Assembly: GCA_028278265.1 (NCBI GenBank)
Contig: JANQET010000236.1
Coordinates: 801 to 64,800, forward strand
Direction of reading: 5' to 3'
Source: Myxococcota bacterium
GTDB taxonomy: Bacteria; Myxococcota_A; Polyangia; JAAYKL01
Length of the DNA: 64,000 bases
Positions 1 to 64,000 of this stretch are shown one piece after another. Every line of letters begins with the position of its first letter. The stretch's first letter is position 1. The notes under the pieces were generated by a model, which saw only the letters and a program-made list of their open reading frames with translations, had not been told where the DNA came from and ran no database searches. The position numbers and the translations under genes were made by a program.

Positions 1-123
1 CAACGCGCGGATGCGCTGGGTCACACCGGTCTGGGAAAGACCGATTTTCGCGGCAGCGCCATAGACCGTGGAGTGGTTGACCACGGCGATAAATGCTTCT
101 AGTCCCGGGTGCAGTAAACTCAT
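1..123 (-). CDS. LysR-type transcriptional regulator, N-terminal HTH fragment (gene continues off the window start)
   Basis: Reverse-complement translation from the ATG at 123..121 gives MSLLHPGLEAFIAVVNHSTVYGAAAKIGLSQTGVTQRIRAL, a typical LysR HTH. Divergent from argG. Confidence 0.5.
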   Translation of the reverse strand, partial: MSLLHPGLEAFIAVVNHSTVYGAAAKIGLSQTGVTQRIRAL

Positions 124-257
124 CTCGAGTCATCGATAATACAAAAAAATGAATTTTTCAACAGGAAAAGCGTGCGTTAGGGTCGCCCTGCTTCTCGGCC
201 GAGCAACAGGTCGAGCATGAGGCGCCACAACCGGAGTGGCTCGAAAAGGTGGAAAAA

Positions 258-1517
258 ATGTGTGCGAAGAAAGACGAAAAGAAAGTTGTACTGGCTTACA
301 GCGGCGGATTGGACACGTCGATCATACTCAAATGGATAATTGAGCAGGGATACGAAGTGATCGCCTATGTGGCGGATGTGGGACAGGACGATGATTTCGG
401 GGCGGTCGAGCAAAAGGCGCTCAAGATCGGCGCGAGCAAGGTGTTCATCGAGGATTTAAAGTCCGAATTCGTCACCGACTACATCTTTCCCATGTTCAAG
501 GCCAATGCCCTGTACGAGGGGCGATACCTGCTCGGCACGGCAATCGCCCGCCCCCTGATCGCCAAGCGGCAGATCGAAATCGCCCAACAGGAAGGAGCAG
601 CCTATGTCGCCCATGGGGCCACCGGTAAGGGCAATGACCAGGTGCGATTTGAGCTCTCCTACTACGCCCTCGATCCCAATATCAAAGTGATCGCGCCCTG
701 GAAAACACAATCTTTCCTCGATGAGTTCAAAGGCCGGACCGATTTGATTCGTTACGCCGAAAAACACCACATCGAGATCAAATCGACCATCGACAAGCCG
801 TACAGCGAGGACGACAATCTGCTGCACATCAGCCACGAAGCGGGCATCCTGGAGGCGCCGGAGTACACCGCCCCCGAGGAGGTCTACACCAAGTCGGTGG
901 CCCCGGAGGATGCGCCGGACACACCGGTCCACATCTCGATTACCTTTAAAGACGGGGTGCCGGTGCGGGTCAAGAACGGGCACAGCGGCCAGGTGGTCGA
1001 GACCCCCCTCGAGCTGTTTTCGTATCTCAACGAGCTGGGCAAGGCCCACGGTATCGGCCGGACCGACCTGGTGGAGAACCGCTTCGTGGGGATCAAATCC
1101 CGGGGCATCTACGAGACCCCCGGCGGGACCATCCTCTATGCGGCCCATCAGGACATCGAGGGAATTGCAATGGACCGCGAAGTGATGCGGCTGCGGGATA
1201 TGCTGTCGGCCAAGTTGGCGGAGTTGATCTACAACGGCTTTTGGTTTAGCCCGGAGATGGATTTTCTGATGTCGGCGATCGACAAGAGCCAGGAGCTGAT
1301 CGATGGTACGGTCCATCTCAAGTTGTACAAGGGAGGGGTCTACGTGCTCAGTCGCCAAAGCCCCAGCTCCCTGTACAACAAGGAACTGTCGAGCATGGAC
1401 GTGGAAGGCGGGTTCGACCAGAAGGACGCCCACGGGTTTATCCGGATCAACGCGATTCGGCTGATGGCCCACCACGAGATTCTCAAGAAACGCCTGGCCA
1501 ACGGCGGCGCCGTCTAA
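258..1517 (+). CDS. argG: argininosuccinate synthase
   Basis: [15 protein letters not shown]-loop and full-length ArgG-like sequence. ATG at 258 is preceded by AAGGTGG; the track start at 249 is GTG. Confidence 0.93.
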
Positions 1518-1533
1518 CCGCGAGGAGCTCGAG

Positions 1534-2745
1534 ATGAAGTTGTGGCGCAAAGGAGAAGGGGACGACCTGGACCCGCTGATCGAAGCGTTCACCGTGGGCA
1601 ATGACCACCTGCTCGATCAGCGATTGGTGCCCTATGACTGCCGCGCTTCAACGGCCCACGCCAAAATGCTGTGTAAAATCGGTGTGTTGACCGATGAGGC
1701 GCGGGATGCGCTGTGTCGCACCCTCGAGCAAATCGCCGCGCTCGCCGACGAGGACAAATTTCCCATTGAACAGTCGGACGAAGACTGCCACACGGCGATA
1801 GAAAACCACCTCATCAAAGAGCTGGGTGATGTGGGCAAGACGATTCACACGGCTCGCTCCCGCAACGATCAAGTGCTCACCGCCCTTCGGCTCTACGAGA
1901 AAGACGCCCTCGGCGAGCTCAAACAACTGCTCGAAACCTACCGCACGGAGCTCGATGACGTGGTGCATCGTCAGGGCACCGTTCCCCTGCCCGGGTACAC
2001 CCACACCCAACGGGCCATGCCCGCCTCAGTGGCGATGTGGGCCGGAAGCTTTGCCGACGGGGCGGCAGGGGATGTTCGGCAGGTGGACCATACCATCGAG
2101 ATGATCGACCAGTCGCCGCTGGGCAGCGCCGCGGGGTTCGGCGTGCCGGTGTTGGGGATCGATCGCCAAATGACCGCCGATATTCTCGGCTTTGCCCAGG
2201 TGATGGACAACCCGATGTCGGCCCAGCTCAGCCGGGGAAAGTTCGAAGCGGCGATCCTCGGCGTCTGCGCCCAGATCATGTACGACCTCAACAAGCTGGC
2301 CAGCGACCTGATCCTGTTCAACACGCGGGAATTCGGGTTTGTCGAGCTCGACGAGCGGGTCTGTACAGGCAGCTCGATCATGCCGCAGAAGAAGAATCCC
2401 GATGTGTTGGAGCTGCTGCGGGCCAAGTACCACGAGGTGCTGGGCGAGGAGTTCAAAATCAAGAGTCTCGGCGGCAATCTGATCTCCGGCTACCATCGGG
2501 ATCTACAATTGACCAAGGGGGCGTTGTTTAATGGGATTGACACCACCGCATCTTGCCTTAAGGTAGTCGCCGCGGTGCTGGGCGGGCTGCGCTTCAACGA
2601 GTCCACCTGCCGCGCGGCGATGACCGATGAGCTTTACGCCACAGAACGCGCCTACACCCTGGTCGACCAGGGGGTGCCGTTCAGAGAGGCCTACCAACAG
2701 GTGGCCGCGGCTTATCGAGACAAAGGGAACAAAGGAAACCCATGA
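1534..2745 (+). CDS. argH: argininosuccinate lyase (rather short, 403 aa)
   Basis: Fumarate-lyase family motifs (TARSRNDQV, GSSIMPQKKNPD). Stop overlaps the carA start (ATGA). Confidence 0.88.
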   Translation: MKLWRKGEGDDLDPLIEAFTVGNDHLLDQRLVPYDCRASTAHAKMLCKIGVLTDEARDALCRTLEQIAALADEDKFPIEQSDEDCHTAIENHLIKELGDVGKTIHTARSRNDQVLTALRLYEKDALGELKQLLETYRTELDDVVHRQGTVPLPGYTHTQRAMPASVAMWAGSFADGAAGDVRQVDHTIEMIDQSPLGSAAGFGVPVLGIDRQMTADILGFAQVMDNPMSAQLSRGKFEAAILGVCAQIMYDLNKLASDLILFNTREFGFVELDERVCTGSSIMPQKKNPDVLELLRAKYHEVLGEEFKIKSLGGNLISGYHRDLQLTKGALFNGIDTTASCLKVVAAVLGGLRFNESTCRAAMTDELYATERAYTLVDQGVPFREAYQQVAAAYRDKGNKGNP

Positions 2746-3860
2746 CGGTTAAGCAGGTAAAGTTAGTTCTCGAAGACCAGACCGAATTTCTGGGACAGAG
2801 CTTTGGCGCCGATCGCCCGGCGGCCGGCGAGGTGGTCTTCAACACGGGGATGGTGGGATATCCCGAAACCCTCACCGACCCGTCGTATCGGGGTCAGCTG
2901 CTCGCGCTGACCTATCCCTTGGTCGGAAATTACGGAGTGCCGGGACCCGAACGGGATGAACACGGGATCCCGCTCCATTTCGAGTCGGGCCAGATTCAAA
3001 TCAGTGGGCTTTTGGTCTGTGAGTATTCACAACACTACAGCCACTTCGACGCCCTGCAGAGCCTGGGACAGTGGCTCGCCGACGCGGGCATCCCCGCGGT
3101 GACGGGCATCGACACCCGGGCCCTGACCCGCCGGCTGCGCGAGAAGGGCACCATGTTGGGCAAAATCGTCTCGGCCGATGACGAAGTGCCCTTCTTCGAT
3201 CCCCGTACCCGGGACATGGTTTCCCTGGTCAGTCCGAAAGAGATCTCCGAGCTGGGCGCACCGAGGAAAGAGGCACCGACGGTGGTGTTGCTCGACTGCG
3301 GCTGCAAGGGGAGCATCGCCCGCTCCATCGTGAAGCGGGGGATTCACGTGGTGCGCGTGCCCTATGACCACTATTTCCTCGATTTGGATTACGACGGTCT
3401 GTTGATTTCAAACGGACCGGGGGATCCACAGATGTGCGCGGCCACGATTCGCCACGTGGAGCACGCCTTGGCCGTGGGCAAACCGATTTTGGGCATCTGC
3501 CTGGGACATCAGATTCTCGCCCTGGCCGGCGGTGCGGAGACCTACAAGCTCAAATTCGGCCACCGCAGCCAAAACCAACCCTGCGTGGCGTACGAAGAGA
3601 ATGGCAACGGCAAGCCCGCCCTGTCCAAGCGCTGCGTGATCACCTCGCAGAATCACGGGTATGCGGTGCGCGCCGACCGGATGGGCAACGATTGGAGGCC
3701 CTGGTTTCAAAACGCCAACGACGGCACGATAGAGGGCATTCGCCACCGCTCCAAACCGTTTTGGGGCGTGCAGTTTCACCCGGAGGCCAAACCCGGACCC
3801 ACCGATACGGCGTGGATTTTCGACGAATTCACCCGAGCAGTTAAAGAAGGACGCAGATGA
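2742..3860 (+). CDS. carA: carbamoyl-phosphate synthase small (glutamine amidotransferase) subunit
   Basis: N-terminal CPSase small-chain domain plus class-I GATase with GICLGHQ active-site Cys. ATGA overlap with carB. Confidence 0.95.
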   Translation: MTVKQVKLVLEDQTEFLGQSFGADRPAAGEVVFNTGMVGYPETLTDPSYRGQLLALTYPLVGNYGVPGPERDEHGIPLHFESGQIQISGLLVCEYSQHYSHFDALQSLGQWLADAGIPAVTGIDTRALTRRLREKGTMLGKIVSADDEVPFFDPRTRDMVSLVSPKEISELGAPRKEAPTVVLLDCGCKGSIARSIVKRGIHVVRVPYDHYFLDLDYDGLLISNGPGDPQMCAATIRHVEHALAVGKPILGICLGHQILALAGGAETYKLKFGHRSQNQPCVAYEENGNGKPALSKRCVITSQNHGYAVRADRMGNDWRPWFQNANDGTIEGIRHRSKPFWGVQFHPEAKPGPTDTAWIFDEFTRAVKEGRR

Positions 3861-6800
3861 AATCGATTGCAACGGCGTTGGTGCTCGGCAGCTCGGCGCT
3901 CAAGATCGGCGAGGCCGGAGAGTTCGACTACTCGGGCAGTCAGGCGATCAAAGCGCTCCAGCAGGAGGGCATCCGCACCATCTTAATCAATCCCAACGTG
4001 GCCACCATTCAAACCTCCGAGGGGTTGGCCGACGAGATCTACTTTATTCCGGTCAAACCCGAGTTCGTCGAAACCGTGATTGAGCGGGAACGTCCCGACG
4101 GTATCCTGCTCGGCTTCGGCGGCCAGACAGCGTTGAATTGCGGCCTGGAGCTGGCCCGCCGCGGCGTGCTGAAAAAATACGGGGTCGAGGTGCTCGGCGC
4201 GCCGATCGCCACGATCGAGGACACCGAGGACCGGGAGCGCTTCGTCGCTCGTCTGGACGAAATCCAGGTGGACACACCGCGCAGCGAGCCCACCACCAGC
4301 GTGGAGCAAGCCCTCGAAGCTGCCGAGGCGATCGGCTACCCCTGCATGGCGCGGGTGGCTTATGCCCTCGGCGGGCTCGGCTCGGGTATCTGCCGCGACA
4401 AAGAGGCGCTCGAGGAGTTGGCCACCAGAGCGTTTGCCCACACGGACCAGCTGTTGATCGAAGAATACCTCGAGGGGTGGAAAGAGCTGGAGTACGAAAT
4501 CGTCCGCGACCGTTATGACAACTGCATCACCGTCTGCAACATGGAGAACATCAACCCGATGGGGATCCATACGGGTGAAAGCATGGTGGTCGCGCCGAGC
4601 CAGACCCTGAGCGACGACGAATACCACCAGTTGCGCGAGTTGGCGCTGAAGGTGGTGCGCCACTTGGGGGTGGTCGGGGAGTGTAACATCCAGTACGCCC
4701 TCTCGCCCAAGGGCAACGCCTACCGGGTGATCGAGGTCAATGCTAGGCTGTCCCGCTCATCGGCGCTGGCCTCAAAGGCGACGGGGTATCCCCTGGCGTT
4801 TGTCGCAGCCAAGCTCGCCCTGGGCAAGTCACTGACCGAAATAGACAACTCGGTGACCAAGGCCACCTGCGCCTGTTTCGAGCCGGCGCTGGACTACATC
4901 GTGGTAAAGGCCCCCCGGTGGGATCTGAAGAAATTTCAGGGGGTCTCCGAGCAGATCGGCTCGGCGATGAAGTCGGTCGGCGAGGTGATGTCGATTGGCC
5001 GCACCTTCGAAGAGGCGCTGCAAAAGGCGTTGCGCATGTTGGAGATCGGCGCCAAGGGAGCAGTCTGCAATGACGGGATAACCTTTGACGATCTTCAATC
5101 TGAGCTGGCCAATCCGACCGATCGCAACATCTTTGCCGTAGCCCAGGCGCTGGAGCAGGGGATGAGCGTCGAGCAGGTGTGCGAGATCACCCGGATCGAT
5201 CGCTGGTTCGTCGACAAGCTGGCCCGCCTGGTCGAGCTCGTTCAGCAGCTCAAACGACAGGGGAGCAAGACGGTTGCCAAGCCGCTGATGCTCGAAGCCA
5301 AGCAGGCCGGGTTTTCCGACGCGCAAATTGCGCTGGCCACCGGCAAGAGCGAAGCGGATGTGTTCGCCCGCCGACAGAAGCTGGGGGTGACCCCCTGGGC
5401 CAAGCAAATAGACACCCTCGCCGCCGAGTACCCGGCTGCAACAAATTACCTCTACCTGACCTATCACGGACAGGAGCACGACGTGGGGTTCGAGCAGGGC
5501 GCGGTGACCATCCTGGGACCGGGCGCCTACCGCATCGGCAGCTCGGTGGAGTTCGACTGGTGTTGTGTCAACACGGCCAAGACCCTGCGCACGCTCAACT
5601 ACCGCACGATCATGGTCAACCACAATCCAGAGACCGTGAGCACCGACTACGACGAGTGCGACCGGCTCTATTTTGAAGAGCTCTCTTTTGAGACGGTGCG
5701 GGAGATCTATGCCCTGGAAAAACCGCTGGGCCTCATTCTCTCGATGGGTGGACAGATCCCCAACAACCTGGCTGTGCGATGTGCCGATGCGGGAATGCGG
5801 GTTTTAGGCACCTCCCCCAAGGACGTGGATCGGGCCGAAAATCGCAACACCTTTTCGAGTCTGCTGGAGACGCTGAACGTGCCCCAACCCCCCTGGCGGG
5901 AGCTGACCTCGTTTCAACAGGCCTACGATTTTGCCCAAGAGGTTGGGTTTCCGGTGTTGGTGCGGCCCTCGTATGTGTTGTCCGGCGCGGCGATGGCCGT
6001 GGCCGTGGACGAGACCCAGCTGGCCGATTTTCTCGACAAGGCGGCCGAGATCTCGCCGGACTATCCGGTGGTGATCAGCAAGTTCGTCGACAACGCCAAA
6101 GAGATCGATGTCGATGCGGTGTCTCAGGATGGGGAAATCGTGGCCTGGGCCGTTTCCGAGCACGTGGAAAATGCGGGGGTGCACTCGGGTGACGCGACCC
6201 TGGTCCTGCCTCCCCAGCGCACTTACTTGGAGACCATGCGGCGCATCCGTCAGGTGACCGCGCACGTGGCCCGCTCCCTGTCGATCAACGGGCCGTTCAA
6301 CATTCAGTTTCTGGCCAAGAACAATCAGGTGATGGTGATTGAGTGCAATGTGCGGGCGTCGCGGAGCTTTCCCTTTGTCTCCAAAGTGCTCAAGAAGAAC
6401 TTCATCGATATTGCCACGCGGGTGATCATGGGGCGGCCGTTCAGCTCGCCTGAGCGGTCATTTCTCGATCTCGATTACGTGGGGGTCAAAGCGCCCCAGT
6501 TTTCGTTCACCCGGCTCGAAGGGGCGGATCCCACCCTCGGTGTGGAGATGGCGTCCACCGGTGAGGTGGCTTGCCTGGGCATCGATTTTGACGAGGCGTT
6601 CTTAAAAGCGCTGATTTCGGTGGGATTCAGGTTTCCGCTGAAGAGCGTGTTGCTCTCCACCGGCCCGATTGAGAGCAAGGCCGCCTTTTTGAATGGGGCT
6701 AAACGGTTGCGGCGGCTGGGGATTGAGCTCTACGCCACCGGCGGCACGGCCGAATTTCTCGCGCGCAACGACATCGAGTCGACCGTGCTCAGCTGGCCGC

Positions 6801-7042
6801 TGGATGAGAAACCCAACAGCGCCATCGACGTGATCAAGAAGCGCCAGGTCGATCTGGTGATCAACATCCCCAAGCACTATCAAAAAGAAGAGCTGGCCAA
6901 CGACTACCTGATCCGCCGCGCTGCGGTCGACTTCGACGTCCCCCTGCTGACCAATCTCCAACTGGCCCAACGCCTCACCGAAGCGCTCGAGCGCATTCCG
7001 ATGGATCAGCTCAAGGTGCGCCGCTGGAGCAGCTACGAGTAG
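3857..7042 (+). CDS. carB: carbamoyl-phosphate synthase large subunit
   Basis: 1061 aa with two ATP-grasp halves, an oligomerisation domain and an MGS-like C-terminus. Unmistakable CarB sequence. Confidence 0.97.
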   Translation: MKSIATALVLGSSALKIGEAGEFDYSGSQAIKALQQEGIRTILINPNVATIQTSEGLADEIYFIPVKPEFVETVIERERPDGILLGFGGQTALNCGLELARRGVLKKYGVEVLGAPIATIEDTEDRERFVARLDEIQVDTPRSEPTTSVEQALEAAEAIGYPCMARVAYALGGLGSGICRDKEALEELATRAFAHTDQLLIEEYLEGWKELEYEIVRDRYDNCITVCNMENINPMGIHTGESMVVAPSQTLSDDEYHQLRELALKVVRHLGVVGECNIQYALSPKGNAYRVIEVNARLSRSSALASKATGYPLAFVAAKLALGKSLTEIDNSVTKATCACFEPALDYIVVKAPRWDLKKFQGVSEQIGSAMKSVGEVMSIGRTFEEALQKALRMLEIGAKGAVCNDGITFDDLQSELANPTDRNIFAVAQALEQGMSVEQVCEITRIDRWFVDKLARLVELVQQLKRQGSKTVAKPLMLEAKQAGFSDAQIALATGKSEADVFARRQKLGVTPWAKQIDTLAAEYPAATNYLYLTYHGQEHDVGFEQGAVTILGPGAYRIGSSVEFDWCCVNTAKTLRTLNYRTIMVNHNPETVSTDYDECDRLYFEELSFETVREIYALEKPLGLILSMGGQIPNNLAVRCADAGMRVLGTSPKDVDRAENRNTFSSLLETLNVPQPPWRELTSFQQAYDFAQEVGFPVLVRPSYVLSGAAMAVAVDETQLADFLDKAAEISPDYPVVISKFVDNAKEIDVDAVSQDGEIVAWAVSEHVENAGVHSGDATLVLPPQRTYLETMRRIRQVTAHVARSLSINGPFNIQFLAKNNQVMVIECNVRASRSFPFVSKVLKKNFIDIATRVIMGRPFSSPERSFLDLDYVGVKAPQFSFTRLEGADPTLGVEMASTGEVACLGIDFDEAFLKALISVGFRFPLKSVLLSTGPIESKAAFLNGAKRLRRLGIELYATGGTAEFLARNDIESTVLSWPLDEKPNSAIDVIKKRQVDLVINIPKHYQKEELANDYLIRRAAVDFDVPLLTNLQLAQRLTEALERIPMDQLKVRRWSSYE

Positions 7043-7116
7043 CGCACGGGGGGATGCCAGCGTATAATTTAGCGGGATCTTTATTGCGCGATACGCTAAG
7101 TTGGTCGTCAGGTTAA

Positions 7117-8154
7117 ATGTTTGGACACACCCACGGGGGGCGGAATCTGAACTCCGGCGGCGGATGCCGTCGTGGGTTGGGACTTATTTCTATCGTCCTC
7201 CTTCTCTCACTGCCCCAGTCGGTCGACGGTCGGAAAGTGCGCACCGTTCATACGGTCAAGACCGGCGAGTCGGTGGCCAGTGTGGCCGATTTCTACGGGG
7301 TGTCCCAGCGGGATTTGCGGGAGCTCAACAAGCTGCGCAAAGGCAAGGGACTGCGAATTGGGCAGAAGCTGCGGATCCCCAATGTGTTGCGGGTCAACGG
7401 CAGGAAGTATCGCGTGAAGCCCGGAGACTCCCTGGCCTTGATCGCCGGCCGGTTCGGGCGGTCGGTGGAGCGGATCGCCGCGGCCAACAAACTGAGCCGC
7501 AAAGCGGTGCTCTCAGTGGGTCAGACCCTGGTCATTCCCGATCGGGAAAACTCGAGCAAGACCATTGCGCTCAAAGGTCGGCGCACCAAGTCCATTTTGT
7601 TTATCCGGCTGGCCAATGGCGAACGGGCGAGACTGCGATTGTACGGCAATTCGGGTCGAATCCTTCCGGGGAGTGTCAACCGTCTCAGCCGCCTGGCGCG
7701 AGAGAGAAGGGGCCGGCAGCGGGTCAAACGACTGCATTATCGGCTGATTGAGATGCTCCAACGGGTCGCGTGGCAGTTTCCGGACAAACCGATCCGAATC
7801 CTCTCCGGCTATCGTCCCCAATCGAGCGGCAATGAGACCCAGCACGCGTTCGGCCGGGCGGTCGATTTTCGCATGCCCGGGGTGCCGACCCGGAGCATCT
7901 TCCAATTCTGCAAAACACTCTCCCGTTCGGGATGCGGTTATTATCCGGTGAAGAACTTCGTGCATATGGATGCGCGGGAGAGACGGTTCAGCTGGATCCG
8001 GCCCGAGCCCCAAAAAAAGAAACCGGCCGTTTCTGAACCGGCGCCGACCGCCCCTTCGCCGCCGACATCCCCCCCGGCGCCGACAACGCCCCCGCCACCG
8101 ACCTCTCCGCCGGCGCCCACTTCCCCACTGCCTATACCGAACACGGGCACCTAG
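7117..8154 (+). CDS. LysM-domain protein with peptidase M15A / DUF882 (YcbK-like) domain and Pro-rich C-terminal tail
   Basis: LysM repeats (VKTGESVASVADFYGVS, KPGDSLALIAGRFG). DUF882-like HxxxxxD...H motif (HAFGRAVDF...FVHMD). C-terminal PAPT/PPTS repeats. Confidence 0.72.
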   Translation: MFGHTHGGRNLNSGGGCRRGLGLISIVLLLSLPQSVDGRKVRTVHTVKTGESVASVADFYGVSQRDLRELNKLRKGKGLRIGQKLRIPNVLRVNGRKYRVKPGDSLALIAGRFGRSVERIAAANKLSRKAVLSVGQTLVIPDRENSSKTIALKGRRTKSILFIRLANGERARLRLYGNSGRILPGSVNRLSRLARERRGRQRVKRLHYRLIEMLQRVAWQFPDKPIRILSGYRPQSSGNETQHAFGRAVDFRMPGVPTRSIFQFCKTLSRSGCGYYPVKNFVHMDARERRFSWIRPEPQKKKPAVSEPAPTAPSPPTSPPAPTTPPPPTSPPAPTSPLPIPNTGT

Positions 8155-8155
8155 C

Positions 8156-10987
8156 ATGGCCGATCGGCGCGCCAACGATGTCCAGAAGCAGATCCGCTAC
8201 TTGACCAGTTGTTATCGCGCGGACAATCGTGAAACGGCGATTACTGATTTTTTCAGTGAAAAAGTGACCCATCGCATCGTTCTGTCCGGTAGCGATGATT
8301 TGCTGAACGGATTGTTTCCCAAAGTCCCAATTGATTATTTCAAGGCCGTGGAAGCGAAAAAAGCCGCCGCCATTGCCAAACGCGAGAAATCCCTGCTGTA
8401 CGGGGCATTTTTTCTGGTGGGCTCAATTCGCAGTTCCGGGTCCAAACGGATCAATATTTGCGCCCCGCTGCTCCTGTTTCCGGCCGAGATCGGGCACACC
8501 GAGGACGGGGCTTGGGTGACCATCGATTTTGGCATGCGTCAAATCAACACCCATGCCATCCGCAAGGTGTTGAACCCTCAAGACGAGAGCGCGGCAGCTC
8601 ACGATGATCTGTTTGCCCACTTTCCCCCCACCCCGCTGGAGCCCGACGGATTAAATGATCTGATCAATCTGCTCGAAGACAACATTCCCGGCGTCTCGAC
8701 CGAGGCGATGTATGACTATCCCCAACTCTTGGACGAGAAACAATTTATCAACGCGGTCAAGGCCGCGCAACGGGCGAGATCGAAGATCAAGCGGCCCAAT
8801 CTTCAGTGCCTACCGGTCGGAGCGGTCGGGTTGGTCAAGAATTCGCCGGACACCCGCGGCATGCTCGCCGAGTTGAGCACTCTCGCCCACAGCACGCGGT
8901 TTTCCACGCCCCTAATGACGCTGTTTGCCAATTCAACGAAGACACCGGAACCCGTCAAAACCGCACCGCCGGTCTGCGTGCCGACCGTCCTGAGCGCAGC
9001 CCAACGACGAGCGTTGGAATCGATATTGCGGGCTGATCTCACCCTCATTATCGGACCACCCGGAACGGGGAAGTCCTATACGATTGCGGCGTTGGCCCTG
9101 GACCAGATGGCGCGGGGGAAATCAGTGATTGTCGCCTCTCGAATGGATCAGGCGGTCAACGTTGTGGGGGACAAGATTGAGGGGATTATCCAGGAGCCCG
9201 GCTACGCGGTCCGTGCGGGTCGTAAGCAATATCTGAAGAGCCTCAAGCAATTTTTGATTTCAATCCTGGACCATAGCGCCGCGAGATACCTGGTGGCGCC
9301 CTCGCTGATTGATGAGACCGAGAATCAATTGAACTCGCAACGGCGACTGCTGGCAAAGCTCGAACGTCAGCTGCGACATCGTGCCAAGTTGGAGTGCCAT
9401 TTTGGTGCGACCCAACCCAGTGCAACAACGGGCGTGTTGTCTCGTCTGGGACATAAATTGGCCCACACCTACTGGCGCGCACGGCTCACCGGTAAATCCC
9501 CGTTTTGGCAGATCGCCGAGCTGTACACTGCGACCTTGGAACAGCGAAACCAGAGCCTTGCTCGACTGCTCAAGTTGCGCTTTCGACAGCAGATATCCTG
9601 GACGCTCGACAACCACCGGGATGTGCTCAAGGAGCTCCTCCGAGCGGTGTCAGCGCGTACCGAACTTTCCCAATCCAAACTGTTCAGTTCCATTGATATG
9701 AGCATCGTGCTCAAGATTTTTCCAATTTGGCTCGTGTCGTTCGCCGATATTCACCAGGTGCTGCCCTTTGAGCCCGAGCTGTTCGATTTGGCGATAGTTG
9801 ACGAAGCCACTCAATGCGACATGGCCAGTGCGCTGCCCATTTTTCAGCGGGCTAAACGGGTTGCCGTCTCGGGTGACCCTCGTCAATTGCGCCATGTCTC
9901 CTTTCTGAGCCAGCAGCGGCAGAGGGGGATCGCCGCGAAGTGCCGGCTGGCTGATGATGACATTGCGCCATTGAACTACCGAGACGAGAGCTTGCTCGAT
10001 CTGGTCGACAACGCGCTCAAGAGCGGACGGCAGGTCGCGGCTCTTGACGAGCATTTTCGCAGCATGCCGGACATTATCCAGTTTTCGAATCAGGAGTTCT
10101 ACGGCAACCGGTTGAAAGTGCTCAGTGCGAGACCGCAGACCTTGGCTCGCCGAAACATCGAGATATGCCCGACCGGGGGCAGCCGAAACGCACAGGGACA
10201 GAATAAGAAGGAGGCTGAAGCGCTGATTGGTCGACTGAAGCAGCTGATTGCGGAGGAGTCTGGATTGGATGCAGGTAAAGTGCGGACCATCGGTATCTTG
10301 TCACCGTTTAGAGCACAAGTCGATCATTTGAGGCGAACGGTGGAGAAACGGTGTGCTCTGGATGAGATCCTCAAACATCAGATTCAAGTGGGCACGGCCC
10401 ACTCCTTTCAAGGGGAGGAGAGGGATGTCATGTTGCTCTCCTTTGCCTTGGACGACCAATCCCATTCAGCGGCTTATCGTTTTATTGATCAGCCCGATGT
10501 GTTCAACGTATCGGTGACCCGGGCGCGCAGCCACCAAATTGTGTTCACCTCCTTTGAGATGGAAGTGCTCAATCCGGGCTCGCTGTTGTATCGGTATTTG
10601 GAAATGGCTGTCCAACGGTGCAGCCTCCATCCGGATGTGGATCCACTCAAAGACCAGTTTCTCACGCAGGTGGCCGAGCAATTGAAGAGGCACGGGTTCA
10701 CCGTCTGGCCGGATTACATTGTCGCCGGTGTCGATGTGGATTTGGTCGTCGAGAGATGCGGAAGAACCCTCGGGATCGATTTGATTGGTCATCCGGGGAA
10801 ATTCGCCGGTCTGATCGACCTGGAGTACTACCGAACCTTCCAGCGCGCGGGTCTATCGTTGTTTCCGTTGCCCTATTCAGCCTGGCAAAAGAACAGGGAG
10901 CACTGTGTCGAGAGCCTGATCACGGCCATCGAAAGAGAAGACGCCGGGTACCCACCCGACGTCATGACGATCGCTGGAGCAGGTTGA
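8156..10987 (+). CDS. Upf1/DNA2-like SF1 helicase with C-terminal PD-(D/E)xK (DUF559/Vsr-like) endonuclease-like domain
   Basis: Walker A GPPGTGKS, DEATQ (motif II), GDPRQL, VGTAHSFQGEERD, VSVTRAR. C-terminal DLVVE...IGIDLIGH resembles REase_MTES_1575/DUF559. True start is the ATG at 8156, right after the upstream TAG; the track's ORF start at 7970 is an Arg-rich read-through. Confidence 0.8.
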   Translation: MADRRANDVQKQIRYLTSCYRADNRETAITDFFSEKVTHRIVLSGSDDLLNGLFPKVPIDYFKAVEAKKAAAIAKREKSLLYGAFFLVGSIRSSGSKRINICAPLLLFPAEIGHTEDGAWVTIDFGMRQINTHAIRKVLNPQDESAAAHDDLFAHFPPTPLEPDGLNDLINLLEDNIPGVSTEAMYDYPQLLDEKQFINAVKAAQRARSKIKRPNLQCLPVGAVGLVKNSPDTRGMLAELSTLAHSTRFSTPLMTLFANSTKTPEPVKTAPPVCVPTVLSAAQRRALESILRADLTLIIGPPGTGKSYTIAALALDQMARGKSVIVASRMDQAVNVVGDKIEGIIQEPGYAVRAGRKQYLKSLKQFLISILDHSAARYLVAPSLIDETENQLNSQRRLLAKLERQLRHRAKLECHFGATQPSATTGVLSRLGHKLAHTYWRARLTGKSPFWQIAELYTATLEQRNQSLARLLKLRFRQQISWTLDNHRDVLKELLRAVSARTELSQSKLFSSIDMSIVLKIFPIWLVSFADIHQVLPFEPELFDLAIVDEATQCDMASALPIFQRAKRVAVSGDPRQLRHVSFLSQQRQRGIAAKCRLADDDIAPLNYRDESLLDLVDNALKSGRQVAALDEHFRSMPDIIQFSNQEFYGNRLKVLSARPQTLARRNIEICPTGGSRNAQGQNKKEAEALIGRLKQLIAEESGLDAGKVRTIGILSPFRAQVDHLRRTVEKRCALDEILKHQIQVGTAHSFQGEERDVMLLSFALDDQSHSAAYRFIDQPDVFNVSVTRARSHQIVFTSFEMEVLNPGSLLYRYLEMAVQRCSLHPDVDPLKDQFLTQVAEQLKRHGFTVWPDYIVAGVDVDLVVERCGRTLGIDLIGHPGKFAGLIDLEYYRTFQRAGLSLFPLPYSAWQKNREHCVESLITAIEREDAGYPPDVMTIAGAG

Positions 10988-11660
10988 GCCGGCAGGTGGA
11001 TTTGAACGTCATTGCTTCGGGTGACCTGCTGGCAACTGCGGCCAGGTCCGCCAGTCGTTTACCGGCCTCCTCGAGCACCGCGCTTCGCTGTTGTGGGGTT
11101 TCGACAAAGAGCTCGACCAATCGGTTGAAGTCCTGGACCGTTCGCTCGAAATAGAAAAATCCTTCGTGACGTTGGGTCAGTCCGTGGGTTTCAACCTCGG
11201 CCAAAGCGAGATGGGCCTGATGTTGGACATCTGCTTCATCTTCGATCAAGCGCACCAGCTCGTAGTAGGATCCTCTCTCGGCTACCGGTTCAACGATGAA
11301 GGCGTGTCCTCCGGTGCGTAGTATTCTGGCCGTTTCTCGAAGCGCGACATTCATCTCGTCAAACGGGATGTGATGAAAACTGGCGATGAACAGCACCGCA
11401 TCCACACTGTTTGCGGCCAGGGGCAACTGTTGGGCCTGACCCGCAATGAACTGGGCTGTGGTGTTGGGCCGCTCTTCGGTCGCTCTTTTGAGCGTGGACT
11501 TGATGTCGATTCCGACGGCCAACGCCGCCTGTTGCGCCACCCGGTCGATCAACTCACCAGTGCCGCATCCGAGGTCAACAACGGTTGCGTCGGCCAACTC
11601 GAGGAATTTGGAGATGAGCTCTATATCGGTTGCGATTCGCCGGTAGTTTTCAAGTGGCAT
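10962..11660 (-). CDS. class I SAM-dependent methyltransferase (small-molecule type)
   Basis: VVDLGCGTGEL motif I and Methyltransf_11/25-like acidic residue. Start is the ATG at 11660 (MPLENYRR); the track ORF to 11939 is an over-extension. The 3' end overlaps the helicase 3' end by 26 nt (convergent). Confidence 0.72.
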   Translation of the reverse strand: MPLENYRRIATDIELISKFLELADATVVDLGCGTGELIDRVAQQAALAVGIDIKSTLKRATEERPNTTAQFIAGQAQQLPLAANSVDAVLFIASFHHIPFDEMNVALRETARILRTGGHAFIVEPVAERGSYYELVRLIEDEADVQHQAHLALAEVETHGLTQRHEGFFYFERTVQDFNRLVELFVETPQQRSAVLEEAGKRLADLAAVASRSPEAMTFKSTCRLNLLQRSS

Positions 11661-11661
11661 G

Positions 11662-12573
11662 TCAACGTCCTGTAGTGTCCTTTGTCTTGGCTTGACCGAT
11701 GATTTCCACCCGACCCAGATCAGTGAAATTGTAACTCGAAGCGCCCCCGTCCTGGGCGATCGCCTTGAGCTCGTCGAGCACGAATGCCAGAAAAGCGGAC
11801 ATCCGTGGATGGGCGGTAAACTCGGTGGGCACGGCCAGTTTGAACGTCTCTTCGTGCAGGGGCACGAAATCGAGCTCACACATCTGGGCCGCCACCTTGA
11901 CACCGATCCCCACGTCGGCGCGGCCCTTTTGGATCGCATGGGCCAGCTCCAGGTGGGTGGAAAAAGGTCCCACGTGGGTCAGCTCAGACAGGGTGAACCC
12001 CTGTTCGTCGAACAACCGTTTGGTCAGCTGGTAGGTCCCCGAGAGGGGCTGGCGAATGGCGAATTTGGGGTTGCGATCGGCCAGTTGGGAGATCTGGCTA
12101 AACGGTTGTTGGCGTTTACCATCGAAGATCAGCCCCTGGTGTCGGGCATACAGGCTCAAAAAATAGCACCCCCCCGAGGCGCGGGTGAGTTTTTTGGCCT
12201 GGGCCATCTCCGTGTGAAAACAGGCGAGGTGGGCCTTGCCCTCCCCGACCGCTGTCAGCCCGGCCAAGCTGCCGGTGGGTGACGAGACGACCGGAATATC
12301 ACTCGTGGATCGAAAGTGTTTGACCACCTTGGAAAACAACCAATCATCGCTCCCCTGGATGACCAGCATTTCGTCCAATGCGGCGGCGAGCAGACCACCG
12401 GCGGGATGGATGACGTTCTTTTGCACCCACTGATCGATCAGATGCCTGGGAAACAGCCATTTGCCGGAGATCCGCGCCGCGGGCATCTTTCCCTCGGAAA
12501 CCAGGGAATAGACCTTTTTTTCGTTGAGCTTGAGGTACTTGGCGACCTCTTTGGTTGTCAGGTATTCGGTCAT
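11662..12573 (-). CDS. HTH (excisionase/MerR-like) DNA-binding domain fused to periplasmic-binding-protein-like (molybdate/tungstate-type) domain
   Basis: N-terminus LTTKEVAKYLKLNEKKVYSLVSEGKMPAARISGKWLF is an HTH_17-like motif, followed by a PBP-like fold. Stop abuts the methyltransferase start. Confidence 0.68.
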   Translation of the reverse strand: MTEYLTTKEVAKYLKLNEKKVYSLVSEGKMPAARISGKWLFPRHLIDQWVQKNVIHPAGGLLAAALDEMLVIQGSDDWLFSKVVKHFRSTSDIPVVSSPTGSLAGLTAVGEGKAHLACFHTEMAQAKKLTRASGGCYFLSLYARHQGLIFDGKRQQPFSQISQLADRNPKFAIRQPLSGTYQLTKRLFDEQGFTLSELTHVGPFSTHLELAHAIQKGRADVGIGVKVAAQMCELDFVPLHEETFKLAVPTEFTAHPRMSAFLAFVLDELKAIAQDGGASSYNFTDLGRVEIIGQAKTKDTTGR

Positions 12574-12685
12574 CGCTCCTTACTATGCATACTTTCGGCA
12601 ACAGCGTCAGATTTTTCATTATTCAACAAAAAAAATCGACGCCCTGCTCAGAGAATACGAAGCGATTTTCGCCTAATATCAGGAC

Positions 12686-13051
12686 TCAATCAGCGTCCCG
12701 GTGCACCGTCTGCGGCGAAAATGCCGGCAGGCAGACCGCCACATATTCCGCCCCCAAGTCACCCGGAGTGCTGTATTGCACCCATTCACCTGCCTGAACG
12801 ATAATGGCCTGTCCTGCCTCGACATCCACGGTTTCCGCCTCGGTTTTGACCCGCAACGCCCCCTTGAGCACCACTGTGTATTCGTCGAATTCAGGCCGTT
12901 GACCGGGTTCGAGCCAGCCGGAGGGGCTCTTCATCCGCGCAATACTCAACGCGCTGGTGCTGGAATTGACGCGACCGACGTATTCTTCGATGATTTTGGG
13001 TTTGTTGCCCGCGGACTGGATGACACTCGGATGTTCGATTTTTTTGGCCAT
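12686..13051 (-). CDS. cupin-domain protein
   Basis: 121 aa; sequence profile suggests a small beta-barrel cupin (VDVEAGQAIIVQAGEWVQYSTPG). Confidence 0.55.
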   Translation of the reverse strand: MAKKIEHPSVIQSAGNKPKIIEEYVGRVNSSTSALSIARMKSPSGWLEPGQRPEFDEYTVVLKGALRVKTEAETVDVEAGQAIIVQAGEWVQYSTPGDLGAEYVAVCLPAFSPQTVHRDAD

Positions 13052-13214
13052 TGTTGCTCCAATCTTCGAATGAAGTTACCCTCAGTCGCATAGATGTCGG
13101 CCGCCATACAATCCCAATTTTGCCACCCCTGGCAAGACCAACGACTGCTGTGAACCGTTTACCGATAACCGCGGTACCTACTTGATTATGATGTCATTGA
13201 CTTAGGAGTATGAC

Positions 13215-14840
13215 ATGAAAGTATTGCTGGTCGGTCCGGATTTCCAGGAAAACCTTTCCACCCGTTATTTGTCCGCCTCGCTCGTCGAGGCAGGACATGC
13301 AGTTGAGTTGACCCGGTTCAATGAACGCCGGGATGGACCGGCCGTACTCGATGCGGCGCGAAACGCGGATTTGATTGGACTCTCGATGTGCTTCCAAGCG
13401 CGCGCAGCGGAATTTATCGAACTGGCCGAACAGTTGAGAGCCCGGTACCCCGAGGTGATGATTGTGGGCGGTGGACATTACGCCTCTTGTGAGGCCACGA
13501 CCCTGCTCGAGCACCACTCGGCGATCGATTTGATCGTTATCCGCGAGGGCGAGAGAAGCTTGGTCGAAATTGCCGATTTGGCGACCCGGGGGCGGGATTT
13601 TTCCTCGATCCACGGAATCGCTCACCGGGACTCGGCCGGCCGACCCGTGCTCACGGCGGCGCGCCCTGCCGAAGACGACCTCGATGAACTGCCGTTTCCC
13701 GACCGCCGGGGCCAGGAGACTCGGCTCGCCGGGATCCCGACTGCCTACCTCATGGGCAGCCGTGGATGCTTGGGCGATTGCGGCTATTGTTCGATCACCA
13801 CGTTACACAAAATGTCCGGTGGCCAGCGCTTTCGCCAGCGGGACCCGGAGAACATCGCCCTGGAGATGGCCGAGCTGTACCATCAAAAGGGCATTCGCCA
13901 GTTCGTGTTCCACGACAATAACTTTCTGGTGCCCTCGGCATTTCGCAATCACCGACGACTGGACACCCTGGAACGGGCGATCGTGCGCGAGGGGCTCACC
14001 GACATCGCCCTGGTGTTGAAGCTGCGCCCGGGAGACGCGGATCGGGACGTGCTGGAACGCCTCAAACGGATGGGGCTGATTCGCGTATTTCTCGGTATCG
14101 GCTCCTCCACGGCGGCCGGATTGGGCTTTTTGAACCGCCGCCAATCAGTGGCCGAATGCAAGGATGCGCTGGATTTGTGTCAGGAGTTGGGCATTTCCGC
14201 TCACTACACATTGCTGGTGTTTCATCCGGAGACCACTGTCGAATCGTTGGACGCGGATATCGCCTTCATGAGGCAGTACAATCATTTCCCGCTCAATTTC
14301 TGTTGCGCGGAGATCTACTCCGGCACGCCCCTGTTGGCGGCCTTGCAAGCACAGGGACGGGCTCGGGGCAACTACCTGTCTTGGGAATACGAGATTTCCG
14401 ATCCGACCGTGAACCTGATCCGCAATGTGTCCAAGCGGCTGTTCTACCAGCGCTGTTGGTCGACCACCGGGCTGGTTCAATTGTCGATCGGTATGGATCA
14501 CCTCTCGACCCTACTGAGTCACTTCTACAGCGGTTCAGCGGTTGATCGCGTTTGTGATGAAATTGATTTGTTCGGTCATGAGGTCAACACCGACACCATC
14601 GAGCTGCTCGATTCGTTGACCACCCTGTGTGTGCGTTTCGATGATCCCACCGCACCGGCGTTTTTGGTTCGCTTGCGCCAATTGGCCGAGCAGGAAAGCG
14701 CCCTGCGCCGTCGCAGCATGGCCGTGCACGGGGCCCTGCGCCAGCGGATCGAGGCGATCGCGTCCCACCAAGAACCACGCGCTTCGTCTCAACGATGGAC
14801 ACCACGGCTCCACCAAACGGCTCGGGTGGTGGCGAGATAA
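13215..14840 (+). CDS. B12-binding domain / radical SAM protein (class B radical SAM)
   Basis: N-terminal cobalamin-binding Rossmann domain (KVLLVGPDF...MIVGGGHYAS). CxxxCxxC-type cluster (GSRGCLGDCGYCSIT). AGGAG RBS upstream. Confidence 0.85.
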   Translation: MKVLLVGPDFQENLSTRYLSASLVEAGHAVELTRFNERRDGPAVLDAARNADLIGLSMCFQARAAEFIELAEQLRARYPEVMIVGGGHYASCEATTLLEHHSAIDLIVIREGERSLVEIADLATRGRDFSSIHGIAHRDSAGRPVLTAARPAEDDLDELPFPDRRGQETRLAGIPTAYLMGSRGCLGDCGYCSITTLHKMSGGQRFRQRDPENIALEMAELYHQKGIRQFVFHDNNFLVPSAFRNHRRLDTLERAIVREGLTDIALVLKLRPGDADRDVLERLKRMGLIRVFLGIGSSTAAGLGFLNRRQSVAECKDALDLCQELGISAHYTLLVFHPETTVESLDADIAFMRQYNHFPLNFCCAEIYSGTPLLAALQAQGRARGNYLSWEYEISDPTVNLIRNVSKRLFYQRCWSTTGLVQLSIGMDHLSTLLSHFYSGSAVDRVCDEIDLFGHEVNTDTIELLDSLTTLCVRFDDPTAPAFLVRLRQLAEQESALRRRSMAVHGALRQRIEAIASHQEPRASSQRWTPRLHQTARVVAR

Positions 14841-15001
14841 TCTCCAGGACAATCCAACCGAACCAGAAGTCCCAGAAGTCGAAGACGGTCGAGCGCAAAA
14901 AAAGGACACAAGATGCTTTTTTTTAGCAACCCTTCGGCTTGTTTGACCGATAGGGGTAGTATCGACGAGGTGAACATGACCATCACGCGAGTAAACCGAT
15001 C

Positions 15002-15352
15002 ATGACGAGCGAGATAAAAATCACACCACCGAGCGGAACACCGCTCACCTCATTGGAAGATGCACCGACCCGGCAATCACCGATTGGTGAATCAACGCTC
15101 GATCCCACCACCTCCCAATCCGGGGAGGTTTCAGAGGCAGTCCCGTCGACGCCAATTTCGACGGAAAGAGGATCTGGTGAGGTGCAGTTGAACCCAACCG
15201 TGGAACAACTCATCGATGCCGTATTCGACGATCCGATTATCCATTCGGCGCCAGAGGAAATCTCCATCGAAATACGAAAAATTTTCACCGCTCTACTGGA
15301 GACCGAACCCCACCTGCAGGCCCTTGTTCACCACATGCGCCATACCAGCTAG
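15002..15352 (+). CDS. hypothetical small acidic protein (doubtful)
   Basis: ORF only; low complexity, no recognisable motif. Confidence 0.2.
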   Translation: MTSEIKITPPSGTPLTSLEDAPTRQSPIGESTLDPTTSQSGEVSEAVPSTPISTERGSGEVQLNPTVEQLIDAVFDDPIIHSAPEEISIEIRKIFTALLETEPHLQALVHHMRHTS

Positions 15353-15593
15353 ATTGTTTTTAAATAATTGTAATTATTTGATTTTATCGCGGAATGCACC
15401 ACTGATTTTCGAGGAGTCATCGGCGGATTATGCTTGATTTCGGTTGATGGAAAATATACCGATCGGGCGATTTTCATGTTTCACAAAAAGCATATTTTTT
15501 CATTTTTATCGATTTTTTTGCAGATATTCATTTGCACTAATCTTGGGTATTTGTACAATAGTCTACATGGATTTTTAACAAGCGAGGTGATTC
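15353..15593. promoter_or_regulatory. AT-rich intergenic island (probable promoter/regulatory region for the GEVED-repeat protein gene)
   Basis: GC drops sharply (runs of T/A such as ttttcatttttatcgatttttttgcagatattcatttgcac) in an otherwise >60% GC context. Strong GAGGTGA RBS precedes the ATG at 15594. Confidence 0.4.
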
Positions 15594-18125
15594 ATGGGTA
15601 GGAACGGTGTATTTTATGTTTTTGTCTATTATTTGACCTTTGTGGTCCTTTTGGGCACAGGGTGCTCACTCGTCGTCGAGGAGGAGGCTGACGGGGGATC
15701 GGATGGGGGGGGTGATACCGATACCGACACGGATACTGACACCGATACCGATTCCGATACGGATACGGACGGAGATGCCGATACCGACACTGACACCGAT
15801 GCCGATACCGACACTGACACCGATGCCGATACCGATACTGACAGCGATGCCGATACCGATACAGACACCGACGCAGATACCGACTCTGACACCGACGCTG
15901 ATACGGATACGGACGCCGATTCCGATGCTGACACGGATGCTGATTCGGATACGGACACGGATGGCGATACCGATACGGACACGGACACAGACGCCGATAC
16001 GGATACGGACACAGATGCCGATACCGATTCGGATACGGATACAGATACTGAACCCCGATACGATTTCGGCGACTTGCCCAAGGAATACCCCACCGTGCTC
16101 GATCACGACGGGGCGCGGCACCTCATCGACACCAAGCGTCCCTTCCTGGGTGAACAGATCGATTCAGAAGATGACGGTCAACCCCACGAAGATGCGTTGG
16201 GGGATGACGAGGCTGAGCTGGACGACGAGGATGGGATCGATTTCTCCCTGACACCGGTGTGGATCTCAGGAGAAATGGCCGAGATTGTGGTGCACGTCAA
16301 TTCGCCGGGAGATGAGAACGCCTATTTCCAGGGGTGGGTCGATTTCAATGGGGATCGCTTTTTCGACGAGCTGACCGAGCAGGTTTTTGTGGATGAATGG
16401 CTCGCTCCCAAAGAGAACGTGCTCAGCTTCCGCGTGCCGCCGTTGGGTGATACCGACGGTCTCAAATCATATGCGAGGTTCCGCCTGAGCCTCACGCCGG
16501 CGCTTCCGTACTACGGCCCGGCCGACGATGGTGAAGTCGAAGACTACCTGGTGACCCTCAACCAGGAGGATCCTCGCTACGACTTCGGCGACGCGCCGGT
16601 CGAAGGGGGTTTCATGTTCCCCACGCTGCTCGAGCAAGACGGAGCGTACCATCTCATCACCGAGGATCTGATCCTCGGAGAGGCGATTGACGGTGAGCGC
16701 GATGGGCAACCGAACCTCGAAGCGACCGGTGATGACAAAGCGGAAATCGAAGATGAAGATGGAATTAAATTCGACGGCAATATTGTTCCCGGCGCGACCA
16801 ACAACGTACAAGTAAATGTCAAAGGGGCGGTAAACGGAGTGATCCACGCTTGGGTCGATTTTGACGGCAGCGGTGACTGGGATCAGGACGAGAAGATCAT
16901 CGATAACGTCTTGGTGTTGGTGGGATCCAACGACCTCACCTACGCCGCTCCGCCCATCCCCATGCCCGAAGCCGTGCACTGCCGCTTCAGGCTGACCAGT
17001 GTCGCCGGGCCAATGGAACCCTACGGTCCGGCACCGGACGGGGAAGTGGAAGACTACCTGGTCAAAACGGAGATGGTTGAAATCCGTCGCGATTTCGGCG
17101 ATGCCCCCTATGACCCCGAAAAGAATTTCTTTTACCCCACATTGCTGGAACACGACGGTGCGTTTCACGTCATGGATGAAGGGGTCCCAATCATGCTGGG
17201 GTCGTCAATCGATCCCGAGGACGATGGTCAACCTTCGGGCAGTGCCGCCGGTGACGACATCGTCGGTGACGCTGACGAAGACGGCATCGAATTCGGCGAC
17301 CGGTTGATCCCCGGTAATCCGGCGTCGATAACGGTCAGTTTGAAAACCGGTAGTACCGCCACCTTCCTCCAGGGGTGGATCGATTTCAATGGGGACGGGG
17401 ATTGGGACGACGACGGTGACCAGATTTTCCACAACCTCGAGCTGGAAGACGGCCAGCAGAAGATCGAAATCATGGTACCGGTGGTGCCCGGGGGAATCGA
17501 CACATTTGCCCGCTTCAGGCTATCCACTGAACCGGACCTCACGCCCAGAGGGTGGGCCCCCAACGGGGAGGTCGAGGACTACATGGTGGGCCTCGAATCC
17601 GCCGAGATCCCCCTCGATTTCGGTGATGCACCTTCTGACATGGAAACCTGGTACTACCCGACCATGTTCATCGACAATGGCCCCTACCACGCCGTCGGTG
17701 AGCTGTACCTGGGGGGAACGGTGGATCCGGAATTGGACGGCCAGCCCAACAAAGAAGCGACCGGGGACGACAAAGTCGACGATGACGATGAGGACGGCAT
17801 CAATCTCCTCTCCGGGCCATTGGTCTCCGGAACCAAGGCCGAGCTCGTGGTCACCGTTAGTCACGACGGGGGACTGCTCCAGGGGTGGGTCGATTTCGAC
17901 GGCAGCGGTTTTTGGGACTACGGGGCAGAGATGGTGTTCGAGAATGTGCTCTTGAACGATAAAGAAACACAGCTCTCCTTCGACGTCCCCAGCACACTGG
18001 ACGAAGAGGCGGTGTATGCCCGCTTCAGGGTGAGCACCGTAGCGGATCTGCCCTATGAGGGGTTTGCCCCGGACGGGGAGGTCGAAGACTATATGTTCAT
18101 GGTGGCCCCTCCCGCTCCTCGCTAA
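15594..18125 (+). CDS. secreted protein with N-terminal (Asp-Thr/Ala/Ser)n tract and four ~170-aa GEVED-like repeat domains
   Basis: Signal-peptide-like N-terminus. About 120 aa of [11 protein letters not shown] repeats. Four repeats each ending [10 protein letters not shown] and beginning PRYDFGD/RDFGDAP...YPTL...GA.H...DGQP...EDGI.F. Confidence 0.8.
15700..16060 (+). repeat. (GAT-ACC-GAY-ACN)n coding microsatellite-like repeat
   Basis: Seen directly. Near-identical repeat families occur at 20160-20560, 21040-21180, 23190-23450, 29200-29390 and 50290-50700. Confidence 0.9.
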
Positions 18126-18167
18126 AGACCTGTTCTCACTGCGATAATTTCCAACTTCTGGGGGCGG

Positions 18168-19127
18168 TTATGAAAGGGTCTCTTCGGGCTCGGCGGTCGC
18201 CGCGTGTACCACGCAGTTGCCCCCTTGTTGCTCGGCCTTGGTCAATGCGGTGTTGGCTTGAGTGAGCAGGCCCTCGCTGGTGCAGCGCTCACCTGCGGGA
18301 ATCGCCGTGGTGCCCATGCTGACGGTGATTTTGAGCGTTTTCTTCGGTTCGATTTCGATGGGGGTGGCGATTGCCTTGCGGAACAACCGGTGGGCGATGA
18401 TTCCCACATTGACCGGTGAGGTGTGGGGACAGATGACCAAAATGCGGCTGTCGTCCCAATGGATCACCGCGTCGTAGTTGCGGCACGATCGGCGAATCAA
18501 CGCGGCGACGTGCTTGAGCACCGCATCGGCCGCAGCGGCGCCGTTGGTGCTGATGATTTCGGTGAACCGATCCACCTCAAAGAGGATGATTGCCAATTCC
18601 AACAGCCCACGACCCGCGCGGGACAGCTCCTGTTGGAGCAGCTCGGCGCCGTGATTCCGGTTGTACACCTCGGTCAGGGGATCGAGCGTGGTCAGCTGTC
18701 CCAGCTGGTTGATGGTCTTGCGCAGCTGGGCCGTGGTCTTCAGGCTTATAAAGCCCACTTGGATTCGCTGAGCCAATTGATCCCACTCGAACGGCGGGGA
18801 GATGAAGTCATTGGCCCCCTGGTTCAATGCACTGGCAAAGCCCTCCTCGTCATCCGGACCGGTGAAGATGACAAAGTGCCCCCCCTGACGGCTGTTGTCC
18901 CGCTCGAATTGGCCGACCTTTTCGATGAATTGCGCCCCGCTCAGCTCACCGAGATCCCGATTGGCCACGATCACCGCCCCATCGTTGTAAATCAGCTGTT
19001 CCAGGGCGTCCTCAGCAGTGGCGCAAAACACCATTTGCCATTGGTCGGTATGATCGGCGAAGTGTTTTTCGAACGCCTTCAGGGAATCCGGTGCGGGCTC
19101 CACAAATATGACATGCTGTTTGGACAC
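18168..19127 (-). CDS. response-regulator receiver domain fused to degenerate GGDEF domain
   Basis: REC-like N-terminus. GGDEF-domain start DPLTEVYNRNHG, but the signature site reads HWDDSRI instead of RYGGEEF. Confidence 0.78.
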   Translation of the reverse strand: MSKQHVIFVEPAPDSLKAFEKHFADHTDQWQMVFCATAEDALEQLIYNDGAVIVANRDLGELSGAQFIEKVGQFERDNSRQGGHFVIFTGPDDEEGFASALNQGANDFISPPFEWDQLAQRIQVGFISLKTTAQLRKTINQLGQLTTLDPLTEVYNRNHGAELLQQELSRAGRGLLELAIILFEVDRFTEIISTNGAAAADAVLKHVAALIRRSCRNYDAVIHWDDSRILVICPHTSPVNVGIIAHRLFRKAIATPIEIEPKKTLKITVSMGTTAIPAGERCTSEGLLTQANTALTKAEQQGGNCVVHAATAEPEETLS

Positions 19128-19186
19128 GGCTTCTTCCCTTGATTGATCTCAATCGATCTATTCGGCCAACCGATAATTTGATTAAG

Positions 19187-20635
19187 TCAACGGGTCGTTT
19201 TTCCATATTTTCGTCGTGTAGAGTATTTTTGCTCAAAGGGCGCCAAGTGGCGAATGAGCACCGCGGCTTCACCGGCATGGGAGGTGCACCATTGAGCGAT
19301 CGCTTCCCCGTCGGAGAGGGATATCATCACCGCGGGAATGGCGGCATCCCCGTCGCCGGGCATGGTGATCAATTCACCGTCCGAGTGATTGATGACGATC
19401 ATGGCCACGGCGCCGGCATCGGCCGCATGGGTCACCTTGTCGCTGAAGCTGCACGTGCCTCGGCGAATCAGGGCCGCACTGCCGAGAAATACGCCGGGAG
19501 CAAACGGCTCGCATCCCTCTTCATTGGGCTGGCCGGCGTCCGGCAGAGCCACATCACCGGCCCATTGGATTGGCACAGCGAGCTCCGCCTCGAGCTGAAC
19601 GCCGAGATTGCCCTCTTGGTGGACCACGCCGATCAGCGTTTCGGGGACCGTTCCGGGGGCGGTGATGTCCAACGTGGTGTTCGTGTCCAGCGCCGGATCG
19701 GTCGTCAGGTACAAGCGGCTGACCGCTGCGGCGGGAGCGTTGCCAGATACTTCGCGTCCCCCCAGGGTGACCGGCAACTCGCCCTTGTCCAGGTTGAATA
19801 CCGCCTGATCGACGATCTGGTCGGGCAGGCAGTCCGCCGGATCCCCGGGTACGTGGGAGACGTAGTCCCAGCTCCAGGTTCTGTCCGGAGCGCTGCACTG
19901 GAGAATGTCCCACGTCGCCTTTTGGTGGCCCACGGTCAGGTACAGCGAGTCATCTCTGTGTCCCCATTTCCAGGCGCGGGCGAGCACATACCACTCCCCC
20001 GAACAGGGGATCGGGACGCAGGGCCACGTCGCACGCCCCTGGTGCGCCCCCCGGCTAGCGCAGTAGCTCCCTTCGCCCGCATTGCTCTCGCCGGTTCTCA
20101 TCGGCGGCAGAAACCGGGCCTCTTCGACGAGCAGCTCGACAATTTCATCCCCCAGACAGTCATCACCCGATGCGCCTGTGTCGGTGTCCGTATCCGCGTC
20201 TGTATCGCCCGTATCGGAGTCGGTATCCCGAAGGTGGGCCGCGCCGGCAAAATAGCACTCACAATCCGCTGCATCCTCGAACACGCTGTTTCCGGTCAGC
20301 TCACAGAGGCGATCACAAAAGCCGTCGACCCGCCAACCGCAGGGATCGGCCACACCGCAGGTGCAGGGGGTGTAGTATCCCCTGCTGCAATCCCCTCCAC
20401 AGTCGCTATCCGAATCGGTGTCCGTGTCGGTGTCCGAATCGGCATCGGCATCTGCGTCTGCGTCGGTGTCCGCATCCGTGTCAGTATCGGTGTCTGCGTC
20501 GGCGTCTGTATCAGTATCGGTGTCCGTGTCCGCATCGCCGCAGCTGGGGGGATCCAGGTCACTCGATTCCTTTACACCGCATCCCCAGTAAAGCGAGACG
20601 AGCAGCACCAGTGGGAGTATCCGAATGGGTCCCAT
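19187..20635 (-). CDS. secreted Cys-rich protein with DTDTD linker and C-terminal PA (protease-associated) domain
   Basis: Real start is M92 of the track ORF (MGPIRILPLVLLVSLYWGCG signal peptide) at 20635. PA-like GAVAMIVINHSDGELITMPGDGDAAIPAVMISLSDG. Two DTD repeat tracts. Confidence 0.7.
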   Translation of the reverse strand: MGPIRILPLVLLVSLYWGCGVKESSDLDPPSCGDADTDTDTDTDADADTDTDTDADTDADADADADSDTDTDTDSDSDCGGDCSRGYYTPCTCGVADPCGWRVDGFCDRLCELTGNSVFEDAADCECYFAGAAHLRDTDSDTGDTDADTDTDTGASGDDCLGDEIVELLVEEARFLPPMRTGESNAGEGSYCASRGAHQGRATWPCVPIPCSGEWYVLARAWKWGHRDDSLYLTVGHQKATWDILQCSAPDRTWSWDYVSHVPGDPADCLPDQIVDQAVFNLDKGELPVTLGGREVSGNAPAAAVSRLYLTTDPALDTNTTLDITAPGTVPETLIGVVHQEGNLGVQLEAELAVPIQWAGDVALPDAGQPNEEGCEPFAPGVFLGSAALIRRGTCSFSDKVTHAADAGAVAMIVINHSDGELITMPGDGDAAIPAVMISLSDGEAIAQWCTSHAGEAAVLIRHLAPFEQKYSTRRKYGKTTR

Positions 20636-21285
20636 CAACGCACCTCCTCTCTGCTTTGCCGGGTTTCTCGCGGTGAACCGGGGCCACGGGGATTGGGGAC
20701 GTAGCAAATCCGCTCCCCCTGACTGTCCTCGCCGTCGCAGACCATCCCGTCGAGACAATCGTCGTCCGATTGGCAGCGAATAACGCAATAGTATCGCATT
20801 CGCCCGTCCGCGCCCATGCGCTCGTAGCCGCAAAATTCGGTTCCCGGAGCGATGTCCGGGCAGTACTCCGGATCCGGGGTGAACCCGTTGCAGCATTCCG
20901 CGGCGCAATATCCCCTGATGGGATCGATCTCATCGATGATGATGCACCACGCTTCGTCCGAACAGTAATTGACTTGAACGTGACAGTACCCGCCCCACTC
21001 CTCGGCACCCATCGGCGCGTCACACTCAGCGGTATCGGTGTCCGCATCGGTGTCCGTATCGGTATCCGTGTCTGTATCGGTATCCGCGTCCGTGTCCGTA
21101 TCGGTATCCGCGTCCGCGTCCGTGTCCGTATCGGTATCCGCGTCCGCGTCCGTATCGGTATCCGTGTCCCCTGCGCCTCCGTCACATTCGGCGGTGTTGT
21201 CCTGCCAATCCGATTCGCCGTTGCACATGGCGACGCCAAAGAGACACCAGATCGCCCCGATGACTTGTGTGATGTTGTCTGTCAT
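20635..21285 (-). CDS. small secreted cysteine-rich protein with (DT/DA)n tract
   Basis: Signal peptide MTDNITQVIGAIWCLFGVAMC. About 20 Cys in 216 aa. Its stop TGA overlaps the ATG of the downstream PA-domain gene (ATGA). Confidence 0.55.
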   Translation of the reverse strand: MTDNITQVIGAIWCLFGVAMCNGESDWQDNTAECDGGAGDTDTDTDADADTDTDTDADADTDTDTDADTDTDTDTDTDTDADTDTAECDAPMGAEEWGGYCHVQVNYCSDEAWCIIIDEIDPIRGYCAAECCNGFTPDPEYCPDIAPGTEFCGYERMGADGRMRYYCVIRCQSDDDCLDGMVCDGEDSQGERICYVPNPRGPGSPRETRQSREEVR

Positions 21286-21316
21286 TGGTCACCAACGTTC
21301 GTTGAGGTCATTGTCG

Positions 21317-23008
21317 TTACTCCAGCAAATCGAAATAAATTTGAGGCTTTTTGCGTTCGAGCGCCGTTTCGACCACCCGGGCCAGGCGCAAGAGGGTGTG
21401 CTCCTGCCAGTGCCGACCGAGCGCCTGGAGGCCCACCGGTAAACCATCATCGTTGTAACCGGCGGGAAACGAAATCGCCGGATATCCACCAAAATTGCCC
21501 GCCAGGACGAAGCGCATGATCTCGGTCAGGACCACCAGATCGGATTCGCCGGATCCCAGCGCGCGGGGGTTGATCGGCGGCGCGGTGCAGCCGGTGGTGG
21601 GCGTGAGGATGACGTCCACCTGCTCCAATGCGTCGCTAAAGGCGCGCATCACCTCCGCGCGAACCCGCTGCGCTTTGACATAGTCACTGCTGGTGAAGTG
21701 GCGGGCCAGGGCCAGGTTGATGCGAATATCGAGACCGAAATCCCGACGATGGTCGCGGTAATGGGGCTCCATCGCGCTGACCATCTCGGCGGCAATCGTC
21801 AGTAAGTGACCGATGCGGAGTTGTTCCAGTCCGGGGATTTCAACCGCTTTGAGGGTCGCCCCTTTGTCGGTGATGAGGTGCAGGGTGTGCTCGCATTCCC
21901 GGACAACGCTCGCCTCGGCATCGCGAAACCAGGGCTCGTACACGCCGACGGTCATGCCGGTGAGATCCGAGGCGTCCACTTCTTGAAGGTGTACCGGCGG
22001 TTGAATCATTGTTTGTCGATCGTTCGAATCCGGGCCGGCGATAACGGCGTAGGCCAGGGCCACATCGGTCGCGGTTGCGCCCAGTGGGCCCCCATGGGTG
22101 ACGCTCCAACAGATCGGGGTTGTGCCGAATTCGCTGATCCGGGCGTAGGTCGGCTTGAGCCCCACCACACCGCAAAAAGCGGCCGGAATTCGAATGGATC
22201 CACCGCCGTCGGCGCCGATGGCTACCGGACATAGGCCGGACGCCACACTAACCCCTGCGCCGCTGGACGATCCACCGGGATAGTGCTCGGGATGGTAGGG
22301 ATTGCGCGGCGTGCCGAAGTGGGGATTGAGCCCGGTCACGCCGAGCCCGATTTCGTGCATGTTCGATTTTCCGATCAGCAGTGCTCCGGCCTCCCGCAGG
22401 CGGGCCACCACGGTGGCGTCGCGCTCGGCGGGTTTTGTACCGAGGAATTTCGTGCCGACCCGGGTATGGAAAGGCACCTGGTCGAATTGATCCTTCACGC
22501 TGACCGGTACGCCGTCAAATACGGAGAGGGGCGTTCCCTTGTTGAATCTCACTGAGGAGCGCTCTGCCTGTTGCAACAAATCCTCGGCACGCCATTCGAC
22601 CAGCGCGCCCAGAGGCGGCTCGCTGTTTTCGGACGCATCAATGCCCTGGAGGACCCGATCGGCGACCTCGGTGGGTGTCACCGATCCGCAGCGGTAAGCA
22701 GAGGCAAAGTCGAAGACCGTCCGGAACGTGAACCCGGGGGGCGCTTGCGGGGTGGACTGCAGCACTGCCTCGATACGATCTGAATCGATGGGAGTGCGCT
22801 GCAGATCGGCCGGCGCCGGCGGCTCGATTGGCTTCAACACCGGAGCGCTCTTGGGCAGGAGGGTGCGAAAGCCGCTAATCCCCATATCCCGGAAGAGGCT
22901 GGGGCGCAGCAATCGGGAGAAGGCGCCGGTTTCAATCAGTGCGGTGAAGATCCTCAGCGGCCAGCCCGACAGGCGGGGCGCTTTTGCGGGTTTGAGATCG
23001 TAGACCAT
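21317..23008 (-). CDS. amidase signature (AS) family amidase
   Basis: GGSSSGAGVSVASGLCPVAIGADGGGSIRIPAAFCG AS motif. Real start ATG at 23008 (MVYDLKPAK) with GAGGGGAA RBS. The track ORF to 23410 reads through the opposite-strand repeat region. Confidence 0.85.
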   Translation of the reverse strand: MVYDLKPAKAPRLSGWPLRIFTALIETGAFSRLLRPSLFRDMGISGFRTLLPKSAPVLKPIEPPAPADLQRTPIDSDRIEAVLQSTPQAPPGFTFRTVFDFASAYRCGSVTPTEVADRVLQGIDASENSEPPLGALVEWRAEDLLQQAERSSVRFNKGTPLSVFDGVPVSVKDQFDQVPFHTRVGTKFLGTKPAERDATVVARLREAGALLIGKSNMHEIGLGVTGLNPHFGTPRNPYHPEHYPGGSSSGAGVSVASGLCPVAIGADGGGSIRIPAAFCGVVGLKPTYARISEFGTTPICWSVTHGGPLGATATDVALAYAVIAGPDSNDRQTMIQPPVHLQEVDASDLTGMTVGVYEPWFRDAEASVVRECEHTLHLITDKGATLKAVEIPGLEQLRIGHLLTIAAEMVSAMEPHYRDHRRDFGLDIRINLALARHFTSSDYVKAQRVRAEVMRAFSDALEQVDVILTPTTGCTAPPINPRALGSGESDLVVLTEIMRFVLAGNFGGYPAISFPAGYNDDGLPVGLQALGRHWQEHTLLRLARVVETALERKKPQIYFDLLE

Positions 23009-23096
23009 GCGCACCGTTCCCCTCACTTTGACAATTGTCGGATGGTATCGAGTTTCCCTACACGGGGTCAATGGCCGATTGGGCCGGGATAGGATC

Positions 23097-25058
23097 TCAG
23101 CGACCGGGGGAGATGAGAGTGATGAATTTGACGAGGAGAGTGCTGTATCGGCTGCTGCCCGTTGAACGACAGTTGCAGCTGCCCTCACTGGAGTCGCCAT
23201 CGTCGTCCCCGTCGGCGTCCCCATCCCCATCGCCGTCCGCGTCCCCGTCGCTATCGGTATCGGTATCGGCGTCGCTGTCCGCATCGGCGTCGCTGTCACT
23301 GTCCGCATCGGCGTCGCTGTCACTGTCCGCATCGGCGTCCCCGTCGCTATCGGTATCGGCGTCGCTGTCACTGTCCGCATCGGCGTCGCTGTCGCTGTCT
23401 GTGTCAGCATCGCTGTCGCTGTCCGAATCGGCGTCGCCGCTGCCGTCGAGGGCCTCGATCGCCGCCCGGATGTTGGGGAGGGGGCCGATGTGTCCGCCGC
23501 TACCCTGGGGTATCCCGGTTTCGACGAGGAGCTCCCGCATCTCGACCGAGGTCAGCGGATGGCCCAGCTCTTGAATGGCGAACTCCTGAACGAGTGCCAC
23601 GGCCGAGGTGGCAATCGGCCCGGCCGAGCTCGTGCCGCTGAAACTGGAGGTGTACTCCTGGTTGGGATCATTGCCGTAGGTGGCAAATCCCCCATAGCCG
23701 AGGGTAAAGACGTTTTGCCCCCATCCCTGGATATGAACGCATGAGCCGTAGGTGCTGAAATCGAGCTTATTGTGCTGGGTGTTCGACGATCCCGCTCCCA
23801 CGCGGATGGCGCCGTTGTCTCCGCGGGCGTTGTACTCATCGTAGGTCGGCGAATCCATATTTTGATTGCCGTTGCCAGCCGTCTGTACCACGATAATGCC
23901 CGCATCGACAGCTTCCTTGACGAGATCCCAGTTGGCCTTGGGGATGTCGGGCACCCCACCGTTGCCACGCTGCATCTCCATCAACATGATGTCTCCGATG
24001 TCCAAATCCTCGATCGCCGCGGCGAGAATCTGCGTGTCCCCGTGCACCACCGAGTACACCAGCCCGGATGCTTCGGGCACACTGCCCTGGATGCCGTAAC
24101 CGTTTTCACCGGCGAGCAACAACCCCATTACCGCGGTGCCGTGATCTTCGTAGTCGTTTGTTTGCCAGGGTAGGCCATAGGCGATGTCCTGCTGGTGTAG
24201 ATCTTCGTGAACATCCTCATCGGCGTGGTCCAGCGCGCCCCAGCTGTGCTCGTGGTCCGTGATCGTCAGGCCCGCTCCCCGCAGTCCGAGGCTCCAGGCA
24301 TAGTCCACGTCGATGCCCGGATCCGGACCGCGGTAATCCTGCTCGCCGACCAGATCCGGTGTGGTCGGGGCGAAGTCGACCGGTGGGGGCTCGGGGTGCG
24401 CCGGATCAACCGATGCGTACTGAACCTCGGCCAACCCCTTGAGCGCCGCGGCCACTTCGAGCAGGCGTTGGGCAGGCCCGTTGCCCATCGTAACGGTCAG
24501 GAGCCCGGAGAACTCGAGCAGGTTGAAGCCCTTGTGGTCGGGGAGATGACGGCGTACCGGATCGCGGAGCCGTTGGCGCTGCTCGCCACGGAGCAATACA
24601 GCGCGTGCAAAGCGCAGGTCATAGCGGTCGATCAATTCCTGTACTGGGGCCCGTGGGCGTTGTCCGGACAACCGCAACGTGCCGTTTTCGTCCACATCAG
24701 CGATATACGCCGGATGAAATTTCACGATGAGTCGGTACTCCGACACTCCGGGAAGCAGGCGATGCCCGCCGAGGAGCCGCCGAAAAGCGTCATCCGGCCG
24801 GCCGCCGATGATCGCTCGGAGGCTCGTTTCCAATCGGTCGAGTGTGGCCATTGCCCGCCCGGTGGAACGTCGCTCGCCCAACAGCCGACGTGCCTCAACG
24901 AGATGGGACAACGTCTGTTTCAAGGCGGCCTGCTGATAAGGGTTGGCAGCATCCCCGATGGTTTGACCGGCAGGCTCGGCCGCCATGGCGCCGCTCGCCC
25001 AGAGCCCGACCAGTAAGCCGATCAGCAGGGCCCAAAAGAACCAGTTTTCTTTTTTCAT
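23097..25058 (-). CDS. secreted subtilisin-like serine protease (S8) with C-terminal (DSD/DAD)n linker and Cys-containing hydrophobic tail
   Basis: HGTAVMGLL (His) and [12 protein letters not shown] (Ser) motifs. Real start at 25058 ([16 protein letters not shown] signal peptide) with GAGGAGG RBS. C-terminus [13 protein letters not shown]...[28 protein letters not shown]. Confidence 0.85.
23190..23450 (-). repeat. (GAC-AGC/GCC-GAT)n coding repeat (DSD/DAD linker of the subtilase)
   Basis: Seen directly; it generates long spurious ORFs in several frames. Confidence 0.9.
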
Positions 25059-25291
25059 ATTCAACCTCCTCGAACCCGTGAACAGTCCAGAAAACTCAAC
25101 GAGATGTGCTGCAGAATGGCAAAATGGGGTTTTAGTCAGGTACTCCTTGCGATATTGATCCCAGCACTGCGGTCCGCGATATTTTATCAGAAATCTGGCA
25201 ACCGCGTCTTGAATTGGCTTATCGCTGAGGTGCACATTTTTGCACAACCCGATTGGGATTTTGCGAATGGGATTTTGCGAAAGGGAGAACG

Positions 25292-26491
25292 ATGTTTACC
25301 AAAGGAACGCTCAACAAGTATGCCCAAGTACTGCTCTGGGGGCTACGCACCGCCCGTCAGCAACGGTTCAAAAAGCAGGACATTGTACTGCTTCGCTACC
25401 ACCGTCCCGCCTTGCCGTTGGCCGAGGTGTTGTACCGCGTGCTGATTGAGGAGGGGTTCAATCCGGTCCAGCGAATGGTCGAAACGCCGACCATGGAGCA
25501 GAGTTTTTTCGAGCTCGCCAATGCGCGTCAATTGGTTTTCCAGGCACCGGGGTCGACTTCGTTTTACCGCCGGTTGAGCGGAACGATCTACCTGCACGCG
25601 CCGGAATCCCTGACCCACCTGAGCAACATCGACCTCAAATCGATCGGCAAAGCCGCGTTGGCGCGAAAACCGCTGCGCGATATCCTCGATAAGAGAGAAG
25701 AACGGGGGGAATTGGGCTGGACCCTTTGCGCCTACCCCACCCCTGAGTTGGCACGCCATGCCAAGCTGAGTCTCGCTCAGTACGAAGCGCAGATAAAGAA
25801 AGCCTGTTTCCTCAATACCCGCGATCCGGTGGCCAAGTGGCAAGAGGTCTTCGCCGAAGCAAACCGGATCAAACAGTGGCTGAACGGTATGGAGGTCACC
25901 CGGTTTCACATCGAGTCGGCGAATACGGATTTGTGGATCGCACCGGGTCAAAAACGCAAATGGATCGGGGTTTCGGGACACAACATCCCCAGCTTCGAGC
26001 TGTTCATTTCGCCCGATTATCGCGGCACGCAGGGGGTCTACTACGCCGATCAGCCGTCCTATCGGAGCGGGAACTGCGTCGAGGGACTTCGCCTGGAGTT
26101 CAAGAACGGTCGAATCGTCAAGCTCCGAGCGCGAAAAGGACGCCGCTTCGCCCAAAAGCAATTTGCCATCGATCGGGGGGCGAGTCGGGTCGGCGAGTTT
26201 TCACTGACCGATAAACGGTTTTCAAAGATTGATACCTTTATGGCCGACACCCTGTTCGACGAAAACTACGGCGGGAAATACGGCAATTGCCATATCGCCC
26301 TCGGTGCCGCCTATTCCGCCACCTTCGACGGCAATCCCGCCAGGCTCACAAAGGTGGTGAAAAACAAACTCGGATTCAATGATTCTGCGCTCCATTGGGA
26401 CATCGTGAACACCGAACAGAAGCGGGTCACGGCGGTGCTCCGGGGGGGGCAGAAGATCGTGATATACGAAAATGGCAAATTTAAATGCTAG
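25292..26491 (+). CDS. M29 family aminopeptidase (AmpS/aminopeptidase T-like)
   Basis: Full-length similarity to thermophilic-metalloprotease family (M29) aminopeptidases. ATG at 25292 with GGGAGAA RBS. Confidence 0.8.
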
Positions 26492-27708
26492 AGAGAGCCT
26501 TGCACTTGAAGTAGCAGCAGGTTGTCGTCGAGGTCCGGTTGGGCTGGATCGGTGGTGTGTTTGTTCATGTAGTTGAGCTGCAGTTTGAGCAGCTTGTCCA
26601 ATTGATAGGTGACGGCCAGTACCCAGTCTTTTTGGGTGACGGGCTGGTTTGATTCGTTCCACTCCTGTTGGTAGTGCGCCAGACGCACGCCCAATTCGAA
26701 GCGGTGTCTCTGCCGGAATGAATCGGGCATCCCTCTGAAAAGCAATGGGTTGAGGTGCCAGAGCAGCCGGCATTCCCAGCCCGAGTATCGGAGGTCGATC
26801 CGTCCGTCGTCGTCGTAGTCGTCGCGGATGTCTCCTCGGCCGTAGAGGCCCCTGAGGCGGATGCCGGTTCCCGGAAGGTGCAGTGTGGCGTCACCGGAGG
26901 CGGCGATCCGCTTGATGTCGACAACTTTGCGACCCGAGTTGAACACCATGTTGTCGTGCCAATTGACAGCGGCGTGTCCCCCGATCGTCAACAAATAGAA
27001 CAAGTCAGCCGCCTCCAGACGCAGCCCGTAAAAAAGCTGACCCGGATTGGTCAGGATGTACTCCGGTTTGGCCCGACCGGAGATAAATTGGTTGGCCCCC
27101 AGCCCATTGCCCGCCATGAGAAAATAGCCCAACCGACCGAAGGTGATATCCACCGTCCCCTTGAGCGCCAAACCCATGTCGCGCAGGTAACAGTGCACGC
27201 TATAAAACAGCGAAGAGGGGTAGGTCGTGCGCGAAAGGGAAAAGTCCACCAGGGATTCGGTGATTCTCGGGCGGAAGATGAAATCCAGTTCACTCGCCGG
27301 GGTCAACGCCTCGGCCGGTGCGGGTACTTTGAGTTGTCCGATGTACAGGGACAACCAGGGCGCCAGGTGCAGCCCGATGTTGAGATCCAACAGGCTCGTG
27401 CTTTTTTCCAGCCGGAGCTGGACGTTGAGGGAAACCCTGTTGTCCAACACCAGTTGTCTTGCGCCGATACGGGCGCGATTGATCGAGAATCCGGTGGTGT
27501 AGGTTGCCGCTGCGTCCCGGCTGGGAAACTGATACAGCTCCTCGGCCTCCTCCATTTGCTCGACAACGGTGAACCAGAACTGGGCGTGTCCGTAGACGCG
27601 AAGGGTGTCGGTGACGTCGTACGCGCGCGCGGCGGGTACCGCCAGCAGCAGCGCCAGGGCGAATAAGGGACTTTTACGGGGGCGCCTAAGGGGTGATGCC
27701 GTAGCCAT
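26488..27708 (-). CDS. outer-membrane beta-barrel (porin-like) protein
   Basis: Signal peptide MATASPLRRPRKSPLFALALLLAVPAARA, then alternating amphipathic beta-strand pattern with aromatic girdle residues. Confidence 0.45.
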   Translation of the reverse strand: MATASPLRRPRKSPLFALALLLAVPAARAYDVTDTLRVYGHAQFWFTVVEQMEEAEELYQFPSRDAAATYTTGFSINRARIGARQLVLDNRVSLNVQLRLEKSTSLLDLNIGLHLAPWLSLYIGQLKVPAPAEALTPASELDFIFRPRITESLVDFSLSRTTYPSSLFYSVHCYLRDMGLALKGTVDITFGRLGYFLMAGNGLGANQFISGRAKPEYILTNPGQLFYGLRLEAADLFYLLTIGGHAAVNWHDNMVFNSGRKVVDIKRIAASGDATLHLPGTGIRLRGLYGRGDIRDDYDDDGRIDLRYSGWECRLLWHLNPLLFRGMPDSFRQRHRFELGVRLAHYQQEWNESNQPVTQKDWVLAVTYQLDKLLKLQLNYMNKHTTDPAQPDLDDNLLLLQVQGSL

Positions 27709-28876
27709 AAACGATGACCGACGCGGAATCGATAAAGGCCCAGCCCCCATTTTGATGGTCGAAATCCTCGTACCCTGCCGGCAGCGGATTGATGCGGATG
27801 CCCGTTACCCCGCGAACCATCGCCCCGGCGTTGTGATCCTTGCTGTCGTCGTAGTCGTGCCCGTCGTCGCATTCGGTGGGGGAGTACTTCGATCCTCGAT
27901 CCGGCATTCCCGGGTCTGATTGGGGGACGACAATGCGGAACGGGCCTTCGCCGTTGATCCGACCCGAAGTGATGTCCAGATTGCAGATCTCCATGGCCAA
28001 TCCGTCGCGCTGGTAGGCCAGGGTGAGCCACTGCTCGCCAGGGCTCTCTCCCCCGTCAACCAGCCCCTCTGGCAACGTGTCGGGGTAGTTTACAAAGCCG
28101 CATTGGGGGCCCAACGTGGCGTTGTCCAGCCCGGCGAAGTAGAGCCCCGCCGGGAAAGGATAGAGGATCTCCGCGCTTGGGAAGTCCTTCATGTAACCGT
28201 CCGGAGCGAACACGGTGATCCCTTGAATCCCCGTATCGGTCGGATCGACGCCGGCGGCGGTGAGCAAATCGACAATCCGAACGCCGCGGTAGGAGGCGTA
28301 GTCGTCGTACTCCTGTTTGTGGGAGTTGGCCAACAGGAACTGGTCATGGGCTGCCAAGCCCTGCAACTCCGCCATCGTGAACGTGACCGCCGGAGCGACC
28401 TCCTGTCCCGGTTTGGAATTTGCGTCGCCCGGGTATTTCGAGTCGGTGATCTCCTCGTCGTTGGTGAAGCCGTCCCCGTCCGCATCAGCGGAACCGATTT
28501 CCGAGAGCGCCTCGACAGAGCGTCCGGCACCGACATACTGCGCGCCGTAGGGGTTGAGGGTCTGCGCCGTGCCGGTCGGTTGGGGTTCGTTGTAGTCCGG
28601 TGACGGATGCTGAATCAGGTGACAGAAGTCGCATGGATTGGTGTAGACCGTGACGGTTTGCCCGCCCTTGTCGAATGTGAATGTCCCCCCTGTGTGACAG
28701 GTCTGGCAGTCATCCAGGCGGGTGCCGATGGTCGCCGGATAAGCGGTCGCGAAATGGTTCATATCCACGTCGCTCTCATGGCCCTTGTACGCCCGCGAGG
28801 AAAAGTGGTCTTTGATGTCGTCCTCAGAGCAACCCAGCAGGCAGGTGATCAACAGCAGTAGTGTGGTTCGGTTCAT
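27686..28876 (-). CDS. lipoprotein with two CxxCH c-type haem-binding motifs and a large C-terminal domain of unknown function
   Basis: Lipobox LLGCSE. CQTCH and CDFCH motifs. C-terminal domain with GEGPFRIVVP motif. Confidence 0.55.
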   Translation of the reverse strand: MNRTTLLLLITCLLGCSEDDIKDHFSSRAYKGHESDVDMNHFATAYPATIGTRLDDCQTCHTGGTFTFDKGGQTVTVYTNPCDFCHLIQHPSPDYNEPQPTGTAQTLNPYGAQYVGAGRSVEALSEIGSADADGDGFTNDEEITDSKYPGDANSKPGQEVAPAVTFTMAELQGLAAHDQFLLANSHKQEYDDYASYRGVRIVDLLTAAGVDPTDTGIQGITVFAPDGYMKDFPSAEILYPFPAGLYFAGLDNATLGPQCGFVNYPDTLPEGLVDGGESPGEQWLTLAYQRDGLAMEICNLDITSGRINGEGPFRIVVPQSDPGMPDRGSKYSPTECDDGHDYDDSKDHNAGAMVRGVTGIRINPLPAGYEDFDHQNGGWAFIDSASVIVYGYGITP

Positions 28877-29106
28877 GTCGGATCTCCTTTGTCCCCCTCC
28901 TTGAGAGACCGCGTCTATCGCAGTGTTCGGGTGTTATCAAGAAAATAATGACAAAAAATAACCGATAATAACTTATGGGCCCACGATTGTGGAGAGACCA
29001 ATCCGCAAAATGAACCTCTCCTGTCGAATGGGGTGCAGCGATGATGGATGAGAGAACCGACGGTTACTGACAGGGTTCAGATGGGGGTCAACCCATCGGG
29101 TGTGGG

Positions 29107-32028
29107 CTATCCCAAAAGGGCGGAGAGCAAGGCAGTCACCGACCGCAGGGGTGCCGGTGCAGCGGCGCCGGGCGTGCGGCAACCGCAGGATCCCCCATCG
29201 TCGTCGCTGGCGTCGTCATCATCGTCGGCCGAGTCGTCATCATCATCGGTCGAGTCATCATCGTCATCGCTGGCGTCATCATCATCGTCGGCCGAGTCGT
29301 CGTCATCGTCGGCCGAGTCGTCATCATCGTCGGCCGAGTCATCGTCATCATCGTCGTCGTCGCCGGTGTCGGTATCCTGATCCTGTTCCACCGTGTACAG
29401 ACAGACATCGTCGATGGTCCAGCCGCCGAACTCCAGCGCCGCATCGCTGGTCAGCTCCCAGCGGATCTCCACCTCGGGCTCTTCACCGGCCAGCTCGCTG
29501 ATGTCCAGGTCGAAATGGATCCACTCTCTGTCCCGGTGATGCACGGTGCCGTCCTCTTCAGCGGTGGCCAGGTTGGCCCAGACCTCTTCGTCGTTGACGT
29601 ACAATTTGGCCTGGTCGTGAAGGCCGTCCTGCACGTTCAGCCAGCGCTTGAACTGCAGGCGCACGACCTTGTACTCGGTGAGATCCCACTTGGGGCTGCG
29701 CAGGGTGTTGCTCACGTTGGGCATGTACATGCCGTCCCAGGACTCCTCGAGCTTGAGGTCGTTGCCCCAAACGTTCGTTCCGCTGGCGGCGGCTTCGGGA
29801 TCCCCTCCTTCGCCGGCCGGCTCGCCCCAGTTCCAATCGTCGGCCCCGTCCACGTTATCTCCGGCGAGCAGCTCGTGAGTCCAGTCCGGATCCTCACTCT
29901 CGAAATCTTCACACAGAATTTCAATCAATGGACCGACGTAGACCCGGTAGAATGGTTCGGCTTTGTTGTTCGGACGCATCACCTTCTCCCCGGACTGGGC
30001 CTTGATCGCCTCCACCCGATAGTAGAGCTCGGTGCCCTCTTCCTGCCCGGGAATCTCGGCCTCGTATGCATCACCACCGACCGAGTCCATCTCGATCTCT
30101 GCCCAGCTGGCCCCGTTGTCGGTGCTGTACACCACGCGGACGTTACCGATTTCACTGCATTCATCGTCATTGCCCACACTGACGTCGGCCTCGATGGTGA
30201 TCGGGGTCAGGGGAGTTTCGATCGCTTCGACCGGTTGATGGCTCAGCTCGATCTCCATCGAGTTGTCCTCGGCCAAACCGTGGAGGGAAAACTCCCGTCG
30301 AATGATGCAGAAGTTGGGGGTGCCGTCGGCCAAATCACCGTTGTCGTCGTCAGCCAACAGCGCGGATTCGTACGTGGTGGGGATGTTGCCCGATGTCTTC
30401 AGCATGCCGGCCATGATCACGTCGGTGGTGTTGCGACCCACGACCCAACCGTGCCGCTCCACCAACGCCTTGCGCAAATCCCACAGGGCGCCGCCGAGAA
30501 TCAGTCCGGTGATGTGCACATCGCTATCCTGGTCGTCGGGCCAGACCATGTTCGGCTCGGTGTCGCGGATGCCGTCCGGATCGCCGATGAAAAAATAGGC
30601 GCCGAGGATCGGGCTGTGAATGATCATCTGGGAGGTGGCGTCGGAGTACCCTTCGCTGGAGGCCCCGTCGAAATAGCCGATGCCGTCGATGATACTGGCC
30701 CCGTGGAAGCTGTGGCCGAACTCGTGGTAGACCACACTGCCGAGCATCGCCGTGTTGTTGCACCGATTGTCGGCAGATAAAAAGTTGATCGAACCGCCGC
30801 TGGACCAGGCGTTGCAGCTGCCGTTGTAGTTGACGTTGGTGATGATCGCCTTGTCGAGCAAATCCACATCGTCCACCACCGGTCCGATCGCCTTGGCGTG
30901 CTCCCGCATGACCGCGGCAAAACGGAACGAATCGACCTGGGACTGCTGGAATTCCGATCCGTCAGAGGCCCAGATATAGGTCTCCCCGTCGTCGATCTCC
31001 GCGGAAAGCTGCAGGTCGCTCCCCGCTTGATTGTTGACCTCGACGTACTTTCCCTTGAGCTGTGCAGTGATCTGTGCCGAATCCCCACTGGCGGTGAACT
31101 CCCCGTTTTCATCGGTGTATTCACTGGCGCCGTCTACCGTGATCCGCATGTGGGGTGCCAAGTTATCGATCAGATCCATCCCGGGTACCGGTGCTTCATC
31201 GTGGTGTTTGAGGTGGATTTTGGCGGTCATGAACATGCGTTTGTCTTTGAGCACGAAGAGCTCGCCGCTCTTGGCGTCGATGTAGGCGGTCCAGTCCCCC
31301 ACTGCCGGTGCGCTCAGCTCGACCGCATAGACCAGCTTGAAGGCCACCGAGTCCCGCCCCATGATCGGAAACGCGGCCAGCTGGTTCTCCCCGCTCTTGA
31401 CGGTCACGCCCCGCTGCCGTAGCGCCTCGACGGCCAATTGGGCGGCCTTGGCGGCTGTTAGCCGCGGTTTGGCGTCAAAGGGCAGGGCCGGAAAATTGCG
31501 CACACCGAACATCACCAATCGACCGGACATGATCGCGACAAAATTGCTCGATCCCAGTATCGGTACCCCGTTGAGGGTCTGCCGGTGACTGACGAAGCGG
31601 ATGCCGTTGGATAACACGTTGCGCCAGGGTCTGAGGCTCGTCGGTGAGACGCTGTCGAACAGCAGTTCCCGGTGCTCGACCCAAAACTGTTCGGCCACCT
31701 CGAGGGCCGCCGCCGCATCGGACATGGCCCGGGAGTTGACGTGAAACCCTTCGCCCCAATAGCGCTTGAAGTAACCGTTCATCCCCTCGTCCCGCACCAC
31801 CCAGCGACTGCTGTGTCGCTCGGTGAACACTCGCGGTGCCTGTCGCAGCGCACCGGCGTTGGAGATTCCGGCCCGGCCGGAGATCCACTTGGTCCCCCGG
31901 GGATAGTGCTCAATGCGCAGACCATCGGGCTCGCGAAACGCTTGGGCGTCGACAGCGAAGCCGATCACCAGCAGCAGAGTCGCCGCGAGGGCCAGCAGTT
32001 GACGGACTTGTTTGGTTTTACATGCCAT
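29107..32028 (-). CDS. secreted thermolysin-clan (M4/M36-like) zinc metalloprotease with C-terminal extra domains, poly-Asp linker and Cys-containing tail
   Basis: Signal peptide MACKTKQVRQLLALAATLLLV. VVYHEFGHSFH (HExxH) followed by SSEGYSD (third ligand Glu). Tail DDDDDDSADDDDD...DGGSCGCRTPGAAAPAPLRSVTALLSALLG. Confidence 0.8.
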   Translation of the reverse strand: MACKTKQVRQLLALAATLLLVIGFAVDAQAFREPDGLRIEHYPRGTKWISGRAGISNAGALRQAPRVFTERHSSRWVVRDEGMNGYFKRYWGEGFHVNSRAMSDAAAALEVAEQFWVEHRELLFDSVSPTSLRPWRNVLSNGIRFVSHRQTLNGVPILGSSNFVAIMSGRLVMFGVRNFPALPFDAKPRLTAAKAAQLAVEALRQRGVTVKSGENQLAAFPIMGRDSVAFKLVYAVELSAPAVGDWTAYIDAKSGELFVLKDKRMFMTAKIHLKHHDEAPVPGMDLIDNLAPHMRITVDGASEYTDENGEFTASGDSAQITAQLKGKYVEVNNQAGSDLQLSAEIDDGETYIWASDGSEFQQSQVDSFRFAAVMREHAKAIGPVVDDVDLLDKAIITNVNYNGSCNAWSSGGSINFLSADNRCNNTAMLGSVVYHEFGHSFHGASIIDGIGYFDGASSEGYSDATSQMIIHSPILGAYFFIGDPDGIRDTEPNMVWPDDQDSDVHITGLILGGALWDLRKALVERHGWVVGRNTTDVIMAGMLKTSGNIPTTYESALLADDDNGDLADGTPNFCIIRREFSLHGLAEDNSMEIELSHQPVEAIETPLTPITIEADVSVGNDDECSEIGNVRVVYSTDNGASWAEIEMDSVGGDAYEAEIPGQEEGTELYYRVEAIKAQSGEKVMRPNNKAEPFYRVYVGPLIEILCEDFESEDPDWTHELLAGDNVDGADDWNWGEPAGEGGDPEAAASGTNVWGNDLKLEESWDGMYMPNVSNTLRSPKWDLTEYKVVRLQFKRWLNVQDGLHDQAKLYVNDEEVWANLATAEEDGTVHHRDREWIHFDLDISELAGEEPEVEIRWELTSDAALEFGGWTIDDVCLYTVEQDQDTDTGDDDDDDDDSADDDDDSADDDDDSADDDDDASDDDDDSTDDDDDSADDDDDASDDDGGSCGCRTPGAAAPAPLRSVTALLSALLG
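29200..29390 (-). repeat. (GAC-GAC-GAT-GAY)n coding repeat (poly-Asp linker)
   Basis: Seen directly. Confidence 0.9.
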
Positions 32029-32239
32029 GGTCCCACCTCGTTGGGTTGGATAGAAGTTTGGGGGTATGTCTGGATTTTATACCTCGTCTCATTTTTATAC
32101 ATACAATTGCCGAATTTAATCTGTCAAACGTAATTGAAATAATCCGGTTTTGCTGCAGAATTACACGATTAAACGGGGATTCTAGTTCATTTTTTATGGT
32201 CGAGCTGAAAGTGGCAGGGGGTTCCGCGGTTGGCGGAAA

Positions 32240-32731
32240 TCAGCGCTCGAGGGTGAAGGGATACTTGATCACCTGTTGCTCGGCCCCGGTGAACCGGGGA
32301 AAGACCGCTTGCAGGACCACTTCGGCGACGCATTTTGCCGCGTCCGTATCGGCCGTATCACCGATGGGAAAGGCGTTGACCACTGCTCCGGATGCGCTGA
32401 CCACCAGCTTGGTGATCACCTCGACCTTCGGGCCTTTGGCGCAGGCGTCGATCTGTGGTTTCAATGCGTAGAGACACGCCCGAACCTGAATCGCACTGAG
32501 CTTGGTCTCGGGCTTGGTTTTCGCCTTCTCGATCTCTTGTTCGCAGCGCTGCTTGGCCTCCTGCGCTTTGGGATTTGCCGTCGCCGCGTCCCCCATGGAT
32601 TCGCCTTCGCCACTCGTCTCCCCGCTGATGCCGAAATTGCCGGTGGCGGCCCCACCGCAGGCCAGTGTGCTGAGAGCCAGTACAAAAATTCCGGTGACCA
32701 CCCAAACCGATAGGATACCTCTTCGCGCCAT
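32240..32731 (-). CDS. small lipoprotein, unknown function
   Basis: Start at M88 of the track ORF (MARRGILSVWVVTGIFVLALSTLACGG lipoprotein signal). Four Cys in the mature part. Confidence 0.4.
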   Translation of the reverse strand: MARRGILSVWVVTGIFVLALSTLACGGAATGNFGISGETSGEGESMGDAATANPKAQEAKQRCEQEIEKAKTKPETKLSAIQVRACLYALKPQIDACAKGPKVEVITKLVVSASGAVVNAFPIGDTADTDAAKCVAEVVLQAVFPRFTGAEQQVIKYPFTLER

Positions 32732-32973
32732 CGTCTGTTTCTCCTGTCCTCTGCAGTGATGAGATGCGTTATCAGACCCGTAAACGGTGTCGTCTATAAG
32801 CCTATATACCAGACAGGCGTTTGCAAAAAAATACCCTTCCTTCCCGTTGCCGCCGATAGCTGTGACCACCGGTGGGTCGCCGGTCGATGCGGTCGCCCGG
32901 TTTTTGGTCCAGGCCTTGCTTTTGAGTGGAGAGCGCAACAAAATCCCGAGACGGCCCATGGCCTGTGAGCTGA

Positions 32974-33744
32974 ATGACCGCTGAGTTTTCAAAAAGAGGA
33001 GCCGATAACGTGTTGAAAGAAAAGACCGTTCTGATCACCGGCGGCACCGGCGCAATCGGGTCGGCCCTGTGCCGAATTGCTGCTGAACAGGGGGCCAGTG
33101 TGGCCTTTACGTATCACCGCAACCGGGAAACAGCAGATGAGTTGCAAGGGGAGCTGGAGCGCAGGGGGGGTCGCGTCATCGGCCGATCTGTCGAGGCGAC
33201 GGACGGTGCTGAGGTGACCGCGTTTGTGGAACAGGTGACCGCCGAGCTCGGGTCGATCGATGTGCTGGTCAACAACCTGGGGGTGACCCAGGTGATGCCT
33301 TTCGCCCTCATCGAGGAGGAGGATTGGGATCAGCTGATCGAGACCAATCTCAAGGGATTGTTTCTGTTTTCCAAGGCGGTGGTGCGGACGATGGCGCGGC
33401 GCAAATCGGGAGTGATCGTCAACATCGGCTCGGTGGCCGGTCACCGGATCATCGAAGTGCCGGTTCACTACGCCACGGTCAAGTCCGCCGTGGCAGGGTT
33501 TACCACTTCCCTGGCCGGAGAAATGAAACGGTACGGGGTGAGGGTCAATGCGGTGGCGCCCGGGTTGATCGATGGGGGGATCGGCCACAATGTCTCGGCC
33601 CGTCAACTGGAGGAGTACAACCGGTTCTGCGCGCTCGGCCGACCCGGTACCCCTGAGGAGGTGGCCCACCTGGTCCTCTTTTTGGCTTCGGATAAAGCGT
33701 CGTACATCAACGGCCAAGTCATTTTCACCGATGGGGGAATTTAA
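32974..33744 (+). CDS. SDR family oxidoreductase (FabG-like 3-oxoacyl-ACP reductase)
   Basis: TGGTGAIGSA Rossmann motif and YxxxK/NNLGV motifs. Immediately followed (1 nt) by a radical SAM gene. Confidence 0.85.
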   Translation: MTAEFSKRGADNVLKEKTVLITGGTGAIGSALCRIAAEQGASVAFTYHRNRETADELQGELERRGGRVIGRSVEATDGAEVTAFVEQVTAELGSIDVLVNNLGVTQVMPFALIEEEDWDQLIETNLKGLFLFSKAVVRTMARRKSGVIVNIGSVAGHRIIEVPVHYATVKSAVAGFTTSLAGEMKRYGVRVNAVAPGLIDGGIGHNVSARQLEEYNRFCALGRPGTPEEVAHLVLFLASDKASYINGQVIFTDGGI

Positions 33745-35166
33745 ATGAGCTGCTGTCAAATCGGAGGGGACGAACAGACCTTCTTGTCGGCCACCAAGGG
33801 GATGTGCCGTGAGTGCCGGGAAATAGTGGACGCCCGCTACGTGGCCCGTGGGGAGCGGGTTTTTTTGGAGCGCCATTGTCCGAGTCACGGAAAACAGACC
33901 GCGTTGGTGGCCCGACGGCTTTCATCCTATTTGGAGATGATGCGCACCCCGCCCGGAGGGCAACCGCCCCGGCGCGTTCTGACCGAGCGGCAAGGGGGAT
34001 GCCCCACCTCCTGTGGCCCCTGCTCCTTTCACGGGCAAAACTGCCATCTCCCGGTCTTCTCGATCACCAACGCCTGTGATCTGCGCTGCCCTATTTGTTT
34101 TACCTACAACCGGACGGACCAGACCTTTTTCATGTCTGAAGAGGCGTTTGTCGAGCAGATCGATTTTGTGATCGACGCGGCAGGACCGGTCGACCTGGTC
34201 AACATCACCGGCGGGGAGCCCACCTTGCACCCGGAGTTGCCCCGGCTGTTGCGCCACGCCCGGCGACCGGAGATCGGCCGAATCACCGTCAACACCAACG
34301 GGTTGAACCTGGCCCGGAATCCCGGATTGGCCAGGGAGCTGGCCGATTTGGGCGTCTACTTGATCCTCTCTTTCGATACCTTTAATCCCCGGACGAGCCA
34401 AGCGATTCACGGCCGGGATATCGTCGAAGCCAAGCTCTCGGCGCTCGAAACAGCGGAGCGGTACGGTATTCCAACCACTTTGTTGATGGTGCTGATCAAG
34501 TCGGTCAACGAAGCGGATTTGGCGCCGGTGGTGGAGCTGGCCCTGTCCCGTGACATCGTTCGCTCCCTGACGATCCAGACGATGACCTACACCGGACAGG
34601 GGGGTGGCGAGTTCCTGCCGCGGGCCCATCTGCCGGTGGACGAGGTGGAGGAGCTGATCGAAGCTGCCACGTCGGGCCGAATCCCCCGCGCGGCATTCAT
34701 GCCGTTACCCTCGGCCCACCCACTGTGCTACGGGGTGGCCTACCTGATGTCCCACGGTGGGGCGACCCATTGCCTGACCGAACTGCTCGACAAATCGACC
34801 ATCGGCCAATATCTCCAAGAGGGTTACCTGCTGCGGCCTTCGGACGAGCTGGAGATCGAGCTCAAACAGGCGATCGACCGCCTGTGGAGCGAAGGGGGAG
34901 ACCCGGAGGTTCTCTCGACCCTCAAGTCGATGATGACGGACCTCTTTCCCGCCCAACCGATCACCGTCGCCGAACGCCAACGACGGGCGGAAAAACAGTT
35001 GAAGACGATCTACGTGCACGCCCATATGGACGAGGACACTTGGGAGCTGGGCCGCGCCGTGCGCTGTCCGGATCAGGTGCCGGTGGATGGCAAGCAGCTG
35101 ATCGGTGCCTGCAACTACAACCTGTTCTATCGCATGCGAGATGAGCGATTTTGGGTGACCCGATGA
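33745..35166 (+). CDS. radical SAM enzyme with N-terminal Cys-rich (zinc-ribbon/rubredoxin-like) domain, paralogue A
   Basis: N-terminus CC...CRECRE...HCPSHG and CPTSCGPCSFH; radical SAM NACDLRCPIC (CxxxCxxC); GGEPTLHP. Confidence 0.85.
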   Translation: MSCCQIGGDEQTFLSATKGMCRECREIVDARYVARGERVFLERHCPSHGKQTALVARRLSSYLEMMRTPPGGQPPRRVLTERQGGCPTSCGPCSFHGQNCHLPVFSITNACDLRCPICFTYNRTDQTFFMSEEAFVEQIDFVIDAAGPVDLVNITGGEPTLHPELPRLLRHARRPEIGRITVNTNGLNLARNPGLARELADLGVYLILSFDTFNPRTSQAIHGRDIVEAKLSALETAERYGIPTTLLMVLIKSVNEADLAPVVELALSRDIVRSLTIQTMTYTGQGGGEFLPRAHLPVDEVEELIEAATSGRIPRAAFMPLPSAHPLCYGVAYLMSHGGATHCLTELLDKSTIGQYLQEGYLLRPSDELEIELKQAIDRLWSEGGDPEVLSTLKSMMTDLFPAQPITVAERQRRAEKQLKTIYVHAHMDEDTWELGRAVRCPDQVPVDGKQLIGACNYNLFYRMRDERFWVTR

Positions 35167-36650
35167 ACCGTTTGAACAACGCCGCCGGTATGGTGGACGA
35201 GATCTGTCACAGCGCGACTCAGGGGTTGTGCAACACCTGCGGACAACTGACCGACGCCCGGATCGTTTTTCGTGGCGAGCAGGTGGTGCTGCAGAAGTGG
35301 TGTCTCGAGCACGGACAGACCGAGGCGCTGATCTGTTCGGACAAGGCGTGGTATTTGTCCTCTGGGGGATTCGTCAAGCCGGGCACCGAACCGCGGCAAC
35401 GGGCGGTGACCGAGTTCAACGGCTGCCCCGACTCCTGCGGGTTGTGTCCTGAACATCAACAGCACACCTGTGTGCCGATCGTGGAGATCACCGATCGCTG
35501 CAATCTGGCCTGCCCGATCTGTCTGGTCCGCGATCGCTGCGAGCAGGAGCTCACCGTGGCCCAGGCGAGCGCGATGTTCGATCGGTTGGTGCGGTACGAA
35601 GGTCAGATCAACATGGTGACCCTGAGCGGCGGAGAGCCGACCGTGCATCCCCACCTGCTCGACATTGTCGACGCGGCCCGGGAGCGGCGTGAGATCGGCG
35701 TCGTTTCGGTCTCCACCAACGGCGTGGCCCTGGCCCGCGACGACGACCTGCTGCAGGCCTTGGTGGATCGGGAGGTGGTGATCTCCCTGCAGTATGACGG
35801 GCACTCCGCTGACGTCTACCGAATCCTGCGCGGGGACCCGGCATTGGCCGAGCTCAAACAGAGGTTGATCGAGCGGGTGGTCGAGTTGGGCGGCCTGCTC
35901 TCACTGACAGTTACCCTGGCCCGCGGCATCAACGAGGACCAGTTGTCCGGCGTGCTAGAGCGGTTTTTTGGCCACGATCAGATCTTGAGCATCATGGTGC
36001 ACCCCCTGGCCTATCGCCCCCGTCAGACGCCGGAGATCGCTTGCGATCCTTCCGATATCATCACCATCCCCGATGTGGTGCGCTTGCTCAGCGAGCAATC
36101 CGGCGGCCGATTGGTCCGGTCCGATTTTGTGCCGCTGCCCTGCTCCCATCCCAGCTGTTTCGCCCTGACCTACGTGCTCAAGACCGATGACGGCAAGTTC
36201 GTCTCATTACCCCGGTTGATCGACCTCGAGACCTATCTCGACGTGATCAAGAACCAGGCGCTGCTCAGCACGGATGCTGAAAACCTGGGCAAGATCAAGG
36301 ACGCCATCTACGCGCTGTGGTCGGCGCAAAACGCGGTCCCTGATCAGGAGAGCGTGCTGCGGACCGTGCGGCAGATCCTGCTGCAGATGAACCGGCTGGG
36401 AAATGATACACCCTCGCCGCGGGATGCGCTGTCCCTGGGGCTGCGGCATGTCAAATCGATTTTCATCCACCAGTTCATGGATCGGGCCACCTTTGATCTG
36501 TCGCGGGCGATCAAGTGCTGCAACCACTACCCTGGGGCCGACGGCCGATTGCAGCCCGTTTGTGTGCGCAACACCATCACCGCGCCGCGGGCGACGTCGG
36601 GCGGAGCTGGGCGCGAAAGAACCACAACACCAGACCCACCCCGAGGGTGA
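35151..36650 (+). CDS. radical SAM enzyme with N-terminal Cys-rich domain, paralogue B
   Basis: CNTCGQ...WCLEHG, CPDSCGLCPEH, DRCNLACPIC, GGEPTVHP. Collinear similarity to paralogue A; overlaps it by 16 nt. Last ~25 aa are low-complexity. Confidence 0.82.
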   Translation: MGDPMNRLNNAAGMVDEICHSATQGLCNTCGQLTDARIVFRGEQVVLQKWCLEHGQTEALICSDKAWYLSSGGFVKPGTEPRQRAVTEFNGCPDSCGLCPEHQQHTCVPIVEITDRCNLACPICLVRDRCEQELTVAQASAMFDRLVRYEGQINMVTLSGGEPTVHPHLLDIVDAARERREIGVVSVSTNGVALARDDDLLQALVDREVVISLQYDGHSADVYRILRGDPALAELKQRLIERVVELGGLLSLTVTLARGINEDQLSGVLERFFGHDQILSIMVHPLAYRPRQTPEIACDPSDIITIPDVVRLLSEQSGGRLVRSDFVPLPCSHPSCFALTYVLKTDDGKFVSLPRLIDLETYLDVIKNQALLSTDAENLGKIKDAIYALWSAQNAVPDQESVLRTVRQILLQMNRLGNDTPSPRDALSLGLRHVKSIFIHQFMDRATFDLSRAIKCCNHYPGADGRLQPVCVRNTITAPRATSGGAGRERTTTPDPPRG

Positions 36651-37395
36651 TCAGCAGCTCGGTGAGCTCCTCCCAGAAGTCGAGCCAGACCGGCGTGCGG
36701 GCAAAGGCGGTGACCAGACAGAAGCGAAACCAGGAGAACAGCCAAAACCCCAGCCCGACGAAAAATGGCCCCTTGGCCCTGGCCGGTGCCGTGGCAGCTC
36801 CCCAGAGCAGCCCGGCCGTGGCGACGAAGCACCCCGCGGCGATGATCGGGAAGAGGCGAAAATTGAGCCAGATCAAGAACGGAGAGTAAGTGTAGCGCAC
36901 CTCGCTGCCGAAGACTGTGCCGAGGTGATCGTAGGGGGCGATGGTCGCGGTCAGCGGCAGCAGGGCGACCACGGCAAAAAACAGGGCGGCGAAGATCATC
37001 AATCGCTTGAGGCCGCAGGGGACATCGTGTTGCTTGTAGCATCGACCGCAGAACCGCTGAAGCACACACCTCTTTTGCGAATCGATAAAACCGATGACCT
37101 GGGTGTCGAATAGGGTCAACAATCCCCAGGGGACAAAGATACCCATCGCCACCATGCCCAAATCGTGCATCCCGTCGAGCCAATCGCTGGCCCCACCGGC
37201 AGAGAGAAAATTGAGCGCACAGGCCGCCTCACCGAGCCAAAACGCAGCCAAGCCGATGCAGAGGGTCGTTCGGCCCGAAAAGACGGGTTTGCGGGCAAGG
37301 GCGAGTATCCCGAGGACCAACACCATGTAGATCGGTTTGATGATGAGCCCGGAGGTGAAGGCCAGGTACTGCTCAAACGGCGTGAACAGTATCAT
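36577..37395 (-). CDS. polytopic membrane protein with conserved Cys cluster
   Basis: At least 7 hydrophobic helices. CVLQRFCGRCYKQHDVPCG loop. 3' end overlaps the paralogue-B 3' end by 74 nt (convergent). Confidence 0.5.
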   Translation of the reverse strand: MILFTPFEQYLAFTSGLIIKPIYMVLVLGILALARKPVFSGRTTLCIGLAAFWLGEAACALNFLSAGGASDWLDGMHDLGMVAMGIFVPWGLLTLFDTQVIGFIDSQKRCVLQRFCGRCYKQHDVPCGLKRLMIFAALFFAVVALLPLTATIAPYDHLGTVFGSEVRYTYSPFLIWLNFRLFPIIAAGCFVATAGLLWGAATAPARAKGPFFVGLGFWLFSWFRFCLVTAFARTPVWLDFWEELTELLITLGVGLVLWFFRAQLRPTSPAAR

Positions 37396-37727
37396 CGCCG
37401 GTCAATTCTGGTCTGAGATGACGCTGCCATATTGCATGACGATCGTGCGATCTGCCTGATTTGTCAATTGGCTGTCGTGGGTGGCGATATTGGTGACCTG
37501 AACCCCCACGCCGATGATCACCGCCACCATCACCAGACCAAAAGAAAATCGATTCTTCTTGAGCGACTGAAGCGCCGGAAATGCAAAGATGCTGAGGTCG
37601 GACTGGGTTCCTTCGGGCAACGGGTTCTCCTTTTGCTGCTCGGAGCAGGCTGCAAAAACTCGTTCCGACAATTGGCGCGATTTGTGCGGTTTGAGAATGG
37701 GTTGATCGGTGGTATCGAGGGAGCAGT

Positions 37728-38756
37728 ATGTGGCGATCGGTGCGCAACTATTGGTATTTGCGGCTGGCTGGGGTCACCCCGACGCGATGGCGCCCCTTGC
37801 TCGCGGTCTACTACTTGACCTATGCCTGCGATTTCAGATGCCCCTATTGCGCGGACGGCGCGAACCGTCCGTACTATCGGCTCGATTCGCCGACTCTCGA
37901 CGCGGACGGGGTCGTCGAGCTGCTCACCACCGTGCGGCGATACTGTGACCACTTGGTGCTCACTGGCGGTGAGCCGCTGAACCACCCGCAAGTGGACGAA
38001 ATTCTCCGCGCACTTTCGCCACTTGGATTTCGCAGTGTGGTGTTGACGACCAACGGGTATGACTTGGCGCCCCGGCTGGCCGGCGTGCTGGAGGCGGTGG
38101 ATCACCTGGTGATCAGCCTGGACACCTTGGATCGGGCCAAGGCAGACGGCTGGTACGGGGTGGGAGACGGGGCCCTGGACCGCATTCTGGCCACCGCCCT
38201 AGAGGCCGAAGCCAGGCGCTCGGCCAGCAGCACTGAGATCATCGTCTCGGCTGTGGTGACCCCCCACAACATTGCCGATTTGTACGAGGTCTATCAGTTC
38301 TGTCAAACCAATGGGCTTCGCTTTGCCGCCTCTCCCCAATTGGAGGGGGTCAAGGTACATCCCGATTTGATCGACAACGGGCCTTACCGGACGCTGTTCG
38401 ACTTTTTGCTCGAGGAGAAGAAAAAGGGTCGGGCGATCAACGGGACGCCCCTCTACCTGCAGTACATGCGCGATCTGAAGGCGTTTCGCTGTTTCCCTTC
38501 CGCCACCCTTGCCGTGTCACCCGTCGGAGAGGTCTTTTACCCCTGTCTGGAGCGGGGCACCAAGGGGGGCAACTTGCTTCAGGAGCCGGACCTGGATCGG
38601 ATTCGGCAACAGGCGATCGAGCGATTCGGCCCCGAGCCCAGCTGTGACAACCGCTGCCACTCCGCCTGTGCTCTGAGTTTCGGGCTCATTCTGGGACGGC
38701 CGTGGAGCATGGCCCCCGAGGCGCTGATTCAGCTCAAATCAAGATGGCATCGTTGA
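37728..38756 (+). CDS. radical SAM enzyme (SPASM/twitch-like C-terminal Cys motifs)
   Basis: YACDFRCPYC, LTGGEPL, C-terminal CDNRCHSAC. Confidence 0.8.
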   Translation: MWRSVRNYWYLRLAGVTPTRWRPLLAVYYLTYACDFRCPYCADGANRPYYRLDSPTLDADGVVELLTTVRRYCDHLVLTGGEPLNHPQVDEILRALSPLGFRSVVLTTNGYDLAPRLAGVLEAVDHLVISLDTLDRAKADGWYGVGDGALDRILATALEAEARRSASSTEIIVSAVVTPHNIADLYEVYQFCQTNGLRFAASPQLEGVKVHPDLIDNGPYRTLFDFLLEEKKKGRAINGTPLYLQYMRDLKAFRCFPSATLAVSPVGEVFYPCLERGTKGGNLLQEPDLDRIRQQAIERFGPEPSCDNRCHSACALSFGLILGRPWSMAPEALIQLKSRWHR

Positions 38757-39773
38757 AGGGGGTGGGGTCAGGGGCAACGGCCGGGTCATCTGGTAGTAGT
38801 CCCGCAGGTTGGCCCACCGCTGATTCCCGTACATCAGCGTCTCGATCGCCCCGCGACAGCTGGTCCAGCAACTCGAGCATTCGTTTGCCAGGTGCTTTTC
38901 ACGAAGCCGAGCGGTGAGGGTGTCAATCGGCTCGGTGAGAATGTTGCCCACAGGTTGATCGAGGCAGTCGATACACAGGCTCACGTCCCCCCGGCAGTCG
39001 ATGTTGCAGAGGTTTTTCCCGGCATAGCAGGGGGAGATGCCGTCCTGTTCGCCGGCCCTGGTGAAGCGCCCGATGTAGCCCCGCAGGGTGACGAAATCCG
39101 GGTACCTTTTTTTGAGGTCGAGTAACCGTTTGCTGATCGCTGATGGGGCGACCCGGCGGGATTTCTGGCCCCTCATGGTGGAGTGGAGGGTCACCAGGTA
39201 GGTCACATTGAGTGATCCGGCGAGGCGGATCAACGGTTCGATGTCGTCCAGGTTGTCGTCCATCACCACGGTGATCAGGTTGACCCGCTGCTCCGGAACG
39301 AGGCGGTTTTGCCCCAAGACGCGCAAGGCGTCGACCGCGCGGTCATAGGCACCGGTGATGCCCCGTTGGGCGTCGTGCCGGGTCGCGTCGGCATAGTCGA
39401 TCGAGACGCTGATCTCCCACATCCCCGCGGCGAACAGGGCGCGGGCCATCTCCCGGGTCATGTACCAGCCGTTGGAGATCATCACCGGAAAATGGTGCCG
39501 GCTCAGTGTTCTGACGATATCCACCACCTCGGGGTGCATCAACGGCTCACCACCTCCCACGTGGATGATTTGCGGGGCGATGCGATTGAGCTTTTCGGAG
39601 ATGACGCGGACGTCACCGGCGGTCAAGTGGGCGCCGGCGGTGCGATCCTGCCACAGATCGCAGATTTGGCAGCGGCAGTTGCAGCGCTCGAGGATCTGCA
39701 TGTTGGTGTGGATTATTTTCCTTTTGGACAAAAACGCCCTGACAAAGCGAAGCATTTTGCGGTTGTCTTTCAT
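38739..39773 (-). CDS. radical SAM enzyme (SPASM-like C-terminus)
   Basis: ERCNCRCQIC, VGGGEPLMHP, C-terminal CNIDCRGDVSLCIDC...CSSCWTSC. Confidence 0.8.
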   Translation of the reverse strand: MKDNRKMLRFVRAFLSKRKIIHTNMQILERCNCRCQICDLWQDRTAGAHLTAGDVRVISEKLNRIAPQIIHVGGGEPLMHPEVVDIVRTLSRHHFPVMISNGWYMTREMARALFAAGMWEISVSIDYADATRHDAQRGITGAYDRAVDALRVLGQNRLVPEQRVNLITVVMDDNLDDIEPLIRLAGSLNVTYLVTLHSTMRGQKSRRVAPSAISKRLLDLKKRYPDFVTLRGYIGRFTRAGEQDGISPCYAGKNLCNIDCRGDVSLCIDCLDQPVGNILTEPIDTLTARLREKHLANECSSCWTSCRGAIETLMYGNQRWANLRDYYQMTRPLPLTPPPSTMPS

Positions 39774-39776
39774 CGC

Positions 39777-40769
39777 CTAACCATACAAAAAATGCCGATA
39801 CAGATCGACCAGTTGAACGCGCTCTTTGAGGCTGAACGGTTGGCGCGGTGCCACGTGGCTCAACAGCGAGGTGAGCGCGATCCGCTGATCGCCGTTGGGG
39901 CGCTGTTCGTTGAGTTCGGTCAGTATCCGCTCGCTGTGGGACGGGGGGATGAGCTTGTCTGACTTGTCGTGAATGAGGGCAACGCGACCTGAGAGCCGGG
40001 ATAATTTGTGCTGTGGCGAAATCGATCGGCGCTGCTCCGGGGAGAGGGGCTGCCTGGCGGCGCGGCGCACAGCTTCGCTGTCGGCGAATCGGCGGTACAA
40101 TGTGAGCTTCCATGCCGGATCGTCCCGCTGACAGTAGTCGGAAAGACCTTGCCGGAGCGCTTGTTGATCCCCTTCGGAGAGGGGCGATGCCCGGCGCTCC
40201 CGCCAGGCGATGATCAGGTGGAAGTAGATGACGTTGTCCAACACCGCCTGGTCCATCTCCTGGTGAATATCGATGGTGAGAAGCTGGTCCCACACCTCTT
40301 CAATCGCGTAGGGGGCGCCGATGCAGAGCGCGGCGTCGACCCCGGTACCGGACTCCATTTCGGCCAGTGCGGTCAACAGTAGCCCTGCCCCGAAGCTGAA
40401 CCCAGCGGCGATGACCGATGGTGTCTCCGTGCGAAGGAGCCGGCGCACCCCATTTTGGATCGCCGTGCGGTCGCCGTCGATGATGCGAGCGGTCTTGAGG
40501 CCCGGCAGATCCGGAACGATTGTGGCAAAGCCGAACCTGGCGTGGGCGGTGGCAAAGTGGATCAGACGGGGATCGTCGCGACCCAGAACCGTGACGCCGG
40601 GTACGGCGAGTAGGGATCCGCTCGGAGCGCGGTGTGGGGAATACAGTGTGTACTCCGTGCCACAGTCGAGTTTTCCGTCGGTTGTTGTTACCGAAGAGGA
40701 GCCACCTTTGAGGTTGGGTGGTTTGGCGAGGGAGGTGAGCAACCGGATTGCGGTCCCCCAGCCCTTCAA
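39777..40769 (-). CDS. alpha/beta-hydrolase fold protein (putative thioesterase/acyltransferase)
   Basis: Size and secondary-structure-like pattern; no clean GxSxG seen, so the call is weak. Confidence 0.5.
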   Translation of the reverse strand: MKGWGTAIRLLTSLAKPPNLKGGSSSVTTTDGKLDCGTEYTLYSPHRAPSGSLLAVPGVTVLGRDDPRLIHFATAHARFGFATIVPDLPGLKTARIIDGDRTAIQNGVRRLLRTETPSVIAAGFSFGAGLLLTALAEMESGTGVDAALCIGAPYAIEEVWDQLLTIDIHQEMDQAVLDNVIYFHLIIAWRERRASPLSEGDQQALRQGLSDYCQRDDPAWKLTLYRRFADSEAVRRAARQPLSPEQRRSISPQHKLSRLSGRVALIHDKSDKLIPPSHSERILTELNEQRPNGDQRIALTSLLSHVAPRQPFSLKERVQLVDLYRHFLYG

Positions 40770-41173
40770 GGGGATTCTCCAAGCTTCCGCGCGATGGACT
40801 TGGCCACCTCCTCGGCAGTCAGCAGAAAGGCGAGCTGCTTGATCGTCGTGCCCTCCACCAGGGACGCCTCTGCTCGGGGAAAGCGCTCCCGCAGCATGGC
40901 CAGCGCCCGCGGGGTCAGCACCTCGTCCCGGTGCAGCTCAGCCTCGGCCAAGCCGAGTTGCGCCGACAGGCTCATGTCCTGTTTGTCCAGCTTGATCTCG
41001 AACTCCTGTTCGAGCAGAAACATCAGCTCCACCAGATCGAGGGACTCGGCGCCCAGGTCGTTCATCAGGGTCGATTCCGCGGTGATGGCGGACGGCTCGA
41101 GGGCCAGTACTTCGGCGATGCAGTTGTTGACGCGCGCTTGAATGTCGTTTTTTCCGGTGGCTTCGGTCATCAA
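40766..41173 (-). CDS. acyl carrier protein (extended C-terminus)
   Basis: LGAESLDLVEL phosphopantetheine-attachment (DSL) motif. Start ATG overlaps the ketoreductase stop (ATGA). Confidence 0.8.
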   Translation of the reverse strand: MMTEATGKNDIQARVNNCIAEVLALEPSAITAESTLMNDLGAESLDLVELMFLLEQEFEIKLDKQDMSLSAQLGLAEAELHRDEVLTPRALAMLRERFPRAEASLVEGTTIKQLAFLLTAEEVAKSIARKLGESP

Positions 41174-41910
41174 TATCCTCCGTCCACCGGCACTACGGCG
41201 CCGGTGATATAAGCTGCATCATCCGAGAGCAAGAATGAGACCACCTTGGCGATCTCGTCCACTGTGCCGAATCTGCGCAGAGCGATACTATCGGTGATCG
41301 CATCCCCGGCGAGCGTCCTGACCGCCCGGGACATTTTGGTCTCAATCACACCGGGGGCCACAGCGTTGACGCGGATCTGCTTGGGACCCAATTCGACGGC
41401 GAGGGCACGGGTGAACGACTCGACAAATCCCTTGGTACCGGCGTAGACGGCATTGCCCCGATTGGGCCGGGTCGCTGCCACCGAAGAGATGTTGATCACA
41501 CTGCCCCGTTTTTGGCGCATCATCGGACGCAGCACCGCCCGGGTCAGGCGGACCATTCCCGCGATGTTGGTCGCGAGCATCGCCTCCAGATCCTCGTCCT
41601 CGAGGAGCGCCAGCAGTTCCTCGCGAACAACTGCGGCATTGTTGACCAGACCGTGGATCGTATCAAACGCTTCGACGGAACGATCGACGATCTGTTGGGC
41701 GCAGTCCGGTTCACAGATATCCCCGCGGACGAGAATCACCCGGGACCCCCGGTCACGGCACCGGGCCTCGACGCGATTGGCCGCCTTTTTATCCCGGTGG
41801 TAACAGAGCACCAGATTGGTCCCGGCACCTGCCAGTGACTTGGCCAGGGCCGCTCCGATGCCCCGGGAGGCACCGGTAATGATTAGCGTTCTTGTGTTAT
41901 TTTTTTTCAT
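41170..41910 (-). CDS. SDR ketoreductase (3-oxoacyl-ACP reductase-like)
   Basis: TGASRGIGAA, NAAV, YAGTK. Start at M48 of the track ORF (ATG 41910). Confidence 0.85.
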   Translation of the reverse strand: MKKNNTRTLIITGASRGIGAALAKSLAGAGTNLVLCYHRDKKAANRVEARCRDRGSRVILVRGDICEPDCAQQIVDRSVEAFDTIHGLVNNAAVVREELLALLEDEDLEAMLATNIAGMVRLTRAVLRPMMRQKRGSVINISSVAATRPNRGNAVYAGTKGFVESFTRALAVELGPKQIRVNAVAPGVIETKMSRAVRTLAGDAITDSIALRRFGTVDEIAKVVSFLLSDDAAYITGAVVPVDGGY

Positions 41911-41944
41911 TTCGTTGTCTCGAACCTCGTTGAACAGGACCGTG

Positions 41945-43225
41945 TTACGGTGACCATTGCCCGGCAACGATGCAGGCATTTTGGCCGCCGAACCCGAATG
42001 AATTTGACATGAAGTGCTCCACAGTCGCCTGGCGCGGCGTGCCGGGCACATAGTCCAGATCGCACTGGGGATCCGGGGTGACCAAATTGATCGTCGCCGG
42101 GAGAAGCTGCTCGTTCAGGGCAAACAGGCCGGCGATGAACTCCACCGCACCGGCGGCGCCGATCAAGTGACCGATTTGACTCTTGGTGGAGCTGACCGGA
42201 ATCTGCCTTGCCCGGGAACCGAACACCTTCTTGATCGCTCGGGTCTCGGCCGGATCGTTTTTACGGGTTCCCGTGCCGTGGGCATTGATGTAGTCCACCT
42301 GGGCCGGGGAAAGCCCTGCCGAGGCCAGTGCCCCCCTCATCGCGCGAATTGCGCCGGCCTGATCCGGGGCGGGATCGGTCACCCGGTAGGCGTCCATCGA
42401 CGAGCTGTAGCCCAACACCTCTCCGTGAATGGTGGCCCCCCGGGCCAGCGCCGACTGGGCGTTCTCCAGGATACAGAATCCCGCGCCTTCGCCGAGCACG
42501 AAACCGTCCCGGTGTTTGTCGAACGGGCGGGACGCACCGGGTCCCAAATCGTTGGCCGTGGAGAGGGCTTCCAGCATGCAGAACCCGCCCACGCCGAGGG
42601 GATTGAGCATCGAGTCGTAGCCCCCGGTGACGGCCACGTCCAGCACCCCTTGGCGGATCGCGAGGAAGGCCTCGCCGAGGGCTTGGGTGCCGGCGGCGCA
42701 TGCGGAGACGTTGACCTGAACCATCCCACCGGCACCGGTCAGCCGGGCGATCGCCCTCGCCCCGAGGTCCGCGGGGATCTGGAGGTTCGTGAACACGGGG
42801 GTGTCAAAGAGGTGGTCGCGCAGCGCCCGGCCGTCGATCGCGCCGTCGGAGAACAGGGGCACCAAATCGTCGAGGTGAAAAATTTCCAACCCCGCGGCGG
42901 CAACAACCCCTACCCGCTCCTCGGGGTAGCATCGGCTGATCGGAACATCGCCGAAAGCGGCAGCCAGCGCTTGACGAGCGGCTGTGACGCCGAAGGCCGA
43001 CTTGGGATCCGCGCTCAGGGCAGATCGCTCCCGGTCCGACAATCCGGTGGTATCCAGGTCAAACCCGTTGACCTCTGCGCCGATTCGGGTCGGAAAACGC
43101 CCCGCATCGAACGAGGCGATGCGATCCACACCGGCCCGTGCGGATCGCAAGCCGTCGAAAAACGGCCCGATTCCGATGCCGATCGGAGCGACCACCCCCA
43201 TCCCGGTGACCACGACCCTAGGCAC
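41945..43225 (-). CDS. beta-ketoacyl-ACP synthase (KAS I/II-like, catalytic Cys-His-His present)
   Basis: VSACAAG (Cys), NAHGTGT (His), QIGHLIGAAG (His). Confidence 0.9.
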   Translation of the reverse strand: MPRVVVTGMGVVAPIGIGIGPFFDGLRSARAGVDRIASFDAGRFPTRIGAEVNGFDLDTTGLSDRERSALSADPKSAFGVTAARQALAAAFGDVPISRCYPEERVGVVAAAGLEIFHLDDLVPLFSDGAIDGRALRDHLFDTPVFTNLQIPADLGARAIARLTGAGGMVQVNVSACAAGTQALGEAFLAIRQGVLDVAVTGGYDSMLNPLGVGGFCMLEALSTANDLGPGASRPFDKHRDGFVLGEGAGFCILENAQSALARGATIHGEVLGYSSSMDAYRVTDPAPDQAGAIRAMRGALASAGLSPAQVDYINAHGTGTRKNDPAETRAIKKVFGSRARQIPVSSTKSQIGHLIGAAGAVEFIAGLFALNEQLLPATINLVTPDPQCDLDYVPGTPRQATVEHFMSNSFGFGGQNACIVAGQWSP

Positions 43226-44417
43226 CTGAGCCCTCCTCGGGGGCGAGCGCCAAGGCGAACTGAGCCCCGTCCGCGTCCCCGGCAGAAATCAGGTAGCACC
43301 GATCCGTTGAATCGATCGGCGCGTTGCCTGGGGGGTCGCCCGTCAGCACCAATGCCACGGCAAAGAACACCCCGGCCGGACCGAGCTCCCCCAGGGCGCC
43401 GTCGAACGACACCAGCCTGGCACGCTCCGTTTGGGGGAAGGCGTCCCGCTGGTCTGCTTCCGCGATATCGGCCGTGCGATCCGGGTTGCCGCAGGAAACG
43501 ATTCGGCTGGGTTGCCGGTTGCCCAGCGCCCTTGCCCAGTGCCGGCGGCGAACCGCGTACAGCTCGTCCGGTGTGGTCCCCTCGCTTCGTCCATGGGAGA
43601 CGCCGAGTACACGGGCGCGGATTGGCGTGCCCCTCCGAGCAGCCGTTCCGCGGGTTGTCATGACGAATAATCCGGCACCGTCGGCCGGGGCGATGCCGCG
43701 GTGCTGCGGCTCGAAAGGAACCGCCTGTTCGACCGTTTCGGCGAGCCGTCCCAGGCGCAGTTGGGTGCACAGTGTCATCAAGCTGAACCCCTGGGAAGCG
43801 GCTCCGACCAGCACCTCGGTGAAGCGGCCCTCGACCAATCCCCGGGCGGCAGTCTCCAAGCAGGCGCCGGCCTGATCCACACTGGGATAGGTGACGAAGT
43901 TGGGCCCTTTGAGATTGAAACAGATCGAAATCAAGCCCACCGGCATATTGAGCAGCGATTTGAACGGCATCAGCGGATGGCAGGCACCCAACCCCTCTGT
44001 TCCCATCCGCTGCAGATCGAGGGTGCCGTCCGGGGCCTTGGACCGCTCCACCGCGCGGCTCACCGAGGAGAGATCGAACACGGTCATTCCCACCGCGGCA
44101 AACAGCCCCATCGGTTGAAGCACATCGTCGCTGTCGATCACTCCCGCGTCGCTCAACGCTCGGCCGGCGGCGATCACCGAAAGTGACGTGGTCTGGCTCA
44201 TGTACTTGGCCAATTTCCGATCGGGCAAAAACGGCGCTGGCGAGGCGGGCTCTGCCGTCGCACCCGGACAAGGGGGAAAGGCGTCGACCCCCGCGGGAAT
44301 AGCCATGGACAAGGCGCTGCGTCCCTGCTTGATCGCCGACACGGTGGCGGACAGGTCGCCGAACGGACCGTGCAGGCCCACGCCGGTGATGACCACATCC
44401 CCGTCGGATCCGGGCAT
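43218..44417 (-). CDS. ketosynthase-like protein lacking the catalytic Cys (chain-length-factor-like partner)
   Basis: Thiolase-fold KS-like sequence, but the active-site position reads SVDQAGA with no Cys/His triad. Start at M134 of the track ORF (ATG 44417), which overlaps the dehydratase stop. Confidence 0.72.
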   Translation of the reverse strand: MPGSDGDVVITGVGLHGPFGDLSATVSAIKQGRSALSMAIPAGVDAFPPCPGATAEPASPAPFLPDRKLAKYMSQTTSLSVIAAGRALSDAGVIDSDDVLQPMGLFAAVGMTVFDLSSVSRAVERSKAPDGTLDLQRMGTEGLGACHPLMPFKSLLNMPVGLISICFNLKGPNFVTYPSVDQAGACLETAARGLVEGRFTEVLVGAASQGFSLMTLCTQLRLGRLAETVEQAVPFEPQHRGIAPADGAGLFVMTTRGTAARRGTPIRARVLGVSHGRSEGTTPDELYAVRRRHWARALGNRQPSRIVSCGNPDRTADIAEADQRDAFPQTERARLVSFDGALGELGPAGVFFAVALVLTGDPPGNAPIDSTDRCYLISAGDADGAQFALALAPEEGSGA

Positions 44418-44881
44418 CACTCGACGACCTTCATTTCTCGGGTGATCAGGTCGAGGTACTGTTTGCCGAACGTGTCCAGCTCCGGGTCGTCCACGTGGAG
44501 CATGACGTAAATGATATCCGCTTGGCACACCTTGTCCCCGTCCCGGGAACCGATCACTTTGACGAATCCGGAATCCTCGTGGTGCGACTGGATCTCGGCC
44601 CTCACCGACAGCTTGTCTCCCGGTTTGACGAAGTCGCGAAATTTGGCCTTGACTGAGCTGAGCACGCAGCGGGGCACATCCTCTTGGCGATCGCGGAGGG
44701 AGAGCTCGATCAGCGCTCCTCCTAGCTGGGCCATCGTCTCGATCAACAGGGCCCCCGGGTAGATCGGCTGACCCGGATAGTGGTACTCGAAACAGTCGTC
44801 CGCCAGGGTGATGCACTTCGAGGCCACCGCGTAGTCGAATTTTTTGATTTCCTCTATTCGGTCAATCAGTAGGTATCGCAT
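44417..44881 (-). CDS. FabZ/FabA-like beta-hydroxyacyl-ACP dehydratase (hot-dog fold)
   Basis: YHYPGQPIYPGALLIETMAQLGG is a classic FabZ motif. Confidence 0.82.
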   Translation of the reverse strand: MRYLLIDRIEEIKKFDYAVASKCITLADDCFEYHYPGQPIYPGALLIETMAQLGGALIELSLRDRQEDVPRCVLSSVKAKFRDFVKPGDKLSVRAEIQSHHEDSGFVKVIGSRDGDKVCQADIIYVMLHVDDPELDTFGKQYLDLITREMKVVE

Positions 44882-44899
44882 GGGTTCATACCGACCTCG

Positions 44900-45571
44900 T
44901 CAATCCAAATAGGTGATTAGCCGCGCCAGGGGCCGCCGCTCCGGCGCCGCGGGCCGGTGTTGGGCGTAGCCCAGCGGAATCAACGCGGCGATTTCCCAAC
45001 TGCGGGGCACCTCGAGCAATTTACTGAGTGAAGTCCTAGCAAAAAGTGGACCGGTCATCCAGCAAGCGCCCAAGCCGAGGGTATGAACCGCGAGCAGGAG
45101 GTTCATAATCGCCGCGGAGACAGCGGCCAGTGAATCGGCATCCGCCTTGAGGGGGCCCCGATCGTCGCTGTGGGTCCCCCCGGTGATCATCGTCAGAAAA
45201 TCGGTCCCCTCTCGATAGCTGCGATAGATCGGCGCGATGACCAGGGGGGCCTGGGCAAAGTGCATGAAATTGCCCGAGTAGCGGGCAAACTCCTCGCGAA
45301 ACTCGGGCCGGACGTGTTGCAGCAACGCCTCGACGGCCCGGGCCACCGCCTGATCCATGCGGGCGAGCATCGCCGGGGATTGGACCACGATGAACCGAAA
45401 GCCCTGGCGATTGCCCCCGCTGGGAGCCCATCTGGCCGCTTCGAGCACCTGCTCGATCAGTTGTCGGGGCACCGGATCCGGTTTGAACTGCCGGATGCTG
45501 CGTCGCTGGGAGATCAGTTCCATCAGCTGTCGGTGAGAATTGTTCACAGGATCACCTCGTTGTTCCATCAT
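44900..45571 (-). CDS. nitroreductase-family flavoprotein
   Basis: RRSIRQF...WAPSGGNRQ nitroreductase signature. First gene of the minus-strand operon. Confidence 0.75.
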   Translation of the reverse strand: MMEQRGDPVNNSHRQLMELISQRRSIRQFKPDPVPRQLIEQVLEAARWAPSGGNRQGFRFIVVQSPAMLARMDQAVARAVEALLQHVRPEFREEFARYSGNFMHFAQAPLVIAPIYRSYREGTDFLTMITGGTHSDDRGPLKADADSLAAVSAAIMNLLLAVHTLGLGACWMTGPLFARTSLSKLLEVPRSWEIAALIPLGYAQHRPAAPERRPLARLITYLD

Positions 45572-45719
45572 CGGATGGCCAAAACGTAAGGGTGAGACCC
45601 GTCGAAGTCAACGGGAGGTGGATCGTCCCGCGGCGACTGAACGGGCGTCCGGTCCGACAGGAGAGCTTGAAAAAAAGATCGGTTTGCTCCACCCTCAACT
45701 GGAAAGTGAAGCACAAAAA

Positions 45720-46679
45720 ATGAGTGGACAATCGACAAAGAAGCGATCGAGCGGACGCCTCTGGATGGCCTTTGATTTGAAACAATTGGCTGTTTTTATC
45801 GAAGTCGTTCGCTGTGCCAGTTTCTCCGGTGCAGCGCGGTCGTTGAATCTGGCGCAAGCCTCGGTGAGTGAGCGAATTTTGACCTTGGAGGAATCGGTGG
45901 GCACCCGCTTGCTCGACCGGTTGGGCCGCAAGGTGATCCCCACCAGCGCCGGGGAACTGTTGCTGCGACGAGGACGCGAATTGCTGGAGCTGCAGAACGA
46001 GACCGAGCGAGAGCTGCGGGAGCTGCTCGGCCTGAGCAAGGGGGAGGTGTCGTTGGGGGCGAGCACCACACCCGGCGAGTACATCCTGCCCGGGGTGATC
46101 CAGCGATTCAAACGCCGACATCCGGCAATCGGTGTGCGCATGCTGATCGGCGACTCCCTCTCGATTACCCGCCGCGTCGAAGATGGGACGCAGGAGTTCG
46201 GCGTGGTGGGATTCCGCGAGGAGAGTGAACAACTGAAGTTTCAAGCGTTGGCCGACGATGACATCGTACTGGTGGTCGCCGGCAACCATCCCCTGACAGC
46301 CCGACGGGGGCCGGTCTCCCCGGAGCAACTCGAAGATCAGCCGATCGTGCTGCGGGAATCCGGGTCGGGTACGCGGGCCAATGCGATGCGCCCGTTGACC
46401 GCGATCTTCAAGAAATCCGGAGTCGGCTGGAAAAACGTGACCGAGTTGGGCAGCTCCACCGCGGTCAAGGAGGGGGTCAAAGCGGGGCTGGGATTTGCAC
46501 TTCTATCGCGGCGGGCGATTCGCGCCGAGCTGGCGTCGTCGTCGTTGAAAATTGTCGAAATGAAGGGATTGCCGATCAAGCGCAAATTTTACCTCGTGAC
46601 CGACAAGCGGCGAACCCTCTCCCCGGCGGCGCGGGCTTTCAGCCGGTTTCTGCTCGACAACAGAAAACATCTCGACTGA
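45720..46679 (+). CDS. LysR-family transcriptional regulator (divergent from the biosynthetic operon)
   Basis: LKQLAVFIEVVRCASFSGAARSLNLAQASVSERILTLE HTH plus LysR substrate-binding domain. Start could instead be 45765. Confidence 0.8.
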   Translation: MSGQSTKKRSSGRLWMAFDLKQLAVFIEVVRCASFSGAARSLNLAQASVSERILTLEESVGTRLLDRLGRKVIPTSAGELLLRRGRELLELQNETERELRELLGLSKGEVSLGASTTPGEYILPGVIQRFKRRHPAIGVRMLIGDSLSITRRVEDGTQEFGVVGFREESEQLKFQALADDDIVLVVAGNHPLTARRGPVSPEQLEDQPIVLRESGSGTRANAMRPLTAIFKKSGVGWKNVTELGSSTAVKEGVKAGLGFALLSRRAIRAELASSSLKIVEMKGLPIKRKFYLVTDKRRTLSPAARAFSRFLLDNRKHLD

Positions 46680-46779
46680 TTGGATTTGACTTCTGAATAC
46701 CCCCTTTTTATTGAAGGTTAGGGACCGGGTATCGGCGGATGCGGGGACAAACGTCTCCAGTCGAAAGTGAGGACACCAA

Positions 46780-47838
46780 ATGAGCAAAACCGAACACCAT
46801 CTCACCGCGGTGGTAAAGGGCGCGGGTTGAGCATCCAAGCTCGGGCCAGGGGACCTGGCCAAGGCGCTGTGCGGACTCGAAATTGATCGCCATCCGGATC
46901 TGTTGGTCGGGTTGGCCCGGCCGGACGACGCCGGGGTCTACCGCTTGACCGACGAGTTGGCCCTGGTGCAGACCGTGGATTTTTTCACGCCGATTGTGGA
47001 CGATCCCTACACATTCGGCCAAGTCGCCGTGGCCAACGCCCTGTCCGATGTCTACGCGATGGGGGGGTGCCCGTTGACCGCAATGAATATCGTCGGTTTT
47101 CCCAAAGACAAGTTGGATCTGTCGGTGTTGGGGGATATCCTGCGGGGAGGACAGGACAAGCTGCGGGAGGCCGAGGTGGCGTTAGTCGGGGGGCACAGCA
47201 TCGCCGATCCGGAGTTGAAATTCGGTGTCTCGGTGACCGGCGTGGTCCATCCCGACCAATTGTGGACCAACCTGGGTGCCCGGGCGGGGGATCGGGTGGT
47301 GCTGACCAAGCCGTTGGGCACCGGCATTGTGAACACGGCGCTGAAGGCCAAGCAGGCCAGCGCCGAAGCGGTGACCGCCTCCATCGATACCATGCGAGCC
47401 CTCAATCGGGATGCCGCCGAAATAGCCCGGGAGTTCGACCCCCACGCCTGCACCGACGTGACCGGGTTCGGCCTGGTGGGGCACGCCGTCGAGATGCTCG
47501 ATGCCTCCGGCCTGTGCCTGCGCATCGATACCGAGGCGCTGCCCCGCTTGCCTGAGGTGGACCGGTACAGCAACCAGGGGTTGATGCCCGGGGGACTGCA
47601 TCGCAATCGGGATTTCTACAAGGAGAGGATTCGAGTTGAGCAGGGAGTGGCTCAAGAGATGCTCGATTTGGTGTTCGATCCACAGACCTCAGGGGGATTG
47701 CTCATCGCCGTGGCCCCCCAAGACGCCGAAACGATGGTCGCTCGAATGAACACCCGCGGGGTGAGCGCGGCGATCATCGGTGAAATTATCGACACCCCGG
47801 ATCCCATCTTGATCGAACTTGCTAGAAAGGGGACCTGA
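46780..47838 (+). CDS. selD: selenide, water dikinase (selenophosphate synthetase) with in-frame UGA selenocysteine codon
   Basis: ATG at 46780 with AGTGAGGA RBS, in frame with the ORF at 46903. MSKTEHHLTAVVKGAG-[TGA 46828-46830]-ASKLGPGDLAKAL aligns to the SelD GAG-C/U-G-K active-site loop. The rest is full-length SelD/AIR-synthase-related. Confidence 0.85.
46844..46860 (+). ncRNA. candidate bacterial SECIS hairpin for selD UGA recoding
   Basis: Perfect stem GGCCAGG/CCTGGCC with GGA loop, beginning 14 nt 3' of the UGA. Confidence 0.45.
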
Positions 47839-47891
47839 ATACATGCTAATGTAATCGTCTCGGTTTTGGTGCAACGGAAAGGACGAGAGAG

Positions 47892-48890
47892 ATGACGTCG
47901 TACGGAAAGGTCGAAGTCCCCCTCGATCGGCGCGAATGGCGCCCCACACCCTTGATTGAGCAGGTGGTGCTCGTGACGACGATCAATCGCGATCAGGAAC
48001 CCCACGTGGCCACCAAGTCCCGCGTTTCGATCGTGACCTACGGCCCTCCGGCGGTGGTTTTTTTCGCCTGTCGGGCCGAGTTCGTCACCGCCAAGAACAT
48101 CCTGAAGACCGAGCAGTTTATCATCAACGTACCCAGCGACGATCTCGTCGCCACATCATGGGTGCTCGGCTCGGACCCCTCCGGGTTTGGTGCTGATCGC
48201 TTCGAGGACAACGGGCTGACCCCCATCCCGGCGGTCAAGCTCGACGCACCGCGCATCGCCGAGTGCCAAGCCCACTTGGAGTGCGAGTTGGTCGAGACCC
48301 GGCCGTTCGAAGAGGATTTTGCCGTCTTCGGCAGGGTGGTTTCGGTGACGATGAATGAGCGCGTCCTCGCCGGCAGCGCCACGCCGCGGTACCGCACCTT
48401 GGCCCCGTTCTTTTTCCTGGAGGCGGGATGGACCGCCTCGATGGGCTCGGCCCGGTTGGTCGAAAAACCTATTCCCGGTCCGCGGCACGATCGCACGGTG
48501 CTCCCGGTGAGCGAGATGGCCAGGTCGGTCGAGTTTTACCGGCAGGTCTTCGGTTGGCCGGTCAGTGTCGAGGATCCGAACTATGTCGAGTTCGAGTTGC
48601 CCAAAAATCGCCGCCTGGCCCTCTGCCGGCGCGAGACCATCGCCAAAACCACCGGCGTGCCGCTCAAGGCAGACTCAGCCGATGCATTGAGCGGCCTGGA
48701 GCTCCACTTTTACGGAGAAGACGCCCCGCACATTGTCGCCCGGCTCGTCGGGGCTCAGGCCCAACAGCTGACCCATCCGAGCAAGTTCGGCCGGTTCGAC
48801 GACGCCTCCTATTTTGTCGACCCCGACGGCCACCTGCTCGTTATCTCCCTTCGACCGACGGGCACCCCGGACCAGAAAACCGACATTTGA
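47892..48890 (+). CDS. flavin reductase-like (FMN-binding split barrel) domain fused to glyoxalase/VOC domain
   Basis: N-terminal half resembles flavin reductase domain proteins. C-terminal half (PVSEMARSVEFYRQVFGW...) resembles VOC/glyoxalase. Confidence 0.6.
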   Translation: MTSYGKVEVPLDRREWRPTPLIEQVVLVTTINRDQEPHVATKSRVSIVTYGPPAVVFFACRAEFVTAKNILKTEQFIINVPSDDLVATSWVLGSDPSGFGADRFEDNGLTPIPAVKLDAPRIAECQAHLECELVETRPFEEDFAVFGRVVSVTMNERVLAGSATPRYRTLAPFFFLEAGWTASMGSARLVEKPIPGPRHDRTVLPVSEMARSVEFYRQVFGWPVSVEDPNYVEFELPKNRRLALCRRETIAKTTGVPLKADSADALSGLELHFYGEDAPHIVARLVGAQAQQLTHPSKFGRFDDASYFVDPDGHLLVISLRPTGTPDQKTDI

Positions 48891-48926
48891 GCCACCGCTG
48901 GCGCCTGACTATCTCGGGGTAGACCA

Positions 48927-50219
48927 TTGGCCAAGACGATTAAGCTAAGTATCGCCCGGCAGATCGAAAAGTCGAAGGCCGAGGTGACGATTTTGTTCAG
49001 CGACATCGTCCATTCCACGCGATTTTGGGACAAACACGGGGATACGGCGGGCCGCCTGATGCTCGATTTGCACAACAAGCTGCTCTTTCCGGTAGTGACC
49101 ACCTTCAGGGGCACCGTGATCAAGACCATCGGCGATGCGATTATGGCCTCGTTCAAATCCCCCCGGGACGCGATTCGCGCTGCGATCGCGATGCAGCAAC
49201 GGCTGGCGAGAAGCCGAAAAAAAGATCCGGATTTCGACATTAAGATCCGTATCGGCATTCACACGGGTGAGGCCATCGTCGAAGCCAAGGATGTCTACGG
49301 CGATATGGTCAATGTGGCTTCGCGGGTCGAAGGGGCGGCCCGCTCCAATCAGATTCTCCTGTCCGGAAGCACCGTGGAGAAGCTCGGGCGAAAGCGAAAC
49401 GCCTATCTGATCAAGCGCAAGCGGAGCTTTGTGCCCAAGGGCAAAAAGAAGGCGCTGGTCGTCTGGACCTGCGATTGGGAAAAGCACCCCAGCCTCATCA
49501 ATGTGATCAAACAGGAGGGGTTCCTGCCGGCCAATCGGCGGCAGCAGGTCGAAGTCGTGGTCTATTTCGTCGTGGGGGTGTTGGGGCTCTACGCGCTGTT
49601 TGATCAGTTCGTTCGATACCTGTTGGCTGATTTCGAGTTCATCGCGCTCTATCTCCTCGATCCCCATCCGGTGCTCAAGTGGACTCTGATATCACTGATC
49701 CTGGTGGGGATCGGTTTTGGCGTGCGCTACTTTGTCCGCCTCAGAACCGTACCGGTTCGGATTCTGCGCATCGTCAAGGGGGGGTTCGGCTTCGGCGGGG
49801 TGATCCTGATCTGTCTGGCCGTCGGCAGTTGGATCGAGATGCCCACGGCCCGGTACTGGAGCAAACCGCTCTATCGCACCGCCCACGGTTTTGTCGAGGT
49901 GGTCGCCGATCAGGCGACGATTTTTCGGCGCGCGTCCACCAAGGCGCCGGTGTTGACCCGGGCCGAGCGGGGGGGACTCTATCTGCGCGCCGGTCAACTC
50001 AGACGGCAGAAACTCAAGTGGTACAAAATTCACATCCGCCACAAAGGCGCTCGGTACGGGTTTATCCAACACCAGCGACCCGCGGCATTCGGAGTGGCCG
50101 CATCTCAACTGACGAAGACGAGAAGACTCTCCATCCGGTACTACCATCTCTACGGGCTGTTGTTATCGCTGCTGGGATTTGTCTGGGGCCACCTGTCGTT
50201 TCGCCTGCGGCCGTTGTAG
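48927..50219 (+). CDS. class III adenylate/guanylate cyclase with C-terminal membrane domain
   Basis: CHD motifs (ILFSDIVHSTRF, KTIGDAIMASF, RIGIHTGEAIV), followed by several hydrophobic helices. Probable TTG start. Confidence 0.78.
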   Translation: MAKTIKLSIARQIEKSKAEVTILFSDIVHSTRFWDKHGDTAGRLMLDLHNKLLFPVVTTFRGTVIKTIGDAIMASFKSPRDAIRAAIAMQQRLARSRKKDPDFDIKIRIGIHTGEAIVEAKDVYGDMVNVASRVEGAARSNQILLSGSTVEKLGRKRNAYLIKRKRSFVPKGKKKALVVWTCDWEKHPSLINVIKQEGFLPANRRQQVEVVVYFVVGVLGLYALFDQFVRYLLADFEFIALYLLDPHPVLKWTLISLILVGIGFGVRYFVRLRTVPVRILRIVKGGFGFGGVILICLAVGSWIEMPTARYWSKPLYRTAHGFVEVVADQATIFRRASTKAPVLTRAERGGLYLRAGQLRRQKLKWYKIHIRHKGARYGFIQHQRPAAFGVAASQLTKTRRLSIRYYHLYGLLLSLLGFVWGHLSFRLRPL

Positions 50220-50283
50220 ATCGTCTGTCTATGCTGGGATGGGGCGGGCGGCCGGATAGGTGCGGGGGAAGTGCGGCTTCGCA

Positions 50284-50793
50284 CTAGAGTTCGATAATGA
50301 TGTCCGTGTCCGCGTCCGTGTCATCGTCGTTGTTGTCGTCATCATCATCATCGTCATCATCATCGTCGCAATCATCATTGTCGTCGTTGTTGTCGTCATC
50401 GTCATCATCGTCATCATCATCGTCGCAATCATCATTGTCGTCGTTGTTGTCGTCATCATCATCATCATCGTCATCATCATCGTCGCAATCATCGTTGTCG
50501 TCGTTGTTATCATCATTATCATCGTCATCGTCATCGTCATCGTCGTCATCGTCATCATCGCCGTCGTCGCAGTCGTCGTCTTCGGTGTCGTCATCGGGCT
50601 CGTCGTCCGTATCGTTGTCCCCGTCGTCGTCTTCGGTGTCCCCTTCGTCGCAGTTGTTGCCCCCTTGATCGTCATCAGTGATCAGGCAGCCGTTTTCGTC
50701 CAGGTAGAAGTCCGGCTCGAGACCACAGGAGGTGAGCATGAAAAATGCGAAGATAAAAACCACTGCGAAACACAACCATTCCAACGTTTTCAT
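50284..50793 (-). CDS. lipoprotein consisting almost entirely of poly-Asp/Asn with periodic Cys
   Basis: Start at M22 of the track ORF (MKTLEWLCFAVVFIFAFFMLTSCG lipobox). Mature protein about 80% D/N, three tandem D10-NN-DD-N-DD-C-D units. Confidence 0.6.
   Translation of the reverse strand: MKTLEWLCFAVVFIFAFFMLTSCGLEPDFYLDENGCLITDDDQGGNNCDEGDTEDDDGDNDTDDEPDDDTEDDDCDDGDDDDDDDDDDDDDDNDDNNDDNDDCDDDDDDDDDDDDNNDDNDDCDDDDDDDDDDDNNDDNDDCDDDDDDDDDDDNNDDDTDADTDIIIEL
50330..50560 (-). repeat. tandem repeat (~60-63 nt unit, 3 copies) within GAT/GAC-rich tract
   Basis: Unit ...gtcgcaatcatcattgtcgtcgttgttgtcgtcatc... recurs at ~50362, ~50422 and ~50485. Confidence 0.8.
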
Positions 50794-50948
50794 TTGTTCT
50801 CTCCTTGCTCGTCGGTTCTGATTTCCGGGCAGCTGCAAGATGAATACCATCGCCATTTAACTGGATTTTCAGGCCGAATTTGGTGGGTCAGCCGCTGTTA
50901 CGGTGTGCGGTCCAGTGTGCTGACAGTGTGCCGCACAGCCAGGTGTCC

Positions 50949-53900
50949 CTACTGGGCAACCCCTTGGGGTGTGGAGGGGCGCAGGGGGACCCGGTTGGCC
51001 ATCGAGGGACTGGTGATTGAGGGAATACCGATCGGCTCGGGTTCACCATTGGGAAACTTCGGTGAGAAGAAGGCCATACCATCCGGGCGATCCCGGCGGA
51101 TGGCGATGATCTCGCGCGCATCCAGGTCCGATGTCTCTTCAGCCACAATCATCACGTAGTTGACACCGTGCTTGAGCGGCAGCTCGGCTTCAAAGGTGAC
51201 TTCTGTGGGATCAGTTGCATCTGTATTGGATTTGAAAAACACCTTCTGCTCGTCCACGAAAATGTAGACATCGCGCACGTTTTTGTCGTCGCTGACCCTG
51301 CCCTTGAGTGTGATCGTGTCCGAGCGCACCACTTGCTCGGTCTCGTCAATGGACAACCGGGGCGGTGCATTCAACACGAAGTCGAGAGAGGGGTTGGCTT
51401 CGGCGGCTTGGTTCGCCGTGACCTCCCGGCGGTCGATCCATCCGATGCGGTGCTCGTCGATGCGGACGCGATAGAATTCGCCAATCCGACCATCAACCGA
51501 TCCGGTATCCGATAGGTACGCCACGATCGGCGCGTCATCCCGGGGCGCCTGTCTCAAGGCGGCTCGCTTTTCCTGCGGAGCGACGGTCGCCGTGTGGGGC
51601 TCGACCCGCTGGGCCGGGGTGATCGGAATGGTGATCTTTTCCACTGCATAAACCCGCAGATCCACGTCGGCGATGGCCAACTCCAACTTGGCCAGCGACT
51701 CGGTGAATTCGGGCTTCACGTCAAATGAAAAGACAATTTGGTGGCGTTTGCCCGGTTCGAATTTGCCGAACGATTCCCGGCCGCGCACCATGAACAGCTC
51801 TTTTCCCGAGAGGCTCTTCAAGCTGGCATAGCTCTCCAGGGAGGCCCCTTCGCCGACGTTTTCAACATCTACAATAAATTCAACAGATTCACCGGGCTGG
51901 AGACCACCGTCTCCATTGCCCCCTTTTTGATCGACCATTTGGAAGCCGTAAGCGAATCTGGGCCGGGGCAGCGCCTCGACCTGAAACCGCAGGGCCGTCG
52001 AGGTGACCGGTCGGCTGTTGGCTTCGGTAAAACTGAACCGAACATCGTCCACCCGGCTCAGAGCGTCCTTGGGAACCTTGAATTTCAACTCGCGGGTGAT
52101 CGTCTGTCCCGGTTCGATTCTGCCGAAAGCCAACTCCCGTTCGTCCAACGGCCTGAAATCACACCGGGTCGTCGAATGGAGACGATAAACCGTACCGGGG
52201 CCCCGATTGGTCACTGCCATGCTGATCCGGTGGGGCTTACCCGGTTCGAGGGGCTTGGGGTCGACCAGTTTGGCGATGACCGAAACATCTACGGTTCGAT
52301 CATCGGGCTGAACACTCCAGTCAATCCCCAGCTTTTTGAGCGCCTTGGCCAGTCGCCGTTCCTCGATATTGGTGCGTTCCTTGATCAAAGAGACGAGGGA
52401 CGCCGCGTCGACGTTGGACTGACCGGACTGAGCCATCTCCAACACCAGATCCCGGGCGAAATCAATCTCGAAATCGGGTTTGAACGATTGGTCCGCTGCC
52501 CCTGCGGCGGCCGGAGGCGGGGCCGGGGTCGGGGTTGGGGCAGCCGGGTTGGGGCTCTGACCCGTACCGGAGGTTGCAGGTTTAGGGGTCGGGGTCCACA
52601 AGTAGTTGAGCGTGGTGGCCGGGCGCTTGGCCGCTGCCGAAAGTCGCGCACTCTCGAAATGGTGGTCCAGATCGCTCTCCCGGTAGCGGGGTTCGACCAC
52701 CAGATCGAGCCGCTCTTCATCGGCGCGCATGGGCAGTGATTCCACATGGGGGGTCACCCCCACCGACTGGATCGAAATGTCTCCGGGGGTGAGGTATTGG
52801 GCAGTGGTCAACTTGAGCGCCGAGTTGTTGGCAAATCCCCTCTCGTAGAGCACCTGCACCGAGCCCTTGCCGAAGGTTCGCTGGCCGACCACGAGGGCGC
52901 GGTTGTGGTTTTTCAGCGCGCCGGCGACGATCTCAGAGGCCGAGGCGCTGCCCGCGTTGACCAGTAATACGATGGGATAGTCGGGCTCGTTGTTGTCGTC
53001 GCGCGCCCTTCTGATGTCCCGCTCGGCCGGTCCCTGTCCGGCGGTCGTTACGATCACCCCGCGCTTGAGGAACCGGTCGGAGACCCGGATTGCCGCATCC
53101 AGCAAACCGCCGGGGTTGTTGCGCAGGTCGAGCACCAACCCCCGGATATTCTTGCGCTCCAACTCGGCGAGGTGCTTGTTGAGATCCTTCGCCGTGTTGC
53201 CCTGAAAGTCCTTGATGCGGATGTAACCTATTTTTTTGGACAAAAGCTGGGATTCGATGCTGCGCACCTCGATAATTGCGCGGATGATTTGAAACGCTAT
53301 TGGCTCTTCCCACCCCTTGCGCACCACTTCGACGGCCACGGTGGTTCCCGGATCGCCGCGCAGGAGAGTAACCGCGTCATTGAGGGCCATGGAAACCGTT
53401 GAGACATCGTCGATTTTGACGATTTTATCACCCGATTTGAGCCCGGCGATATCGGCCGGGGTGCCGTCAATCGGTGAAATAACGGTCAGCGCCCCGTCCC
53501 GAATCGAAATCACAATGCCCAGGCCGCCGAACTTCCCTTGGGTCTTGTCTTTCATGTTGCGGTACATCTCCGGCGTCAGAAAGACGGAATGGGGATCGAG
53601 GGTCTGCAACATCCCGTTGATCACGGAGTACTCGAGCTCGATGAACCGTTTCTTATCCTCCTTGAAGTTGCTCCTTAAGAAATCAAAGACATCTTTGATG
53701 CGCTGCAGCAGCACCCAGGGGGTGGTCAGCTCATCGAGGGCAAACTGCCGCTCCTCGGTGTTGAAGCGAATGAAGAGCTGTTCCCCCTGCTCCCGCACCA
53801 GCACATTGGCCACCTCCCGTTGAACGGCGCGGGTCGCGGCGATGAACATCTCCCGGGCGTCGATGCGGGAGGCGTCGATGTAGTGCTTTTGGACGAGGTT

Positions 53901-54089
53901 AATCGTGCGGTAGAGCGCCTTCAAGGACTGCATGTCGTGAGGGACGCGGGCGCGTGCCGGTGTCGACCGCTGGTCCACATCGAGCTCCAGTCCCTGGTGG
54001 GCGGGGTCCCAGAATGTCACATATGCGGCAATGGCCAGCACCACGGCAATGAGCAGGGCGCCGCGAAACCCTTTGTGTTTACCCGTCAT
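50949..54089 (-). CDS. S41 family C-terminal processing (tail-specific) protease, unusually large (1046 aa) with long C-terminal extension
   Basis: PDZ domain (GLKSGDKIVKIDD), S41 catalytic region (LVLDLRNNPGGLL, TFGKGSVQ), N-terminal TM anchor, about 550-aa C-terminal region of unknown function. Confidence 0.82.
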   Translation of the reverse strand: MTGKHKGFRGALLIAVVLAIAAYVTFWDPAHQGLELDVDQRSTPARARVPHDMQSLKALYRTINLVQKHYIDASRIDAREMFIAATRAVQREVANVLVREQGEQLFIRFNTEERQFALDELTTPWVLLQRIKDVFDFLRSNFKEDKKRFIELEYSVINGMLQTLDPHSVFLTPEMYRNMKDKTQGKFGGLGIVISIRDGALTVISPIDGTPADIAGLKSGDKIVKIDDVSTVSMALNDAVTLLRGDPGTTVAVEVVRKGWEEPIAFQIIRAIIEVRSIESQLLSKKIGYIRIKDFQGNTAKDLNKHLAELERKNIRGLVLDLRNNPGGLLDAAIRVSDRFLKRGVIVTTAGQGPAERDIRRARDDNNEPDYPIVLLVNAGSASASEIVAGALKNHNRALVVGQRTFGKGSVQVLYERGFANNSALKLTTAQYLTPGDISIQSVGVTPHVESLPMRADEERLDLVVEPRYRESDLDHHFESARLSAAAKRPATTLNYLWTPTPKPATSGTGQSPNPAAPTPTPAPPPAAAGAADQSFKPDFEIDFARDLVLEMAQSGQSNVDAASLVSLIKERTNIEERRLAKALKKLGIDWSVQPDDRTVDVSVIAKLVDPKPLEPGKPHRISMAVTNRGPGTVYRLHSTTRCDFRPLDERELAFGRIEPGQTITRELKFKVPKDALSRVDDVRFSFTEANSRPVTSTALRFQVEALPRPRFAYGFQMVDQKGGNGDGGLQPGESVEFIVDVENVGEGASLESYASLKSLSGKELFMVRGRESFGKFEPGKRHQIVFSFDVKPEFTESLAKLELAIADVDLRVYAVEKITIPITPAQRVEPHTATVAPQEKRAALRQAPRDDAPIVAYLSDTGSVDGRIGEFYRVRIDEHRIGWIDRREVTANQAAEANPSLDFVLNAPPRLSIDETEQVVRSDTITLKGRVSDDKNVRDVYIFVDEQKVFFKSNTDATDPTEVTFEAELPLKHGVNYVMIVAEETSDLDAREIIAIRRDRPDGMAFFSPKFPNGEPEPIGIPSITSPSMANRVPLRPSTPQGVAQ

Positions 54090-54119
54090 GCGTCACAGCT
54101 GTGAAAATTGGCATAGGGG

Positions 54120-54518
54120 TTAATCGGATGGTTTATCGTCATTTTCTTCGGTCGTTGGGGTCAGTTTTCGTATCGGTCGGCGCTCCACTTGTAGCTCCAA
54201 AACCTCGGTTCCTCTCTTTATAGTTAATAGCACATTTGAGCCCACCGGTCCGCGAATTGCGTCCCGCACCGCTTCGTGGGAGGCATTGGTGACGTCCTCA
54301 CCGTCCACGGCGAGGACCCGATCCCCGCGCTTGAGCCCTGCGGTTTCACTGGCCGATTGCGGCCGCACTTCGTACACAATAGTGCTCTTGTCCTTTGCCC
54401 GGTAGCGAAACACCGCATCGGCACTGCCCACCCAAGTGTTGGGAGTCGACATGCACCCTATGAGAATCATGTACCCAATAAGCCATACGAAATGTGATTT
54501 GAACCATTTTCCCAACAT
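54120..54518 (-). CDS. small PDZ-domain protein
   Basis: GLKRGDRVLAVDGEDV PDZ motif. N-terminal TM/signal. Confidence 0.5.
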   Translation of the reverse strand: MLGKWFKSHFVWLIGYMILIGCMSTPNTWVGSADAVFRYRAKDKSTIVYEVRPQSASETAGLKRGDRVLAVDGEDVTNASHEAVRDAIRGPVGSNVLLTIKRGTEVLELQVERRPIRKLTPTTEENDDKPSD

Positions 54519-54739
54519 GATGTAGTCGCTCCTGATATAAAAGGTGTCGTTCTTTACTATCACGATCCAAACTCGGCTATAATAACTTTGTATTCGATGG
54601 GACCAAATAGTATTTGTCTAAAGTGAAAAAGAAATATAACAACGTAAAAAAATTTTAGGCGCGGTTCGAGGATTTAAAAATGACTAAAATCGGACAGTCT
54701 CACCAATTTTTGTCGCTGTTTCGACACCGATTCGGGCCA

Positions 54740-56173
54740 ATGCCTCGTACTGCGGGGTGGGGCCGATCGCTCCTCGGCTGGATGGGTGTGCTCTGCTGTT
54801 GGGCATCAATGCTGGGGATGAGCGTGGGCTGTTCGGACGACCCGGACCCGAATGAGGAGATGGACGCGGGCGCCGACGCGCAAGAGGACGAGGACTCGGA
54901 GACCGAGACCGAAACCGAGACCGATTCCGAGGTGGATACCGGCGAGAACGAGATCCCGCCTCCCCTGCCGGAACTGTGTGATATCTCCCTGCTCGAATAT
55001 CCAGTGAGCGGCGACGGGGACGGCCGATCCCCGGATATCGCTGCCGACGGTACGGCCATGATCACCTGGGCACACAACGATCAATCCGGCACGACCGGGT
55101 GGCGGCTGATCGTCGCTCCATACGATCCGTCGGTTCTCGATCATGCGGACACCGACAGCGATGTGGACACGGATACGAGTCCCCTCGGCGACGAAGTGAT
55201 CATCGAATCCACCGGACCCAAGAGCAGACAGCCTGTGGTGGCCGCGCGTTCCAATGCCTTTGGATTGGCTTGGTTGGACGCGAGGGATGACGATGAGTGC
55301 GATCCCAATAACTGGTCTTCTTGTCAACGAGAGTTGTTGTTTCTGCTCGTCGATCAAATGGGACAGCCGATCAATGGACCGGTGCCGGTCCAGATCACCA
55401 ATCTGACCACTTCTGGGGGATCGGTGGTGACCCGGCCGTCCATCGTGGCCACAACGACGGGCTACTTGCTGGTCTGGAACGAACGCAGCGGAGGTAGCGT
55501 ACAGGTGATGGCCCGTGCCCTCGACGCCAACGGGGATTTTGTCGATGCGGCGGCGCATCAAGTGTCCGAGGCAGAGGGGGTCTATGAGACCCAGAGTCCG
55601 GAGGTGGCGGCGCGAGGAACCAATGTGGTGGTCGTCTGGCTCGCCAAGAGTCAGTACGGTCTGCACTCCCGGGCTCTCGGCACCAACGGGGGACCCGTCG
55701 GAGCGGTACAGGAAATTCAATCGGATATTTGGTGCCTCGATCCGGCTATTGCCGCCGGCAGTGACGGGTTTGTCGTCTCCTGGAGCTCCCGGCCGGTGAA
55801 CGATCACGAAGTGTTCACGATGAAATTGAATTCGGTCGGCACCCCCGTGGGGCAGCGCCATCGCATCACCTGGACCACGTCGGACGTCAACCATTCCGCG
55901 ATCGCCTGGAACGAAATCCAGTCCAGGTACGGGATCAGTTGGCAGAGCAGTTTGGCCAACGGAAGCGACGACCCATTTCCCAGTCCGCAGGTCTTTGTAT
56001 CGGTACTGGACAACGACGGTAAATTGGCCAGCGTGCCGGTCAAGGTGTCAGACGATCCCAATCCGGGAACGGAGATGATTCTGGCTGCGGACGGTAGCGG
56101 GTGGACCGCAGCCTGGCAGGTGATCGGTGCCGGACGAAAGCGAGTGTTCATCGGACGCATGAAGCTCAAGTGA
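54740..56173 (+). CDS. lipoprotein with acidic ETETETD tract and ~8 W-containing repeats (beta-propeller-like)
   Basis: Lipobox SVGCSD. Recurring ~45-aa units ending in xxxW (ITWAHND, LAWLDARD, LVWNERSG, VVVWLAKS, VVSWSSRP, IAWNEIQ, ISWQSSL, AAWQVIG). Confidence 0.45.
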   Translation: MPRTAGWGRSLLGWMGVLCCWASMLGMSVGCSDDPDPNEEMDAGADAQEDEDSETETETETDSEVDTGENEIPPPLPELCDISLLEYPVSGDGDGRSPDIAADGTAMITWAHNDQSGTTGWRLIVAPYDPSVLDHADTDSDVDTDTSPLGDEVIIESTGPKSRQPVVAARSNAFGLAWLDARDDDECDPNNWSSCQRELLFLLVDQMGQPINGPVPVQITNLTTSGGSVVTRPSIVATTTGYLLVWNERSGGSVQVMARALDANGDFVDAAAHQVSEAEGVYETQSPEVAARGTNVVVVWLAKSQYGLHSRALGTNGGPVGAVQEIQSDIWCLDPAIAAGSDGFVVSWSSRPVNDHEVFTMKLNSVGTPVGQRHRITWTTSDVNHSAIAWNEIQSRYGISWQSSLANGSDDPFPSPQVFVSVLDNDGKLASVPVKVSDDPNPGTEMILAADGSGWTAAWQVIGAGRKRVFIGRMKLK

Positions 56174-56272
56174 TCTGTCGATGTGATGAAAGTTGACACG
56201 GTAAAAAGCAAGGTTGTACGTTGAATTTTCGTTGTGATTTTCTTGACCGCAGAGTTTTGAGAAAGTAGCGCG

Positions 56273-57682
56273 ATGTACAAGCTCGTCATCTGCGACGATG
56301 AAGGTAAAACAACTATTGTTCCGCTGATCAGGGACGAGATTACGGTCGGTCGTTTGGAGGGAAATACGATACGGCTCACCGATCGCAATATCTCGCGCCA
56401 TCACGCCCGCCTTATTCGCAAAGACGATTTGTTCATCATCGAAGACCTCAACAGTCTCTGCGGCACCAAGATCAACGGCAAGCCGGTCGCCAAAAAAGCG
56501 CAAAAAATCACCCCTAAGGATCAGATTACGATTGGCGACTACTCCCTCTCGATCCGCACTGACGTCTCCGCCGAAGTGCCCTTGGGCAAGCAGATGGACC
56601 CGGGCGACAGCGCCGGTATCGGCAAGGTGGCCTCCCGGGCGCGTCTGGTCATGCTCACCGATCCTTCCCCTGGATTGGACGTCGAGTTGACCGCCGATTT
56701 GTACGTATTGGGGCGCTCGGACGATGCCAATTTTCGCATCAATCACCCGTCGATCTCCCGGGCCCACACCCGACTCGATCACTCTGATGGGGAGTGGACG
56801 ATTTCCGATCTCGACAGCATTAACGGAATATTAATCAACGGGCTGAAGAAAGACGACTATGTCCTCAAATCCGGCGATATTGTTCAGCTCGGGGTGGTTC
56901 AACTGCGGTATGTCGCCCCTGGTGAGCCGTACGAATTCAATCCGTCCGACTCTGTCGCTCCGGTCGAGACGAAGCGGCCGGGCAGTGCGCTCAAAGCGTT
57001 TTATATCATCGGTGCGGTGGCGATTATCGCCGCCGGGGCGATCGTCGCATCGGTCGTTTACAAACAGCGATCCGGCGATTCGGCTGACCCGGATCCCACC
57101 GTCTTGGGTGAAGAGTTTCAGACGGTGACCTTCGAAGAGCTGATGGAGCAGGGCAAGGATAAAATCCAGACCGAAGAGTGGGCCGAGGCCGCCCATCTTT
57201 TTGCCCTGTGCCTACAAAAGCGATCCAAGAGCCAAAGCGCTCGCGATCTCAAAGAGCTCGCCATTCGGGAGTCCGACGCCCAGCAGGCGTTCAACAAAGC
57301 CCTCGTCGCCCTCGAGAACAAGAGTTGGCGCCGCGCCTTTGAACTGCTGTCGAGCATTCCCCGCTCCAGCCATTACTACGATGTCGAGCAGATCAAGAAT
57401 GTGTCGGACATGCTGTGTGTGCAGCTGATCAAGCGGGCGCGCAAGGCAGTGGTAAAGGGCAACCTTCCCCGGGCGATGGAGATTCTCGGTGAGATCGACG
57501 GGCTGCCGGAGACACCGCAGAGCTGCAAAGACAAGCAGCGCCTGATCATCGAAGAGATCGAGCCCCGGCTGTCCGGCGGCGATCAATCCCGCAAGTCCGG
57601 TTCGAGCCGTTCCAGAACCACCGATCCGGATCGCAGCAGGCGGCCGCGGAAAAAGAGCTCGATCAACAATCCCTACGATTAG
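56273..57682 (+). CDS. protein with two FHA domains, a TM segment and helical/TPR-like C-terminus
   Basis: FHA1 ITVGRLEGNTIRLTDRNISRHHARL. FHA2 YVLGRSDDANFRINHPSISRAHTRL. Confidence 0.78.
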   Translation: MYKLVICDDEGKTTIVPLIRDEITVGRLEGNTIRLTDRNISRHHARLIRKDDLFIIEDLNSLCGTKINGKPVAKKAQKITPKDQITIGDYSLSIRTDVSAEVPLGKQMDPGDSAGIGKVASRARLVMLTDPSPGLDVELTADLYVLGRSDDANFRINHPSISRAHTRLDHSDGEWTISDLDSINGILINGLKKDDYVLKSGDIVQLGVVQLRYVAPGEPYEFNPSDSVAPVETKRPGSALKAFYIIGAVAIIAAGAIVASVVYKQRSGDSADPDPTVLGEEFQTVTFEELMEQGKDKIQTEEWAEAAHLFALCLQKRSKSQSARDLKELAIRESDAQQAFNKALVALENKSWRRAFELLSSIPRSSHYYDVEQIKNVSDMLCVQLIKRARKAVVKGNLPRAMEILGEIDGLPETPQSCKDKQRLIIEEIEPRLSGGDQSRKSGSSRSRTTDPDRSRRPRKKSSINNPYD

Positions 57683-58545
57683 TCTTCAATGCGCACATCG
57701 ATATTGCCTTCGTAGCTGGTGAGCCGAACCAGGGTCTTTCCCGTGGCCATTCGACCTCTGAAATAGTTGTTGGCCTTGTTTTGGGCGGTGACGTCGTCAT
57801 CGACCGAGACCTGACCCCGGCGGCTGTGGGCCTCCAGGTCGAGGGGAGCGCCGGCATCGAAGGTGAATCGCATCGTTCCGTCGAATGTGGATGCCTCCCA
57901 GAACCCGTTGTCGGGGAGGCTCCCGCGAAAATCTACTGAGCCGGAGTGGGTTCGGATGCGCAGTTGGCGAGTTGAGACGAGGGTAAAAAACAGGGCGCCG
58001 TTCACCGACTTGGACTCCATGAACGCCGCTTTGAGCTGGTTACCGCTAATCGTGCCGCTGACAGTTTTCAGTGAGAGATCGCCCTTGATTTCCTTGAGCT
58101 CGATATCCCCGGAGACGGTTTCGATCTCCAACGGGGCCGAACAGGAAGACACCTGCGCGTCCCCCCCCATGGTCACGATTTGAATGCGGCTGTTGAACCC
58201 CTGCACGGTGACGTCGGCGCTCTCGGTGATCACCATCAGCCTGAGGTGTTGTGGCGCATAGATCTTCACTGCATCGCTAATCTTTTTGTCCGGTGACGAG
58301 CCGGCACCGATTTTCAAGACCCCCTGGGCTGCTACGACAGGCAAGGGGGATCGGCGGTGCTCGATGGTGATGTGGTCGCCGTTCCAGGCCATCAATTGCA
58401 CGTTTCCGCTGGTCAGACGCACCTCGATGGTTGACACCTCGTTGGCGTCCACCTTCTGTTTCAAATCGGCCAGGGCCGGTGACGAGGCGCACAACAGCGC
58501 GCCGATGGCCCACAACATTCGTATTTTTCCGGCGTGACGGATCAT
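57679..58545 (-). CDS. DUF4097-like (LiaG/YvlB-type) beta-strand repeat protein, secreted
   Basis: Start at M164 of the track ORF (MIRHAGKIRMLWAIGALLCASSPALA). Repetitive ...VSG.I....G.L.L.TVSG... strands. Confidence 0.55.
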   Translation of the reverse strand: MIRHAGKIRMLWAIGALLCASSPALADLKQKVDANEVSTIEVRLTSGNVQLMAWNGDHITIEHRRSPLPVVAAQGVLKIGAGSSPDKKISDAVKIYAPQHLRLMVITESADVTVQGFNSRIQIVTMGGDAQVSSCSAPLEIETVSGDIELKEIKGDLSLKTVSGTISGNQLKAAFMESKSVNGALFFTLVSTRQLRIRTHSGSVDFRGSLPDNGFWEASTFDGTMRFTFDAGAPLDLEAHSRRGQVSVDDDVTAQNKANNYFRGRMATGKTLVRLTSYEGNIDVRIED

Positions 58546-58546
58546 C

Positions 58547-59209
58547 TCACGCTCCTCCGGGTCGGGTTCGCGATCCGACCAGCTCGAACAAAAAGTCCAT
58601 TTTTTCGCGATAAGCAGCCAGCATTGCCCGATGGGTCTCGGCGTTGTCCGGGTTTTCGAGCATCGCCGCCCGGCACCGTTCGATCGCCCCTTCGATTTCG
58701 GCCAGGCTCTGTTCGACGATTCGCCGGGTCTGGGGATCCAGGCTCGGCTTCTCCTGTTCGAGCGCCTGTTCCAACGAGAGAATTGCGTCTCGATAGGCCA
58801 GTTCTGCCTGTTGCGCCGTAACGAACGCCTGGTTGAGCGCCAAACGATCGGGATGCTCCGCCGGGGGCTCGACGGGTTGGCGATAGAACAAGACGAGCAG
58901 TAAGGCCGCCACCGCCGCGGCGATCGGGACGGGCCACCAGCGGGGAAACCAGGAACCCAAGAGGGTGGCAGCTCCTTTTTCTGCGCTGACTTGCCGATCG
59001 ATTTCAGGCCACAGATCCCGCTTGGGCCGTTCATCCCGGCAGGCGCTCAGGCTGACCTTCAGTCCGCGCAGCAATGTTTCGGCGTGCTGGCATTGGGCAC
59101 AGGTATCGAGGTGGACGGCGATCTCCGCTTGGCGCGATCGGTTCAATTCCGCGTCGATGTAAGCACTGAGCTCCTCGACGTCGACACACTTTAATTTGTC
59201 CTTGATCAC
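58547..59209 (-). CDS. zinc-binding anti-sigma factor (ZAS-like)
   Basis: HLDTCAQCQ (HxxxCxxC) at N-terminus, central TM helix (WWPVPIAAAVAALLLVLF). Sits immediately downstream of the ECF sigma gene. Confidence 0.68.
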   Translation of the reverse strand: MIKDKLKCVDVEELSAYIDAELNRSRQAEIAVHLDTCAQCQHAETLLRGLKVSLSACRDERPKRDLWPEIDRQVSAEKGAATLLGSWFPRWWPVPIAAAVAALLLVLFYRQPVEPPAEHPDRLALNQAFVTAQQAELAYRDAILSLEQALEQEKPSLDPQTRRIVEQSLAEIEGAIERCRAAMLENPDNAETHRAMLAAYREKMDFLFELVGSRTRPGGA

Positions 59210-59211
59210 CC

Positions 59212-59793
59212 TTACCTCCTCGAACCTGCGGCCCGGCTGGCCACTTCCTCACTGCCGTCGGCCACCAAAAATTCGCGCATCTTTGCCCGCGCGCGGTGCA
59301 ACTGACTCTTCGAAGTGCCCACCGACATGCCCAACACTTCGGCAATTTCGGCGTGACGCAGATCCATCACGTCGTGCAAAACGAGCACCTCGCGGTAGCC
59401 GTCGGAGAGTTGATTCAGCGCCCGATCCAGCCATAAGCGGGCCAGGGCGTCAGAGTTGTTCTCCGGCGCCGCAGCGTCGATCAGGGCCACGGTCTTCTTG
59501 CGTCGCTGGTGCAGGTTGCGGCACAAGTTGACCGCGATGCGGAGCAACCAGGTGCGGAACGCCGCTTCGGCGCGAAAACTGCGAATCGATTTCCATGCCC
59601 GGACAAAGGTCTCCTGCAGCATGTCCTCTGCGTCGGCCTCCTGTTTGGTCAGTCGCCGCACGACTGCGTATACATAGGTGTGATGACGGTCGTAGAGCAG
59701 GCGCAGCGCATGCTTGTCGCCCTTCTGGCAACGCTTCACCAAGCCGGCGTCATCGCTTCGGTTGTTCACTGCAACTCCGTCAACCATGCCCAC
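59212..59793 (-). CDS. ECF (sigma-70 family) RNA polymerase sigma factor
   Basis: Sigma-70 regions 2 and 4 (LLYDRHHTYVYAVVRRL, DLRHAEIAEVLGMSVGTSKSQLHRAR). Confidence 0.85.
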   Translation of the reverse strand: MGMVDGVAVNNRSDDAGLVKRCQKGDKHALRLLYDRHHTYVYAVVRRLTKQEADAEDMLQETFVRAWKSIRSFRAEAAFRTWLLRIAVNLCRNLHQRRKKTVALIDAAAPENNSDALARLWLDRALNQLSDGYREVLVLHDVMDLRHAEIAEVLGMSVGTSKSQLHRARAKMREFLVADGSEEVASRAAGSRR

Positions 59794-59965
59794 CTATTGG
59801 GAATGGACCCGGCAACCGCTAAAAAGGTTGTCAGGGCACCGATTTTGACCCAACTACTGATTGTCGGACAGCTCACGCAACCTTTTTTTGGGGTCGCGGG
59901 TCCGTATAGCGATATTACCTGTTATGGGCGCACTATCGATGCCAATCATCATAAGGAGCTGATCA

Positions 59966-61234
59966 ATGAAAGTTAACATTATCAAATTGCTGGGCCTCGT
60001 GGTTTTCGCCGGTATGCTGTTGGCTGGTCGCACCGGCCTGGCCCAGCGGACCAAGGTCGTCGTTATCTTGGATGTCAAACCCTTCGACGAAACCCTGTCC
60101 GCCCAGGAGATCGAACAATTGACCGAAGCGGTCTACGCGGCTGCGACCGAAGTGTCTCCGGAGTTCTATTCCGTCGTCTCGCGCGATAAGCTTCTCTCAT
60201 TGCTCGCGTCACCGGCCAAAACCGGGGATCAGGGCGAACGCTCCCCGACAGAGATCGGCACCTTACTCGGCGCGGATATGGTGTTTTACGGCGAGCTGCG
60301 TCGGCCCGGGGAGGGTCGTCTGGTAGCGACCCTCAAGCTGTTCGAGACGGGCTCGGGACGAATTCTCGGCTTGGAGCGGGCCGAAGCCGCGGACCTGGAC
60401 ACCCTTTGGGGTGAGCTGCGCAAAGTGACCCGGCAGATGCTGCTCCCCCTGGTGACCGGCGGCCTGGCCATCGGAGCTGAGGCGAGGGAGGGCCCCGAAC
60501 CGACCGATCGGGGCCCGGCCGGACCGATTCGTGAGCCCGACTTCCTCATCCAATTCAGAACCAGCCCCGCAGAAGCGGAAATCTACCTGGATGGCCGGGA
60601 GATCTGTGACGAAACACCCTGCTCCTACCGGGTGGAGCCCGGTGACCACGAACTGCGGATCAAGGCCCGGCACTACAAAACCGATAAAAAACGGGTGATC
60701 ATCGACAGCGATCGGGAGCTCAGCTTCAGGCTCGAACCGAAGAAGTACAACTATTTCGGCATGCACGACGCGGATCGGGCGGGGTATGGGGTGACTGTGG
60801 GGATATCGCCGTTGGAAAAAGAGTACAAGACCCTCTCCGTGCTCAGCGGATCCGAATTCGGCAACCTACATCCGGTGTTCGATGTGGGCTCCAATGGGGA
60901 GATTTTCGGTTATCGACAGACAGCCGAAGCGGCCAGCTGGTCCATCTTGGGGTTCGGCCCCTCCTTTCGCATCGGCCGCATCATGATCAGCTCCCAGGTC
61001 CAGTTGCTCTCCTTTCGCCGGGATTCGGACAAGGAGGGGGGACGGGACGGAGGATGGCAGCCCGGGGTAACCAATCGGGTGCAAATCCCGCTGATCAACT
61101 CCCGCGAGGCCAGAAAATGGACCGCCCTAATCCCCACCCCGGCGGCCGGCTTCGATGTCTGGTTCGATGATCTGGACTACGACCAATACCACTTCTGGCT
61201 GGGCCTGAGCTGGTTGGGGGGCGTGGGCTTCTAG
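59966..61234 (+). CDS. secreted PEGA-domain protein
   Basis: Signal peptide MKVNIIKLLGLVVFAGMLLA. PEGA-like AEIYLDGREICDETPCSYRVEPGDHELRIK. Confidence 0.55.
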   Translation: MKVNIIKLLGLVVFAGMLLAGRTGLAQRTKVVVILDVKPFDETLSAQEIEQLTEAVYAAATEVSPEFYSVVSRDKLLSLLASPAKTGDQGERSPTEIGTLLGADMVFYGELRRPGEGRLVATLKLFETGSGRILGLERAEAADLDTLWGELRKVTRQMLLPLVTGGLAIGAEAREGPEPTDRGPAGPIREPDFLIQFRTSPAEAEIYLDGREICDETPCSYRVEPGDHELRIKARHYKTDKKRVIIDSDRELSFRLEPKKYNYFGMHDADRAGYGVTVGISPLEKEYKTLSVLSGSEFGNLHPVFDVGSNGEIFGYRQTAEAASWSILGFGPSFRIGRIMISSQVQLLSFRRDSDKEGGRDGGWQPGVTNRVQIPLINSREARKWTALIPTPAAGFDVWFDDLDYDQYHFWLGLSWLGGVGF

Positions 61235-61242
61235 TTGACCGA

Positions 61243-63633
61243 TTATTTGTTCTTTTTCGGATCTGTTTTTTCGAAATATCCCAATGCTTCCAGCTGCTTG
61301 CGAGTTTGGGGATCGATGGTTGCTTCCTCTGGGCGGTGGACCCGCTTGCCCTTGATGTTGTGGTTTTTCCCGGCCTTGGTGGTCGGCCGGGGGCTGTTCA
61401 GGGAGCCCAAGTGGAGCCCCAGGGCATCCCGCATCAGGGCCAGCGCAGCGGGGCGCTCGGCTGCCAGGTCGGTGGTTTCCCGGGTATCGGTTTTCAAATC
61501 GAACAGGAGGGGGTTGAGCCCTTTGTAAATCACCTTGTAGCGTCCCATTCGCGCTGCCCGCTGGCTGTTGAGGAACTCGGAGAAGGTGACCGAGGGGTAG
61601 CGGCCGGTGGATGTTCCCATCAATTGGGGCACCAGCGATTCACCTTCCAGGTCGGCCGGGGGCTCCACGCCGAGAATGTCACAGCAGGTGGGGAACACGT
61701 CGGCCAGGTTGACCTCGGCGGTCGATCGGGTCCCTCCGTCGTTCGCCGCGCCGGGGAGTCGAACCATTAGCGGCACGTGGAGCAGCTCTTCGTACAGGGA
61801 GTGTCCGTGGCCCACCAGACCGTGCTCGAAAAACTCCTCGCCGTGATCCGAGGTGACCACGATCAGCGTATCGTCCAGTAGTCCGTGGCGCTCCAGGGCA
61901 TCGTGGAGCCGGGCGAGCTGGTCGTCGTGGTAGCTGATCTCGCCGTCGTACAGAGCCTCGAGCCGAATTTTGTCCCGGTCCGACAGTTTGAGGGATCCGG
62001 TTTTGACCTTTTCGAGCAGCTTGGCCGTCTGGGTCGGCTTGACCGGACCGTTGTACGGCAGGCTGTCATAGCGCGACCAATACGCCTTGGGCGGAATGTA
62101 CGGCACATGGGGATCGATGGTGTGCACATAGAGAAAGAACGGCTTGTCCGGCGGCCGCGAATCGAGCCAGTTGATCGCATCGTCGATCACGTAGCGGGCC
62201 CGGTTGGCCTTGCCCTCGCGCACGTAATTGGTCCACGTATCCCAACCCCGTTTGAAGCCGAATTTGTCGGAGACGTATCCGTTGGCGACAAACGCCGCAG
62301 TGGTAAAGCCCATTGCCTTCAAGTGCTCGGAGGCCATGCGCACTGATTTGGGTAGTTTGGCTCGATCGTCTTTGGTCAGATGGGTCTGGGGATAGAGGCC
62401 GCTGAGCAGACTGGCGATAGATGGTTTGGTCCAGTTCTCAGAGGCAAAGGCGCGCTCAAAGACCATCGATTGGTTGGCCAGCTTGTCCAGGTAGGGGGTC
62501 TGTACGCGGGTGGAGGGGTTGTGAAAGACCAGCCGATCCGCGCGCAGGGTGTCGATGAGCACGAGCACGAGATGTTTCGCTCGAGATTTGCCGGAGGCGA
62601 TCGGTTTCTGTTGCACCGGCCGGTGAAGGGCGATGTTGTCCAGCACTACTTCGCCCCGATCGGCGCGAAAGAGGAGGGTCACCGCTTGATCGCTGTAGGC
62701 GGCGAGGGAACTGTCGATCGGCGCGGCCTGTTGGCCCACCTCGAGCTGGGCCAGGGGGGTGGATTTGTTGTTACGCACGAGGGAAATCGTCAATTGGCCG
62801 GCGGTGTCGACGATGCGAGAGCGCAGGGTGCCGACCAGGCGGGCCCCCGGTGGGAGCAATAGATTGTAGGCCAGTGATTCACCGGCGGTGAGCACCAGAT
62901 CCGCCCTGCCCCCTTTGGGGTCGGGGAAGTGCACCGCGTCGATGGATGACGCCGCCGGTCCGCTCGCCGCCTGATGGGAGATAACCCGCAGATAGTCGAG
63001 GGCCAACGCCGCCGGTTGGCGCGCCCGACCCGGTGGCCGGCGGTCCGCGCGCAACAGAATTTTGTTTTGACCCGCTCTTAAGCCCTCTTCGACCTTGATG
63101 GCGAAGTGGGAGAAGTGATCGGTGGGAAACTGGACCCGGCCGATGGCCTCGCCGTTGAGATACACCCGGGCGCTGTCCGAGCCGACTGCCCGGCCGCGAA
63201 ATGCGATGGTGCCGCCACCGGCCTCGTCGGGCAGCAGATCGAAAAAGAGGGTCGCCGTGTTGGCGGTCATCCGGCTGTAGGTCACCTCCTGTTCGACGAA
63301 TGCCCCGCGCCACCCGCTGCGCCAGTTGCCCAAGGTGTACTTGTGCTGACCGGGGGTACCGAAATCGATCAGCAGCCCGCCCGAGCGCAGATGGGCCCGG
63401 TGGAGCTGCCCGGAGAAGTCGAACAGGGGTTCGCTCTGGGCGCGGTCCTGGTCGGTGCGCTTCGGCGACGGTGCGGAGCGACGGTTCGGTTGGCCTTTCT
63501 CAACGGTGTTGGTTTTGGCGACCTCCCCCTCAGAGCTGCGGGGTGGCGCCGGTTGGGCGGTTCCCCCGCCGTTACCACACGCCGCTGCGACCACCATCCA
63601 GCTGAGGAGAGTAGTGCGAAATTGAATCGTCAT
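61243..63633 (-). CDS. sulfatase-like hydrolase/transferase (alkaline-phosphatase superfamily) with ~400-aa N-terminal extra domain
   Basis: LVLVLIDTLRADRL...NWTKPSIASLLSGLYP...DHGEEF...GHGHS core. No C/S-x-P-x-R formylglycine motif seen. Start assumed at M14 (63633); could be 63672. Confidence 0.72.
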   Translation of the reverse strand: MTIQFRTTLLSWMVVAAACGNGGGTAQPAPPRSSEGEVAKTNTVEKGQPNRRSAPSPKRTDQDRAQSEPLFDFSGQLHRAHLRSGGLLIDFGTPGQHKYTLGNWRSGWRGAFVEQEVTYSRMTANTATLFFDLLPDEAGGGTIAFRGRAVGSDSARVYLNGEAIGRVQFPTDHFSHFAIKVEEGLRAGQNKILLRADRRPPGRARQPAALALDYLRVISHQAASGPAASSIDAVHFPDPKGGRADLVLTAGESLAYNLLLPPGARLVGTLRSRIVDTAGQLTISLVRNNKSTPLAQLEVGQQAAPIDSSLAAYSDQAVTLLFRADRGEVVLDNIALHRPVQQKPIASGKSRAKHLVLVLIDTLRADRLVFHNPSTRVQTPYLDKLANQSMVFERAFASENWTKPSIASLLSGLYPQTHLTKDDRAKLPKSVRMASEHLKAMGFTTAAFVANGYVSDKFGFKRGWDTWTNYVREGKANRARYVIDDAINWLDSRPPDKPFFLYVHTIDPHVPYIPPKAYWSRYDSLPYNGPVKPTQTAKLLEKVKTGSLKLSDRDKIRLEALYDGEISYHDDQLARLHDALERHGLLDDTLIVVTSDHGEEFFEHGLVGHGHSLYEELLHVPLMVRLPGAANDGGTRSTAEVNLADVFPTCCDILGVEPPADLEGESLVPQLMGTSTGRYPSVTFSEFLNSQRAARMGRYKVIYKGLNPLLFDLKTDTRETTDLAAERPAALALMRDALGLHLGSLNSPRPTTKAGKNHNIKGKRVHRPEEATIDPQTRKQLEALGYFEKTDPKKNK

Positions 63634-63672
63634 CTTGTACCCGTTATAGAGGGTTCTGGGCTGAAATTCCAT

Positions 63673-63927
63673 TTATTGTCCCTCTGCCGTAGGGGTGCCG
63701 ACGGCCGGTTTGAGGGCCCGAAAACAGGGCCACAGCAGGGTGAGGTTTCCCCCGACTCGGCCGATGAGCAGCGCGACGGCCCCGGCGGTGGCGCCAACCA
63801 GGTCCAGCACGTCGATCGCGACCCAGAGGGTGATGCCGATGCCCAGCACCTCGATTATCGTCGCCGCGGTCACCGGCACGGTGTGGCGTTTCTTGACCAG
63901 GATGCCCCACTGAAACGAGAGCAACAC
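63673..63927 (-). CDS. small hydrophobic membrane protein (doubtful; may be a 3' fragment of a longer gene)
   Basis: ORF only; two hydrophobic helices. Confidence 0.2.
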   Translation of the reverse strand: MLLSFQWGILVKKRHTVPVTAATIIEVLGIGITLWVAIDVLDLVGATAGAVALLIGRVGGNLTLLWPCFRALKPAVGTPTAEGQ

Positions 63928-64000
63928 CCCCAGCGCGGGGAAGATGACCAGGATGCGAATCGGCGTGGTGGCAAATGCGGCCAGGGCCGGCGACAGACCG

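Follow-up and report, generated by a model that had tools for sequence, protein, structure and literature searches.

A predicted poly-aspartate lipoprotein of a Myxococcota bacterium as an apparent extreme, domain-less case of acidic tethers

The locus, its reading frame and its repeat

In a 64,000-nucleotide stretch of a Myxococcota metagenome-assembled genome (the window), we identified a real-looking lipoprotein gene whose predicted product is little more than a run of Asp and Asn with cysteines at intervals (Table 1). The longest ORF over the Asp-rich tract covers positions 50284-50856 of the minus strand, with the ATG at 50793 as its convincing start. The gene is located 155 nt downstream of, and on the same strand as, a gene for an S41 C-terminal processing peptidase with a PDZ domain, and its stop codon is separated by 64 nt (50220-50283) from a convergent cyclase gene, which is called intact. 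The peptidase scores 995.5 bits against TIGR03900, for which the cut-off is 661. Its homologues are named as Myxococcota or Polyangia, and the closest of them is just 58% identical.

Table 1. Features of the poly-Asp lipoprotein gene and its upstream neighbour, and acidic tracts in other proteins of the window
Feature	Position	Strand	Basis or remark
Poly-Asp lipoprotein precursor CDS, 169 aa	50284-50793	minus	ORF listing and translation; stop codon TAG at 50284-50286 included
C-terminal tail DTDIIIEL	50287-50310	minus	Translation; identical in the Logan assembly
Poly-Asp/Asn core, residues 75-161	50311-50571	minus	Composition and unit alignment
Tandem DNA repeat, period 57-60 nt, 3.8 copies	50324-50545		TRF
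Non-repetitive acidic head, residues 24-74, GLEPDFYLDENGCLITDDDQGGNNCDEGDTEDDDGDNDTDDEPDDDTEDDD, with Cys36 and Cys48	50572-50724	minus	Translation
Putative signal peptide (residues 1-22) and lipobox Cys23 (L-T-S-C, +2 Gly)	50725-50793	minus	Sequence; AlphaFold2 helix at residues 3-24
Shine-Dalgarno sequence AAGGAG, 7 nt 5' of the ATG (50793)	50801-50806	minus	Direct sequence reading
Sigma-54-like -24/-12 element TGGTATTCATCTTGCA, 40 nt 5' of the ATG	50834-50849	minus	Pattern match; suggestive only
MXAN_5808-family S41 C-terminal processing peptidase with PDZ domain, upstream neighbour	50949-54089	minus	TIGR03900; Pfam S41 and PDZ
(DT)n tract of 115 residues after the lipobox, 4xGEVED protein			Window
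(DT)n tracts, PA-domain lipoprotein and adjoining protein			Window
(DS/DT)n tract between a subtilase domain and a C-terminal GSCNCR tail			Window
(DDDDDSA)n tract before a MYXO-CTERM-like tail			Window; tail 16.9 bits, under the cut-off of 20
DE-rich tether after the lipobox, 497-aa lipoprotein			Neighbouring protein

A tract of this kind could also be a non-coding or mis-assembled GAY-rich intergenic repeat, with the open frame as a by-product. All frames are open within it, encoding poly-Ser and Val/Ile-rich sequences on the plus strand and a Thr/Met-rich sequence on the minus strand, and four ORFs overlap it, the alternatives to the Asp frame being 123, 148 and 299 aa long. However, the Asp frame alone has a Shine-Dalgarno sequence, an ATG, a signal peptide and a lipobox, and it spans the full gap between the two neighbours. 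GC by codon position 1/2/3 in this frame is 0.60/0.31/0.74 over the non-repetitive codons 1-78, compared with about 0.6/0.42/0.75 in the Pfam-supported genes of the window, a pattern that the other two frames of the tract do not fit; the value of 0.74 at the third position singles out the Asp frame. The GAT:GAC ratio is 42:48 in the poly-Asp gene and 164:170 in the window's Pfam-supported genes.

An exact look-up of the product, in four start variants, in a collection of 15 billion proteins found it absent, which could be taken to favor a non-coding tract. Both neighbours on the same 64,891-bp contig are present in that collection, indicating that the gene caller skipped the poly-Asp gene on this contig. 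A scan of the upstream spacer found neither an intrinsic terminator nor a sigma-70-like promoter. The spacer does contain a sigma-54-like element, which is the sole match to TGGYAY-N5-TTGCW in the 64 kb (0.14 expected), the pattern having been picked after the site was seen. With up to two mismatches to TGGCAC-N5-TTGCA there were 7 matches where 16.5 were expected; because there is no such enrichment, the site is statistically weak, and we treat it as a hint of a promoter.

TRF gave the repeat a score of 348 and a period near 60 nt, the copies matching at 90% with 5% indels. Its best three copies, at 50324-50380 (57 nt), 50381-50437 (57 nt) and 50438-50497 (60 nt), share about 98% identity; two synonymous transitions (GAT/GAC and AAT/AAC) and one additional GAT codon set them apart, and the fourth copy is degenerate. 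The preliminary description of this locus, made from the sequence, had called the repeat perfect; near-perfect is the better term, and the repeat appears to be a recent duplication. The same description proposed a contingency-type locus. The tract is internal to the ORF, its longest pure GAT run is five units, and all repeat units and observed indels are multiples of three, such that the frame is always preserved. The term is unfitting because changes in copy number would alter the length of the protein, not its expression, and leave the frame intact.

A second, independent assembly, from Logan (SRR20820740), matches the window without a difference from the cyclase gene across the 64-nt spacer and the stop codon into the C-terminus, and carries a partial gene call in the Asp frame. 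Its contig breaks off 33 nt into the first repeat copy. This halt of a k-mer assembly within the repeat counts in favor of a mis-assembled tract, and the repeat copy number rests on a single metagenomic assembly. Both ends of the gene lie outside the repeat, however, and the 3' end is backed by the second assembly. In addition, poly-D and DT tracts of the window also sit in secreted proteins with Pfam support, as described below. A non-coding or artefactual origin of the open frame is in our view distinctly unlikely. It had also been considered that the tract might be the linker of a longer protein interrupted by a sequencing error. This is excluded, because the stop codon and 3' flank are the same in the second assembly and the 64 nt before the convergent gene leave no room for a longer product.

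The predicted protein and searches for its relatives

The precursor begins with MKTLEWLCFAVVFIFAFFMLTS-CG, which comprises an n-region containing Lys, an uncharged h-region of 14 residues and the lipobox L-T-S-C, with the cysteine at position 23. The lipoprotein signal recognized earlier from its TSCG motif thus fits the lipobox rule (MKTLEW-LCFAVVFIFAFFM-LTS-C23). The rule, [LVI][ASTVI][GAS]C with a basic n-region and the cysteine at about residue 15-35, was applied by eye and with a script, and not with a trained predictor.

Of the 147 residues predicted for the mature chain, 90 are Asp, 16 Asn, 7 Glu, 7 Cys, 7 Gly and 6 Thr; Lys, Arg and His are all missing. Asp makes up 61% of the chain and Asp plus Asn 72%, for a net charge of about -97. 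The figure of about 80% Asp/Asn given earlier for the mature protein is therefore too high; 92% is reached solely in the core of 87 residues (68 Asp and 12 Asn). The related expectation that tryptic peptides would be absent is borne out by a chain that offers no tryptic sites. The seven cysteines, at positions 23, 36, 48, 75, 103, 123 and 142, comprise the putative lipidation site and six more.

The Asp-rich tract starts 17 residues past Cys23, and the protein terminates 8 residues beyond the acidic tract. The core consists of four units, each led by a cysteine, of 28, 20, 19 and 20 residues: CDDGD14NDDNNDDNDD, which is degenerate, CD12NNDDNDD, CD11NNDDNDD and CD11NNDDDTDA. Three main units had been recognized in the preliminary description and are indeed present. 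The form given there, D10-NN-DD-N-DD-C-D, is not exact, as two of the units read C-D12/D11-NN-DD-N-DD, the last ends differently, and a degenerate unit of 28 residues comes before them. Overall, that description was right about the ORF and its lipoprotein signal and wrong about the composition figure and the perfection of the repeat.

A single-sequence AlphaFold2 prediction placed a helix at the signal peptide (residues 3-24), a low-confidence hairpin at residues 29-31/37-39 and coil elsewhere, with a mean pLDDT of 59, a coil pLDDT of about 53 and a pTM of 0.19. The model is consistent with intrinsic disorder. No folded cargo domain was found after the acidic tether, either as a domain match in Pfam and NCBIfam or as a predicted fold in AlphaFold2.

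Homology searches were uniformly unproductive. A word-indexed search with the full protein gave 0 matches out of 8000 candidates, and one with the 78-residue non-repetitive head gave no candidate. Exhaustive phmmer against 1.84 billion cluster representatives returned 7 borderline matches (E = 3e-4 to 9e-4), all of them compositional. Nothing was found in Pfam or NCBIfam at E <= 10, or in the PDB, and tblastn against the window and the fetched loci revealed no paralogue. A metagenome scan for DDNDDCDDDD yielded 17 unrelated tracts, mostly from low-GC, eukaryote-like sequence. The thrombospondin type-3-like repeats of PF02412 (DxDxDGxxDxxD) share with the protein Asp/Asn-rich units and spaced cysteines, a resemblance that is compositional only; PF02412 gave no match at E <= 10 in the Pfam search.

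One of the borderline phmmer matches, P0127 (E = 9e-4), carries CGLKGDLYLEDDED and belongs to the LptM family NF047847, on which it scored 30.2 bits (cut-off 27.7) as a positive control. LptM (YifL) is a small lipoprotein of the LPS translocon (PMC10567701), and it shares three traits with the poly-Asp protein: Gly at +2, a head with the pattern C-G-L-x-x-x-[LF]-Y, and a tail that is disordered. The poly-Asp protein could on this basis be a distant outer-membrane lipoprotein of the LptM type, its C-G-L-E-P-D-F-Y corresponding to the C-G-L-K-G-P-L-Y head and followed by the short disordered tail common to both. The similarity of CGLEPDFYL to CGLKGDLYL in P0127 is weak, however, amounting to a few residues plus composition, and the tail of the poly-Asp protein is twice as long and poly-anionic. 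Neither the whole protein nor its N-terminal 56 residues matched PF13627 or NF047847 at E <= 10, and there was no match to the LptM chains in the PDB. The host is a myxobacterium, whereas lptM-like genes are reported to be virtually absent outside the Proteobacteria (PMC10567701). Membership in the LptM family was rejected because the family models fail and because of this reported range, and a more distant relationship of this kind seems extremely improbable.

Synteny and the adjacent peptidase

The order of genes upstream of the poly-Asp gene (an FHA protein, an unknown lipoprotein, a small PDZ protein and the S41 peptidase) is kept in relatives whose peptidases are 57-58% identical. In the window the small PDZ protein is encoded at about 54130-54530. 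Downstream of the S41 gene the relatives differ, with SRP54 following in one and an Fe-dependent repressor and FeoB in another. The poly-Asp gene was not found 3' of the S41 gene in the contigs of the 57-58% identical homologues, and a genome-contig scan with the S41 protein gave no match. Because the downstream genes of the relatives differ, the poly-Asp gene is lineage-specific and lies at a break in synteny.

The proximity of the two genes raises the question of whether the poly-Asp protein is a partner, adaptor or substrate of the peptidase. Pairs of an S41 protease and an outer-membrane lipoprotein are known in NlpI-Prc of E. coli and LbcA-CtpA of Pseudomonas. The C-terminus of DTDIIIEL ends in IEL-COOH, which has the form of a PDZ ligand; that it could offer I-I-I-E-L-COOH to the PDZ domain of the peptidase is an idea only. 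The idea draws on the short distance between the two genes, with no terminator found between them, on a second, stand-alone PDZ protein encoded directly upstream of the peptidase, and on the hydrophobic residues past the signal peptide, which cluster solely at the extreme C-terminus in a hydrophobic-X-hydrophobic arrangement. The known lipoprotein partners are TPR proteins, however, and not polyanions. The pairing is also not conserved, as the genes downstream of MXAN_5808-type homologues are unrelated, and the spacer contains the sigma-54-like element as a candidate promoter of the gene's own. We consider such a partnership very unlikely.

Acidic tethers in the window and in other bacteria

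Acidic tethers are frequent in the window: a six-frame scan revealed seven further acidic tracts in six other proteins, lying beside a lipobox, signal peptide or C-terminal tail (Table 1). The orthologue of the neighbouring 497-aa lipoprotein in a relative bears a tether of its own, of the SD type. The preliminary description had noted that the composition of the poly-Asp lipoprotein is not known from any characterized bacterial protein. We scanned one genome per GTDB species for Cys-Asp9 and found at least 119 sites in many phyla. Among the 119 matches listed are thirteen lipoproteins in which a poly-Asp stretch of 10-60 residues begins directly at the lipobox cysteine and leads into a folded domain (13/13). 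Examples are L022, L096, L121 and L138, whose tethers comprise 40-60 residues of poly-Asp. Tethers of poly-Asp after the lipobox are therefore widespread in bacterial genomes, and to that extent the earlier statement has to be qualified. A literature search found no study of poly-Asp tethers on lipoproteins or of DT/DS tethers beside membrane anchors. Disordered N-terminal linkers as such are normal in the outer-membrane lipoproteins of E. coli (10.1101/2021.01.05.425367).

The protein is unusual in its density of Asp and in the absence of any cargo domain. It has 68 Asp in 87 residues, compared with a maximum of 42 among the lipoproteins sampled. It shares with the tether lipoproteins a disordered, Asp-rich tract placed after the signal peptide and lipobox Cys; the others lead to a folded domain, whereas this one ends without one. 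With respect to the acidic-tether lipoprotein layout, which is a descriptive class and not a curated family, it has the tether and lacks the folded cargo. The punctuation with Cys and the NNDDNDD spacer are peculiar to this gene among the lipoproteins sampled. As judged from sequence comparison, the protein is best viewed as an extreme, domain-less case of the acidic tethers found in its host and in many bacteria.

Two other kinds of acidic segment near surface anchors resemble the tract in part. The SD-repeat stalks of staphylococcal Clf/Sdr adhesins, the behaviour of which has been described (PMC9881980), are also acidic dipeptide low-complexity segments between a surface anchor and a functional domain. 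These adhesins differ in being Gram-positive and LPXTG-anchored and in having a ligand-binding domain. Against the SD regions in the NCBIfam models of Sdr/Clf, the window's DT/DS tracts do produce scores, but the poly-Asp gene gives no match. With the LES the protein shares acidic residues directly past the lipidated Cys. The LES, however, comprises a few residues and is phylum-specific, whereas the poly-Asp protein reads G-L-E-P after the cysteine and its host is a myxobacterium. Among the matches listed in the genome scan, three Bacteroidota lipoproteins (L044, L045 and L082) have C-D9-10.

Another explanation is that this is a young or decayed neutral gene lacking a specific function, either the remnant of an anchor and tether that lost its cargo at a rearrangement or an ORF that grew by slippage and duplication in a lineage given to acidic repeats. 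Its product may nonetheless be made. The gene is located at the exact end of synteny with the relatives, it is an ORFan among the 1.84 billion cluster representatives and is uncalled on the contig, and a cargo domain is present in all of the comparable lipoproteins among the matches listed (13/13). The TDADTD near the end of the protein resembles the start of the DT tethers of the window. Against this explanation stands a frame of 169 codons that is intact through the repeat and that has a strong Shine-Dalgarno sequence, a canonical lipobox and a gene-like GC3. Moreover, no remnant of a cargo domain was found, just 64 nt separate the stop codon from the cyclase gene, and the window contains no paralogue that could have served as donor. 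We regard this neutral origin as somewhat unlikely.

A possible role as an anchored polyanion

Our preferred reading, held tentatively and with slightly less than an even chance of being correct, is that the protein is an outer-membrane-anchored, disordered polyanion that acts through its charge, chiefly by binding divalent cations. It would be a small lipoprotein made up of a lipid anchor and a disordered, hyper-acidic chain of 147 residues with no folded cargo. If the gene is expressed, the precursor would be exported by Sec and lipidated at Cys23, after which the Gly at +2 would let the lipoprotein move from the inner to the outer membrane. Sorting by the +2 residue is taken from the rule for E. 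coli. At its destination the chain could form a hydrated polyanionic brush that binds and buffers Ca2+ and Mg2+ with high capacity and low affinity. The six further cysteines, an even number, could give disulfide loops or cross-links in the oxidizing envelope.

The anchored polyanion may have originated in the process that gave this lineage its acidic low-complexity tethers, which link membrane anchors to cargo domains. A module of 19-20 residues, C-D11-NNDDNDD, would then have been amplified by the recent tandem duplication of 57-60 nt, making the length of the protein evolutionarily labile. There is no argument from conservation for a function, because no homologue was found and the gene is absent from the syntenic position in the relatives.

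A close parallel is found in the Asp-rich biomineralization proteins, among them Aspein, a shell matrix protein of Pinctada fucata. The signal peptide and short N-terminal domain of Aspein precede a long poly-D region built from SG(D)n blocks, and this disordered acidic protein has been investigated for its part in CaCO3 biomineralization (10.64898/2026.06.03.729799). In both proteins the signal peptide leads into a short N-terminal segment, then a mixed acidic stretch and finally a long, punctuated poly-D region, and full disorder is predicted for each. Aspein is built of SG(D)n blocks and the poly-Asp lipoprotein of C(D)11-12NNDDNDD blocks, such that the punctuation is Ser-Gly in the former and Cys/Asn in the latter. 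Aspein further differs in being an animal protein that is secreted and not lipid-anchored, and phmmer found no sequence relationship between the two. The link of Aspein to mineral is experimental, whereas the poly-Asp lipoprotein is known from sequence alone. By this analogy, the binding of Ca2+ or other metals and a mineral or spacer role, as suggested in the preliminary description, are plausible. The disordered linkers of outer-membrane lipoproteins and the acidic stalks of staphylococcal adhesins provide further analogies for the anchored polyanion.

A more specific version of this idea is that the protein is a dedicated lipid-anchored polyaspartate, a convergent counterpart of Aspein. It would sequester Ca2+ and Mg2+ and control or prevent the nucleation of mineral at the cell surface, with its cysteines setting the size of loops, its modules setting the length of the chain, and its expression regulated, possibly through sigma-54. 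We consider this combination of properties unlikely.

The synthesis of such a chain may itself be demanding. Runs of acidic residues can abort translation in bacteria through intrinsic ribosome destabilization (PMC9718836), and an occupied exit tunnel counteracts this abortion (10.1101/2021.02.02.429294). About 75 residues come before the poly-Asp core, which bears on the occupancy of the tunnel.

The poly-Asp gene is a cargo-less variant of a common feature, found in one metagenome-assembled genome and with no relatives found. Uncultured bacteria commonly carry poly-Asp and DT/DS tethers beside lipid or C-terminal anchors. Were the gene only a remnant that has lost its cargo, nothing more than ordinary repeat instability would be needed to account for it. 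A protein that is indeed made would be the densest envelope-anchored polyanion in our survey, with about 97 negative charges on 147 residues. Such a protein would provide a natural test case for the translation and export of long acidic runs in bacteria, for roles of acidic lipoprotein tethers beyond spacing, and for whether a bacterial protein polyaspartate can handle Ca2+/Mg2+ or mineral as those of animals do.

Assembly and upstream region of the poly-Asp gene

A second, independent assembly, built from a public run, agrees exactly with the poly-Asp lipoprotein locus up to the end of the contig concerned (Logan SRR20820740_1069249), in which positions 6358-6430 correspond to 50284-50356 of the window. 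That contig ends within the first repeat copy of the gene. The k-mer assembly is broken by the tandem repeat, and the repeat copy number in the window is therefore not confirmed by this contig. In the 155-nt spacer separating the poly-Asp gene from the S41 peptidase gene lies a sigma-54-like element, TGGTATTCATCTTGCA, the sole match to a relaxed sigma-54 consensus in 64 kb, with weak statistics.

Acidic tracts and C-terminal tails in the window

Besides the poly-Asp lipoprotein, six proteins in the window have long acidic low-complexity tracts (table), of the types (DT)n, (DS/DT)n, (DDDDDSA)n and DE-rich. Every one of these tracts adjoins a signal peptide, a lipobox Cys or a C-terminal tail. 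Among the carriers are lipoproteins with 4xGEVED and with a PA domain, as well as an S8 subtilase and a protein of 973 aa. When the tails were compared with the MYXO-CTERM model TIGR03901, GGSCGCRTPGAAAPAPLRSVTALLSALLG scored 16.9 bits, under the cut-off of 20, and the 28-residue tail gave no match.

The N-terminal ~90 residues of the 697-aa ORF form a Thr/Pro/Met-rich repeat, and this repeat is the upstream subtilase gene's (DS/DT)n tract read in another frame. The true start of this ORF is therefore probably further downstream than listed.

Features of the window
Feature	Position	Strand	Remark
Acidic tract	15711-16055	+	low-complexity sequence
Acidic tract	20399-20539	-	low-complexity sequence
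Acidic tract	21019-21171	-	low-complexity sequence
697-aa ORF, amidase-like body	21317-23410	-	listed ORF
C-terminal tail, 28 residues	23097-23180	-	comes after acidic tract
Acidic tract	23178-23438	-	low-complexity sequence
C-terminal tail GGSCGCRTPGAAAPAPLRSVTALLSALLG	29107-29170	-	comes after acidic tract
Acidic tract	29170-29418	-	low-complexity sequence
Sigma-54-like -24/-12 element TGGTATTCATCTTGCA	50834-50849	-	relaxed-consensus match
Acidic tract	54830-54952	+	low-complexity sequence

Poly-Asp proteins in other genomes

Among the Cys-Asp9 matches listed, a recurrent lipoprotein family of ~195 aa was found in unclassified MAGs (L022, L039, L099). In its members the signal peptide and C[SG]C lead into a poly-Asp stretch of 40-50 residues, after which come C[ED]G[YL]D and a conserved ~120-aa domain ending TCGDFA; we saw no annotation for this family. 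An 83-aa ORF of Bacillus sp. N9 contig_7 (L098, 668-697), a candidate gene, lacks a signal peptide and is 94% Asp, including one run of ~75; it is the only prokaryotic ORF among the matches listed to exceed the poly-Asp lipoprotein in Asp density. Seven further matches are from Brachybacterium, Dermabacteraceae and similar organisms (L023, L026, L090, L109, L115, L116, L122), and their proteins have a conserved CEWDDGE(L/W)EC motif near the end, with 11-30 consecutive Asp after it at the C-terminus. This arrangement is a separate, actinobacterial use of poly-Asp.
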